NCBI RefSeq assembly: GCF_037042905.1 | Contig: NC_087251.1 | Coordinates: 28,522,001 to 28,586,000 of the forward strand | Source: Lytechinus pictus | Taxonomy: Eukaryota | Direction of reading: 5' to 3' | Length of the DNA: 64,000 nt | Shown: one piece after another, positions 1 through 64,000 of the stretch | Layout: each line of letters starts with the position of its first letter | Numbering within the stretch: the first letter of the stretch is position 1 | Position numbers and translations under genes: made by a program | Notes under the pieces: model-generated | Told to the model about the DNA's origin: nothing | Database searches by the model: none | What the model saw: only the letters and a program-made list of their open reading frames with translations

Positions 1-1451
1 TGTAGAGTCATGCTTTGCTGAATGTGCAAAGGCTGGACTTTTGACAAGGGACCATGTGATCACAGGCTCATGATGCAGCCATCAGACCATGACACTTATT
101 TCATTCATCCAGTTAGGCAGCTTGATTCCTTTGGCATTGAGAGAAACAAAGGAAAGTGGACATGCTTTTCAGACTATGGCTATTATGTCTCATTCAACCA
201 TGTAAAAGTGTTGAAAGGAACCCCCTTTGAAAAAAAAATTCATGGAAAGAGAATGAAAGATTCAAATAAAGAGATTAAAACAGAGATCACCCTTCAGTAT
301 GCTCACACAAGCTCAGATGTAAACACAAGACAAACACACAGTCACATACACACAACGCACCAATCATCATTCATTCATTCATTCATTGAGTGCAGGTGTG
401 GATGTGAGGTCGATGTCTTCCTGTGCATGCAGTGCAGCGCTGCACGATCAGCTACTACTAGTACCACGAATCATTAGTCTGCTGATACGGCTGGAGGGAG
501 GACGTGTGCTGTTGTATTCATGATTCTTTACTCTTCATCACAACCCCTCGCAATCAAAACCACCTGCACTCTGCATCACGTGTACTACGGAATCTACAAA
601 TCAAACAAAATATGACTTTTCATCAGTGCGCATGAGATTACATGAAATAGTGGCCCTTTGTGTTGACTAGGAGATGGATGTAGCGTAATGATGGAAGCTT
701 TGAGCCTTGGATGATGTAAGTATCACAGCTTTCTCGCAGCAGGATTTGTGGTTAGAGCATATATAAGAGCTGTCTATGAAGGGATAAAACTTGCGGTGTC
801 AAATGAATCCTTTTGCATTCAAGGAATTCAAGGAGAGCCGGCCATTGCAGCTACATTATTGTTCTTTCAAGTCTCCCATTTCTATATTGATAATGGGCAA
901 TTATGTTTGACGGATATTACATGTCGTTGCTGCATGTAAATCTGTACATCATTTAAAACGGACTCTTCAATCTTCCCTCTTGAAGCTGTGTAGTCAAATG
1001 TGTGAGGAATAACTGATCAACCGATCAACCACTTGGATTTCTTATCTTGGAATAATTGCATCTATGGCTGTAATTTGATGTTGTCTTCATTAGAATTTTC
1101 AAACCCTGGAAATCTTGGAAGTTAATAGAGAAATTGTATATTGATTCTCAAAATGTATCATCCTTCGTGTACCTCAACACATTCATCAATTTTGCTCTGT
1201 AATCCCTAACATCCGCACACCACTCGCGTGTCTGGCGCTATCAGACCCTCCAGAGCTGAGCAGAGGTGGCTTGGAAGCAACAATTAGCTAGTGTCCTATC
1301 TTCCTTTCTTTGCTCTGAAAACACACTTCCTAACTTAAAGAAAATAGACTCTGAAGAAAAGGATAATTCTATAAGAGAGGTGATGACCTGACACTGACCT
1401 GAGGCTTACCCCTGACCGTTAAGACCCTACCCAAAATCTGGATGCGTAATC

Positions 1452-1505
1452 ATGCTCTCGTCCCCGATCACCCCGAAGCGTCGGACTCTGGTTCCGCTTG
1501 GAAAT
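1452..1505 (+). CDS. Candidate alternative first coding exon (MLSSPITPKRRTLVPLGN)
   Basis: ATG with A at -3, in-frame stop upstream at 1413, locally GC/CpG-rich, donor AAT|gtaagt in phase 0 matching exon 14503. Confidence 0.5.
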
Positions 1506-4500
1506 GTAAGTTGATCCCTATAGCCAATCCTTGACCAAGATTCTCTCCTTGTTTGATTTCAATGAGCGATGATATTGTGCTAATTTTAGTCTCATTTGAC
1601 CTTCTTTTTGGTAATCTTTTTCAAATAGTGCAATTCCTGTTTTGAACTTGAGTAACAACAGAATTTCATTATTTCCATTTTGGATACATTACTTTACAGT
1701 AAGTTCTGAATAGTCTTCAGATTTTTTAAAGCTTACCTATTTGTCTTTCTTCATCAGCTCTCTTTTTTTTGTCCCATGAAATTGTCTCCCAAAACAATTA
1801 TTACAAATTTTAGTTAACCACTGAAAGTAATCCATTTCCGTTCTTCATAAAAACAGGAGCTTTTGCATTTCTTGAAAAAATATACAATCACTACCATACA
1901 ACAGAAATGATTTGACATTACAAATTTGATAGTTTTTTTAGATTTTTTTAACATTATAATTAATACTGTGAGGTATAACTGTAAAACAAGTGTTAATGAT
2001 TATTTAGGATTATGACATAGGCCTAATATACTTCCAAATATTGATAAAATATTTTATGTATTCACAAAGTAAAAAAAAAATAGGCCCAAATAGAGTCTAT
2101 AGACTATGACCATCCACAGACCAACACTTATCAAACTACTGTAGAAATCTATTACTTCCAATTGAAAGCAAATAAACTAAAACATTGTTTATCAGTGGGA
2201 TTTTGTGATGTAGATAACCTCTCAACCCAAGTTCATTGGTATTTACAAGTCAAGGAATTGATCTTATTTTTCACATCTAAATAAACATGGAGACTGTTTT
2301 GATGTTCAGTAATGTCTCCTATGGGCAAAGAAGTTAAATCATCAAGAAGATCAGTTTCACAATAATCTCAGATTATTTAAATTTCTGGAGAGTATATCTA
2401 TCAAGGGGGTTGCTTGTTTTGATTTATCTATATTTTTATTTTCCTAGAAGACAATCTCTTGTAACCAAATTTTCCATTATAGTTGCTGAAATTGTGAAAA
2501 TGGACTGAATCAAGAATATTGAACTTGACAGCTAGTTAGCTAATTTGAATTAAAAACAAATACATAAAAACCTAATAAAATCAAGGATTAAGCATATTCA
2601 AATATCTTTTGTTATTACTGCATTATATTTTGTTGAGGCAGCATATCATTATTTATTGTTTGGCTGAAGCATAATTAAGAAGTACAACTTTAACAAGTAA
2701 AACTTCTTTGAAATTGAAGAAGGTTAAGATAACATTGAGTATATCTCATGTCTCCAAACAGTGACTGTTTGCACTTTTTGAACTTCATGTACTTTCCCCT
2801 TGAAAATCATTGTGTAATTGGCATTTTGCAGACAATCGGGAAAGGTCATGTTGATTATTAATAAAATAAAAGCAGTCTATTTATGTTTTGACATCTTATG
2901 TCTGAATTTATGTTACTTTCTCATATTTCTTGTAAATTTTAAGTACAATAGACCCAACCCAGTTTTCTTCTTTTTACTGTTCTGTTATTCTATCGTTTTT
3001 GAAGGCTAGATATTGTTATCTAGAGCATTCAAGCTCAAATTCACATTCCTACTTATTTTTCTTCTTGACACAATGGTTGTATATCAGCGACTTTGAAAGA
3101 AAAACAAGTTCATATTCAAATGATAAATTTCAACTGCCATTGAGGAATGGTTATTAACCAGTCTGATGTGCTTATTTTGAACCTGCATTTGATTATTGAG
3201 CCATTTAACTTTGTTCTCAATCTCAACACACTCAAAACATGCATTTGATTTTTTTTTTAATTGAATTTAAATGCAACTCTTTTTGCTATCGGCCCCTGTT
3301 GCCATGGCAATGTCGATTCTATCTTCAAAGTGAAGTCAAAAGAAGGAACCACACTTCAAGGATCATGATGATGGGGATCTACAAATTCTACACCACATAC
3401 CCCAGTAACAACAATACATGATGACACAGAATAATTGAAAAGAAGAGCATCTTATCCTATAGAGTAGAACTGATCCTAATCTGTGCACTGAGCTAATCCT
3501 ACACTCATCATTGAACAATTGTTCATATGGCTTCTTAAGCCTCAGTCACATTGGTGACAAACTGACTCCATACTGACCAAATCGCATGGGGCAGTTTTGT
3601 TGGTGTGACCGAGGCAGTGTAGTAGACTATGGACAGACTTAAATGCTTAATTCTCAATCTCATGTTAAGATATGGAGCAATATGAAAGTCTGCATAGTTG
3701 GAAGCTGCATAGGTAGGGGTCAAACCAGTTTAGTGACCACATCTCAACGAAGGGAATTTTTTCTATTTCATTTGAATATATGGTTTATCCTTTTAGAAAT
3801 TAGCAAGAAATGAAGAAACAAGATGAAAAAAAGAAAGATTTTTGATGAATTGAATACACTCTGATAATGGATGGTTGAATGAAGTATACTGATGTAGGTT
3901 AGAGTATTTATCTAGCCAAACTAGAACACTGAGAGATGATATACATCCATCTAACATTACACATACAAGAATATTTTAAAGATAAACACATCAAATATTA
4001 TGGAATTACGCGTCTTTAAGCTAGTACCATGCACCATTGTTCACACATCTTCTATTAATAATAAATGAACCAATTAGAAGCACACTGCTGATAAACACGT
4101 CATTGGAGCAAGCTGAGGATTGTTTTCTTTTTACTTGATATTTGACATGTCATTGAAATTATTAGTCTATGACTGCTTTCAGCCATTTGCAATTTTAAAT
4201 GAAGTAGAAATAATGGTAATGTTTCAGTATATTATTATACAAATTATCATTATCATGTATGCAATTATTTATAATACACAATGCATCTATAGAGAAATGT
4301 GTATGGAGAGATTAATATGATCAATGCTCCATGCATATCATTATAGCAAACATGTGACTCATCACTTATCTCACTTCTTTGATTTTATCAAGCTAATGGA
4401 ATTCAATTCAGTTGTCTCTTTATTCAATCGAATATGCAAAACATGGGAAATTAATGCATTCTTCATATTTTATTATTGTGGGAAATGTCAATTAAAGCTG

Positions 4501-7500
4501 TGTTTATAGGTACCGATTATAAGGATATTAGTTGCATTTTGAATGAGGATGTAAAACTTCATGGTTTAATAAACATTTTAAATCAGTTATTTGAATTCAA
4601 AGGCTTAATTAAATGAAGGATGCACTCCTTGTTTAATATATATTATAATTTAGACTATAATCATGTCTGATTTCTCTCTTCAACTCATTTTGGAAGAATG
4701 TGCGTTTTATTATTGCAAACACAATACATCATGGCGATGTTGGTTTTGTTTGCCCAAAGTCACCATAGCCCATACAAACGTGTTTAAACAGCGGCACAAA
4801 ATAGGCCAAATATATGGTCAGCAAGAGGAGTATGAAAAGGTCAGCTGTGCTGTTCCCTAGGTTTTCTCATGCTTGGTTTGCATTGACTTGTCATATCTTT
4901 GAATGAATCTTAGAAGCTATTTATCATAAATATTATAATCATTTATTTAGTCAGTCCAAAGTATTATGTGCCATGAAAGATTAGGGTTAGACTGCAAAAC
5001 TTAATTGCCTAGTGAGCGTACTGAAAGACAAATAGGCTTTTAAAAATACATGATTTTTACCTTTTGTTTTTTTGTGTGTTTTCTTTTTTTGGGAGGTGAT
5101 GAATCATTTTGAGTTATCCTTTTTTTCTCCTTGATCATTCTTAAAGAAATTATATGTTTTGTATGAATCATAACTCCAATATTAGAATAAAATCTTATTC
5201 TACATGTCTTTTGATACTGATCCAAACGCACCAAGTTATTATACTTTTGGATTTTTGTTTTGATAATACTTTTTAATTAAAATCATACTAAAAACTTGAT
5301 TGAGGGCTTTTAAGACAAATTATTATTGGAAACATATGTCTTTGTTTCACAAAGTTTTTATAGATCATGTTTCCCCCAGGGGCCGCGATAGAATTAACTG
5401 ACTTTTTAAACTATTTTTAAGTCTCTACTCGAGGTGATGGAACTATGTACTGTTGGCTGTATATCAATTTGTAGCAATGTTTTCATTTTGTCATGGGCTT
5501 GAACATAAGTCAGTATTATTCCATGGCAAGGTAATGAAATATATATCTTTTGTATTTAAACTCTTAAGCTAGCTGTTTGAGAGCTTTTATTTAATTTGGT
5601 CGTCAACTACTCAACTTGTCACATTTTCCACAAATTTTCTGCAGTTTTACTTAATATAATTCCGATACAAATTTGAAAAAGTTTTGGATAAAAGCTTCAA
5701 AATGGATGACCTGAGAAATTAGAGTCAGGTTCAACACTAATACAGCACCGATAATGATCTACACACTGTGAATCTAATTTTACAGGTCATAGAAATAGTT
5801 ACATTGCTAGAAGGGTTTAAGACCTGAACGGAATAAAGGGATTTACATTATGATGAACTCAAGTTATTATTCCATGTTTTTCTTTGAGAAGAGAGTATTG
5901 TCATAATTTTTTATTAGTATCAAGTCTCTGACTTATGATTCCCTCAAAATGAATTGTTGCAGTGGATATGATAAATGACATCCGTTACTTTTCAATACTG
6001 TGGTTGGTATAATTGTCTCATAATCTTTAATATTAAAAAAATGAAACGTTAGCAGTTTGCTTCCATATGAAAAATTGTTGATTTTTATCTGTTTGACTTA
6101 GAAATATGTAGCTATGTCTTTAAAATGTACCAGTTCTGTATTTTGGTAGGAAATTGTCCTGGCAACATACCCCCCCCCCCCCCCTTAGTATAATGCAACA
6201 TGGAGAATTAGATAACAAAGTGATAAAACTCTTGACCAATTTGTCTTTGAATTTTCTCATTTCTTATTTTCAAAGATATACACTGTATGTGTGTTTTATT
6301 GTTATATGAAAAGACATGTATTATAGCTCTCTACTAGGTATATACTGAATTACATCAGAACAGAATTCAAGTTGTGGGGAAGGTGAACACAATCATTGTA
6401 AGGTTTCAACTAGATCATGTTATTAAGAAAAAAAAATATTATAATGAAAAAGTCGTGTGGAGCAGATATGTTTGCTCCTGTGATTCCCTTACATAAATGA
6501 TATAGGAATTACTAGGAGAAACATTTTTGGACCGACCATTAGCATGAATGCATTGTGTTTGCAGTGCATGCGATTCAAGTAATACAGAGTTAAATGCTGA
6601 TCATTTTGGTGATCATTTTGGTGATTTCCTAATGTTCCAGCATACCCTTAGTATTAGGTGCAATAAAATAAACAGTTTCCGATCACTTTGAAACATATTT
6701 TACTGAGAATTTAATCTCAGTTCTTTTCATTATCTTTTGAAAAGTATGATTTGTAGGAGTGTAAATGAGCCATGCAGTCAAAGGTGTTTTTTTTCTGGTG
6801 GTTCCAGGGATCTTTAGCTACATGATGATTGTACAGACCTTTGATCTTTACTGCATACTATTTTATTTGAGGATCATGCTCTGATAATCTCACATATCAA
6901 CACCAAGTGAAATGTTATTTACTTCCACACATACATCGCAGCCATAAACACTCAACATATATTTTCAGGTAAATCATGTAGGCTATCTTACAGCCATTAC
7001 GAGCCATTTCAAAATGAGCTGTTCCATATGGCTGTTGTTTTAAGTCCTGTATGAATCAGAGTATCCGTCCAATAATTGAATAATGACCCTTGTCCTCTGT
7101 TTCTTTGGTCTTGAGCATCTTTGTTTCTTATTGCCCTGCCTCTGGTGTTGAGCATCTTTGTTTCTTATTGCTCTGCCTATTAGGGAAAATTGAAAGTTGG
7201 TTTCATATTCTGAAACATTCTCCAGATCTATCTATACCTTACTAACATTTTCAAATAATCAGTTTGCATTTTATTTTAGCAAGAATCTTATTTGGTGTGT
7301 TTTATAGCTGCATTAAAAATTGTTTCTTCTTTTTCATTACTTAGTTTCCATTTTATATACCTACATCATTATGCAATCAAGGTTAAATGCTGGATGGTTA
7401 TTGATAAAGCACAAATATTACTTGTTTATCTAATCTATATTGATTTCTGATTATAGCGAAAAAGATGTAGATCTGTCCATTCATGGGTCCTTGGTCCATT

Positions 7501-9908
7501 GTAAATTTGGCCTTGGATTTGTGATATCTGTAGATCAGTGAGACACTACATTACTTTATATCTGTAATGACCTGAATTTAACTTATTAGTTCTAAACTCT
7601 TAAGTGTTAATTTTAATATTAAAGTTTTCTAGAGTTTGCAACTAGATGCATATATTTTCCACAAATAAGATTTGATATTAGAAGGAGCTTATTTATTCAA
7701 TATTCCACATGGGCATTGACTGACATCAATGTTTTTCACAGACTGACCACCAGTGATATCTGTCACCTTTCATAGGTCATGAAGGTCAAACTCCATTGGG
7801 TATATTTAATACACTAATTTAATCAGGTCAAGCAATTAGAAAATAAGTGTGCAGCTGTTAATCACTGAGTGCTTTGTTTGATGTTATTTTCACAAATTAA
7901 TTACTTCATAGTCACAGAAAGTTAGGATGGAAGTTACATTTCAAACAGCTGAAGTCCAAATTTAAACTTTTTCTTGCAGATCACACTCTCTTTTTATTGT
8001 AAAATAAAGATATTCACCTTTATACCATTTTCATAACATTTTGCTTTATAGAGCTGCAACAAGGGGGCTTTGAAAAATCAAGTTAAGTACAAGGTGCCCA
8101 CGTGTTGGGAGTTTCCTAAGTAACCATAAGTTCCTTTTCTTTTCTCATTACTTAGTAAAACAAAGATTGAGCAGAAATATAATATAGAAAATATTTTTAT
8201 TTTTTTTAATGATTCTGTATTAGATTGCGTAATTCATCTTGTTCATCCATAATTGACCTCAAAATCAAACATGCCTATCTTGCATAAGGTATGTTTATGA
8301 AAAAATTAGGTTCTTTACCATACCCTTTTAATGTTTAAGTTGGTCATTAATATAAAGTAATTTACAGTCGTGAAACCTGATAGGAACAAAAGAAAAGCAT
8401 TGTTTCAATGAAGTCTAGTTTGCACTAAACAGGGAATCGTAACTAGGAATTCACTTCATGGGGGATTATGTACAGTATATTAATGTATTCATGCTGCACC
8501 CGTAACATTTTTGTGCATTTTCAAATTTTGGGTCATAGAATGCAGATTAGTGTTTGCCTGATTGTGTGGATGGTTGTGTTTGTGATGTGAACCTCGTTAG
8601 TAAAGCTGGTAGTTTATATGTACCTCCATGATGGACAAACCTCAGAACCACTCGCTAGTTAGCTAATTGATGGTCAAAATCCATACCAATTAATGAAGCC
8701 AGGGACAAATGATGAGAGAGAAGGCTAACACTCTCACAGCAGTCCTCTAAAATAATTGCTATCCATTTCAACTTATAATGAAGTCCACTTTTCACAACCT
8801 TGATATGATAGTAAAATGCCAGGGTAAAATGTTTGCTGTGTTCACACGTAAAGATCAGGGCCTTTTGAAAAAAAGTTATATTTAAATGTAATTCAATGAT
8901 TTTAGTGTGGCATTCGATTGCAACTCTTTCTGCATCAGGGATATAATGAAATGCTACAGCGATAAAATTGATTATTTTGCATCTGAATACTGACTAATGA
9001 AACCATTGACCAATAAAATATCAAAGGCCCTACATCTATAACAAAGCTACAGTCTGATCATTGTTTTCAACTCCAACCCAATCATGATTTTAGACCTTAA
9101 TGTATTGGGATAATCATGGAACTGTATTTCTGCACAGAGCTTGATAGGAGCATGTGCAGAAGCTAACACCGCCAACTTGCAGTGTTAAATTGCATGTTTA
9201 TTACAATGCTTATTCAGAGAGTCTATAAATGAAATATGACGTTTCTTTATTGAAGAAGAATCTAACAAAAGATGGACATTTTTTGTATGAACAGACTGCT
9301 CCTGTGGCTCCATAACCAAGACCTTGTTTGAGTTGTTTCCATAACCAACAATAATTAGTTACCTTCATACAGATATTTATATAATGAACTTGATGGATGC
9401 GGACTATGGGTCAAGGATATTGACTATCTTTCTATTATTCAAAGTGTAAATACGATAGCCTGTTGATTTAATGGTCATTTTTGGCTTTCTATTCAAGTGA
9501 CATCTCATTGGGATGTGGTAAGATAAGTTTGCACCATTAATTATTGATTGATAGTCCAAGTGATTTTTATGTAGGCCTATACAGTGTCGCTGCATAGTGC
9601 AAGAAATAAGAACTTTTTTATAAAGAACTTGCAAGCAAACACACTGCCTTTGAATTGGATATATATCTATTGATATCAAAGCAATCTGTTGGATGCAATG
9701 ATAATTTTTATTTTTCCTGAGCCTTGATTTAATTTTCTCTTTTAAAAGATCCTTGTATATTTATGAAGGTTGCATATCCCTGTGCAAGACATATTCTCTA
9801 ATTACCTTTTCTTTCAATCACTTGCTTCATATCTTGATTAGAAAGCTATCTTCCTTGTTAACCTTTAAATTCCCAATTCTGCAGCCATCCACCCCCTTAT
9901 ACTTGTGG

Positions 9909-9910
<2 letters not shown>

Positions 9911-9962
<52 letters not shown>

Positions 9963-9972
9963 CATATATATA
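9911..9972. repeat. (TA)n microsatellite
   Basis: Direct reading. Confidence 0.95.
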
Positions 9973-11056
9973 GTATACATGCCCTAGATACTTAAGCAAT
10001 GCATTCTTTACAAAGCATTCATTTGGATGCTAACAAAACACTGGCAGACCATATTTTTGTTGATATATATATATTATCATTCTGCAATATAAAATATGCA
10101 CCTGCAAAATTCTCAATTCCATATTTTGTTTATAATTGATAAGGATATGCACTTTATTCTATGAGCAAAATAATATGACCAAGGTGTTATAATCAGGACT
10201 CGTTTGTAGGGCATTATACAACTCACAGCAAGTCTAGCTTGGAGCCCATATTACTGCAGATCGCCCCCCCCCCCCCCCACAGGAGGTGTGTGGTGAAGTT
10301 GAAGTGAATTCAATCATTCTATGGTCACATGCTGCTTGAGCATATGATAGGTCATCTGGCATGAACATTCCTGCTCTAGTGAAAACCAATCATAGTTTCC
10401 TTATGAATCTAACCACAACCATGAAAAAAAATTGAATAAATGAATTTGTTTCACAATAATTGAATGAACACTCACTTTCATTATCATTCATGACCTAATA
10501 CACTGGTGGAATTGATATTTACATGATCATTATTGAAAATGATGATTATCATATTTAGTTTTGTTTACTGCATTTTGGTTACAGGCAAATTAAAGATAAT
10601 AAAATGAAGGTAGTGACATGTGCCAGCATTGTGCAGTTTCTGTGCCTTGTTCTCCATCCAGCCTATCTACCAATGTACACACACTGCATCATTGTTACCC
10701 CCCTTGCTTTACAAATGAATCCTGACAGCACTTCATGTGTGCTGTCTAATCCACTTCATATTTGATGCAATTTACCTGCCTTATTTCAAAGCCATCAGCA
10801 TGACAGACTGCAGTACAAGTTGTTTATATATCGACAGACACCAGGAACAAGTGCCTTTGTAGTTCAGATTGTAAAACAATATGAGTCAGTTTCTAAATCA
10901 CTGAGCAATTAGCCACTTTCCTCCTTTGTTAAACAGTGCAGAGCTTTGATCCTAATGAATATGAAGCCTGAACTAATTAGAGCTTGCCGGTAGAGGACCA
11001 GAATGAATCAATGTGTTGTACTGGTATTACTTCTCTATTGTATTGATTTACAAATA

Positions 11057-11512
11057 TGCTTTTCACACTACATTTCCCTAACCCCATACTATCCTTAACC
11101 CCGGACTACCCTTAACCCTGGACTACCCTTAACCCCATACTATCTTTTTTTGGTTTCACACTGTCTTTCTTAACCCCATACTATTTGCATAGCCCGGGTT
11201 AACGCCTTAACCCGGGCTATCGCACAGCTCATGAATATTGATGATTTTGCCATACAGAGCGTGATTAACATGCAATTTCTGTGATTGGCTAATGCCTAGC
11301 CCCACTCTTCCTTAGCCCAGTTTCGTTTCACACTGCATCTCTTAGCACCGCAATGGTGATGCTAGCACCGCAATTAGCCGGCTAACCCTGCTTTTTTTGC
11401 AGGGCAAGATAGTACCGTACTATTTACCGTGCTAGCCCACTTTGCTAAAATGTAGTGTGAAAACGAAGTGGGCTAAGCTTAACCCTGGGAAATATGTGCA
11501 GTGTGAAAAGCA
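11057..11512. mobile_element. MITE, probably PIF/Harbinger-like
   Basis: Inverted ends tatgcttttcacactaca / tgcagtgtgaaaagcata (17/18); internal ~17-nt repeats ccttaaccccggactac. Confidence 0.75.
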
Positions 11513-13576
11513 TACATGTGTAAGACAGTGCAGACTTTGTCATATCCCCTACATTGCTTTTTCATTTTCCTTGTTGTGTGTTTGAAATGGTATTAATGAG
11601 TTTCTGTAACAGCTTTTCTGACACAAATTTAGATTTGAACCAATTTGCTGCATTTGAATAACTTGATTTTTCATATATTTTGGCAGAATGATTTTATAAT
11701 CATGATAAACATATTTTTATAGCGCCATTTCCATATTGGTATTAAAAAATGCTCAAGATGCTTTAAGGAGGCAGAGATGGAAGGAAAATGAGAGAGAGAG
11801 AGATAGAGGAAAAGAGATAGAGATAGACAGACCGAGCTGTCATTCAATCGCATGTTGAAACAAAAAGGACTTCAGTTCGCTTTTTTTACAAATTATTGTT
11901 GAGATAGAATGCACATTTTAAGAGCACTTGTAGAAGACACAAGGATTTAGTAGTTGGTGTAATATCATTTCGAAACAAAGCTCATTGATTACTAGCATGT
12001 ATAATAAATAATTCATCATTGCCAATAATTGTCTTTAATGGCTATTACAAGTTTAATGAGGTGATTATTGGATGGCAATTAAGACAGTATTGAAATAATT
12101 GTGAACTTATGATAAGGTTGTAGATTAGCATGAGAATTCACTGATGATTCAAAATCTCATTATTGACTAATTAAATGGACTCAGGGTGAAATGTACTTGG
12201 AATGGAAGAGGTGGAAACTTAGTCTTGAAATGATCAAGTATAAACTGAGTTCCCTTTCCTTTATCATAAACAGAATATTTAATTGATGATTTTACCAGGA
12301 CACCTTGCTCTCAATGTAGGCCTGAAAAAAAAATGGTTTCAAGTGGCTTCGGAAAAAGAAAAATTGTGCGAAAAGGTGCATCTAGAAGCATTAATGCAAG
12401 GCAGATATAGTGATAGATTGTCTATTCTTACCAAAGGGAATGAAATATTAGCTACAATCATGCCGTGTTGATCATAATTCATTATAATACAAAGTCTGTA
12501 TTCTCATATGATTGAAATCTGTGAAAACAAAACCTTTTTATTCAATTTTTATATTGTGAATTTTGGATATGTTTCTTGATACTTTCTGTATTTCTGCATC
12601 AAAAGCTACTAGATATACTTACAAATACAGTTGATATAGAGGAAAGGCTGAGTCAGCTATTATGAAGTGGACAGAGGCACAGATATATTTTTATTTTTTA
12701 AGAATATAATTTTAACCACTGGATTAATAATGAAGAAACGTCATATCATATACTTTTATTTTAGAGCGCCATACTTTCTTCACATGTTTAGTTCCATTTC
12801 AGTTTAAATAAACCTCTGTCCTTATGGTGATGTATGAACACATTAATTTCATCTGTCATAGACCCTATCTTTCAAACTTTTCCAGCATTCCCCATACTTT
12901 CATCACTTTGGTTCGACCCATTTGTCTCAGATTTCTGCTTGCTGTGAAAACAGCACATTTTAGAGGCAAAACTAGACTTACATCCTTGAATCAAATAGTG
13001 GACATTGACCCCCCCCCCCCCCCCCATCTCTCAGGAAGTTTTCTTCTATTTTTGTATTTCCCCTATGAAATTGTAAGGGAAAGGATTTGTGATTTTGTTT
13101 TTGTAGTTGCAGTTGAGTTTGCAAATATTATTTGATTGTACACATTTTTTGTTATGTTTCTCACTGTTGTGTCTGCCAGGCCATAATTACTTGTATTTCC
13201 CTTGTAATATCACTACATAATTTTGTTTAAGATAAAATTATATTGAATAACATTTACATAATATGGATTTAGCAGTGTTATTGTTAGTTATTTTAACTTG
13301 TGAGGGAGGAGGGAGTATATTGGTAATAGGCTTAAATAGAATGATCAATTTATGTAATTCATAAATCCCAGACTCTTTCAAACCTGTTTTGTGTATTTAA
13401 TTAATAATAATGTTTGGAAATAGGTTTTAAATATGTCATCCAAGGATTCATCTAGGTGTGTTCTCAGGAGGTTACATAAGTGGTGCCTGTTTGTTCTGTT
13501 TCTTATAACACAGACTAATGTAGTTAGGAATGTTTACCGTAATAATCAAGCTTGTCTGCTGTCCATCTTCTTCAAA

Positions 13577-14044
13577 AGGTGGTTTCAAACAGCCTCGATC
13601 ATAAGAATCCCCGTTAAATTGCGAGAACATTTTTAGGCTAAAAAATACCCATTAATTCTTCCTGCATTCACACCGCCCCGAAACATACCCTTCGGAATAA
13701 TTTGAGCATGCGCAGTATGGTCTGAGAAGCAAGCAAGGCGCGAGATTCAAAATCACTAGCTCAGCAGCCACCCACGGCGCCCGCACCCAACTACACACGC
13801 TAGGCTAAAAGTTCCCGTAAATTGCTTTCACATTGCCAAAATACCTGCGACCTTGGAAAAATCCCCACAAAAGTTATCGTAATTTTGACAAGTACCTACT
13901 GTTTAGTGGGTATTTTCTTTCGGGGAGATTACGCGTAATTTGCTTTCACATTGCCAATATTACCTGGTATTTTCTGATCGGGGTAAATTTCCCGATCAGA
14001 AAATACCTGGAACTGACGAACTTCGAGGCGGTCTGAAACCACCT
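13577..14044. mobile_element. MITE, probably PIF/Harbinger-like
   Basis: TIRs aggtggtttcaaacagcctcga / tcgaggcggtctgaaaccacct (20/22); CpG-rich interior; repeated ttgctttcacattgccaa. Confidence 0.8.
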
Positions 14045-14502
14045 ATAGTGTCCGTTGTCTCTCTCTCTCTCTCATGTCTATGAACAGGCTGTAAAGTAAT
14101 CATATCCATATTGTTCCAAAAATGTGCTGGCCTATATGTAGCTTTTATTACTTTTGTATGTCCAGTACATATTGTATGAAACTACTATAGATTTAATAAA
14201 TCTCCTATTAATGGTAACTTCCATAAATTTCTTGACTTTGATTGGCTGTTAAGCATTGCCTTCAGAGTTGTTTAACTAATGACACATAAATGAATTTTAC
14301 ATTGTATGTAACAGGGCCCATGGTTTAGAACTGACCAATTAACCTTTTCTCGGTCAAATTATGTAATAATCTTCGCCTAATTCAAACAGTGTCTTGTATT
14401 TACCAAATTATTTCACAGATTTAACATGTGTATAATTATTTTTAAGATATAAGGCCCACCAGAAACCTTCTTCACCTTCTTCAAAATTGTATTTCCCTTC
14501 AG

Positions 14503-14733
14503 AAATTGGAAGAGGAACTCTCAGCCCACCAAGCCTTGGTGAAGTCTGTTGCCAGACGAGGAGCCAAGCGCAGGGCTCCATCTGACAACAATGAAGAGGG
14601 TAAAGGGATCCCACTGGACCTGGAGATAGACCAGGAACTGGCAGAACAAAGGTCCAAATGGGAAGAGATCTCTAGGCAGGTCGCTGAGAAGAACAGACAG
14701 CTGAATGCATCTCTGGAATACATTAGACCACAG
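14503..14733 (+). CDS. SYNE1: Nesprin exon (KLEEELSAHQ...LEYIRPQ)
   Basis: ttcccttcag|AAA ... CAG|gtattt; 231 nt, phase 0-0. Confidence 0.88.
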
Positions 14734-17700
14734 GTATTTATAATTGTAATTATCTTGCATATATTGTTTTTGACAGATTACAGATAAGCAATTATTATTA
14801 TTTTTTTTATTGAACGGGTCATTTGGGTACATTAGGACACAAGTATGTAAAATAACAATGTAATTGAATGCTAATTAAAGCATGTGAATGTTGTCGAATA
14901 CATAAGAGTGTCATACAGTATCATTCATTCAGAATTATTTGTATATTTACAATCACACTAAAAAAGGAATATATTCAACTGCAGCCTGTAATTGAAGACA
15001 ACAGGATGTATTAGACCACATGTATATGTGTCACATATTCATGTATGTAGTTAAATGATTGTTTATCACCAGCTGAGGTAATGCATAGTTATTAGACCAG
15101 AGGTATGCATAAACATTTTATCAATTTATTAAAAAATATAATATAGAATAATGATTACAAGATTACATGTAGATTCATAACCACAATACACTTTGAAAGT
15201 ATATGATTGCAAAGTTTTAATAGATTATTGATATTGAATTCAGACCATAGATAACCGACAATTTTTGTTCCATAACTGGAATATATCTAAAATGCCTTTT
15301 TTGAATATCCATGAAATGAACTGTCATTTGAATACTCTTTTGTTGTGATTTGAATTTTTTTAAAACTGATCAGTTATGACTTAAATTGTCAGAAGTTTGA
15401 CAGTGTAGGTGGTTATTGAGGTGAATTTACAGTTAAACTATGTGTTATGCCTGATTTGATAACGGTTGTTTGTATAAGACATGGTGCATGACCAGAGACA
15501 CTGTGAAGAGATTAATTCCAAAAGGACAGATGTCAACTTTTGATAAAAGAACATATTTTAATGTTCTTATTTAAGTAAATGTCAGTTAACAAGGTACATA
15601 AATGTATCTACATTTTGAGAGCAATTTTGTACAGTGCTCTTTAAGTTTCAGTTAATGTTTCCATACTGGCACGTCTACAAAATCTTGTATACATGTAACA
15701 AATTCCTTTTCTCTGAAGTATAAAAGAAGGATTTAGTTCCTTTGGAAATCCAATTCTTTGTATATTACTTCTTGTTCTAGTTCACTGCTTGGTGGTATTT
15801 GGATGACAAGGGTCATACAATTAATCATAAAATGTTTGTTTTTAATATCACCAAGCCAAAGAGGTAATATTATGACCAGGAAATAGCGATGTGTCAACAG
15901 CTAGTACTCCTAATGATATATATGTGGACTAACTTTCTGATCACTGTTCGAAACCTGATATATTATTCTTTATCTACGTCTATAATCAACGGTAAGAGAA
16001 AGAAATTTGAAATTTTATGCTGTTTAAGTGCTTATGGAAAGTTTTTATTTAAAGAAAAATTAACAACATGCCAATACTTTCAAGACATTCTGATATGTAT
16101 CAATCATTCCATATTTTAGGAAGCACAAAACACAAATTTTTTATATTTATAGAGAATACAGTATATAATATGATCAGATTGCTAATGAATTTAGTTATGC
16201 ACTTCATTTCAATTTATTTATATTTGTAAAAGTTTATTAGCACTGTATAATCCATGTATCTTTGAAGGAAAGTAAATCATTGTATTTTGATGTACAGATT
16301 ATTGGTTATAACTAGGCCTGTAAGTTAGGTGAAAGCTCAAGGAAATGCTATGACTAGCATATATTCATATGCCATGGTAGATATAGGTTGAAATAATTAA
16401 CATGTTGTTTGTGTGGTTGCTAGGATACACCGTTTGTCCATCACCTGCCAGCGAGGAGGAACCTTCAGCTTGATGTTCTGAATCACAATGATGAACTAGA
16501 GGGTGACCTGAAGACATCCCTGGATGCTCTCAATCAATGCTGGGCTAAGATGGAGTCTCAGGTAGGGGTTATACATGATTTATGAAGAAGTAAAACAAAT
16601 CATACAAAGTATAAATGATAATTATGATATCAACATCACTGATTCCTTGCCTCTACTGCCATCATGATATATGTGGCCGTCATCGTTATCACCACCACTA
16701 TCATCATTATCATATCATTACCATCATTATCATCATCATTCATCATCATCGTCGTCATCATCATCACCATCATCATCATCAACCTCATCATCATCAACCT
16801 CATCATCATCATCATTTTCATCATCATCATCATCATCATCAACATCATCATCATCATTATTCTTATCACCATTATTATCATCATCGCTGTCATCACCATC
16901 TTCATTATATCGACAAAAATTAAACTGAATTGCAGAATTTAAATTTGAAAGCCTATTTCTGTAAGTCTTTGCCCCTATTGTCAATTTGCTATATAACATC
17001 CATTTTAGACAAACTGCATACTGTTGATAATATAGATTTGGTCATACTTTCTGTGGTAATCTCAACTATCTTGCATTATTGTTAAAATGGCATATGATAT
17101 GTTTGTTTTTCTATTATTTGTCATCAATATGTATTCCTGTCCATTCAGGTTTGTGGTAAACACACCCACACAAGCTGCATACCTGAAAGTTGTTGTTTCC
17201 AAGAGTTATCTTCTTTTTTGTTTGCGTTGTGAATCATATGAGCAGTAATATAATTTGGGAGGGTCAGTGGTTTCATGCAAACATGAAGCCCAGTGATAAT
17301 ATTTGTAGGTTTATTATTGCCTACAAATTCATTTTTCACACTTTATCAATGTATTGCTAATTTTCTTGTCCCTTCATGTAAATTCACTTCACAAAATGTA
17401 TTATGAATAACTGAATCTCAGCACACCTTTGGAAGAAAAGAGGATATTATTTTATCAGATTATATTTATTATTATATTTAGGGGCTATAGAAAATTAGAA
17501 AATCTTATATTTCTGATTGTACATATGATTGATATATGATTTTCAATAAGAACATTTATTTTTTGTTTATTTTTACGTGAATAATTTAGGATAAATGCTC
17601 TGATATACTTTTCAGTTTTCAGCTGAAGTATTCACATGAAGCATCAATAATTATAAGCAGATATGTGTTATTTTCTCTAATATAAAAATGTTCATCAAGA

Positions 17701-20700
17701 TATATTACTAACTTTATATTAGAGCTCTACCAAATGTGATAAATGAAACTCTTTGTGCATGCACTGCATCAATTTATGTATTGTATTAGCACCTAGAACA
17801 ACAGATGAACTGTTACTATCTAGTGGCAACAACAGGCTCAGCTATTATCAAACCATTGATGTATTACAGTAAAATAAAACAAAATCATTCACAATATTCC
17901 ATTGTCTCTGCTCATCTTCCTCACACCCATATGGATACACCCGAACTCTTTCCATATGTGCTGAAGTGCTTTGTGATGAATGCCCATGTGGATGAATACA
18001 CGTTTCAGTATTGATTTTGTGATATGGAAGTCGCCAATCTATCCAATACCAGCATTTTTTAGTGATGGAAAAGGGAACCCTTGTTTGTGGTTTTTACTAT
18101 TTTTTCTGAGCTGGAGCTCATATGTTTTATGTAGGCCTACTGTAGGATTCCATTTATAATAATAGGAAACAGATTTGATTTTGTTGTAGATTTGTAGAGA
18201 GTAATCAATGTCCAATCAATTGTACTTGATCAATTTGAAAATTATTATTTTACTTTCATACCTGTAAAGCAGTATAGATTCATGGGGAAAAAGCTTTTAA
18301 AATATGCCACTGTCTTTTGACTGTATATATATGATTTGATTATAGTTTTAGAAGCTAGAATATCACAGAGATATAGCAAGAGAGCTAGAGGAATAGAGAA
18401 AAAAGAAAGGGATGGAGAAAGAATTTGTATTGTTATTGTCACAACAATAAACGTTTATTTCCTTGATTTGAAACAAACACATAGTTAATGAATTAAATTC
18501 TGTCATGATAAGTATATTCTCTCTCTGATACTGATAGTCATTTATAGGTACATTAACTTAACAGGGCTCGAAGGAAAGATAAAGGGAGTGGATTTTCATT
18601 GGTAAATTCACAATGTGCATCATTAGAAGTGACAGAATTGGATGGAGATAAATGGAAAGAAAACCAGGTTCATATTATACTAGTATCTGGACACAGATCT
18701 GCACTTTTCAGAAAGATATTATTTTTGTGCTAGTCTCCCATTTGAAACCCTTGAAATTTACCAATTTTCCTTTCCAACAAACTGCACCAGGTTATATAAA
18801 CCGCTGGTAATGAAGACTACAATAAACTGGTTGATTATAATTATTTGGGGAAATATAATGCTTTTCAGCTTGACTGAGATAGATTTGAAAAAGGGTTCAC
18901 CAAGTTCCTAATTTCACTGGGAGCATTACGTTTTCATCTGTCAGATATTGATTGTAAACTTTACTAGTTTGCAAGCTTAGATCATATAGAATCATTGGGC
19001 CTTGTTTTGATAAAGTAATTAAGAAACTTAATTGAATATTTGTGAAGGCCTTCAAATTGTTTGATTGATTTCTAGTTAGTATAGCAATTCAAGGAGCAGC
19101 CCAGGTGTCTAGTGAACAGTTTCAAACTTTCAGTGAACTGCAAGATTTGTAATTGATTTTATGAGCTAAACTTGAATTGCAATTGATTGCAAGTTCCTTG
19201 AAATGTTCCCATTGAAATAAAATGAACCTGAAAAGTCAGTTCAGTATTTGATACGCTATTTTGAAGAAAAAAATGCTCAATAAAAACAAAAAATATATTC
19301 TAACCCCTAAGCATGGAGACTAAGAGTTGAGTGTACTGTTGGTGAATGATAGAGTATATTGATGTTGAAGCCTGGAGGAGAGTCGTTGTAGGACCCTAGG
19401 AGCTCACAAATTACTACCTGATGGTGTCCCTAACATCTTGATTACGCCAACTGGATTAAGAGTGAAGGCTTTGGTTGAAGTCAGTGTTCACTTGCAAATC
19501 TTGCATTCATTTATATTCCAATTGGCATTCAAATCATTCAATGATGTCCAGAAGGAACGGGATATTCACTCATAATTTTTCCAATCAAACAATATTTCAG
19601 TGGTTATTCTTTATAAGTCAGAGTTTTGTCTCTTTGTGGGCCTAACTGAAAAGCTGAGTCAGTGTTTATTCTTCTAGCTTTTCGTTACTATATATGATAA
19701 TATATGATTTATTATTTCCCAAAGCGAATACACATTGTTTGTAAGCACTAAGGACTTAAACAAAATCTAAGTTAAAAAGTTGAATGTAACAAATAAACGT
19801 AAGTCAATGGAAAAGAAGAAGCAGTACTTTTGCATGCCAGCAAAGAAGTTGAAATATAAAATACCATGGAAATGAAATACGAATTGTAGAATAAACAAGA
19901 CACTATACATCTTACTAAATTCAAAATTTACTCTAAAAATTTGTGTTTATAGTGTATAGCAATATTATTTGTTAAACATTTGCTCAGATACTCTCCTCTG
20001 ATTCTTTTTTGATCCATTGAAAGAAATGAGATCTCATTCAGAAGTAGAAATCATCTGAGTTGACTGTCGGATATCATCCTGTAGAATACATACATGTCCC
20101 TCTATTCAGCTTACTGGTTTAATTCTATGTGTATTTTACCATCCATCATATGAGGCCCCTCAACCAACTCCCTTCCCAACCTCCGTATCTTTATTCTACT
20201 GAGCACTTCTCAGACTGGGACATCAGTATGCATTATGTATGGGCAGGAGCCAGGCTGCTGCTGCCACCGTCGCTAAAATTAGATTCGGACTGCAATTTGA
20301 GGAGAGGCAGAGGAGATGTTGTTCCTGCCTTGTGTTTCGAGAGCTTCTAACAAACATTCAAGGAAAAGGCTCAACTCAGGTGGAAAGCTGGGGAAGTTAA
20401 CCAGGAAAATAAGATTTGATTTATAGTTTATTTTTGATGTAGGTCTGTTTTAAATAGAGAAAATTTACAATTTACATTTGGTTTTAAAAAGAATATACTG
20501 TTTTTTCTGATGAAATATAAGAATACACTTTTTTCTGACAAAAAATAACTATAAGAAAGGGGAACATCTGATGAAAATACACCCAAAGTATTTTAATTTC
20601 TTATATAGAATGCCTTTTTAGAATGTATTAAACAATCTACTGAATCCTTGAAGCCATGGATTTTTCTTGTTGATTTGGTCCATTGTTTACAATTTGCATA

Positions 20701-23700
20701 ATGAATGGAGCAATTACAATCCCAAGGTGTACTTCAGAAAGGCATAAATAAGCATACAACTGCTGTAAATTGAAAAAATTCACATTATGAATACAAAAAG
20801 ATTCTAATCAGATGGTATAAAAATGTATATTATTTACATGTATGAATGTTTAAGGGACCCCTAAGAAGCAAAGCTTGTGAGTGAGGCCCTATACTAAATT
20901 GACTGATGCATTTTAAAAAGAGCCAATTCTGGCTATTGCTTAACAACTGATATAAAATGTGCACTTAGTCACAAGCAAATGTACGGCAAGCAGATGAGGT
21001 GGAAATCAGGAAATGAAGAGGGGATTCTAACCTATTATTCATGGTGTCTTCTTTACATGCTTCATTGAAGATGTCAGTCGATGATGGGAATATCCACGTG
21101 ATGGAATAAGAGCAAAGAAACAAAATTCTTAAGTATGGTACGGATTATTGCGTGCAGTGTCTCAATGCTCCCCTGGATCCCACTCCCTTTTTCATCTTTG
21201 GTTAAAAAACAAAAAAATGACAAAATACCAGGAATTCATGTAGTAAAAATCTCATATATAGGTGATGAAATTACTGATGATGATGATGATGATGATGGTG
21301 AAGATGATGGTGGTGATGATTATGGTGATGATGATGATGATGATGATGATTAAGATGATAATATGACAACCACAGCATGAAAATAGGTGTGAAATTGGAT
21401 AAAAATAGTCCACTTTTTCTCTCTTAATACTTCATGAATTATACTTTCCAAGGGTAATGTTATTGCAGGAATATTAGCCTTGCATTAAGTACCCATACAG
21501 TTCCTGAGGTGCCTTGATTTGCCCATTTGCAACTTAAATAGGATTGAGATGCTTAGCTAGAATGGCATGATCTAATTTTGTTTTAATCAGAGTAAGAGTG
21601 TTATGACAAGCCTTCGGCATTTATCGATTGACTTTCCTTTCTGCATTCAATAACACAATTATTGATGATAATAATGGAGTGCTTTGATTCGCATAGTTTG
21701 TTTAGACTCAAAGGGACTGAATTTCATAGTCACTTGGAATTTGCATTGTACATTGATCAGGAAGCTGTGTAAAATCTATGGATAATGATATTTGCAGTAA
21801 TCACACAAAGCAACTTATGCACATACGGAATTCTGCAAAATTTATGCCCCTCACCTGGGGCATCAGGCATTTTACATGTTAAACTCTGCAAGTTGTCCTG
21901 GTAATAGCCATTGTTCACTCTCTTGAAGGCACAGTTCAAAACATGAATCCAATACTCATTGGATGATTCAACATTCAGAATGAGAGGTATATAGGCCTAC
22001 TACAGAATAAAAGAAAGTTTGCAAAGTTTAAACTGTTGAAAATTTATATAAAGGACTTTGCAAGAAAGATTCTCGACACTGACAAACATTCACTCTCTGA
22101 CAGTTGCCATAGAAAAGGTCAGAGATCAGTTTCTCTCAGCTTATCACAACCAATGATTTTACTGATATTGTTGAGAGGCATAACATTAATTTATTTAGTC
22201 AGTGCTGGCAAATTTCATGAAAAGGTCCCCAGGAGAGTTTGCTAAATATGGAGCTGTTATTCTGTCATCTATCCGATGTTTACAGTATGAAATTATTGTT
22301 GTATTGCATCTACCTTCCCATGGAGTTAAATTGTACCTTCAGTTTAATTAAGTCATGCAAGACCAAGGCCTTGAATGCAAATATTTGCAATCAACTCTTT
22401 AAGGTTGACTGGAGCTTTTCTGCTTTTCAACTATTTTGCAATTTTTGAGAGGTTTTGCCTGTGTTTACTTTTCTAATCCGTTAAAATATCCACATCCAGT
22501 GCCAGCTTGACATCCTGTATTGGTACAATGTCAATAAGATCATAATAATAAATGTATTACACACAGAAGGAAAGACGGGAGGAGAGAGAGAGGTAGAGAA
22601 GGAGAGGGCAGCCATACCTTGCCAGATGAAAGCTGAAAGATTGTAGATGTGTTTTTTGAGATAGAGAGAGATAGAGAGATTAAATTAATGTTATAGGTGA
22701 AAAGACAAGAAATAAGAAAAAGGGGGAGAGAGTGATGAAAAGACAGAGGGAAATAGGAAGACACAGAAAGATGAAAAGGAGAGACATAGAAGGGGATATT
22801 GACTTGGGATATACAATCATATTCAATTGTACACAGCATAACAAATAGTTCTTGCCTTATAGTGTAAGCTTTGAACATGTGTGGGGAAGCATTCTAAATG
22901 TTATCATTATGATTAAGGGGGTTTATACTTAATAAGGATAATTCATGCCTTCCTCTAGGTTGTGGAAGTTTCAGACTGGCATTTTTTAACAGTTTATCTG
23001 GAAGCCAGTATCATTGATTGTTATTATGAATATTTCACTTTTGGTGTTTACAGTCTCTCAATGAACAGATGCAACATTATTCTATTTTAAAGTTTATCAA
23101 ACATAGCATTGCGATATATCAAGCAATGGTATCTACACTACAGGGGCTAATTATCATTATCGTTATCTCTGATTGTCCATGATTGTCTATGTTTTACTTC
23201 AGGAAAGAATGTTCTGTTTAATTCTATTCTTAAAGTTTTATCAGTGAGTAAATATGTCTAACTGTAATAGTCAATGTTTTGCATTCAGGTATCTTACCAG
23301 CAGTCTAGATTAGAGCAAGTCTCAGACCCGTTTCCAGGATGCCTTTAGGAATATCATCCCATTCTGCTTTTTTTAAAGTTTATCAGTCAGTAAACATCCC
23401 CGATTGTAATGATCTATGTTTCAGGTATCTGACCAGCAGTCTAGATTAGAGCAAGCGTATGAGTTTCAGACCTGTTACCAGGATGCCCTGCAAGCCGTAT
23501 CAGGATGGCTGGATGGCGTCCAACTCAAACTCTTCTCAGAAGACTGGAGTAAAGATACAGAAACTCAACTCACGGAACATGCTGTAAGATCATTATTTAC
23601 TTAAAGTCATTAAATTCTTTGCAGAAAATTTGTAATAGTTAGCTTCTTTAATGTTTGGCTTTGGTCAATCTTTAACATCTTAGCTAAATAATAGGATCAG

Positions 23701-26700
23701 GCGTATGATTCAAAATTTAAAAAAAAATCTGTTAAAAGAGAAACATTGTGATATGGTAATCTTCTTGGTCTATTTCACTTCATGAATACCCTGTAAGAAG
23801 AGATTAAATCTATGGTTAATGTACCAATCTGAAATCTATGTAACTTGTCATGAATTTTAGATTCATTATGAACTTTCTATAATTTGAGCAAGAAAGTCTA
23901 ATGATTTCTAATTGTCTTACATGTAGTAGTCATCATTGTTCTGATTGCAATAATCTTTGATTTGATCATTTAATTATCATTTGATCTTTTTCCTTACTAT
24001 TTTTATTCTCCAGGCACTACAAGAAGAGCTGAAAACTTTCCAGGACCAGTTAGAGCGCATGAACGAGGCTTGTCACCTTGTGCAGGCTGAAACTGGAGCC
24101 AGGAGTAAGCAGTTGATGCAACAGTCCCTTAACGATATCAATCAAAGACTCACCACCCTAGAGACAGAGGCTAGGCAAAGAGAACAACAGCTTGTAGAGA
24201 AGAACAGACAGTTCCAAGGCTTCCAGGTAAAGCTTTTTTATTTTCTTTCTCAAGATTTTGTTTAACTTTCTTTTTTCCCCATACCCAAAGACCCATAAGC
24301 TTACATTTAAGAATAATTATGTGGAGACAGTGGATTTTGCCCATCAACCTTTGAAAATATCCCTATGAGTAATCTGTTGGTCTGGAAACATTACAATTAC
24401 TGTAGAATTTGCCCCCCCCCCCCATGATTGGATGTGAAATCAAATGATGTTCTTCTCCATGTGCCTCTTGCTCCTCCTCCTCCTCCCCCTCCTCCTCCTC
24501 CTACCCCTCCTCCTTCTTCTCCTCCTCCCCCTCCTCCTCCCCCTCCTCCTCTTCCTCCTCTTCCTCCTCCCCTCCCCTTCCTCCTCCTCCCCCTCCTCTT
24601 CCTCCTCCTCCTCCTCCTCCTCCCCCTCCTCTTCCTCCTCCTCCCCCTCCTCCCCTCCTCCTCCCTCCCCCTTCTCCTCCTTCTCCTCCTCCTCATCCTA
24701 CTCCTCCTACTCCCCTCCTCCTCCTCCCCCCTCCTCCTCCTCCCCCTCCTTCTCCTCCTCCTCCCCCCTCCTCCTCCTCCCCCTCCTCCTCCCCCTCCTC
24801 CTCCCCCTCCCCCTCCCCCTCCTTCTCCTCATTCTCCTCCTCCTCCTCCTAGCCCTCCTCCTCCTCCCCCTCCTCCTCCTCCTCCTCCTCTTCCTCCTCC
24901 CCTCCCCTCCTCCTCCTCCCCCTCCTTCTCCTCCTCCTCCTCCTACCCCTCCTCCTCCCCCTCCTCCTCCCCCTCCTCCTCCTCCCCCTCCTTCTCCTCT
25001 TCTTCCTCCCCGCCCATTCCTCCAGCCCCTCCCCTTCCTCCTCCCCCTCCTCTTCCTCCTCTTCCTCCTCCCCCTCCCCCTCCTCCCCCTTCTCCTCCTC
25101 CTCATCCTCCTCCTCCTACTCCCCCCCCTCCTCCTCCCCCCTCCTCCTCCCCCCTCCTCCTCCCCCTCCTATCTCTGACTATCTTCTCTCTCTCTTTCTC
25201 TCTCTTCTTTCAAACAGACAAATAAATTGCTAATATTTTATATTGCATTACAAATTATGCAGAGAGCTCCAGCAATATGACTCGCTGCTCGTAAAACATT
25301 GCTGTTAGGAATTATAATGATGTCCACTTAGTTGAAGAAATGACTATTTACTTTGATATTTATATATTACAGAGAGACTTACAGAGCTTCCAGTTATGGC
25401 TAACCGGTGCTAAGGAACAACTGAACATCCCACCAAGCAATGTTAGTGGGGCTTCACTTGAAGATAATATCATTATCAACAAGGTAAATAAAACATTATA
25501 TACCATGTATTTTGTTAATAGATGATATGAATATTAAGGTAAATTAAAAAAACATTATTTACCACATACTTTGATACTAGGATATGATTTCAATATTAGC
25601 AAGATTATTATTTACCATGTATTTTCTTCTTATTTGGTTTAATGTATAATGTTTTTAAGTTTTGCATATAATTGTGAAAATACTGTGACACGTTTTTTGT
25701 AAATATGTAAACTATTTGGTCACTACTAAAGCGCAACTAAAGGGCTCAAATGAGTTATCCATGTAAGAAAAAATAAATGGAGCTTTGTTTTGTAAAGGCA
25801 TTAAAACTTGTTTTGCAAGGGAAACCAAATCAGTTTTAAGATTGCAATTTCTGCACAAGTTCAAACAAATCTCCAGCTCAATATTACCTGAATTTTAAAA
25901 GCGCAAGGTCAATCAGCATAACCTCTTTTAATGAATTATCTCTCATGTAACTGTAACTGCCTTCGTAAATAAACTTTTTGAAATGTGATTTGGCTGTAGA
26001 GACATTGCATAATTGTCACTCAGACAATGTTTTGGACATGGTTAACATTCCTCAGTAAACAGAGAAGATACACACTCAGTCATAAATGAAATCTGATGAC
26101 ACTGGTTGTAAGGTTGTAATGACAGTAGCTACATGTATTGGCGATAAGTCCATGTCTATACTCTCATTAACATTTCTTGTGATTAATCTCTGTACCTTCA
26201 CTCTCGTAGGAGGAAAGACTGAAGTTCCAGGTCAGGACCATTATTTCAGTTTCTTTGCTTCTCTTGCTGTCATTCCTTCTTGATAGATTTCTCTGTGCCT
26301 TTGATAGAAAAAGAAACACATTAGGCTTTTATGTAATTTACATGTATCAAGCAAACAAACTCCTGTCTGCATCGTTCTATGCAGTGCGCACATTTGAAGA
26401 ATTTGTTAAAAGTTTCAGTACAGAATTGTTTGCAAGGTGGCGGTCATCTGTCTCATACTTTTTTCTGTTATTTGTTTGAATGTCAATTTTCTATTTCTTA
26501 CAAGTTTTGTTATCAATCACTAATTCCTGATTTCATCTCCAAAGGGTCTTTTTTTTTCACCTGAAGATCTGGAGGTGGTCACAGTAACATAAACATGATT
26601 AATAATCCCAAATATATATCTTTGATTTGATTCAGTTGATGAATTCGAGTAGTGGTTCATTATCATGGGAAAATATATATGGGTCAGTCAGTGGCCATAT

Positions 26701-29700
26701 TTACCGTCTTATGCAAAAGTTTAAGACCAATCAAGCAGTTACACCAAATTAGACCAGTCAAGTGATATGTCATTTTCTAATTTACTATGTGGAGTCATGT
26801 GAGGATCAAGCGCAACCTAATCATGTGACCAGGTTAGACCCTGCTTGGCCAGGCCAGAAGAAAGACCATGATTTTAGTCTGTGGTTTGTCTATTGTTTAT
26901 TAGTGGTGCAGGAAATTAGTCATGATGTCATCATATAGGAAAAATCTGATTGGCTAAAATGATCAAAATCGCAGGAGGATTTGACATGTCAAATGTTTTT
27001 TGGTCCTCGGACCTTTGTATAATGTATTTGTGTTTTTATACCGTATAAATAAAATAAAATAAAGATTTGTTCTGCGATTTTTCTGCAACAAGTCGGTCGC
27101 AGCGTTGCATATTTTGGCTGGGCTTAAGCTTGTAATGTAGTATACAGCATAGGCAGAACGGGAAAAATGTTGCAGTTTGTAGAGCAACCAATGGGACAGT
27201 GTTGCCTCATCCCCCCCCCCCCCCCGCCCCACACATCCTGCTTTGACTTGCAACTTTCACAACAAAGTCACAGCTTACATTTACATACCAAAGATTTAGA
27301 ACATTTTTTTTACGGAGGTGAAAATTAGTAAAGGACAAATTAAATTTTATTTAAAGCTATCTCACTGGAAGTGTATGGAATTAAAATTCTGGAAAAATTT
27401 AGTAAAATGAGCTGCCGGGACTTGTCATGCTATGCAGAATATCTCAGATTAGCAAAAGACACCTGACAAATTGGTGTATGTCATCGTTTGTAATCCTGCT
27501 ATATAGCAAGAAGCTTGATATTCCCTGCTTATCACTAATACCCCAAGATTTCATTCCATCTTCCTCCTGATTGTAATTGCCCCTCCTTCAACACTCTGCT
27601 TTTGCTTCCTGCATGTCTTTATGTTTCCTTATGAAGGAAAGTTTCTTTGTATCTACATGTATGGGTATGCAGATAGGTCTACCTGTCACCACTTTTCTAA
27701 AGCTTTTTGTATTAAAGTTAAGAGCAGCTTTAAAGGGATGGTCCGGGCTTAAAATATTTATAACTTAATACGTAGAGTAGAATTCACTGAGCAAAATGCC
27801 GAAAATTTCATCAAAATCGGATAACAAATAATAAAGTTATTGAAGTTTAAAGTTTAGCAATATTTTGTGAAAACAGTCGTCATGAATATTCATTAGGTGG
27901 GCTGATGATGTCACATCTCCACTTTCCGTTTTCTTATGTTATTACATAAAATCATAATTTTTTCATTATTTCATACTTGTGTGAATAATATGTCTCCCTT
28001 GTAATGAAATACGTTGCAGCAATAAATATCTAATGTACTAAATCAGTTGTCAATCCAATTTTTCTAGTTCTTGGAGGAAAAAATTTGAATAAACCTAATT
28101 TCATATAATAAAATGCAAAAGAACAAGTGGGATGTGACATCATCATCCCACCTAATGAATATTCATGACGACTGTTTTAACAAAATATTGCTAAATTTTA
28201 AAATTAAATAACTTTGTTATTTGTTATCCGATTTTGATGAAATTTTCTACATTTTGCTCAGTGAATTCTACTCTATTTATTAAGCTATAAATACTTTCAG
28301 CCCGGACCATCCCTTTAAGAACGTGGTGAACTTTTCATATGCTCTAAATAATCACCAATGAACATTTAATGGTCGATATCATTTACCACAAGAAAGGATC
28401 ACCAGTCGTTCTTAAAGTCGCTCTTAACTTACGCTCAGCTTTATGAAACGGCCCCAGTTAATCAGTTGTTTCATACACTTTCTTTGTCATTCTTTTTTCC
28501 CCTTTCTTCCTTTTCTATTTCTCATCATCCCTGTCTGTATTCCAAAGTGCCAGTCCCCCTATCTCTCCCTTTCTCTCTCTTTCTTACTCTTTCTTGCTAT
28601 CTCCTGATCGTTTCCTTTCTCCCTTTCCCTCACTACATTAATCTCCCTCTCTCTCTCCCTTCATCTTTCTTTCTTACTCTTTCTCACTATATATCTCTCT
28701 CTCTCCCCTGCTCTTTTCCTTTCTCCCTTTCCCTCTCTACATTAATCTCCCTCTCTCTCTCCCTTCATCTTTCTTTCTTACTCTTTCTCACTATATATCT
28801 CTCTCTCTCCCCTGCTCTTTTCCTTTCTCCCTTTCCCTCTCTACATTAATCTCCCTCTCTCTCTCCCTTCATCTCCTCTCGTTCTGTATCTTTCTACTCA
28901 CCTCTGTTTCCCTCCTATCACATAAATCAACAATGTATGTACAGTTTAGTTTCTGCCACAATTCTACCTTTTCTTGCTGTTTAAGCTTTATTTGTTTGGC
29001 TGTTCTTGTTATTTATATACACTTATTAATTTTTTCTTATTTGATTTTTTTTTTATCTGCTTTAAACCTGTATTCTGTAGATGGAATCTCTTTGAAAAGG
29101 AAATAGGATGAGGGTTGTATGGAACTTGGTTTTTATTATTGTTTGATCTTTCTTTGTTGTGGGTGCTATACATCTCAGCAAAAATATATTCACACAAGTT
29201 ATTATGTTTATGGTGCATAACCATCGTGAATTAGTGAAAAGGCAAGGTGCATCTATTTCAGCATCTTATAGGGAGAATGATATTGTATTTTGCAGATCTG
29301 AATATACAGTACATGTAGTATAGCTGACTTTGTATTAGTGCATACATACATTCTCCCAAGTGATAATCAAAACATACATTTTGTAATCCTCAAATACTTG
29401 GCTTTGATACTTCAGAAAACAATATTTTTGTGTGTGATGAGGATAATGATACTCCCATCTGAAAGACTAGATGGCTCAGAAGTATGACGTTCAATGATCA
29501 ATAGATGAATAGATTTGGATTCAAAACCCCAATACTACTGCAATAATCATGCATGTACCCTCTACCAAGTCCCTTGGATAGGGGTTAGAGATTGCAGGTC
29601 GTCTTATCTATCCACTCATTTACTCTTTCTGTAGATAAACATCTACACCGTCATGAAATATCTGCATAGTACATGCATTGTATGTACTGAATATTTCATG

Positions 29701-32700
29701 GTGGGTTTTTCCACTATTAAAACCATCATGGTCATTCTCTTTCTGAGTGATACAAATAGAAATTTATAAGTACAATAAAATCCCATTAGGACAATGAGAC
29801 AAATTTCTGCTTTGAAACATACATTGATTACGTGATCTGGGTGAGCCCTGTAGGTAATCTTTGGTAAGTTAAAAAATTTTGTTAGGAAGTAAATGTTTAT
29901 TGACCCATTATTAGGTCCTATGTATGAGATAAACTGAGCATGAGTAATGTATATTGGAAATGTGCAATATACTGAAATCAGTGATGATCAATATGTCGAT
30001 TTTGTTTTTGCTTGCAACAGGTCTTAGAAAGTGAGGCAAACGGGTGTGAGGTGAAGTACAGGGATCTGGTACAGAAAGGAGAAGACCTCTTAGCTCTAGA
30101 TCCTCATCTTCCAGGTATCGCACATGATATCAAGACCTTACAGGACAACTGGGAGGAGCTTCAGAGGTTGCTGGGCAACCGACGTAATCAACTCAACACT
30201 GCCAAGATATTGCAGGTCAGCGATGTGAAGTTCACTTTTTTTTTTCTTTTTACTGATTTATCTTTTTTTCAGAACACTCCCTTATGAAATGGTGCTTAGG
30301 GGTATGAATGGCTTTTTGACTACTCAATGAAACTTTGTACACCACCTCACATGGTCGTGCATTTCTCTTTTCCCTCCTTCTGACATCATATATTTCATTC
30401 TTTAGACTGTTCACTGTATAATAAACAGACAGAAAGTCTTATGTGATTGTAGTTACTACTGCGGGGTTTTTTAGTATGACTAGAAATTTATGTTACATAT
30501 TTAGTCGTGTTAAATGCAAATTTGATACATGAAATCAGTTAGTAGGACTCATAGTTATGGTTATAGGAATAGAAGAATATGATTCTTTAACAATACAGCT
30601 GAAAATTCTGCCTGCTGTCACAAATAGGAAATTTCTAGAAGACTTCTTTTTTAAAGACTAGTGCCAATAATGATAATAATAATTCAAATAATATGCAACA
30701 TTTCTATAGGGCTAAATACTATTGTTGTAAGCAATGAAAGATATGTAAATGATTAAAGATGTTCGTCTTTTTTATTTCATTGATTACTAGGAACAATATC
30801 ACAAGATCCTAAAAGACTACATGGAGTTCCTTGACACAGCTGAGAGGAAGCTACAGAATAAAAACATCTCAGCTACTGATGTGAATGATCTTCATCAACA
30901 ACTCCAAAAGCACAAGGTAAAATATACACCCTTCCTGTATTAAATCTTGGTCCTGTCTCACAAGTAGTTGTGATTGATCCAATCAGATGCAACTATGGAT
31001 TGAAATCAGTATTGTAATTCTTCATCTAGGAAATGTATGCTCTATAACTTTGTTTTAAACAAGGAGGAGGATTTTGATTGGTCAGAACAATGATGAATGC
31101 ATAGATGTTCATCATATATGTATCATATCATATTATGTGGAGTGTTGTGGCCTAGTGGATTAGTCTCCAGACTTTGAAACAGAGGGTCGTTTTTGTCTCG
31201 CCTGCATAGCAGAGCGAGACTATAGGCGCCGCTTTTCCGACGGCGACGGCGGCGGCGGCGTCAACATCAAATCTTAACCTAAGGTTAAGTTTTTTAAATG
31301 ACATCATAACTTAGAAAGTATATGGACCTAGTTCATGAAACTTGGACATAAGGTTAATCAAGTATTACTGAACATCCTGCCTCAGTTTCAGGTCACATGA
31401 CCAAGGTCAAAGGTCATTTAGGGTCAATGAACTTAGACCATGTTGGTAAAATTATTTTCAAAATCTTAACCAAAGGTTAAGTTTTTGAAATGACATCATA
31501 ACTTAGAAAGTATATGGACCTAGTTCATGAAACTTGGGCATAAGGTTAACCAAGTATTAGTGAACATCCTGCTCGAGTTTCAGGTCACATGACCAAGGTC
31601 AAAGGTCATTTAGGGTCAATGAACTTTGGTCAAGTTGGGGGTATTTTTTGAATTACTATCATAAATTTAAAAATTTATGGATCTAGTTCATGAAACTTGG
31701 ACATAAGGTTAATCAAGTATTAGTGAACATCCTGCTCGAGTTTCAGGTCACATGACCAAGGTCAAAGGTCATTTAGGGTCAATGAACTTTGGTCAAGTTT
31801 GGGGTATTTGTTGAATTACTATCATAACTTTGAAAATTTATGGATCTAGTTCATGAAACTTGGACATTAGGTTAATCAAGTACCTCTAAATATCCTGTGC
31901 GAGTTTCAGGTCACATGACCATGGTCAATAGTCATTTAAGGTCAATGAACTTTGGCCAGGTTGGGGGTATTTGTTGAATTACTATCATAACTTTAAAAAT
32001 TTATGGATCTAGTTCATGAAACTTGGACATAAGGTTAATCAAGTATTAGTGAACATCCTGCCAGAGTTTCAGGTCACATGACCATAGTCAAAGGTCATTT
32101 AAGGTCAATGAACTTTGGCCGTGTTGGGGGTATTTGTTGAATTACTATCCTAACTCTGAAAGTTTATTGATCTATTTCATGAAACTTGGACATAAGGTTA
32201 ATCAAGTATTACTGAACATCCTGCCTCAGTTTCAGGTCACATGACCAAGGTCAAAGGTCATTTAGGGTCAATGAACTTAGACCATGTTGGTAAAATTATT
32301 TTCAAAATCTTAACCAAAGGTTAAGTTTTTGAAATGACATCATAACTTAGAAAGTATATGGACCTAGTTCATGAAACTTGGGCATAAGGTTAACCAAGTA
32401 TTAGTGAACATCCTGCTCGAGTTTCAGGTCACATGACCAAGGTCAAAGGTCATTTAGGGTCAATGAACTTTGGTCAAGTTGGGGGTATTTTTTGAATTAC
32501 TATCATAAATTTAAAAATTTATGGATCTAGTTCATGAAACTTGGACATAAGGTTAATCAAGTATTAGTGAACATCCTGCTCGAGTTTCAGGTCACATGAC
32601 CAAGGTCAAAGGTCATTTAGGGTCAATGAACTTTGGTCAAGTTTGGGGTATTTGTTGAATTACTATCATAACTTTGAAAATTTATGGATCTAGTTCATGA

Positions 32701-35700
32701 AACTTGGACATTAGGTTAATCAAGTACCTCTAAATATCCTGTGCGAGTTTCAGGTCACATGACCATGGTCAATAGTCATTTAAGGTCAATGAACTTTGGC
32801 CAAGTTGGGGGTATTTGTTGAATTACTATCATAACTTTAAAAATTTATGGATCTAGTTCATGAAACTTGGACATAAGGTTAATCAAGTATTAGTGAACAT
32901 CCTGCCAGAGTTTCAGGTCACATGACCATAGTCAAAGGTCATTTAAGGTCAATGAACTTTGGCCGTGTTGGGGGTATTTGTTGAATTACTATCCTAACTC
33001 TGAAAGTTTATTGATCTATTTCATAAAACTTGGGATATAAGAGTAATCAAGTATCACTGAACATCCTGTACGAGTTTCAGGTCATAAAACCAAGGTCAAA
33101 GGTCAGTTAAGGTCAATAAACTTAGGCCATGTTGGAGTAATTGTTGAATTGCCATCATAACTTTGAAAGTTCATGGATAGAGTGAATGAAATGTGGGCAT
33201 GGGTGTAGTTGACAAGTCTTAAGTCACCGTTCAAATGTCATCTATGGTCAATAAACGTGGTATTATGTCATTATATGAATGGTATTTTTGTGAATGATTA
33301 TTTTATAGTAGTTTTCAAAGTTAGCACTGCTGCTATATTAAATAGCGTAATGCAGGTGAGTCTGCCAGAGGCGTTCCACTTGTTTCTAATCCCAGCCACG
33401 GCGTAATTTCCTTTGGCAAGAAATTTCTCCACATTGTGCTGCACTCGACCCGGGTGAGGTGAGTGGGTACCCGGTAGGATTTATTCTTTGAACGCTTTAA
33501 GTCCCTCTTATGGGTGCTCAGCTACAGCCGGGGTAATAATATGATACCAAGTATCAAAGCGCAGTGGTGTATATGCACATAGTAACTGCGCTACTAAGTA
33601 TATTAATGGACTTATTATTATTATATATAGTAGAGAACATTGTGAAAGGATTTATGCGTTTGAGGTGACAATGTCATTGACCTTCTATGCATTATGATTT
33701 GTGATACATTCCATAACCTAAAAACCTAGTCTTCTTGTTGTATACAGTCCTTTGATACTTGTAGTTCTTCTTGGATATATTTGACAGACATATAATGGTT
33801 TTTGTATATTTAACGTACATGTAGATGTACGAGGCATAATATAGTGGATTTTAGAATAGGAATACATTTGCAATTACTGGTTGATTATTTCATAAATCAA
33901 TTAACTGACCTCAGTGTCATTCTTCAGTGACCTGGCCACTCATCATATCTTTGTATGGAAAGCATTTCCAATTATTGGTTGATTATTTGATATATTAATT
34001 GCTTGAGTGATTTGAATTTGATATAGGAATTCTTCAGTGACCTGGACACCCACCACATCCTGATAGAATCTATCGCTCAGAAAGCCGACCCGTTCACCCA
34101 GCAACTCTTCCATACCCAACGGTCAGAGCTTGACCGTCGCAGCCAAGCCATCACAGTTCAGTCCGCAGAGCGAGGCCAGACCTTGGAGGGATTGGTCAGC
34201 GAGTGGCGTGACCTTGATAAAAGTCTTACAGCGTTGAGTAGTTGGCTCGGTCACGTTGAAGCTCAGGTACCAAGTGGGATCAATGATGATACTCAGGAAA
34301 ATGTGCAGAAAGCCATTCATAAATACCAGGTAATGTTCCAATCACATTGTTAAAGTGAATCGGAGTAAAGCACAAAGTCACAATTACAATACATAATTCA
34401 TCCCTGCTGATTACCAACTTCAAAATTCAAAATGCATGTATATTTGTATTTCCTGCAGATTGTTAGTTATTTCGTTTGCTTGAATCCTGTCGGTATTTTC
34501 AATGATCCACCTCAACCCTCACTGAGTCACAAAAAGGGCACAGCTTACGCACATGTATTATGAAATGCACAAATGCCATTTCTATGTTTTTAAAGTTGAA
34601 TAAGGCCAAACTTTAACCGTTCATTATCTTATTGTATTGTATTCTTAACTTCAATCAATTTCATTTGAAAGTGACTAACCAAATTACTATTTTTTTTTTT
34701 ATTTCCAGGCAATGAAAGGACTACTTGAGGGCAAACAACCGTCGCTGCATCAGATAGAGTCCAGTGCCCAGGTTCTTCTTCAAAGCCTCACGTCACCACA
34801 GCTGGACAAGCGTCTGGCTTCACTCCATGACCAGTGGTCATCGGTCAATCAACGGGTCAAGCACGACCTAGCCTCCTGGACAGCTCTCTTGGAGGAGTGG
34901 AGAATGTTTGAAGAGGAGTCCTCTGAGCTGATACCTTGGTTGAGGAATGTTACTGATCACATGGCTACATTTAAGGATAAGGATCACACCACAAAACCTA
35001 TCTCAGATCAACTTGAAGAGTTCTCTGTAAGTAAAGCTCTCAATCTTTCATTTTGTAAAATTGCCATTTTATCATTTCAGCAGTATTTTTATGTCTAATA
35101 GATGGCTATGGGACGTTCAATAAAGTGAAAGACTCCCCATAAAAAATGGGGGAATCTATTCTGATTTTGGTGGCAGCGGTGGGATTATTCCTCACTAATG
35201 AAATTGTTTTCTCACTCAAATGTGATCTGATCAATATGTTATTACTTAAATGTAATGATTTTGTAGAATCCCTTAGCTTTATCGAAATGCCCTGGATGAA
35301 CAAACATGTCAGTGAAACAAAATCTACTTGTGCCAAATAATGTTGAATACTGGAAAGTTTTTTATAATTATATACAATATCAGAAATAAGTGTGTTTGTA
35401 CTTTACGATTCTGTGAATGACTGTGTTACAACTAATGATTGGAGCATATGCATTTGGTAAAAGCAAATGCTACTATTGTATTGATGTGATAAGTTAATCA
35501 CCCAAAGTTGAGAGATGTAATTCTTACCTCTGGCCAAATCAAGTACAATTTCATCCTGCTTTGATGAGTATTTCTGTGAATTAATGATTATGAATTTTTG
35601 TTTAAATTTTACAGAAACTTCAAAAAGATATAGAAACCCACACACCTCAGAAGGTATCAACAAGCAACCATGGCAATCATCTATTGAAATTGAAGCAGCT

Positions 35701-38700
35701 CAACACCCCTCCAATCAGGGAGAAGCTATCATGCATCGAGTCCCATTGGACAGACATTCAAAATGAACTACCTCAGCTCCAGGAAGACTTGCATCAATCT
35801 CAGGTTGGTTCTGACTTCCTAATTCCATGAATACTTATGTCTGTTTCCAGCTTGCTTAGTAAACTGTATTTTCGTGATGTTATTCTGCATCCAGATGCTT
35901 TATTCAGAAAAGGGAATTATTCAAAACAAAATCTTAAAACTATATACTACATACATTTTGGTTAGATAAAGTCAGTTGGGTAGATGGTAAGTTTTGTTGA
36001 CTTATATTACACAGGTAGTTTTCAGTTTGAATATTCATGGTGCTATTGTATTGTAATCATATGGTCATATCTTTTTTTATATACCTCCTTATGATTCTAC
36101 CATTCCCAAATAGCTTAGAGAATTAAATATGATTTGCACTGCTGCAATATTGAGTGTTAATATAATGTGATATTCAAAGCTGTATTCTTGTCAGAAATTC
36201 TGGATAAGTACCTTCATTTGTGAATCATTACTTGAGAATCCAGAGTTTGGCGAAAAGCAAATGTTGGATTGGGAAAGTCTCGCAAACTTGGTGGTATCAT
36301 CTTCTTATTGGATCCCACAGAAGAACAACATTATTTGGGTCTAGGAGGGCTATACAGTCAATTTTATTTGAGAAGGAATGGATAAATGAATAAAATAGAA
36401 ATGTTCTTCTTGTTGCAGATGGAGTTGCTACCTTCAAGACAAGCATTGAGTGAATTAATGCTATGGATGGATAATCTAGAATCAGCATTAGATTCCTACA
36501 AACATGAAATATTCACAAGCAGCGATGATGTAGAAGATGCCGTACAAGTGTACAAGGTATGTAGCCATTGACTAGAGCCTGTGCATTAGAAACGGAAGTA
36601 GGAGCCTCTTTCTAAATGATTACTTGCTGTGACAGAAAGTTGAAATTAAATGCATCTTCAGTAATCATGCAATTTCGATTTTCAACAAAGCAGAAGTGAG
36701 CATTTGAGACATCTTCTTCTTTTTTTTAGTTGAGTTCAAATGCAAATTTTTCTCCTTGTGTACAACATCCCGCATTAACATAATTCCAAACACCTTGCTG
36801 TTCTACACAGGGGTCAAGTCAATTAATTTGATATAAAAATCAATTCAAATCAAAATCAAGACTGGAAATTTGTCATAGCTCTCAAAGAAAGAAAAAAAAA
36901 TCAACTCAAAGGCATTGACCATTATTATCCTATCCTTTGCATTCTTGACACACACAGAATATGTTTCACTGTTAGTTTAACCTTTAAAACATTAATTTTT
37001 TGTCTCGCCTGCATAGCAGAGCGAGACTATAGGCGCCGCTTTTCCGACGGCGACGGCGTCAACGGCGTCAACATCAAATCTTAACCTAAGGTTAAGTTTT
37101 TGAAATGACATCATAACTTAGAAAGTCTATGGACCTAGTTCATGAAACTTGGACATAAGGTTAATCAAGTATTACTGAACATCCTGCCTGACTTTCAGGT
37201 CACATGACCAAGGTCAAAGGTCATTTAGGGTCAATGAACTTTCACCTTGTTGGGAGAATTATTTTCAAAATCTTAACCAAAGGTTAAGTTTTTGAAATGA
37301 CATCATAACTTAGAAAGTATATGGACCTAGTTCATGAAACTTGGGCATAAGGTTAATCAAGTATAAGTGAACATCCTGCTCGAGTTTCAGGTCACGTGAC
37401 CAAGGTCAAAGGTCATTTAGGGTCAATGAACTTTGGCAAAGTTGGGGGTATTTGTTGAATTACCATCATAACTTTGAAAATTTATGGATCTAGTTCATGA
37501 AACTTAGACATTAGGTTAATTAAGTACCACTGAATATCCTGTGCGAGTTTCAGGTCACATGACCATGGTCAAAGGTCATTAAAGGTCAATGAACTTTGGC
37601 CGTGTTGGGGGTATTTGTTGAATTACCATCCTAACTCTGAAAGTTTATGGATCTAGTTCATAAAACTTGGGATATAAGAGTAATCAAGTATCACTGAACA
37701 TCCCCTGTGAGTTTCAGGTCACAAAACCAAGGTCAAAGGTCAGTTAAGGTCAATAAACTTAGGCCATGTTGGGGTAATTGCTGAATTGCCATCATAACTT
37801 TGAAAGTTTATAGATAGAGTGAATGAAATGTGGACATGGGTGTAGTTGACAAGTCTTAAGTCACCGTTCAAATGTCATTTATGGTCAATGAACGTGGTAT
37901 TATGTCATTATATGAATGGTGTTTTTGTGAATGATTATTTTATAGTAGTTTTCAAAGTTAGCACTGCTGCTATATTAAATCGCGTAATGCAGGCGAGACT
38001 GCCAGAGGCGTTCCACTTGTTTAATTATCAAATCGCCATTATTTTTTCCAAACCACCTTTGAAAATATTTCAGCAGCCTTTGATAATATACAGGATAAAA
38101 ATTAACTGAAAGCAGAGATGGTAACAAAATAACAAAAGTGAGATGTAATAAAATAGGAGAATTTTGTACATTTTAAATGTCCACATTCTAAGTTTATATT
38201 CAAATGTATTGACTCTTGATAATTTGTTATCTTTGTACAGGGTTATAAGGTCGACTTGTCATGTCATCTTCTGACCGTTGAGTTTGTCAACCAATCCATT
38301 CTTCAAATGAGTCAGGACATTGAGAGTCGGAGAGGAGATAAAACAGACTTTGCTGAAAAACTTGGTACCATGAACCAGAGGTGGCAGGTATGAATTGAAA
38401 TATTATCATTTCAGGGGAGCATTTCATGAAATAAATAGGATACAAATAATGCATGTATGCGCATGCATGTAGGGCCAAATAATGAACGATGTGCAAGAAG
38501 AGCCAATGGATATAACCGCACCGAGGTCCGCAGGACTGAGTGCGGTATATCCATTTGGCGAGTCGAGCACAGAGTTCTTTATTTAGGTCCTCTATGCACA
38601 AGAATGCGTGCATTGTTTTGTTTCATACAACCCCCAATGTTACTGAGTTGCCTTGAATGCTGATCTAAATACTAGATCTAGTCTGCGCTGCCAAGCTGAT

Positions 38701-41700
38701 CATTACGTACGTCACGCCACGGTGCAGACCTCGCACTATCCTGCACTCTGACGTCAGAGTGCAGGACTGTACATTTGGTATGACATCTGAGTGCAGGATA
38801 GTGCATTTTGGATGCCATAGTGTAATTCGCTGAATATCGTGTAATCTGATTTGGACCAATCAGATTACAGAACATTCTTGGGAGTTGTATAATCAGTGAC
38901 TTTTACTGAAAAATTTTATAAGCTACTGCAAATCCTTGCATCTGATTGGCTCAGATAAATTAGTCTATGTACTCCCCTGATCCTTGTAGGATAGACTACT
39001 AGTATCTTCTAAGGAGGTTATCTGTACAGTGGGGTTCCTGTAATAGACTTATGTGATGTAGATTTGCTTTGATACACATACATTTTATAAAACAATGGGA
39101 AATGTGTTGTATGATAATCCTTTTATTTTTTCCTAGCAGCATATGTATGTTAAGGATTTTGTAAAGAAATCTGGATTGAGAAACAAGATTTTTTTTTTTG
39201 CAGTTCAGGACTCAAGCTTTTATTACTCAATAATGCTCTTGAAAATTTTCCGTAATATCCTTGATGATTGTAATATTTATATCCTAAAGAGTATAAATAT
39301 AGGATTATGCTGGAATGTCTACAGTACTACAGAGTGGATAAATCAATTTATAGATGATCATTCATAAAAGTCTGAAACCCAAATATTTGATATTACAGGC
39401 CTTGAACGGAAGAGTTGGTGAAGAGACTAAAGTACTGGAACTCCTCCTTCAGCGCTGGAAGACCTTCAACAAACAGGTCACAGAGACCAATAATGCACTG
39501 AAAGATCAGGAGGACAAAATTAAACTCTTTGATGGACCCATCGGCAGAGAGGCCAGTGTTAAAGAGGCACTTCGTACCTGTCAGGTATGTATACTCACTT
39601 TTATAACCATTTCTCTTGTCATTATCATTTTAGAAAGAGTTGTAGTAGAGGTGGTCATGAAAATGTTGATGAGGCTGAATACAATTACAATTGTTGTAGT
39701 TAACAGACTTTTATGACAAAAATAATGAAGATGAAAATCATACTAATAGTTTTGATGATGCAAATGATGATGAAGGTAAGGACGATTTTGGTGGTGGTAA
39801 TGATGGTAATGATGATCTGTGATATGTCAATCTTGTTTATAATAGTTCCAATGTATTATAGTTAAGTTAGGAGATATCCCAGCATGTTTATATTCCATTT
39901 CTTTGGGGGGAAGTGAATGTTATGCCTAACTGTGAGTATCATTGTCATGTCCTGCAATAACAGGCTATTGAGGAGCACATCAAGAGCAAAGCCAGCGAGC
40001 TTCATAAACTGAAGGCCACAGCCCACTCCCTTACCTCGGACCAAGACTCCATCAAGAAAACCCTCCAGCCACTGGTTAATCGTCAGACTGCCCTCCAACG
40101 TCTGGTCAAGCACCTGAAAGCTGACCAGGTCACTGCCTTGGAGCAGTGGTCTCTCTACCAAGAGACACTGACCGCTGTCCAGCAAGCACTCGGCAAGGCA
40201 GAGTACACCCTAAGCAGAGGGAATGTTGTCATGGGCACAGTGGAATCTCTCCAAGTCCAAACTACTAAACTCAGGGTAGGTTCCGATCATGTTTTTAAAC
40301 CCTGCTTAGTGCTTGCTTAGATGCCCAGTCATATACTGCTGTCCAGCAATACTGTCTGAGAAGCAATTGGGTCTGTGAAAATCTCTCACTGCTCGCATAA
40401 AACACTCTCCCATATGTGATAGGGTCATTAGCCACCAAACTAAATATGGTTTAGTGATGGTGTGTTGTTCTGCTCAAGCAATATTGGTAAAATTTATTAT
40501 TCTATTGTCCTGCATTTTGCTATTAGTGTTGTTTGCAAGATATTAAATATGAATATGTGGAATAGATTTTATGCAATGATATGTGAAGGATGGCTATCTA
40601 ATGAAATTCAAATTGAATGCTCTTTCTTTTATTTTTGGAATGGTTTTATTTGATGTGTCAAATTTTTGCATTGTGTACCTCCTATTCATTCATTATAAGA
40701 ATAATTCTATTTAAAATAAAAGATTTGCGACGTGATTTGTGTGAGAAGATAATACATTGCACTGCGTGCGCCCAGCTTTATATCATGAACTCTGTTGTCA
40801 AATACGTAAATTGTATGGCTTAATGTATATTATTTTGCTTTATTTATATCATTATGTTACCCTTGTTATCACTTTCCCCTACCCATTCATGGAATATCAC
40901 AGGAATTCCTATCATTAAAGGTGACCTTCTCTAATAATTTGAATGCAGTTCACTCTTCCAGTTGTATTTCTTCTGGTATTTCATTATTGCTGATGATATC
41001 TTCCTTTTCTGACTTTAATCATTGCTAATCCCAATTTCTGTAACAAAGACTTGACATTTCCTTTCGCTGCCAATCTTGTTTGAGGTGTGTGATGCAGTTA
41101 GAAAGCCATAGTTTCACAGGATAAAAATTATGCTGATGGCTGCATTTAAAAAAATGAAAATTAAATGTAAAAAATGATGCAATCTTTGCTTCTTCCAACT
41201 GAAAGAATTAAGTTATTTTTGATTGACTTTTGTCTATTTAAAAGATACTCCACATTAATTTTTGAGGAATATATGTCAACCTAACAGTATTATATATTTA
41301 CAAAGATATTAGCGTATGTCGATACTTACATAAATTACTGCACGTTATTCAATTTGCTGTGATCCTACAAATTTTTAATTGTTTTGCTGTGCATTTTTAA
41401 AGTATCTCTTGCATTTTTTCAATAGCAAGATTTTGTGAAATTTGTCAAGAATATCATCAGCTCTTGTATATGCACTAGAAACTGTGTCTGTTTCAAAATA
41501 AAATTATCAAATGATACTTAAGCCTAATACAACCCTCCCTATACAGTGCGTCCCATAAAAAAGGAAACCCATTTTCAAAGATAGATTTCACAATTATTAA
41601 ACATGTTTTTACTATGAACTTAGCGAATCTTTCAAGCATGGCAGATTACTAACAATAAATTTTTAGGCCTATCAGAAACGATTTCTGCAGTAACTCACAT

Positions 41701-44700
41701 GTCGGATTCCACTGTCATTTCAGGGATCAGTGACAAAGAATACAAAAGAAATGCTAATGAGCCAATCATCGAATGAGCAAGGTTGTTGCACCACGAATCA
41801 ATTTTGTTCAATATTCTGCGCAACCTGATTTTTGACATCAAAATTTCAAACTTGTCTAGCTCATCAGTAATACGTGAAGTGTTGGTCACATAATTGGTAT
41901 AAAAATGTAGGGGAATAATTGAATTGTATGATGGTGTTAATGAAAAATCCTAATTTGTCTTTGAAGAAAAAAGTGGGAATCCTGGTTTCCTTTTTTGTGG
42001 GATGCACTTTAGAACTACTACAAGATGCCCATATCAATATGCAGGGTTATGTGAATATCCAATAGTGTTGAAAGGAGTTTTTTAATAAAAAGCTTGATAA
42101 TAACATTCTCTTTTCTTTGTTTATATCATAGGGAGTACAATTAGAATTGAGATCTAGCATTGGCCAGCTAAACACTCTTTGTAAGCTAGCTGACCAGTTA
42201 CAAGGGACATGCATTCCAGAGATCAGGGAGGAGCTTGGCAAAACAGTCCAGAACATTTCCTCAAGGTATTCACCTCTTTCTTAGTTTTATATATTGATAA
42301 TAATAATAATACTAGCTGGATTTATATAGCACTTTTTTCATACGATTCCTTTTCCCTTGGCTCGAGCTGCCACTTCTTCAGCAGTGCTTAGGAGCATACA
42401 TTCAATACAATTGTCTTATAAAAAAACTTGTTACAAGGGATATATGTACTATAACTCATCACTGTTTGGTCTCATTACACCAATGATAATTTTCGTGGAA
42501 TCATTTTGATTGGCTTTTCAGCATTTAACTGTGATAGTTAATAAATTGCAGAGTTGAACTAGCTATGGTAAATTTAACAAGAGGTCTCGGGTTCTCTATG
42601 AAAGAGTACAAGAGCTTGATGTCATTAGTTGCTTTTTGTGCATTTTGAGAAAAAGCACAGCGCCCCTGCGTACACCAGATGCCAGGTGTTGTTATACCTG
42701 TCACGGCAGAATGCTAAAAGAATTTTATCAAAAGATTGTGAAGTCCTACTGCTTTTTTTATTTTGATAGGTGGAGCAAAGCAGAAGATGAGCTCAGGTCC
42801 AACATCAATTTATTTGAGAAGGCCACATTGCTATGGCAACAGTTTGAAGACAGACACAGTGAGATTGAGCAGTTCCTTGAAGACAAGGAGACCTTGAGCA
42901 AGGAGTGCATGCAGGGAACGAAAGAAGATGAGAAAGTATTGGCTGGTAAGGAGACGGAAGAAGGAGCAACGGAAGAAGAGATGGAGCAGGAGAGGATAGA
43001 GAGATGCACAAAATGTCAGGTATGAGAGTCTCTTTAATCAACTATACTTATATTATTTTGTTCAAGTTTAGCCCATCTCACATGATACAATCTGACTGAG
43101 CTGCAACCACTGAGTGAGATGGGAGAAAGGACATGCAATGCACATCTCGCTTTTAGACTACTCTTTTATTTGTGTTGATATTAAATCATGTAATACTGCA
43201 AAATGCAGTACCATTTGATCTGGTTGTAGAGATTGGCTTTCCCAAATCTGTCCTATTATCTAATGATATATAATTAAGTAGTAAGTTTACGGTTGTATTT
43301 TCTAATCTTTACTATATATACTATACTACTGCTGACTTGTTTTTCCTTTCTCTTACAGGAGATCCTTGTTGATGTTGAAAGCTACCCTGTAGCAACTGGT
43401 CTAGGAACCCTAGTCAATCAGCTTGTCAGATACATGGACTCTAGTACATCAAGCAATATCACCTCAAGGACCAAAGTACTACAACAGGTCAGTGGCTTGT
43501 TTATTTATCACCATTAACAGCAATCTGATTGTAACAATGTCTTAATTTTGCAATGGCAAATTTTACTTCTTGGCCCCTTGTTACTTATCGTTGCGATGAT
43601 CCGATCAGCCTCAACTATAATATGTGACCTACCCCCCCCCCCCCCCCACCCACCAATAAGTCACCAGGTAAGGTTCTCTGTATTGGTTATTGTTGGTCAA
43701 TTTCAACCTATTATATATCATTTTAAAGGTTAGGAAATGAATTTTCAAGCTCAATAAAAATCGCAATATTCATTTTGGTCGACTTAATGTTGGTTTGGGG
43801 TGGCAAGTCACATTTTATTATGGAAATCCATTGTTTCAGATTTGGCATTTCCATAGTTGTGGTTGATCAGATCAATTGCAACTCTTTGTAAGATGGGGCA
43901 CAGGACTATGTTTTTTCATATACTGTATCTCATTTATCCACTTTGATTCAATTCATGTTACTGTCATATACAGAATAAATGTCTGGCTATCTTATTGTCA
44001 TGTTTATTTATGTTTTATGCCCCCAGCGTCTAGACACCTTACAGCAGTCACTACAAAGACACATCAAGATGGAGGAAATAGACATCCAGAATCAGAGACA
44101 GTTCCGGGAGAAGACCAAGACATTACTAGAATGGCTCGAGGAAGTCAAAGACACCCTCAACATGGAAGAACCTAATAGATCCTCAGATGAACATACTATC
44201 AAAGACAGGATGGATAAACTCAAGGTAAGTTGTGTGAGCTTAAAATTTCTAAATAAGATAAACCAGGTTCGTTGACGCATTGGTTTGAGAAGGATTGGAA
44301 ATATGAAAGAACAACACTGATTCGTTAGATGTCGGTATTTTGAAGAAAATGCTCAAGCCACGATCCTGATTGCCTTTGCCATTTAGCATTTGATAACAAT
44401 CTTTTGTGTCATATGGCTCAGAACATTCAGACAAAGGATTAAAATTGAAAGATGTTGAAAGAATCAACCTGAGACAATGTTCATGGTTGTTATTGCTATT
44501 GCTATTGAACTGATGTGTTTCATTTCATCTGAAGGCTAAGAGTCGTTTCTTGACATTGACAGTCCAGGAAAAGACCAATTGATCTACTCTCAGAGAGTAA
44601 GAGATGAAAATGAAACACATATTTGTTTCATGCAAATTTGTGTGTCCTTTTGGGGGAGGCAATCATCGCCTAAAGCATTCTAATTCAAAGCTAAAAAGTG

Positions 44701-47700
44701 ACGCACACTTTTCCATCCCTTGTTATTCAGATAATATTTTGTCTTTTATCTCCTCCAGTGTTAGTTACCTATTAATCCTCCCACATTGATTTTTTATTAT
44801 TTTTATTTACTTTAACATTGTTGAAGTTATTCCATGAATGGTTGTGAAAATGTGTACCTCATATAACAGGGTAATCAAATTCAAAATGATTTCATTTGAG
44901 ATTACAAAAAATTGCATTTTAATTCTAATTGTGCCGACTCTCTTTCAGTTACTACTTGTTGACTTCACTGAGAACCAGCCCCATGTGAATGCTCTGAATG
45001 AGATAGGATATCGTATCAGCCTTGACAGATACAACTCAGGTCACCTAGCAACGCTCAATGACTGGTGGAACAAGCTCTATACCAGGCTCTCAGAGAAGTA
45101 CCGCTACCTTCAGGGAGTGCTCCTTCAGCAGCAAAACTTTGCTCAGAAGTGCAAATCCTGGATGAAGTTCCTTGCAGACACAGAGCAGAGCCTTGCTGTT
45201 GACATTGCCGGTAGCTACGATGAGTTGCTGGAGCAACAGAAAGTCTATGAGGTGAGCTTTTTTTCATTTTCATTATAATTTGCATGGGTATTACTCCAGA
45301 AATGTGACAACAGCACTGTAACAACTTTATTATGTTCTGACAGCAAATGCACCAAGGACGGTTGCCCCGTTATAAAATCTGTTATGTCATAGATGTTGGT
45401 AAAGAAGATGTTGGAACATATATTTGGAACTTCTTGTGTGGAGTTTCCAGTTGCATTTGTTTCTTTGCGCATATTACCCTTCTGCATACAAAGTCATATG
45501 AAGGTGATGTGTTACATTTTCTGTGAATTTGTCTGCAAATGTGTCTTTGTAATTCAAAGGATACATCAAATGGTATTATGTGTTTATGGGATACTTTCTA
45601 TGTAGACATAAGAGCTTGCAATTTCTCATGAAATTAGGAACCTTCTGGTCATTTCAATGTCTTGGGTTTGTATCCCACTGCTGCCACCATACCTTTATTC
45701 AAGACAATCCTCTCCTTGATATAAGTAAACAAAATGCAAATCATGAATAGTAATTCAGCTGCAATACTTATCTTCCATGATCATGAGGCTATTTGCATCA
45801 CTGTCTGAAGATAAAAAAAAATATGACAAGGAATCACCCTTATTGGTATCAGATCAGATTTATTGAAAGGGTAGTGTCTTGTACATTTACATGTTAGGTT
45901 ATATCATGAAGTGATAGGGCATCCATGGGGTCTCTGAAAGTTTCCTCTGTTCATAACAAAATAAAATGAACAACAGAAACTTGTCAAAAAATGATTTCTA
46001 TTGATGCTACTACTGTCCACTCTGACTTGAATACAAAATATTAAGATATTTTTACATATGCATTTTCTAATGCAGCTGTTTGAGGCAGACATCTTCAACC
46101 GTCAGCAGATCCTGTTTTCCATCATCAGCGATGGTCAACGGATGATTCATGATGGGGAGGTCGATGACCCCGATGAATTCCATACTAAACTAGCCCAGCT
46201 GAGTGACCAATGGCAGAGCGTCATCCGGAGGGCGAGCCAGAGGAAAGAGATCATTGACCGCAACATCAGGTAAGAAGAAAAATCAAAGATAATATGATGA
46301 GAGACCAAGCACAAGGAAGACACTTTCACACTTAACGTGTACTGTATGAATTGTATGTAATTTGCGATCACAGGAATCAGTTTAGGTGTCTCTCTAGGCA
46401 GGTGGCCGCTAACCCATGTTTGACTGTATACCAAACTCCCCTATCCTAGTCTACATGCACATGCTACCAAAGTTCTACGTTGTTGAAGTTTTTCATTCTT
46501 GTAATGAAATGGTGATGTTACACTTTTAATTGGACTTGGGGACGTAATCCAATGCAGTAATGAGCTGTACTCAATGAAGTTGTCATGCTAAAATTCTCTT
46601 ACACTCTTTGCCAGTAATAATAAGTTGAGACAAATTGTGTCTGTATATGTTCAATTGCTGTACTTAAAATGTACGATTACTTTGCTGACCAGTTGCTTTG
46701 ACCTGAATTGTATTTCTGACACAGGGATTGGCAGTCGTACAGGACATCGTTGGCCAAGATGAATGAATGGTTCCGAGATATGGAGGCTGAGGTGACAGGT
46801 TATCGGATCACGACATCCCCTCTCCAGGTTCTAAGAGGGCTTCATGAACAGACAAAGGTAATGATTGTGATGAAAATAATGGTAATGGTAATAATGAAGA
46901 TGATAGTCATGTTGGTTGAAGTATCGGGGATAATCGTGATAATGATACATTAACAAGAAAAATAGTAAGAGGAAGAGAGGAAAGAAGGTGGGTAGGAAGG
47001 AAGGAAGGAGCAGAGTTAATTATATAAGCTTGACTTATCAAAGCATGTTATGAAAGTTTTCATCCAGATTTGTCATACATTTGTTCTTGAAAGTACTCAG
47101 TAGATTGTGACTGCCATTGCTGATAATAATATTCCTCTATGTCCCTCTCTCTTTCGGTCCTTTTCCTCCATCCTGTCTTTCTGTCGTTTATTTCTCTTTG
47201 ATGATGATGATGATGAACAACATCTTTAAACAAATTATTTCACTTATTCTTTCTCAGATGACTCAAAAGTTGGTAAGTGTCCAAGAAGGCAGCTACCTCT
47301 CCCTCAACGAAGCCGGCAAATCCCTTCTTCGGAATTCCGACCGAGTTGCTGGTGATGACCTCCGCAACCAGCTGATGGAGATCCAGAATCGCTGGCACTG
47401 GTTGACTAGTCGGCTGAGGAAACAGGACAACAAGCTAGCAGAGATTCTCGGTAGATGGGAGGAGGGAGAGAGTATCATTGATGATCTTCAGTCCTGGCTT
47501 AGAGAAGCACATGGCATGTTGGATAAACAGCTACCAACGCAGTATGAAGAACTGCAGAGAGAACTTCAAAGATGCAAGGTGAGTTAGTTATAAAATTGCA
47601 TTGCCTATGATAATGACTATAAAAATGAGATCAACATAAAAGAATAACAGCAATAGTTGATCCTTTTTCATAAAGATATTATAACATAATAGTTTATTGG

Positions 47701-50700
47701 AAGTATTCATCATTAATTTGATCAGTAGTATCAGGTGAAGTTAGGGCTTAATAATTCCTTTATTGTTTGATATTTATTGCATAATTAATGTTGCTTTATT
47801 TGTCCTTGAATGTACAGGAGACAGAGAATGGTTTTGGTAACACTAAGGGTAAGCTTGAAATCCTGTACCAGAGGGAGAGTCAGTTGTGCCCCTCAGTCAG
47901 TCCTGATGACATGTCTGTCCTCCATGAGCGCATTGTCCTTCTAACTAAACAGCTTGATGAAGTACACCATCAGGTCTGTCAACGTAAACAGCGAATCACA
48001 GACAAGCTTAATGAATGGACAGCTTTCACTGATAAATATAAGGAATTCTCTGATTGGCTGACTGAGATGGAGATGAAGGTGTCACAAAATGGAGAGAACA
48101 GCATTGAAGATCTGCTTCAGAGGCTTCAAGGGGTGAGTTCTCTTCATTTTTAAAATTGTTTTTATGAAGAGTTTTATCCCAAAAAGCAAAGCTCTTTCCA
48201 ATTTGATAACTTCTAATAAGAAAACTTTTTTATCACATTTCATTCACGCATCTCTCAGGGAGTGACATTAGATGGTTCAGTTTTATTTTCAAAATTTTAG
48301 GTTGAAAGTAAAGAATACTTAAAATTGATTGATTAAAATAGATTTATTACATTCTACCATTCAACTCTTCAAATGTTGGAGGAAGAAACATTACTCTTTT
48401 GTCGTTTTATTTAAAGAAACTGATATTAGGGGCCAAAAGAGACATTTTAAATACATATCATATGCTTGGAGTGTAGATTTGATGATCAATTAGCAATAAT
48501 TCTCCTTTTGCTGATATTTTATGATTTTGTTCTAGGAAATCATTTTTAAGATTTGCAAATTACCCTTTCATAAAAAGTCAATTCTTGCCAGCTTTGTCCT
48601 AAATTTTTGAATATTTGTGTAATTTTTCACAAATATAAATACCCACATCATAAAATAGATTTGATGCCTCCTGGGACCCGTTTCATAAAAACTTTCGCCG
48701 TAAAAAACTCTGGCAAATTTTTTGCCAAGAGTTTTTTAAATTGAAGGTTTTTTGCCAGAGTATTTTAACGTGTAAATTTTCAATGGCATAATTTTGTTTG
48801 CCAGAGTTTTTGTTTAATTTGCCAGAGATTTTTTATGGCAAAAGTTTTATGCAACGGGTCCCTAGTTTAATAGATTCAAGATTCATATTTGTTGGATATA
48901 ATATTTTTGTCAACAGAGGGAGTACTTGCAAAAGATATATGCATGGTTATGTTGTGCTGCATAAAGTCACTGCATTGTCTACTTTTAGAAAATTAATTCA
49001 GTCATTCTTGCTAATTGCAGTAACAAGTAAATTCTATGAAAATACAAATGTTCTTTGCCTCTTTATGTATATGTATATTTATCATATCAAATTTCAAGTC
49101 ATTTAAAAGTATCAAAATAATTAAATTGTTTGGATGTTTTTAAACACAATACCAATTATGTAACCTTTAATATTATTCAATTTATTCACGCATAATTCTT
49201 ATTTTATTATTGGTAATGTTTATCTTTCATCGCCATATGTAAAAAAAGATATTCCTGTAGTATATTTTGCATTCAGAGCTGATAAGAAATGTAAGCATAA
49301 TGCTACCTCCCAGTACCTGACAAACCAATTTAATCCATTATGTAACTATACTTCACAAAACAAAGAGAGGAGTAGAGAGATATATACAGATAGAGAGATG
49401 TGGGAAATGGTGAGGGAAAGAGAGATAGAGATAGGGAAATAGAAAGAGAGGTGGTGAGAGAGAGAGAGAGAGAGAGAGAGATAACAACTTGGTTAAGTAA
49501 TCCTGATAAAAAAGTATACTTGATACAGAATTATTCATGGTAGCTACAGTACCAGCAGTAGTGCATATTAGTATTATACAATGGATAACCCATTCATGAT
49601 GTGAAGAAGGTTTATTTTCAAACTGAATTTGAAGTGGAATTATAGGTCTATTCACCACTGCATGTTTTTGTAAATAAGTTATGTAATCCTGATGATTGTA
49701 CTTGAGACAGAATTCTTCACAGTTGCAATAGAATTGCCAGCAGTATTGCCATAGGGTTTGTTATCACTCTGAATTTGAAGACAAATTTCAGTTCTCACCA
49801 TGCACTGCATGCTTGCTGTAATGATACCAAGATAGTCATGCAATTGATTCATAAAAGTCAAACTTTTATTTTCGTCTTTGGTAATATAACAACTCCTATT
49901 CCATCTTTAAATTGCTCTATGGACAGTTCAGCATGTTGAATGATGTACGACTTCTTGAAGTAAGTTATAATATTCAAAGATTTTAGAGCAATATTTGAAC
50001 ATATATTGAGAGAGGGGGTAAAGGGGAAAGAGAAAGGGAGTATGGTTTTCAACAAATTTATTCATTCCATTTTGTTTACTAATTTCAACGATTCTTTATC
50101 GTCCTTTTTCAAGTATATTACTGACAATATAAGTGATCATCAAAAATTTGTAAATCAAATTGAATAAAAATTTGTTAGAAAAGGCTTACCCATTCTGACA
50201 GACATGGTACTTTCTCTTCATTTAAATCTGACTTGTAATCTTTGCTCTTAAAACTTTTGCTCTTAATTATTCTGTGTGTTTTAGTGATAAGTTGTCATGG
50301 TGAACTTTTTCACACCTGCCACTTTTTCGTCATTAATGAGTTCATGATAGTTGCATTAGTCTAGGGTTTGTAGTATGTTTCAGCAAGGCCTAGTTTCAAC
50401 AAATATGATGGATATTGTCTCAATCAAATTTTACAACCGCAAAATGAAGATGGAGTTACGTTTTATATGTAGTTTCAGTTTATTTGACATTATTTTAATA
50501 TAGTCTCAAAATTTAATCCTAATTCTAAATAAGAACTAGTATTTGTATGATGTTATTTATCAAGTTTTCTCAAAGAATTTGAGATGGAAACATCTTGATT
50601 TATTTTATAGCCTTATTAATTATCATTTGTCATTGACAACGATTCATCCTGGTCCAAAGACTTTCTAAACATAAAATCTCACTGCCAGCATTCATTTGAA

Positions 50701-53700
50701 CATTAAGCGTGGGGTCTCTCACTATTAGGGCCCTTTCCTATTTTGACAGCATTAAACGGTCCCTTGAAGTTTAGAGAAACAAACCTTTAGTTTGTTTTAT
50801 GTAGGTCTCTCCATTGTAAACACACAGGAGCAAGTTCTGAAGGGAATAGTTTGGGCAAGCAATGCAAGCTATCAAACCCATGAAATATAACCCTTCTAAT
50901 TTGTCATTAGAGGCAATAGGGCTGTGGGCAATTTAGGGTGCGTTTATCCGCCACTTTTTTACCCTAGAATCATGATCTGAATCATGATTCAAATCATGAT
51001 TCTGCAGAATCACGATTGCGTTTAGTCGAAATTGAATATAATCATGATTAGAATCACAAACATGAAACACGAAAAAAGGGGCGTTTGGAAAGACGTTTCT
51101 GCAGAATCACGTACGAAAATGTTCGAATAAACGATATCGTGATTTGAATCATGATTATATGACCTCACTGTTGTGTCGGGCTACTTTCGGTTTGACTCTT
51201 GCCAAGCTCAAGGCGCTCTATATGCTCATTGTATGTACATGACTATGTACTATGAATTCATTTCTTGTCATGTTCAAGTTCTGTGTTGGTCATCGCATCG
51301 TCCACTACTTTTCATTTTTTGGTCATGTCTTCAACTTCAAGTTCTAGTAAATGAATTAACTGGACAGACAATGATCTCAGTTGTTGTTGAGTATACAGTA
51401 TCAATATCAAATTGGATCTACGCTGAAATTCACTTCCGAACACCATTTTGGATAAACTAACAAGATGAATAGAAGCATATGGACCCTTTATGATAGAAGT
51501 AAACAAAATGAGGTATAGACTGAATTCTGATGGAAGCAAAAGAATTTTCGAGAGCCGAAACATGTGCGAAAAACTTCCTCTGTCAAACTGCGCACTAATG
51601 ATGCGCACTGGATTGGCCCGAATCTGAGGAGAAACAGCATTGGAATGAAGGTCGTCTAAACGCTGATTCTGTGATATTGTGATTCATGTTTGTGTTTTGA
51701 ATCATGATTCAAATCATGATTCAAATCATGATTCTGGCTTGAGGTCGCATAAACGCAGCCATATATATACAGATAGAGAGATGTGGGAAATGGTGAGGGA
51801 AAGAGAAATAGAGATAGGGAAATAGAAAGAGAGGTGGTGAGAGAGAGAGAGAGAGATAACAACTTGGTTAAGTAATCCTGATAAAAAAGTATACTTGAGA
51901 CATAATTATTCATGGTAGCTACAGTACCAGCAGTAGTGCATATTAGTATTATACAATGGATAACTCATTCATGATGTGAAGTAGGTTTATTTTCAAACTG
52001 AATTTGAAGTGGAATTATAAATTTCTTCACAACTGCATGTTTTGTAGATAAGTTATGTAATCCTGATGATTGTACTTGAGACAGAATTCTTCACAGTTGC
52101 TATAGAATTGCCAGCAGTATTTTATCACTCTGAATTTGAAGACAAATTTCAGTTTTCACCACTGCATGCTTGTTGCAATGATGCCAAGATAGTCGTGCAA
52201 TTGATTCATAACAGTCAAACTTTTGCTCGTCTTTGCTAATGAATGTTATTTAATTGCTCTATTGATGGTTCAGCATGTTGAATGATGTACAGCTTCTTGA
52301 AGTAAGTTATAATATTCAAAGATTTTAGAGCAATATTTGAACATATATTGAGAGAGGGGGTAAAGGAGAAAGAGAAAGGGAGTATGCGTTTTCAACAAAT
52401 TTATTCATTCCATTTTGTTTACTAATTTCAACGATTCTTTATCGTCCTTTTCAAGTATATTACTGACAATAAGTGATCATCAAAAATTTGTAAATCAAAT
52501 TGAATAAAAATTTGTTAGAAAAGGCTTACCCATTCTGACAGACATGGTACTTTCTCTTCATTTAAATCTGACTTGTAATCTTTGCTCTTAAAACTTTTGC
52601 TCTTAATTATTCTTTGTGTTTTAGTGATAAATTGTCATGGTGAACTTTTTCACACCTAAAGCGCTCTTGTTGCTATGGAAACGCTCTCAGTGGGGTGACA
52701 CGTTTCGCGCAAAATTCGAAACCGCAGCATAGGCATTCTACACCTGTCGTGTGGAGTAGCGCGCTCAAAATGTGCGAAGATCGCTTCCCGAAGAACGGTT
52801 GTGTCCTCACTTACGCTAAAACCAGTTTAACGAGGCAAAGCGATCTTGAAAACTACATCGCGAGGTGGTTTTCCAAACTGGTTTGGAAGATCGCTTCCAA
52901 GACCGCTTCGACCGTTCTCACTACGCGTTAAACTAGTTTCCACTAAACTAGTTTCCAGTAAACTAGTTTTAGGAACGTAGTGAGAACAGCCTCCTAGTTT
53001 CAACAAATATGATGGATATTGTCTCAATCAAATTTTACAACCGCAAAATGAAGATGGAGTTACATTTTATATCTAGTTTCAGTTTATTTGACATTTTTTA
53101 ATATAGTCTCAAAATTTAATCCTAATTCTAAATAACAACTAGAATTTGTGTGATGCTATTTATTAAGTTTTCTCTAAGAATAAGATGGAAACATCTTGAT
53201 TTATTTTATAGCCCTATTAATTATCATTTGTCATTGACGACGATTCATCCTGGTCCAAAGACTTTCTAAACATAAAATCTCACTGCCAGCATTCATTTGA
53301 ACATTAAGCGTGGGGTCTCTCACTATTAAGGCCCTTTCCTATTTTGACAGCATTAAACGGTCCCTTGAAGTTTAGAGAAACAAACCTTTAGTTTGTTTTA
53401 TGTAGGTCTCTCCATTGTAAACACACAGGAGCAAGCTCTGAAGGGAATAGTTTGGGCAAGCAATGCAAGCTATCAAACCCATGCATGAAATATAACCCTT
53501 CTAATTTGTCATTAGAGGCAATAGGGCTGTGGGCAATTTAGGCTGATTCAATAGAATGGAGGCCAGTGAAATGGAATGAACATCTACAATTACTAATCAC
53601 TCACAGTAGGATAGCAGTGTTCACACATAATGGGTATACAAAAAGGTCATGAGTTTTATCATAAATTGAACTCCAATGATATGCATTGAGTTCTGTCAAG

Positions 53701-56700
53701 ATCATCTAGAAAAACTGTAAAATGGTTATGATAGATAATTTTGTGTAGTTATGGATGAACAAAATATAAATTAATTTCCTTCTGAATTCTGTGATAAAAG
53801 AAGAATTCCGAAAATTAAAACTTTGTACATGAAGATTCCATGTCATGAAATCTTTTTGGGAAATAAATCTCTCATAGAATTTACTTACCTAATAAAATCT
53901 GAGTCTTAAAACTTGGTTTCCATGCATTCCTTAAATTTCATCAGACTTGAAATTTATATGAATGGGAAAACTCCCTTCATTGTCTGGAGTCAATGGAGAA
54001 TGAAATGTAAAATCATATCACTATCTCATTTAGAAATTTTCATTAATAAAAAATTGTGGTTTTACGACAATCGATCTTAAATTAAATTTAAAAATCTCGG
54101 AAGCCATTTGCTATCAATCAAGCTGAGAGCATTAATGAAGCGAATGAACACACCCACCATGTCACAACCCAGTCCAAACATACTTGAGATGGCAACCCTG
54201 TACAGGCCTGTGGCATGCTCGCATGGAGGTACTAGCTGGTAGCAACCATTACCTGTCAGTAGCAGTGACGCAGAATGCCTCTTGAGGTTGCTAAAGGATA
54301 TCTAATTTCCCCCTTCCCTCATTGAGGTCTGGCTAGTCTCCTGTCACAGCCTATCCATTTATGCATTTTAAGAACGAGTTCATCGGAAATAATACTATTT
54401 CATGGGATGTCTTAGATGTCGTGTATCAACAAGACACTATTGCGATGAAAGGTCTGCGATTTAATCTGCAGTTATGCACTTCTGAAACACAGATAGGGAT
54501 AGTTGCGCCAGGTCAAGAGTCTATTGAAGGACTGAAACAACTTGGATAGATGGATTCATCTGAAGAAAATCAGTTACCATTGTGCCTCTGCTTATTCTAC
54601 CATGCCATCATCAAGAACATTACAAAGGAATTATAGGATATATCACAGCACTTAGTAGAAGAAACTGCTTCTCCGTCAGTTTATCTATCTGTTTTTGGAG
54701 AACCGTAAGCTATCTGGATAGCCATTTTTGGATTTTGTGTTCTGTAAGGAAGTGTTGATCCAGGAATTGAAGGATTTCAAAGTCGGCAGTCTCGGAAGTT
54801 GAACGGTATCCTGCTCCATCAACAGTTAGGGATTTCTGCTCTTTGCTTTGGAACTTCTGTTTCATGGCTGTCTGTCTAAATTCAACAAGTTTGGCAACTA
54901 AAACTAGTATGTAAAGTATTACATTTTCATGAGAACATCTTGAAAAAAAAAGATATGTAATTTGAATAGAATGTCATCCAGATACTCTAGGGTATGTCTT
55001 CTATGTATCAAAAATCTAACAAAGTTGCTCTTTTATCATGTATTGGATAACTGTTTAAGGCCAATTTCAAGTGAAATTTGTAACAGTCATTTTTTAATAA
55101 ATATTCTGAGTGCTTGATTTTAGGTTCGATTTTTCATCCATTTTTTGTATACCTTTCATTAGTGCAATTACCTTTTAAGATAAGCTTAGAAGAATAAGCT
55201 ATAGGTGATGTGTGGATAATCTGGATTAAGTAAATGATTGAAGCTGTAAAGAGGACAAACCATCTAGAATAGGGCTCATTCACACACAGAAAATTCATGA
55301 AAGTGTAGTTTTAGATGGGATGGTAAAATTACACATTGCCTATAAAATTGGGCACAGATAAAAAGATGAAAATTCTGAATAAAATTTCGCTTATTCTGTC
55401 AATAGATTTGAATGCATTTTACTGTTGAGCCTAATGTGGAATTTGATAAGACCTAACAATGAAATTGTTGGATTACATGTTTTCTGTAGAATTATTGATA
55501 TCACATACAGTGGGTTTAAAAATATACAAAGATCACTGAAGGAAATTTAGATTAAATGGACATACTAGTTCCTGTTTAGATTAACTTGAGTGACGTTGTA
55601 CGTGAAACATTTCAGGGATATTATCTGACTGATTCTAATTCAAGAGGCAGTTGCAGAGACACGAGAGAGAGAAAGTAGAAGGGAATCACAGAGACAGAGT
55701 ACTAGATTTAGAAAGTGAGTGTGATAGAGAGATATATGGCAAATGGGAAAGTTCAGCAGAGACAGATTAATAGGTTGAGAGTAAGAGGGAGACACAGCAA
55801 CAGACTAAGTATAGAGCAAAAGAGAGAGAGAGAAAGGGTAAAAGCTAACACATTTTGGAGGATAATACAGTAGTGAAAGAGAGAGAGAGAGTGAGAAAGT
55901 AAAAGGGAAACACATCGACACAGAACGGTAAGAGATAGTCATCATTTCCTCAGTTATCTATGTAACGGTGACTCAAGGAAGTAGTTAATGACTGGGTTAA
56001 CTTGCAGAGAACAATAGAATTGACCAATAGGAATCAAGAAGAACTTCTTTCAAATGCTAGATTTCGTGTAATTTTGCCGTGAGTTCAAGAGTTATGGAGT
56101 TGCTTTATTTCAAAATGGTTGATATGCCGGCTGACATAGCAAGTACATTGGAATATTTAGATGAGCTGCAACATGATATTATGGTATCTTATTTTGTTTT
56201 CCATTCTTAAAGATATTGAAAGTGGCTTAGATCAGCATAAGCAGTGTATTTGAAGTAGACATTTTTTAATAGGAACCGATGTGTTTTGTCTCCTATATGT
56301 TTATCACTTATCCTCACATGTATTATAACATTCTATAGCTTATTTAAAGTATTCTGTTCTCAAGAATTAGGAGAGTGAAGAATTGTACATTTGTGAAAAC
56401 TCATTTATTTGTAATTATGAAACACTTTGCAAGATTTTCATATTTTTCATGAAAAAATAGTTTTTCTGACTTCAGAGAAAGTGGAAATAACTAGATCATG
56501 TTTAAAACGTTTTTTTTTAGATTGCTTTTAGAGACTTTAAAAATATAATTGGTGTTTTAATAAGTCTTTATCGCCCAGGGTAGTGTTAATGATGTTCTTC
56601 CTGAGTGATCATTAAAAGCAACCATTTTATTATGAGGCAGTCTAAATAAAGAAAGGACTGTGAATATGATGACAGTGACGCACTGTCTTAAGTTCTTTAA

Positions 56701-59700
56701 AAAAAGAGTTTTTCCCTAAAGAGATGATGTGTTTGAATATTATATATGAGGATGGAGATTTGACAATATTAGTTCAGTCCTGAACAGTTCTTTCTCTTAT
56801 ACTGTAGTTTTTGTATTCATATATATGTTTTATTATTTGTATTTTGACGATGCATCTATCAGAAGAGCAGTTTATTTCAATTTGTATTGTCTTTGTTGTT
56901 ATATTCCTATGCACTCTCAAGATAAGTGATTTCTAAATTACACTATTATTGAATACTTCATTAATTTCGAGTCACTGAATGATTTATTTTTCTAGGAATA
57001 TCAAGATGAGATCAAACAAGCTAAGCCCAACAAGACCCATCTAGAAGCAGTGGGAGCGAAACTAATTCCAGCTAGCAATGAGGCTCGAGCCAGTGATATT
57101 GAGTACAAGTTGGCCAAACTGAATGACCGCTGGATGAGACTCATGGAGCTGGTGGATGCAAGGTGAGTTTGAAAGTTCGCATACTGTTTTGGTCATTGAG
57201 TGAATGATTGAGTCTTACATGTTGAGTTTTGCATGGGAAAGATAGGAACTGTTTGAGTAAAACATTAATCAGCTTCAAAGACAAAGAGGTAAACATGGTG
57301 ATGATTTGGGGATAAATGCTGATAGATTTTATTTGAGTGTATATACTCACATGAAATAAAAATCTATACAGTGCGTCCCAGTAATAGGGAAACCAGGATT
57401 CACATGTCTTTATTCTTTAAAGACAATTGATAATGATATTTTATTTACATACTCATATTCCTCTTCATTTTCATACATAATATGAGACAAACACTTCACG
57501 CATTAATGCGTTAAAGACGAGTTTGAAATTTTAATGTCAAAACCAGGTTGCGCAGAAAACTTGGACAAGATTGGTTTGTGAAACAACGACTGTGCCTATT
57601 CGACAATTATTATTTGTTTCTCGTCACCTGTGCCTGGGAGGCGAAAAGCGAACTGAATCACTATGACCCGCAGGTCTCTCCTCTCGATATAACTGATTGG
57701 GGGGAGTGCAGGTGGACCACTACACTGGGGTTTCCCCCTACTCTTATGCGAAAAGTGCAGTGGGTTCTTAACGTGCAATGGTGGTGACTCTCCTCTACAC
57801 GGGGCCTTCATTTAACGTCCTATCCAAGGGACAGAGTGTTTTCCATTGTAACATAGCCTGCATAGATCTATGAAACATGGGAGAGACGTTTACACACAAC
57901 GCACTGCCTTCAGTCATCCGCCCGGGGTGGACTTGAACCCACGATCTTTGGTTCGACGGGCATACGCATTACCGACTGAGCCAAAAATGCTCTCTTTAAT
58001 TGACAATTGGCTTATTAGAATTTCTGTTATATTCTTTGTTAAGATTCTCTAGCTGATCCCTGAAACGAGAGTGGATTCAGATTCACGCATGAGTTTCTGC
58101 GCAAATCGTTTCTGATATGCCTCAATATGTATTGTTTCTAATCTGCCATGCGTGAATGATTTGCTATGCTGTTGGTTTCAAATTAGAGAGGAGATTCTTT
58201 TCTTGCCATGAGTATCAAATTTATAGTAAAAACATACTTAATAATTGTGAAATCTATCTCTGAAAACAGGTTTTCTTTTTTATGGGATGCTCTGTATAGG
58301 AATCAGGATTTGTCAAAATTTAAATGATTTGAGTTGAGTCAACATTTGTGAATTTATATCATTAGCTTGGGTGTTGAGTAAAAGTGAGGCAAACTCAGTG
58401 ACAGTTGGATGAGACTCGTGTAGCTGGTTGATGCAAGTTGAGTTTGAGACTTTTGATTTCACTGTGATTGAGTGAGCAGATAATATTGATATTAAATGTG
58501 ACTTACATAGGATAGATATGCAGCTGTTAGAGGAAAACAGAATTTGGCTGATGAGAGTTTTAGAGGGATGATGAGTTTGTTGTGAACGTTTAATGTTGAG
58601 TCAACACGTTAGTTTAAATTGTATCACTAGCTTGGATATTGAGCAAAAGTTGAGTAAAATCTGAATAACTTTTGGATGAGACTCCTGGAGCCAGTCAGGC
58701 AAAGGTCTTGGGAGGCATGCATCGGAAACACATGCATTCACAACTTTCTGAAAATGCTCTCTTTTTTAAGAGAGAAAGGCATTAATATTATATTAAGAGC
58801 TAGTTGACACATAAGTTTTGATAAAAAAATTACCGCGGTAAATTATTTTGAGCTTGCAGATGAGATTGAGTAAACCTTATTGAGATGATTAAACAAGCCT
58901 TGAAATGAACCATAGTTTTTTACCTTTTCCTGTAAGAATTGGCTGTAAAATAGGGAATGGTTATATTATAATAAATCTATTTAAAATAGGGAATGGTTAT
59001 ATTATAATAAATCTATTTTATTTGTTGAAATGATGAGGCTGTGTAAAAACGGAAATCTATTTGCGTTATTCATTTGGTTGGATGTGTGGCAAGTCAGATT
59101 TGAAAAAGGAGAGGCACATGACATGTATACATGAATGTTTGATATGATCAATTCCTTATGGGCATCTGTAGTGCAAAATACAAGGACAAGGGGTACATCA
59201 TGGTCAAGCTCACAAGGCGTACTATCCATACCTAAGGTCAATGCCTCCCTCTATACTGGTGATATACTCCCCAATGGCATGTATGGTATGCAGAGAACAC
59301 AGCGAGAGAACATCCTGCAGAGAAATCAATTACTTGGTGTGTGCATGAATTGAAATAAACACTATTCATGATGTTTATTTCTTCCACACACTTTTTTATT
59401 CTGTCAGTTAGGGTAACAGATGTTTTATTTTTGGATACATTTTGTAGTGAGATTTATGGTTAGATATCAGTTGATACACATAATAAAGATCTGTAAATTT
59501 GATAAGAATCCCCTAGTTTTTGTGATGAACTCACTGCATTTTGTATACTTATGGTACAAAAAGCATAATGTTACTAATTTGATGGATTGATATGATAATT
59601 GTGTTTGTTGAGTATAGCCCCCCCCCCTCTCTCTCTCTCTCTCTTGCTCTCTGGTCAGTGTGAACAAATAGGGAAAGAAAAGATATTGATTTTTATTTTT

Positions 59701-62700
59701 CAAATTTCAAATGTTAGAAAATCAATAGAAAGTGTTTACCACAGATACATTCTCTTAATAATGAGGATTTGTTTGTTGAAGGACATGAGCGAGTGCCATC
59801 ACTTACTTGTGTGCCCTTAGCGAAGTAGATCACCCCCTTCAGTGAGCATCTATCAGCACCTTACAACAACTGGTTTCAGTCAAAAGCATTATTTACAAGC
59901 AGCAACAGAGCAGAGTGAACAATTGTGTTTACAAACTCCTTTGGTAAAGTTTTGAGCCCCAGCCTTTTTCGTACCAGTATAGGCCTATGTAGCTTTCAAT
60001 CTGTTCCTGCAAGACAGTGTATGACATACACACCCAGATTTGTAGAGGATTTTGACTATTTCTTGCTGATTTTGGATTAGTTTGGAGGATTTGAGTCATG
60101 AATGTTTGCAGTACAGTGACCATGATGGATAAGCCTTTGCTGATTAGTATCTGAAAGTGAATTGTTGCAGAATACAGGGATATCAAATTTACTAAGCTGT
60201 TCTATATAATGGATCCTCTAGCATTTGAGTTGGATTTGGGTATTTTCTATATATTTTTGATATATTCTATTGAAGTGAAGACCTTTTCCTTGGCTTTTGG
60301 AAGATTGTTGGTGCACTACATAATTTGATTTTTGTTTGTTATTGATGCTAGGAAAATGGAAAAAAAAATTATTTGTATGAAATCAGCTATAGGCAACTAA
60401 TACTTCGAGCGGGTGATCTTCTACTCTAACTTGAACCCAAATTTACACTTTTATATAAGAAGGGATCTGTTTCACTTTTTTGCCAACCAATCATTTCTTT
60501 ACTCTGTATTTTTTTTCTTCAAATGTAGCGGCTTAGACCACACTTTATTAAAAGTCAATCTGTATTTTTCTTATAAATTCTTTGTCACGTCATAGGCCTA
60601 TGTGTAATCGCTGCATTATTATTGCATAGCTTTTATACTTTGGGCAGTTCAATTGAAAAACTTAAATCTTTTTATTGACCAGCAGTATAACTTAGATAGG
60701 CCTAAGACAGGTTGAATGATAACCAATTTGCTGGTACCACCTAATGGGTTTATTGGGGTTATTCAAATAGGATTAGCCTACAGAATGAAGGGGTGTCTTT
60801 GCTCTTGTACTTACAGTGTTAGCCTTTTTCACAATAAATAAGTTCAGCCATGATAAACTTATTTGGAAGGTTATAACAGTTTGTGACCCTTGTTGATGTT
60901 TGCACATGATATATTACCTTAAAAGCTTGATTATATAGGCCCCTGATTGATAAATGATTTCTCCAACATTGTTTATTTCTTATTATAGGCCTACTCAGCG
61001 CATATTGAAGAGTTATTTTAAATTTTATTTCCCATTCATTATCTTAATATTTTCCCTATTTAAAGGTCAAGTCCACTCCAGTAAAATGCTGACTCGAATA
61101 AATAGAGAAAAATCAAACTAGCATAGTGCTGAAAATTTCATCGAAATCGGATGTAAAATAAGAAAGTTATGACATTTTAAAATTGCGCTTATTTTTCACA
61201 AAACAGTGATATGCACAAATGACTAGTTGAGTCAGTCGATGATGTCCATCACTCACTATTTCTTTTGTTTTTTATTGTTTGAATTATACATTATTTCATT
61301 TTTTATAGATTTGACAATAAGGACCAACTTGACTGAACCATGTAGTATCAAACAATGCTAATTCCACATGTTCAGGGAGGAATTAATCGTTGTATCCCTT
61401 GACAATGAGGAGAAAATTAGAAAATTTCATAATTCATATAATAAAATACAAAATAAATAGTGAGTGGATGATGTCATAGTCTCCTCATTTGCATACCAGC
61501 CAGGATGTGCATATAACTGTTTTGTGAAATTAAGCGAAACTTTAAAATGTCATAACTTTCTTATTTTACATCTGATTTTGATGAAATTTTCAGTGTTATG
61601 CTTGTTGGATTTTTCTCTTTTTATTCAAATCAACTTTTTGTTGGGGTGGACTTGTCCTTTGAAATGCTGGATGAGTAAAAATATCATTTCTGTGTATATC
61701 ACCACAACATTCCGATGCTAAGTTATGAAAGGGTTATGAATCATTAGCTCATAGCCTAATTAACCCAAGACACCAGCCAGAAAACATTTCAAGGCAAATA
61801 TCATGAACACATGTTCATATTCATGATATAACTTATTCACTTCACAGTGATACAGTGATATACATATGCCTGCAAGAGATAACATTTGATTTATCAGACT
61901 ACCAAAGACTTACAGACTGATGAGTTAACCGAATGTTATCGTTCTGTATCACCACCAGTGCTTATATTTGCCGACTAGTATCTTGATAATTTATGAGTTG
62001 AGACAGATTTAGTCTGAAGGGGATATGGGTCATTTGTCATGAGTGAGACATCAAGGAAAGAACTTGACTGATTCGTGGGAGCCAATATCCAGGCATCTAC
62101 CATCTTATTTCAAGGAGTGATTAAACTTTGGTTCAGTGAATTAATGATGATGACAGGCGTGATCATACCAAATATTGCTGGTCATTAAATTGACCACATG
62201 GTATTCGAGTAGACAGGCATACACATACTCCAAGCTTCAATTGATGTGGTAGATGAGTTTCAGTATTGGCCTTGTATGGAGAACATTTTGCTCCAGCTGT
62301 ACTCTGTACTGAAAAAGGGATATATTTGATTTTCGTTCAGAACTTTTCCTTTGCATTCAGTGAAGCCTTTTACTTTCCTGCTTTATCAATTGCTGTTCTC
62401 AAGGTACTCTTTCCGAAATCTCTCCGAAATCTACAAAGGCTGCATGCCAAGTTTTGTTGTTTGTTTGACCTCAGTTCAATCACACTTACTGCCTTCTCAG
62501 AAGTGTGTTGGTTTGGGGGTAATTGTGAAGTGGGCACCATTATTAGAATGTTGATTTTCAACACAGGTTTTCTCCAAGTTGTGGATATTGTTCATCCAGA
62601 TGGAATACATGACGGAGCCTTACAGCATTGATGAGGATTATATATGGACTGTTTGCAGCGTCGTATAGGACTCTTCTGTACATGACTCAATAGGAGACCG

Positions 62701-63633
62701 AATATACCATTGGGCCTTCATATTGCACTGAGGGAACATAAGGCTGTGAGAAGACTTGATATTATTATACTCAGTTTGTGATGTCTGAGGATTAAGTAAT
62801 GGAAGTTTGATTTCAAGCTAGAGAACATACAGAGAGAAGGATCCAGGATCATCAGCCAAGGGTTTTACCCATAAACTTTCAAATCCTTGATTGTGCCAAC
62901 ATTGATATGTGATTGATCCTTCACTGTTATATGGAAATGGAGCATTTAAAGACTCCGGTAAAGGAGTTCAGGGCTTCTTCCCTCTCCTCTCCTGCTACTT
63001 CCCCCGTAACCCCAAGGTACAAAATAAACATGGGCTCTGTTGAAGAAGAAGAAGAAGAGGACCAAGAATTCAATATTTTCAGCTTACTTAAACCTAGGTA
63101 GGTCACTAAAAGAGTGCTGAAATAGAGGGTGTTAATTTTTTTGTAAAATGGTACTTGATGGGGTTTTTCTGTAAAGTGGAGAATGTTTGATGTTGATTTA
63201 TGCTTCTAGATTCAATCTTCGTGCTCTGAAATTGATTCTGCACAAAATGTGTGAACGTGTGAGGCTTAATTCTCTATTTCTGATCTCCCGTGTCAATCCT
63301 TAATTTTCATCATCAGAAGCAATCACTGTTTGCTTGTGTCAAGAACATGCAGCTAAACATTCTTATTTAATTTTCAAATGAATGACAATGAACAATAATT
63401 TTAAACTGAGTATTGCTTTGATGATATTGATGCAAGTCGGAAATTTCATCAAATTTCATTATACTTTCAGAGTGAAGAAGTTGAAAGACACCTTGACTGC
63501 CGTCCAGCAGCTGGAGCAGGACATGAGTAAACTACGAGAATGGTTAAGCAGAGTAGAAAGAGAACTCAACACTCCGCTCACATACGAAACGTGTCATATG
63601 CTGGAGATAGAAACCAAACAGAAATTTCATGAG
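14503..63633 (+). CDS. SYNE1: Nesprin-1-like giant spectrin-repeat protein (LINC complex), partial: 25 spliced exons, 1691 codons; gene extends beyond both window edges
   Basis: Exons thread into one open frame with canonical AG/GT and consistent phases (21 phase-0 and 3 phase-2 introns). The translation has spectrin-repeat Trp/heptad patterns. Segments such as LNEIGYR..QQQNFAQKCKSWMKFLADTEQSLAVDIAGSYDELLEQQKVYELFEADIFNRQQIL and ASDIEYKLAKLNDRW..ARVKKLKDTLTAVQQL closely resemble vertebrate nesprin-1 as recalled. Confidence 0.92.
16424..16561 (+). CDS. SYNE1: Nesprin exon (DTPFVHHLPARRNLQL...WAKMESQ)
   Basis: ttgctag|GAT ... CAG|gtaggg; 138 nt open, phase 0-0; absent from the ORF track. Confidence 0.82.
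16660..16908. repeat. (CAT)n imperfect microsatellite
   Basis: Direct reading; explains the poly-H/I/S/D/M ORFs. Confidence 0.95.
21275..21362. repeat. (GAT)n imperfect microsatellite
   Basis: Direct reading. Confidence 0.9.
23425..23583 (+). CDS. SYNE1: Nesprin exon (VSDQQSRLEQ...QLTEHA)
   Basis: gtttcag|GTA ... GCT|gtaaga; 159 nt. Confidence 0.88.
24014..24226 (+). CDS. SYNE1: Nesprin exon (ALQEELKTFQ...QFQGFQ)
   Basis: ctccag|GCA ... CAG|gtaaag; 213 nt. Confidence 0.9.
24471..25170. repeat. ~700-bp (CCT/CCC)n homopyrimidine tract
   Basis: Direct reading; explains the poly-P/L/S/R/G ORFs. Confidence 0.95.
25373..25483 (+). CDS. SYNE1: Nesprin exon (RDLQSFQLWL...NIIINK)
   Basis: ttacag|AGA ... 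AAG|gtaaat; 111 nt. Confidence 0.86.
27734..28314. mobile_element. Foldback MITE with TTAA target duplication (Kolobok-like)
   Basis: ttaa|agggatggtccgggct ... agcccggaccatccct|ttaa; ~190-bp inverted arms. Confidence 0.88.
28550..28880. repeat. CT-rich minisatellite, 104-bp period
   Basis: ctacattaatctccctctctct recurs at 28633, 28737 and 28841. Confidence 0.85.
30021..30215 (+). CDS. SYNE1: Nesprin exon (VLESEANG...AKILQ)
   Basis: caacag|GTC ... CAG|gtcagc; 195 nt. Confidence 0.88.
30791..30916 (+). CDS. SYNE1: Nesprin exon (EQYHKILKDY...LQKHK)
   Basis: tactag|GAA ... AAG|gtaaaa; 126 nt. Confidence 0.88.
31139..33624 (+). mobile_element. tRNA-derived SINE split by a nested insertion (31139-31190 plus 33385-33624)
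   Basis: A-box tggcctagtgg; B-box region gagggtcgt|ttctaatccc interrupted; CORE-like ccttTggcaag...gggtaccc body; (tta)n tail. Confidence 0.72.
31191..33384 (+). mobile_element. Non-autonomous Helentron/DINE-1-like element with an 11-unit 163-bp tandem array
   Basis: 5' subterminal gtctcgcctgcat with a local hairpin (gtctcgc...gcgagac) and short (ggc)n; tandem array; inverted partner atgcaggtgagtc near the 3' end; T-rich insertion site with no clear TSD. Confidence 0.8.
34027..34329 (+). CDS. SYNE1: Nesprin exon (EFFSDLDTHHIL...IHKYQ)
   Basis: atatag|GAA ... CAG|gtaatg; 303 nt open. Confidence 0.88.
34709..35026 (+). CDS. SYNE1: Nesprin exon (AMKGLLEGKQ...LEEFS)
   Basis: tttccag|GCA ... 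TCT|gtaagt; 318 nt. Confidence 0.9.
35615..35803 (+). CDS. SYNE1: Nesprin exon (KLQKDIETHT...LHQSQ)
   Basis: ttacag|AAA ... CAG|gttggt; 189 nt. Confidence 0.87.
36419..36556 (+). CDS. SYNE1: Nesprin exon (MELLPSRQAL...VQVYK)
   Basis: ttgcag|ATG ... AAG|gtatgt; 138 nt. Confidence 0.9.
36997..38021 (+). mobile_element. Second copy of the same Helentron/DINE-like family with 4 units
   Basis: Same termini as the 31191 copy (gtctcgcctgcat ... atgcaggcgagac ... ccacttgtt); unit spacings 192, 163, 163, 163. Confidence 0.8.
38241..38387 (+). CDS. SYNE1: Nesprin exon (GYKVDLSCHLLTVEFVNQS...MNQRWQ)
   Basis: gtacag|GGT ... CAG|gtatga; 147 nt; the LTVEFVNQS..DKTDFAE motif is recognisable from nesprin-1. 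Confidence 0.92.
38411..38980. mobile_element. Small MITE carrying a nested palindromic element (~38432-38891)
   Basis: Outer inverted ends tcaggggag / ctcccctga; inner CpG-rich segment with a long imperfect palindrome at ~38447-38615. Confidence 0.55.
39399..39584 (+). CDS. SYNE1: Nesprin exon (ALNGRVGEE...LRTCQ)
   Basis: ttacag|GCC ... CAG|gtatgt; 186 nt. Confidence 0.9.
39964..40275 (+). CDS. SYNE1: Nesprin exon (AIEEHIKSK...TTKLR)
   Basis: taacag|GCT ... AGG|gtaggt; 312 nt. Confidence 0.9.
41544..42009. mobile_element. Tc1/mariner-like MITE
   Basis: ta|cagtgcgtcccataaaaaaggaaacc ... ggtttccttttttgtgggatgcactt|ta. Confidence 0.78.
42132..42265 (+). CDS. SYNE1: Nesprin exon (GVQLELRSS...NISS/R)
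   Basis: tcatag|GGA ... AG|gtattc; 134 nt, phase 0-2. Confidence 0.87.
42770..43019 (+). CDS. SYNE1: Nesprin exon (WSKAEDEL...CTKCQ)
   Basis: tgatag|G TGG ... CAG|gtatga; 250 nt, phase 2-0. Confidence 0.9.
43359..43487 (+). CDS. SYNE1: Nesprin exon (EILVDVESY...VLQQ)
   Basis: ttacag|GAG ... CAG|gtcagt; 129 nt. Confidence 0.86.
44027..44224 (+). CDS. SYNE1: Nesprin exon (RLDTLQQSL...MDKLK)
   Basis: ccccag|CGT ... AAG|gtaagt; 198 nt. Confidence 0.9.
44949..45251 (+). CDS. SYNE1: Nesprin exon (LLLVDFTENQ...QKVYE)
   Basis: tttcag|TTA ... GAG|gtgagc; 303 nt. Confidence 0.92.
46076..46269 (+). CDS. SYNE1: Nesprin exon (LFEADIFNRQQ...DRNI/R)
   Basis: atgcag|CTG ... AG|gtaaga; 194 nt, phase 0-2. 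Confidence 0.92.
46725..46857 (+). CDS. SYNE1: Nesprin exon (DWQSYRTSL...HEQTK)
   Basis: acacag|G GAT ... AAG|gtaatg; 133 nt, phase 2-0. Confidence 0.9.
47258..47578 (+). CDS. SYNE1: Nesprin exon (MTQKLVSVQE...LQRCK)
   Basis: tctcag|ATG ... AAG|gtgagt; 321 nt. Confidence 0.92.
47818..48132 (+). CDS. SYNE1: Nesprin exon (ETENGFGN...QRLQG)
   Basis: gtacag|GAG ... GGG|gtgagt; 315 nt. Confidence 0.92.
48673..48862. mobile_element. Short palindromic MITE
   Basis: gggacccgtttcataaaaacttt...ctctggcaaatt / aatttgccagag...aaagttttatgcaacgggtccc. Confidence 0.75.
50936..51760. mobile_element. Non-autonomous DNA transposon (Harbinger-like TIRs) with subterminal aatcatgatt repeats
   Basis: gggtgcgtttatccg ... 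cgcataaacgcagcc; multiple palindromic aatcatgatt units at both ends. Confidence 0.8.
52658..52992. mobile_element. One-ended transposon fragment
   Basis: CpG-rich insert absent from the paralogous copy; ends tagtgagaacagcct with subterminal aaactagttt repeats; no matching left TIR. Confidence 0.65.
56094..56183 (+). CDS. Candidate alternative first coding exon (MELLYFKMVDMPADIASTLEYLDELQHDIM)
   Basis: 30 open codons ending at ATG|gtatct, phase 0 matching exon 56996; second ATG in caaaATGg context; the donor is weak. Confidence 0.4.
56996..57162 (+). CDS. SYNE1: Nesprin exon (EYQDEIKQAK...LVDA/R)
   Basis: ttctag|GAA ... AG|gtgagt; 167 nt, phase 0-2; absent from the ORF track. Confidence 0.92.
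57369..58294. mobile_element. Tc1/mariner-like MITE (same family as 41544, opposite orientation) containing a SINE
   Basis: ta|cagtgcgtccca ... tgggatgctctg|ta; reverse complement of its right end matches the left end of the 41544 element (gatagatttcacaattattaa). Confidence 0.78.
57604..57994 (-). mobile_element. tRNA-derived SINE with a Deu-like central domain
   Basis: On the minus strand: A-box tggctcagtcgg, B-box ggttcaagtcc, central ggataggacgttaaa...gcacgttaagaacccactgcacttttcg...agagtagggg resembling the Deu domain as recalled, (taa) tail; gacaatt on both flanks. Confidence 0.78.
61064..61658. mobile_element. Foldback MITE of a related TTAA family
   Basis: ttaa|aggtcaagtccac ... gtggacttgtcct|ttga; long inverted arms; shares the gaaaatttcatc(a/g)aaatcgga core with the 27734 element. 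Confidence 0.85.
62931..63097 (+). CDS. Candidate alternative first coding exon of a short (alpha-like) nesprin isoform (MEMEHLKTPVK...SLLKP/R)
   Basis: In-frame TGA at 62910, then 55 open codons, then donor AG|gtaggt in phase 2, matching the phase-2 acceptor at 63471. Confidence 0.65.
63471..63633 (+). CDS. SYNE1: Nesprin exon (VKKLKDTL...QKFHE)
   Basis: tttcag|A GTG ... GAG|gtaagt; 163 nt, phase 2-0. Confidence 0.92.
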
Positions 63634-64000
63634 GTAAGTTTGACGAGTGGAAATTAGTTTTCTTATGTAGAGATGATTCAGAGGGACCCACTTGGTTTGG
63701 GAAGTGTAGTATATTGCTTTGATGCATGTAGCTCACATTGATCTAGAAAAATGTATTCATGGTTTTGCATTGGCAAGGCATACATTTAAATGCATGCGGT
63801 CAAGAATCCATCTGGTTTGTCTTCATTTTACATACCAGTCTACATTATATCTTATTTTATTGACTGCATGCATGTGAATGATTCAGAATATTTTGTTAAA
63901 GATTATAAATTGATGATTTCCCCCTTTAAAAATAACTTTTCATGATTCGCATCCATAGGACCAGTTTTGACAGTTCTATCATTTCCCAACCATGATACAT

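What the first reader, a model, noticed from the sequence alone, without database searches (positions are those of the whole stretch)
31330..33130. Transposon tandem array is a multimer of chained nuclear-receptor response elements
Seen: the 163-bp unit typically contains AGGTCA ca TGACCA AGGTCA a AGGTCA ttta GGGTCA a TGAACT. That is an inverted repeat (IR2), a perfect DR1, a DR4 and an IR1 overlapping within about 44 bp. Some units carry single-base variants. There are 11 units here and 4 more at about 37140-37800. Established: RGGTCA half-sites in DR1 (RXR/COUP-TF/HNF4/PPAR), DR4 (TR/LXR) and IR1 (FXR/EcR) geometry are canonical elements. Inference: a rolling-circle-type element is spreading variable-copy, potentially hormone-responsive enhancer or silencer cassettes, or recruiting host receptors for its own benefit.
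Basis: partly seen in the sequence, partly recalled or inferred. Interest (0 to 1): 0.7.

Follow-up and report, generated by a model that had tools for sequence, protein, structure and literature searches.

The report
Jumping repeat carrying receptor-like DNA sites
The array is the variable middle of a common non-coding rolling-circle jumping element in an animal intron, and its cluster of AGGTCA nuclear-receptor-type sites also recurs in unrelated elements of the same kind, which hints that such elements recruit a host receptor, although nothing here shows a hormone response.

Summary
In detail: 11 + 4 units, each with an AGGTCA cluster, far above chance. The arrays are the central repeats of two copies (31190-33384, 36997-38021) of a high-copy non-autonomous Helentron (HINE/DINE-1 type), both sense in introns of a spectrin-repeat, nesprin-like gene.

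Corrections: the 11 units are (5 x 2) + 1 after an 844-bp duplication. The full chain is in 8 of 15 units. The IR2 is never canonical and is the most variable half-site family-wide. Half-sites vary somewhat less than the rest of the unit, mostly not significantly.

New: a DR1 (often plus DR0) core, frequently with an AAA(C/T)TTG box about 60 bp upstream, recurs at 150-180-bp spacing in otherwise unalignable repeats. Seven of these have HINE ends with other subTIRs. A DR0 version sits in oyster Cg_HINE_6, though apparently in only 1 of 13 oyster clusters. DR4, IR1 and IR2 are not shared.

Best reading: a conserved protein-binding module, probably for orphan DR0/DR1 receptors (COUP-TF/TR2-4/HNF4/RXR class), not a multi-hormone cassette. 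Binding is untested, and slippage makes the same string in bacteria. Unexplained: family RNA is 54-115-fold one-stranded in one stranded run.

The parts
31190..33384 (+). Element copy E1: non-autonomous Helentron (HINE/DINE-1-like), 11 central units
   Evidence: Ends defined by alignment with E2; T-run at the 5' end, CTTGTT at the 3' end
31195..31220 (+). E1 5' subterminal repeat (GTCTCGCCTGCAT, 31195-31207) with nested short inverted repeat forming a hairpin
   Evidence: Identical to E2; the E2 copy folds at -11.1 kcal/mol, z -5.8
31238..31262 (+). E1 (GAC/GGC)n microsatellite
   Evidence: Sequence; length varies by multiples of 3 in reads laid on E2 (table 4)
31269..33178 (+). E1 central tandem array: ordered unit types A-E twice, then F; periods 192/163
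   Evidence: TRF, anchors, 844-bp duplication with 1 mismatch over 31332-32180
31337..31345 (+). Box A (GAAACTTGG) of unit 1, about 68 bp upstream of the DR1 core; present with small changes in all units aligned
   Evidence: a positional match in other families
31390..31433 (+). Half-site cluster of unit 1: AGGTCA-ca-TGACCA-AGGTCA-a-AGGTCA-ttta-GGGTCA-a-TGAACT (DR1 at 31404-31416)
33350..33384 (+). E1 3' subterminal repeat (33350-33362, 2 mismatches to the 5' arm) and 3' end
36997..38021 (+). Element copy E2: same family, 4 central units (37076-37837); half-site clusters from 37197, 37389, 37552, 37716
   Evidence: reads leave the reference sharply at 36997 into mixed flanks (table 7)
37002..37014 (+). 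E2 5' subTIR
   Evidence: 13 nt, 100% complementary to 37987-37999 (I10)
37987..37999 (+). E2 3' subTIR, 22 nt from the end; followed by only a 3-4-bp stem and CTTGTT
   Evidence: fold z -0.12
37752..37757 (+). AATAAA in the terminal unit type F (also 33115 and 33250 in E1): possible poly(A) signal on the transcribed strand
   Evidence: use not tested
31137..33600 (+). tRNA-type SINE-like repeat split by E1 (about 31137-31189 and 33385-33600), insertion in its B-box-like motif
   Evidence: Read by eye against recalled pol III box consensus; no Rfam match; inference
30917..34026 (+). Host intron holding E1 (E2 lies in the intron at about 36557-38240) of a + strand spectrin-repeat, nesprin-1-like gene
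   Evidence: Splice sites read by eye; 7 of 7 exon ORFs scanned hit Spectrin or Spectrin_SYNE1, all below the curated cut-offs

Best explanation
SHOWN: the arrays are the central repeats of a high-copy non-autonomous Helentron (HINE). Its unit has two modules, an AAA(C/T)TTG box and, about 50-70 bp downstream, a run of direct AGGTCA repeats. The same layout recurs in other HINE-type families whose units are otherwise unalignable to this one. INFERRED: an autonomous Helentron Rep/helicase moves the element by its ends, and unit number changes by slippage or unequal exchange. The DR0/DR1 core is kept because a host double-stranded-DNA-binding protein binds it, most plausibly a ligand-independent NR2-class receptor (COUP-TF, TR2/TR4, HNF4, RXR), and this favours copying or tolerance of the element through chromatin state or recombination and repair recruitment. 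DR4, IR1 and IR2 are family-specific by-products of slippage and local palindromes. Effects on neighbouring genes would be occasional side effects, not the rule. Confidence in the HINE identity is about 0.95; the figure given is for the whole statement, receptor-driven conservation included.
For: HINE anatomy: against the definition in PMC4067079 (passages) and PMC7492417 (parts 1-4 of 7). Features not in the search pattern: GTCY microsatellite upstream in 31 of 120 loci, 9 of 50 clusters; credible subTIR pairs, unlike ours, in 7 loci of 3 clusters (L059, L074, L092, L093, L103, L152, L154); box A at -78..-58 in a cluster-weighted 6.6 of 50 against 0.1-1.3 in five control windows; extra AGGTCA at +13 in 33 of 100. 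In cluster 0 adjacent units are near shuffled identity outside the motif (0.39-0.66 against 0.49). The oyster Cg_HINE_6 unit, found independently of my pattern, carries DR0 clusters (871 + 805 string hits). Opposite polarity relative to the microsatellite in 6 of 120 loci and in L179 suits an orientation-independent duplex binder. Family-wide reads: none of the 40 listed variants lies in the 24 direct-half-site positions; the 49-bp block has 1 of 49 variable against 11 of 84 outside, p 0.027. COUP-TFII/TR4 bind A/GGGTCA direct repeats and recruit FANCD2/MUS81 at ALT telomeres (PMC6785246, passages).
Against: No binding data. In-window tests are weak: 8 of 36 half-site columns vary against 36 of 96 others (p 0.07); among E1 types alone p 0.25; three of the unit variants break the DR1. 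In one search, 86 lower-ranked variants were not shown and direct half-sites alone give p 0.08. The metagenome set was selected for DR1, so the core itself is circular there; the hosts are unidentified and probably few; 89 of 120 loci show no upstream GTCY microsatellite, and box A is absent from cluster 2 (0 of 8) and most singletons. No scrambled-motif control could be run in that collection. The DR0 string appears in only 1 of 13 oyster clusters (all 805 of one string span CL6 rows first to last; places 1-27 and 796-824 of 871 seen for the other), so HINEs spread well without it. The same string arises without nuclear receptors: heptamer microsatellites in bacterial genomes and an intergenic cluster in phage-like L052.
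Confidence: 0.42

Rival explanations
1. Neutral cargo: one ancestral GGTCA word was amplified by slippage into a degenerate 6-10-bp microsatellite inside the unit, is inherited from an old unit ancestor, and has no selected binding partner. Receptors may bind incidentally.
For: 10-nt slippage deletion between half-sites in reads (2114 at depth 26453 in X24); weak conservation statistics; pure heptamer runs of the same word in bacteria; absent from most oyster clusters.
Against: The core stays exact while neighbouring unit types decay to near-random identity. It keeps a fixed distance to box A across families with different subTIRs.
Confidence: 0.25
2. The two boxes are iteron-like or hairpin signals read by the element's own machinery (Helentron Rep/helicase or another captured protein) during single-strand replication. 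The likeness to receptor sites is coincidence.
For: The 56-nt block folds as ssDNA into two hairpins, z -3.0, which explains the 'inverted' half-sites. Conserved palindromes and low-variability segments are reported in clam DTC84 and Pearl core repeats (PMC3879986, passages). A similar string lies intergenic beside an AAA_25 gene in phage-like L052.
Against: Families with different subTIRs, hence probably different partners, share the core. Both polarities occur. The inverted halves needed for hairpins are the least shared part.
Confidence: 0.2
3. One reading: the element spreads variable-copy, hormone-responsive enhancer or silencer cassettes built for several receptors (DR1, DR4, IR1, IR2), and hosts use them.
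For: DR4 and IR1 are each present in 13 of 15 units. Precedent: Helitron-borne heat-shock elements rewire genes in Caenorhabditis (PMC6927752, abstract and passages). An oyster TR binds DR0-DR5 in EMSA (PMC4692385, passages).
Against: IR2 is never canonical and is the most variable site; DR4 is deletable; neither is shared across families. Spacer rules are recalled from vertebrate receptors; the oyster TR lacks that specificity and did not respond to T4, T3 or TRIAC. No evidence for a ligand response.
Confidence: 0.13

Closest known systems
HINE / DINE-1 non-autonomous Helentrons (PMC4067079, passages)
   Same: 13-bp subTIRs, nested 5' inverted repeat, microsatellite, central repeats, T-rich ends with no target duplication, no coding capacity
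   Different: The 3' stem-loop is only 3-4 bp here; no autonomous partner found; no receptor-type motif in the passages read
Cg_HINE elements of Crassostrea gigas, especially Cg_HINE_6 / CL6 (PMC7492417, parts 1-4 of 7 and supplement searches)
   Same: 140-180-bp central units, few per element, inserted in genes and in other repeats; the CL6 unit carries clustered GGTCA direct repeats
   Different: CL6 has DR0 (DR1 string 0-1 hits in the array file), a 146-bp unit and different ends; the parts read do not remark on the motif; the DR0 string was not seen in the other 12 clusters
Pearl / DTC84 / Tsp tandem-repeat MITE-like elements (PMC3879986, passages)
   Same: Ordered array of unit variants with fixed positions and variable number; segments of low variability in the unit
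   Different: The conserved segment there is a 12-nt palindrome, not a direct-repeat half-site run
Caenorhabditis Helitrons carrying heat-shock elements (PMC6927752, PMC6765114; abstract and passages)
   Same: Rolling-circle elements carrying many copies of one host transcription-factor site
   Different: Binding and gene activation were shown there and are confined to one genus; here the factor is inferred and the motif recurs in unrelated families
COUP-TFII/TR4 on GGGTCA variant repeats of ALT telomeres (PMC6785246, passages)
   Same: Arrays of A/GGGTCA direct repeats as a platform for orphan receptors acting on recombination rather than hormone signalling
   Different: Human cancer telomeres, 6-bp period, not a transposon; a functional analogy only

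Membership tests
HINE/DINE-1 | 11-15-bp subterminal inverted repeats | tested here: met
   13 nt, 100% in E2; 2 mismatches in E1
HINE/DINE-1 | Short inverted repeat nested with the 5' subTIR | tested here: met
   Hairpin -11.1 kcal/mol, 0 of 200 shuffles as good
HINE/DINE-1 | Microsatellite after the left module | tested here: met
   (GAC/GGC)n, length-variable
HINE/DINE-1 | Central tandem repeats of variable number | tested here: met
   11 against 4 units; go-back joints in reads
HINE/DINE-1 | 3' palindrome or stem-loop after the 3' subTIR | tested here: inconclusive
   Only a 3-4-bp stem, z -0.12; the 3' subTIR is 22 nt from the end, shorter than the 38-60 given for mite HINEs
HINE/DINE-1 | T-rich/TT insertion without target-site duplication | tested here: inconclusive
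   Both copies have T-runs at both ends and no duplication visible; T-rich mixed flanks in reads; no empty site was available
HINE/DINE-1 | Interspersed, high copy, non-coding | tested here: met
   45,394 contig records of run X4 laid on one unit; element depth about 1e6 against 38-179 in the flank, not a copy number; no ORF of 100 aa in either copy
HINE/DINE-1 | Autonomous Helentron with matching ends | not testable with these tools
   No genome held for this window
Nuclear-receptor response element | Paired RGKTCA half-sites in a canonical geometry | tested here: met
   DR1 10 of 15, DR4 13 of 15, IR1 13 of 15 units; strict IR2 0 of 15. The geometry-to-receptor assignments are recalled.
Nuclear-receptor response element | Half-sites conserved above background | tested here: inconclusive
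   p 0.03-0.26 depending on the set; read-based block p 0.027, half-sites alone p 0.08-0.11
Nuclear-receptor response element | Receptor occupancy and transcriptional or ligand effect | not testable with these tools
   No ChIP, EMSA or reporter data available

The most novel reading that the evidence does not exclude
Many HINE families across distant marine animals share an old two-box central unit (AAA(C/T)TTG box, then about 60 bp, then an AGGTCA DR1/DR0 run, at nucleosome-sized period). The unit is kept because it docks host orphan nuclear receptors, which license copying or recombination of the element, a transposon counterpart of COUP-TF/TR4 at ALT telomeres. Such a family would scatter very many receptor platforms through the genome, and here it appears in RNA from essentially one strand.
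Probability: 0.25. Interest if true: 0.82.

Novelty: new variant of a known kind. Interest (0 to 1): 0.52.

Why it matters
Conserved segments in HINE/Pearl central repeats and their derived satellites have been noted without a named binding partner (PMC3879986, passages). A DR0/DR1 core gives a specific, cheaply testable candidate. If receptors do occupy it, a high-copy mobile family would be a large reservoir of receptor sites in marine invertebrate genomes: it could soak up receptor, seed new regulation, and confound motif-enrichment studies. If not, it is a useful warning that perfect DR1 clusters arise in repeats. The one-strand RNA is a separate lead about insertion orientation or RNA fate.

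Tried and rejected
No whole genome was held, so the genome-wide consensus test could not be run; reads laid on one unit were used instead. A broad DR0/DR1 pattern in viral contigs gave 55 loci, none a HINE by tandem and BLAST screen; only L052 and L055 aligned, at the motif alone. The strict pattern gave 1 viral locus. The genome-contig scan was meant as a negative control but gave 38 loci: 14 on short contigs of two assemblies that mostly look like HINE-type arrays of unknown host, and many of the rest simple heptamer runs, so it is not a clean control. My first control for box A (its reverse complement) was void because the box is near-palindromic; it was replaced by offset windows. The automated subTIR finders gave spurious pairs (19 rows; 8 of 31, of which L069, L118 and that L059 pair were rejected by eye); only 7 loci were accepted. 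Flank strand-skew as a proxy for sense insertion in other hosts showed nothing (T>A in 25 of 57, G>C in 30 of 57). Rfam: no match at E up to 1 in 30900-38300. The run finder listed no RNA holder on record. My recollection that the oyster Cg170-type unit carries the cluster was wrong: the DR0 strings map to CL6. Earlier findings of the scan: none by sequence, place or full words; 8 partial word hits concerned other elements. The host species was not determined.
Full report
1. Observation. Anchoring on the first half-site gives 11 units between 31390 and 33079 and four between 37197 and 37716, at 163/164 bp except three at 192 bp. RGGTCA-N-RGGTCA occurs 10 times in the window, all in these arrays, against 0.03 in shuffles. 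The arrays hold 53 RGGTCA on + and no TGACCY. The right half of the 'IR2' is TGACCA, so no unit has a strict IR2. DR1 is in 10 of 15 units, DR4 and IR1 in 13 of 15 each, and the full chain in 8 of 15. The stretch 31332-32180 recurs 844 bp on with one mismatch, so the long array is five ordered unit types twice plus a terminal type. The short array has four units in the same order of types.

2. What it is. Aligning the two loci shows shared sequence from a T-run to CTTGTT, 93-94% mean column identity at both ends, with unrelated flanks: E1 31190-33384 and E2 36997-38021. E2 has 13-nt perfect subterminal inverted repeats and a nested 5' hairpin (z -5.8), then a trinucleotide microsatellite, the array and a right module. 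This matches the DINE-1/HINE description in PMC4067079 (passages) and the oyster Cg_HINE elements in PMC7492417 (parts 1-4 of 7). The 3' stem-loop is weak (z -0.12), no empty site was available, and no autonomous partner could be sought because no genome is held. Both copies lie sense in introns of a + strand gene whose exon ORFs hit Spectrin or Spectrin_SYNE1 below curated cut-offs (7 of 7). E1 appears to split a tRNA-type SINE (by eye, recalled consensus; no Rfam match). The host is an animal; its lineage was not determined.

3. The family in reads. One unit with its 5' end and flank was laid against four runs. In DNA run X4, 45,394 contig records were laid, with depth about 1e6 on the element and 38-179 on the flank, so the family is very abundant (the tool warns this is no copy number). 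Of 126 variant rows 40 were shown. None lies in the 24 positions of the four direct half-sites or in TGAACT; one lies in the IR2 right half (37208 C>T, 28-41%). A 10-nt deletion at 37219, seen in both RNA runs, removes the DR4 and leaves a DR1. Over 37109-37241, leaving out one change private to the window copy (37192), the 49-bp block has 1 variable position against 11 of 84 outside (p 0.027); half-sites alone give p 0.08-0.11. Among ten non-duplicate window units, 8 of 36 half-site columns vary against 36 of 96 others (p 0.07); E1 alone gives p 0.25 and E2 direct sites p 0.03. So the direction favours constraint and the strength is modest; these are several overlapping cuts of small data.

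4. Other families. Only 2 align to our element, at the motif alone. With half-sites masked they fall into 50 clusters (37, 20, 4, 4, 3, 3, five pairs, 39 singletons). TRF sees an array over the match in 18 of 120, since neighbouring units are often diverged: in cluster 0 identity outside the motif is 0.39-0.66 against 0.49 shuffled. Features outside the pattern: a GTCY microsatellite upstream in 31 loci of 9 clusters, with the reverse arrangement in 6; credible subTIR pairs unlike ours in 7 loci of 3 clusters; an AAA(A/C/T)TT(G/T) box at -78..-58 in a cluster-weighted 6.6 of 50 against 0.1-1.3 in five control windows, 45 of 74 sites in cluster 0, 15 of 40 in cluster 1, 5 of 7 in cluster 3, 0 of 8 in cluster 2. 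Our unit has this box at -68, where its identity to clusters 0, 1 and 3 peaks (0.67). Extra half-sites are 227 on the same strand against 23 on the other, most often directly after the DR1 (33 of 100). The shared feature is thus a polarised DR1(+DR0) run, not DR4, IR1 or IR2. The hosts of these contigs are unknown and likely few, and the DR1 itself was selected for.

5. Independent case and limits. In the array file of PMC7492417 the DR0 string occurs 871 + 805 times, in cluster CL6 (Cg_HINE_6) in every row seen, and the DR1 string 0-1 times (places 1-27 and 796 on were seen). So about 1 of 13 oyster clusters has it: recurrent, not universal. The same word also forms heptamer runs in bacterial genomes (38 loci, of which 14 on short contigs of two assemblies look mostly like HINE-type arrays of unknown host) and an intergenic cluster in phage-like L052. 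Occurrence of the string alone therefore does not imply a receptor. The block also folds into two ssDNA hairpins (z -3.0), which accounts for the inverted halves without receptors.

6. Mechanism. Shown: HINE anatomy, high copy, two-box unit shared with other families. Inferred: mobilisation in trans by a Helentron, unit-number change by slippage, and retention of the direct-repeat core through binding of a host duplex-DNA protein. NR2-class orphan receptors are the best candidates because they bind A/GGGTCA direct repeats, and at ALT telomeres they recruit FANCD2 and MUS81 (PMC6785246, passages). That a transposon could use this is my extrapolation. I put this at 0.42, neutral slippage at 0.25, an element-encoded binder at 0.20 and a hormone-responsive multi-receptor cassette at 0.13. 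Against the last: the oyster TR binds DR0-DR5 loosely and did not respond to thyroid hormones (PMC4692385, passages). For it as precedent: Helitron-borne heat-shock elements (PMC6927752, abstract and passages; PMC6765114, passages).

7. RNA. In stranded total-RNA run X21 (about 6% read) 29,904 of 8,710,588 records were laid. First mates fall on - over + by 3277:61 at 37007 and 20997:183 at the motif, which in most libraries means RNA of the + (AGGTCA) strand. At the 5' end 2,136 reads run in from mixed flanks, and no start peak is listed. Randomly oriented intronic passengers should give both strands. Possible causes are sense-biased insertion, capture as 3' ends through the AATAAA in the last unit (37752), or loss of antisense RNA. 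This is one run of one of two coded organisms; X24 shows about equal strands (apparently unstranded); flank skew in other hosts' loci gave no sign of sense bias. It remains unexplained.

8. Literature. Searches pairing Helentron, Helitron or DINE-1 with AGGTCA or nuclear-receptor terms found no paper on this motif in central repeats (0 papers; listings only, none on the point by title and abstract start; 40 of 158 listed). PMC8268682 (passages) uses 'conserved boxes' for element ends. PMC3879986 (passages) reports ordered unit variants and low-variability segments without a binding partner. Figures, subscription journals and Repbase notes were not seen, and only one paper's supplements were searched, so absence from print is not established. 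Alu-borne DR elements and the Drosophila miranda ISX helitron are recalled precedents, not checked.

9. Verdict. Element: new member of a known kind. Recurrent receptor-type core in HINE units: a new variant worth testing. Hormone cassette: unsupported. Interest 0.52.

Noticed in passing
window 36997-37257 (reads of run X21): Family RNA is 54-115-fold biased to one strand and runs in from many different upstream flanks with no start peak; 0.34% of records read.
   Followed up: partly
window 31137-31189 and 33385-33600: A tRNA-type SINE-like repeat is split by element E1 inside its B-box-like motif (nested insertion).
   Followed up: partly
window 31332-33024: 844-bp tandem duplication with one mismatch inside E1: a very recent higher-order repeat or an assembly artefact.
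   Followed up: partly
window 27730-28318 and 61059-61663: Two long self-complementary (foldback/MITE-like) elements, 80% and 75% arm identity, about 66% alike to each other.
   Followed up: no
window 49380-50940 against 51763-53545: Local duplication in two blocks, 92% and 96% identical.
   Followed up: no
window 41538-42011 against 57367-58300: Inverted pair of dispersed repeat fragments, 67-74% identical.
   Followed up: no
window 24471-25170: 700-bp (CTC)n-type microsatellite that opens spurious long ORFs.
   Followed up: no
L050 1490-1700: A 208-kb viral contig has short tandem non-coding repeats carrying the same DR1+DR0 string, upstream of a Pox_VLTF3-like gene; possibly host-receptor sites in a large DNA virus.
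   Followed up: partly
L052 1440-1700 (L055 similar by BLAST): Phage-like contig with an intergenic cluster of the same word in direct and inverted copies between an AAA_25 gene and a glycosyl hydrolase 108 gene region; iteron-like, no receptor context.
   Followed up: partly
L179, L183, L184, L187, L190, L191, L197, L201, L203, L207, L208, L211-L213: Fourteen short contigs in two prokaryote assemblies carry this motif, most in 147-187-bp tandem units, some with HINE-type microsatellites: probably eukaryotic DNA of unknown host binned by error. In L179 the microsatellite lies downstream, the opposite polarity.
   Followed up: partly
PMC7492417 supplement file 2, cluster CL1 rows: The oyster CL1 (Cg170-type) unit has a TGAAACTTG box followed by a similar short motif at the same spacing as in our unit, by eye, though it lacks the direct-repeat cluster; hints at an older shared unit ancestor.
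   Followed up: no

Follow-up and report, generated by a model that had tools for sequence, protein, structure and literature searches.

An alternative first coding exon in a sea urchin nesprin gene, spliced at the nesprin-1alpha2 junction, and its possible early deuterostome origin

Introduction

Is the short, nuclear-envelope form of nesprin a vertebrate invention? In vertebrate muscle, kinesin-1 and the microtubule organising centre of the nuclear envelope are anchored by nesprin-1alpha2, in which mutations of muscular dystrophy and cardiomyopathy occur (PMC10317153, PMC5458344). The cited sections of these papers treat it as a vertebrate matter, and our literature search (judged mostly from result listings, with several queries swamped by unrelated matches) turned up no description of a short nesprin in echinoderms. 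The question is raised here by a 64,000-nt stretch of Lytechinus pictus DNA (the window), in which a first-pass annotation had proposed an internal first exon of nesprin-1alpha2 type. A sea urchin that apparently has a single nesprin gene and uses the same junction would make the age of the division of labour between giant and short nesprins testable in an accessible embryo, and the urchin system also opens the role of a short nesprin outside striated muscle.

Results

Judged by its sequence, the gene is a nesprin of the SYNE1/2 type, with a KASH domain, a spectrin-repeat rod and, in the long form, probable CH domains. Diadema nesprin is matched by 25 exons in the window. The highest-ranking CH match is on the + strand at C7:28414535 (E 1.8e-7), ~107 kb upstream of the window start, and a KASH domain at the C terminus was recognised by Pfam (PF10541, 4.1e-29). 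A genome search returned one nesprin-type KASH match; the genome apparently holds one nesprin gene.

The coding part of the alternative exon (62931..63097, + strand; 167 nt, 55 codons plus 2 nt, phase 2) was confirmed in both sequence and RNA. Re-reading the window gave a 55-aa frame at 62931-63095, with an upstream in-frame TGA at 62910, no AG from this TGA to the ATG, and the donor CCTAG|gtaggt at 63097. The acceptor of the shared exon, tttcag|A at 63471, completes the joined reading ...LLKP-R-VKKLKDTL. The annotation had described the frame, the stop, the missing AG, the gtaggt phase-2 donor and the R-VKKLKDTL join correctly, and two of its points need correction. Phase 2, which it called uncommon, is used by 4 of the 14 downstream introns and so is not rare in this gene; the missing AG, taken as the sign of a first exon, spans 18 nt only, and 4 X21 reads are spliced into the exon through an acceptor at 62566|62567. 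Of 1000 simulated introns, 14 contained an ATG frame of at least 50 codons that ran into a phase-2 donor of equal strength, and in 5 of the 1000 AG was absent as well. Outside known nesprin exons, the 55-codon frame was the sole such frame in the window (one of eight listed). Duplication of the exon-130 homologue was considered as the source of the exon (both are 167 nt) and rejected, as identity was 23% and 3912 of 5000 shuffles scored equal or better.

The acceptor at 63471 opens the first shared exon (63471..63633, + strand), which RNA joints and homology identify as the homologue of human SYNE1 exon 131. Its canonical partner, and the rival for this acceptor, is the long-isoform exon at 56996..57162 (+ strand; Pfam Spectrin match, 3e-6), the homologue of human SYNE1 exon 130. 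The splice from 63097 to 63471 is real in two species, and the alternative exon is transcribed, on the strand of the canonical nesprin exons. The corresponding joint 63095/63469 (GT..AG, cut +2) was present in the X1 contig run at a depth of 13.1 and in contig run X9, from a related species, at 13.3. No sequencing run listed for the locus was catalogued as RNA; X1 and X9 were treated as such because their contigs join exons and intron depth is zero (0 across 63139-63433, the intron after the alternative exon). Raw reads across the joint, whose shorter side is 30 letters against a bridging threshold of 31, numbered 1 in X20 and 0 in X21. The junction reads named as a check by the annotation were thus present in X1, X9 and one X20 read, in two close species with ~5% divergence. 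The long-form joint 57160/63469 was crossed by 27 reads in X19, 23 in X20 and 14 in X21, and was also present in X1. Unitig depth in X1 was 13.1 for the short-form and 23.3 for the long-form junction; in the raw reads of X20 and X21 together, 1 read crossed the short-form and 37 the long-form junction, and the short form is minor there.

The 5' ends of short-form contigs and reads fall inside intron 130. In its spliced form, the alternative exon measures 531 nt (62567..63097, + strand), with a 364-nt leader containing 8 upstream ATGs followed by the coding part. At 62566, four X21 reads carried loose 5' sequence (median 56 nt) with a unique placement at 59913-59939; they define an upstream non-coding exon (59888..59943, + strand) with its 3' end at 59943 (TTTG|gtaaag) and a start that marks median read reach only. 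X21 depth was 0.4 and 0.17 in the bins of this region (59692-60173), and a motif scan placed an initiator-like TCAGTC at 59876-59881. In other transcripts the exon is extended 5' (62137..62566, + strand) by a second start site or a retained intron: the X1 contig at 62214-63095 and the X9 contig at 62137-63095 had no loose 5' end, low-depth X9 pieces extended to 61900, and X19 depth began in bin 61861-62101. Around the 5' ends, the motif scan detected neither CArG nor MEF2 sites and no enrichment of E-boxes; the sole CAGCTG box, at 62294, does not exceed background density and is altered in the relative. The proposed first exon stands as the first coding exon, preceded in some transcripts by the non-coding exon (to 59943). 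On the four X21 reads, one route begins in that exon, ~2.6 kb upstream; other transcripts extend the alternative exon 5'. The splice, together with these 5' routes, holds almost certainly.

The annotation was also right that the exon joins the homologue of the exon used by nesprin-1alpha2. The human exon-130 peptide, as given in PMC4924313, matches the window exon 56996..57162, and vertebrate alpha2 N-termini stop at the same R|VKKLKETL junction. The alpha2 peptide stands at this junction in 69 of the 120 listed homologues, from sharks to mammals and with Callorhinchus and Amblyraja among them. A primate nesprin-2 model of 103.4 kDa, P0284, has 7 unique residues and then the same exon; by its mass it is probably nesprin-2-epsilon-2 (103 kDa; PMC3981789), and its head may be an extended intron, not a separate exon. 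The head peptides showed no detectable similarity: against an HMM of 69 vertebrate alpha2 heads, 649 of 2000 shuffles scored at least as well as the urchin head, and 195 of 2000 did so in an anchored comparison with the alpha2 head. A search of cluster representatives with exon 131 (150 of 208 matches listed) gave largely pieces of genomic exons, without any alpha2-like head, and is uninformative on absence because the vertebrate head was missed too. Of two metagenome scans, the first yielded no loci and the second nine; a complete intron 130 in the matching position that could be used was absent from all nine.

The predicted short model comprises 968 aa (110.0 kDa) and has spectrin repeats, an LDWD motif and a KASH domain but no CH domain, in agreement with the CH-less, KASH-retaining architecture first suggested. 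It consists of 16 coding exons, stays open to KASH, and all 15 introns are GT..AG. Beyond the window lie fourteen further shared exons, ending in KASH (G000:C7:28587090-28599029); reads cover the first two joints only, and the exons downstream were deduced from splice signals and the Diadema match. Identity with Diadema nesprin is 80% across residues 111-968; with vertebrate alpha2, identity of the model is 40%. The LDWD W-acidic motif is at residue 473, and amphioxus and Diadema have it likewise.

Translation from one of three ATGs, of which 62937 and 63030 have the better contexts, would give up to 968 aa, ordered as a unique acidic Ser/Thr-Pro head, repeats matching SR69-74, an unstructured region with LDWD, and KASH. 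Such a short protein is very probably made. By analogy with vertebrate work, KASH would bind SUN at the nuclear envelope and LDWD would bind kinesin light chain, as demonstrated for LEWD of alpha2 (PMC5458344); in certain cell types the isoform would therefore give up tethering to actin and couple to microtubule motors instead. We consider it probable that the predicted isoform is a kinesin adaptor.

Discussion

Our main reading, to which we assign a probability of about 0.55, is that an alternative first coding exon leads to a predicted 110-kDa, actin-domain-free nuclear-envelope protein, a likely recruiter of kinesin-1, from an internal promoter dating from an early deuterostome. The promoter position would be ancestral and the head peptide replaced or drifted, and a short form older than vertebrates is slightly favoured. 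The closest known system is nesprin-1alpha2, in which a unique N-terminal exon is likewise spliced onto the exon-131 homologue at R|VKKL (PMC4924313, PMC10317153). Both proteins, the urchin one as predicted, have ~110 kDa, no CH domain, SR69-74-type repeats, KASH and an acidic head, and the W-acidic motif is LDWD in the urchin and LEWD in nesprin-1alpha2. They differ in the head: that predicted for the urchin, of 55 aa (53 or 22 from the later ATGs), lacks Cys and carries a Ser/Thr-Pro cluster, and that of nesprin-1alpha2 has 31 aa with a conserved terminal Cys-x-Cys. The urchin form also has an upstream non-coding exon, and a DV23-like exon was not found in its model. The vertebrate isoform is further characterised by myogenin-driven expression restricted to striated muscle and by AKAP6 binding. 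Nesprin-2-epsilon-2 (SYNE2, 103 kDa; PMC3981789) is comparable in size and structure, and its candidate P0284 carries its short head on the same exon, with 7 residues compared with up to 55 in the urchin.

It is a substantial possibility, somewhat short of even odds, that the isoform is real but sea urchins gained its promoter on their own. In that case, selection would favour a start just upstream of the conserved unit of SR69-71, kinesin motif and KASH, and few introns fit. Nesprin genes are rich in internal starts, and human SYNE1 has 5' ends in the adjacent introns 128/129 and 132/133 as well (PMC3388047); a Diadema short model, which may be a fragment, and a Logan protein begin one exon later, and the urchin exon was observed in two close species only. 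The canonical exon occupies the junction in all 14 amphioxus models, and the alternative exon in none; these gene models may, however, omit minor isoforms. An inherited promoter is kept at barely better than even because the heads are dissimilar and the amphioxus models lack such an exon. Against independent origin stands the shared intron, one out of over 100, which also serves in SYNE1 throughout jawed vertebrates and, it appears, in SYNE2. Heads at this junction can differ, since that of SYNE2 does not resemble that of alpha2 either. Use of the same junction in the urchin suggests that start position matters more than head peptide. There is also the dystrophin precedent, in which sea urchin SuDp98 originates in the intron orthologous to that of Dp116, read by its authors as an ancient promoter (PMC1790709).

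Under either origin, inherited or convergent, the short transcript could be real and the 55-aa head incidental, with translation starting at the third ATG (a 22-aa acidic head) or at a Met of the shared exon, and with the Ser/Thr-Pro motifs roleless. We regard this as unlikely, although several results are in its favour. The in-frame ATGs are at 62931, 62937 and 63030; the context is weak for the first, with T at -3, and strongest for 63030, with A at -3 and G at +4, and 62937 is also above the first. The listed differences between relative and window number 5 in 165 coding nt and 32 in 794 leader nt, so that no excess conservation of the coding part was seen among them for this one relative, and 3 of the 5 coding differences alter two residues (E2Q, S36I in the relative); a further 13 substitutions and 12 indel rows fell outside the listing. 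Of 76 candidates from searches with the 55-aa peptide, not one reached E <= 1; this counts for little in either direction, and the lack of a usable Atlas match, a Pfam family or a match among fetched proteins is similarly a weak blank. On the other side, the frame stays open throughout the listed differences, and its sole listed indel is 3 nt, whereas 10 of the 11 indels listed for the leader are of frame-shifting length; this is weak evidence because the 3-nt loss sits in a GAA run. TPVK is retained in the relative through a synonymous change. The head itself is Ser/Thr-Pro-rich (TP8, SP20, SP24, TP27) with an acidic stretch, as the annotation described. A doubtful extension of the main reading is that the promoter of the alpha2/epsilon-2 short form, which vertebrate muscle needs for nuclear positioning, came from the last common deuterostome ancestor and that, in urchin embryos or muscle, a head regulated by CDK/ERK/GSK3-type kinases toggles kinesin-nucleus coupling.

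That the alternative exon instead serves the giant transcript, as a cassette or poison exon, is very improbable. In favour of this, the acceptor at 62567 works, only the 3' end (59943) of the upstream exon is fixed, ~59620-59658 holds a pyrimidine tract with CAG, and the joints considered are those listed, with 46 further joint rows outside the listing. Against it, the X1 unitig connects the exon-130 homologue directly with 63469, candidate unitigs of two species start within the intron and show no loose 5' end, and depth is absent over 58487-59691.

A short nesprin in an urchin is less surprising given the dystrophin precedent and the CH-less isoforms of the fly. Drosophila Msp300 isoforms G and M are previously described CH-less, KASH-bearing invertebrate nesprins; they differ in having transcripts of 21-43 kb, not alpha2-sized, and the cited sections of PMC8616381 describe no start at the R|VKKL junction. 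The dystrophin family (Dp116, G-utrophin, SuDp98) shares with the urchin locus a giant spectrin-family gene and a short C-terminal isoform from an intron orthologous between vertebrates and sea urchin; SuDp98 belongs to another gene and uses an internal translation start, while the nesprin exon can add its own peptide (PMC1790709).

Results

Alternative exon and transcript support

An alternative 5' end is spliced onto the conserved C-terminal unit of the Lytechinus pictus nesprin gene (window G000:C7:28522001-28586000), and this transcript is a real isoform outside chordates resembling alpha2 (nesprin-1alpha2, the short SYNE1 isoform of vertebrate muscle). The 55-codon frame proposed in the first-pass annotation (62931-63097, plus strand), its upstream in-frame stop, its donor and its in-frame join to the shared exon at 63471-63633, the SYNE1 exon-131 homologue, were all confirmed in the sequence. 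By chance, 14 of 1000 simulated introns held a comparable frame closed by a phase-2 donor of equal strength. Phase 2 had been called uncommon, but is used by 4 of the 14 downstream introns. The head peptide carries TPVK, PVTP and three S/T-x-x-x-S/T-P patterns, which we take to be CDK, ERK and GSK3 consensus motifs; peptides rich in Ser and Pro often contain such matches.

RNA evidence was taken from five of 21 listed sequencing runs, whose tissues were not given. The junction 63097 to 63471, on which the annotation had asked for reads, was present in a contig of run X1, a contig of X9 (related species) and one raw X20 read, with none in X21, raw reads having been counted in X20 and X21. This junction was GT..AG, recurred in both species and had zero depth over the intron; its shorter side was 30 letters, just below the bar of 31. 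Reads over the candidate exon had the same strand as those over canonical exons. The long-form joint, from the exon-130 homologue (56996-57162) to 63471, was found in 27 reads of X19, 23 of X20 and 14 of X21. Depth in the X1 contig was 13.1 at the short-form junction versus 23.3 at the long-form joint, and 13.3 at the short-form junction in the X9 contig. The short-form share therefore ranges from a few percent by junction reads to about one third by contig depth, a poor measure of isoform share.

Four X21 reads had a loose 5' end at 62566 that mapped uniquely to 59913-59939, in an exon ending at the donor TTTG|gtaaag (59943). One transcript thus joins a non-coding exon to an acceptor at 62567, which lies 364 nt upstream of the ATG, so the proposed first exon is the first coding exon but not the first exon of that transcript. 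In other molecules the exon extended 5' to at least 62214 (X1) or 62137 (X9), ends that mark observed reach and need not be start sites. The spliced leader has eight upstream ATGs, and three ATGs are in frame, with better contexts at 62937 and 63030.

Two high-copy interspersed repeats lie in the same intron as the candidate, at 57520-58270 and at 60900-61660, the second between the non-coding and alternative exons; read depth over them ran from hundreds into the thousands, and most of it came from copies elsewhere. The intron preceding the exon-130 homologue (48133-56995), which we take to be the counterpart of the region with reported vertebrate alpha1/epsilon-1-type starts, is also long (~8.9 kb versus 6.3 kb for the candidate's intron).

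Predicted product

The predicted product is 968 aa (110 kDa) from sixteen coding exons, every intron GT..AG, with LDWD at residue 473, KASH at the C-terminal end and ~40% identity to vertebrate alpha2 proteins. One exon of this model was fixed by a Diadema antillarum protein, and direct read support was limited to the model's first two joints. In X1, one unitig of 4414 nt has its start at the shared exon, as expected if the 3' part is unbranched. In vertebrates the KASH domain holds the protein at the nuclear envelope, and kinesin light chain is bound by the W-acidic motif (PMC5458344, PMC10317153, both in part). By analogy, the urchin isoform would sit at the nuclear envelope through KASH and bind kinesin light chain through its W-acidic motif, so that it would connect nuclei with microtubule motors but not tether them to actin. 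Judged by architecture, the isoform may work like alpha2.

Comparison with vertebrate alpha2

The alpha2 sequence of 31 aa is placed upstream of exon 131, and the exon-130 peptide matches the window exon 56996-57162 (PMC4924313, excerpt). A profile search was saturated by vertebrates among the 120 of 493 matches listed; in 69 of these the alpha2 head directly preceded VKKL(K/R)ETL, in 27 the canonical exon stood there and in 14 some other sequence, and the remaining 10 lacked the start of the exon. The 69 span cartilaginous and ray-finned fish, amphibians, reptiles, birds and mammals. The urchin exon is therefore spliced at the same junction, as had been proposed. The shared exon also opens a primate nesprin-2 model (103.4 kDa), behind a head of 7 unique residues; from the model's mass, which agrees with that of epsilon-2, the short nesprin-2 form (PMC3981789, excerpt), we infer that it is epsilon-2.

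The annotation had offered an origin older than vertebrates or convergence. Architecture and junction are alike, but the heads are not. An ancestral promoter probably lies behind the shared start position (probability about 0.55). Dystrophin Dp116 and sea urchin SuDp98, which arise in orthologous introns, are the same kind of phenomenon (PMC1790709, in part). Independent origin of the urchin start is a somewhat less likely reading. Beyond acidity (35% Asp/Glu in the last 23 urchin residues versus 29% in alpha2), the urchin head showed no resemblance to an alpha2 HMM (649 of 2000 shuffles scored as well), and an anchored comparison was equalled by 195 of 2000. In amphioxus the canonical exon stood at the junction in 14 of 14 models fetched, though minor isoforms can be absent from gene models. 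In human SYNE1, internal 5' ends are numerous, and some lie in neighbouring introns (PMC3388047, in part). Vertebrate alpha2 is myogenin-driven (bioRxiv 2020.12.11.421263, in part); the only CAGCTG box in the urchin region is at background density and altered in the relative.

Differences listed between the two species with reads comprised at least 5 substitutions in 165 coding nt, at least 32 in 794 leader nt, the head changes E2Q and S36I, and one coding indel, of 3 nt; they speak neither for nor against coding constraint on the head.

The isoform is apparently undescribed. No report was found in the literature searched, to which Simpson and Roberts 2008, the main paper on the evolutionary side, did not belong, and no close protein of 96-2000 aa had this head or exon except one genomic fragment. 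The kind of phenomenon is already known from Drosophila CH-less KASH isoforms, but those are large (PMC8616381, in part). Three non-vertebrate-looking entries were among the 120 matches listed: one amphioxus, one Diadema and one other. The models P0257 (Logan protein) and P0265 (D. antillarum), of ~870-900 aa, start at the exon-132 homologue with few unique residues, and may be either fragmentary or a short isoform whose start lies one intron further on.

Gene and surroundings

By sequence comparison, 25 exons in the window match the D. antillarum nesprin, to which the C-terminal model is 80% identical. The single KASH match across the 812-Mb genome sits 13 kb beyond the window (profile search). 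The best nesprin CH-domain match lies ~107 kb upstream of the window on the same strand. At 24400-25170, a nesprin intron contains a long simple-repeat tract that is rich in pyrimidines and strongly strand-skewed.

In the animal DNA stretches L019 and L020, the introns flanking the exon-131 homologue are several codons off the deuterostome positions; the exon-131 junction is thus not universal. In a metagenome-contig animal nesprin, the exon-131 homologue is followed by an 8.4-kb intron that contains a 636-codon low-complexity open frame on the gene's strand (L015:7713-9620, partly L016 and L017). This frame may represent a further alternative start or an insert exon; no donor both strong and in phase turned up for it.

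A same-strand MADS-box gene, presumably serum response factor from its translation, lies ~11 kb past the nesprin stop (G000:C7, about 28.610-28.628 Mb; L004-L006). The next gene, at about 28.649-28.661 Mb, we take from its translation to be SNW1/SKIP-like.
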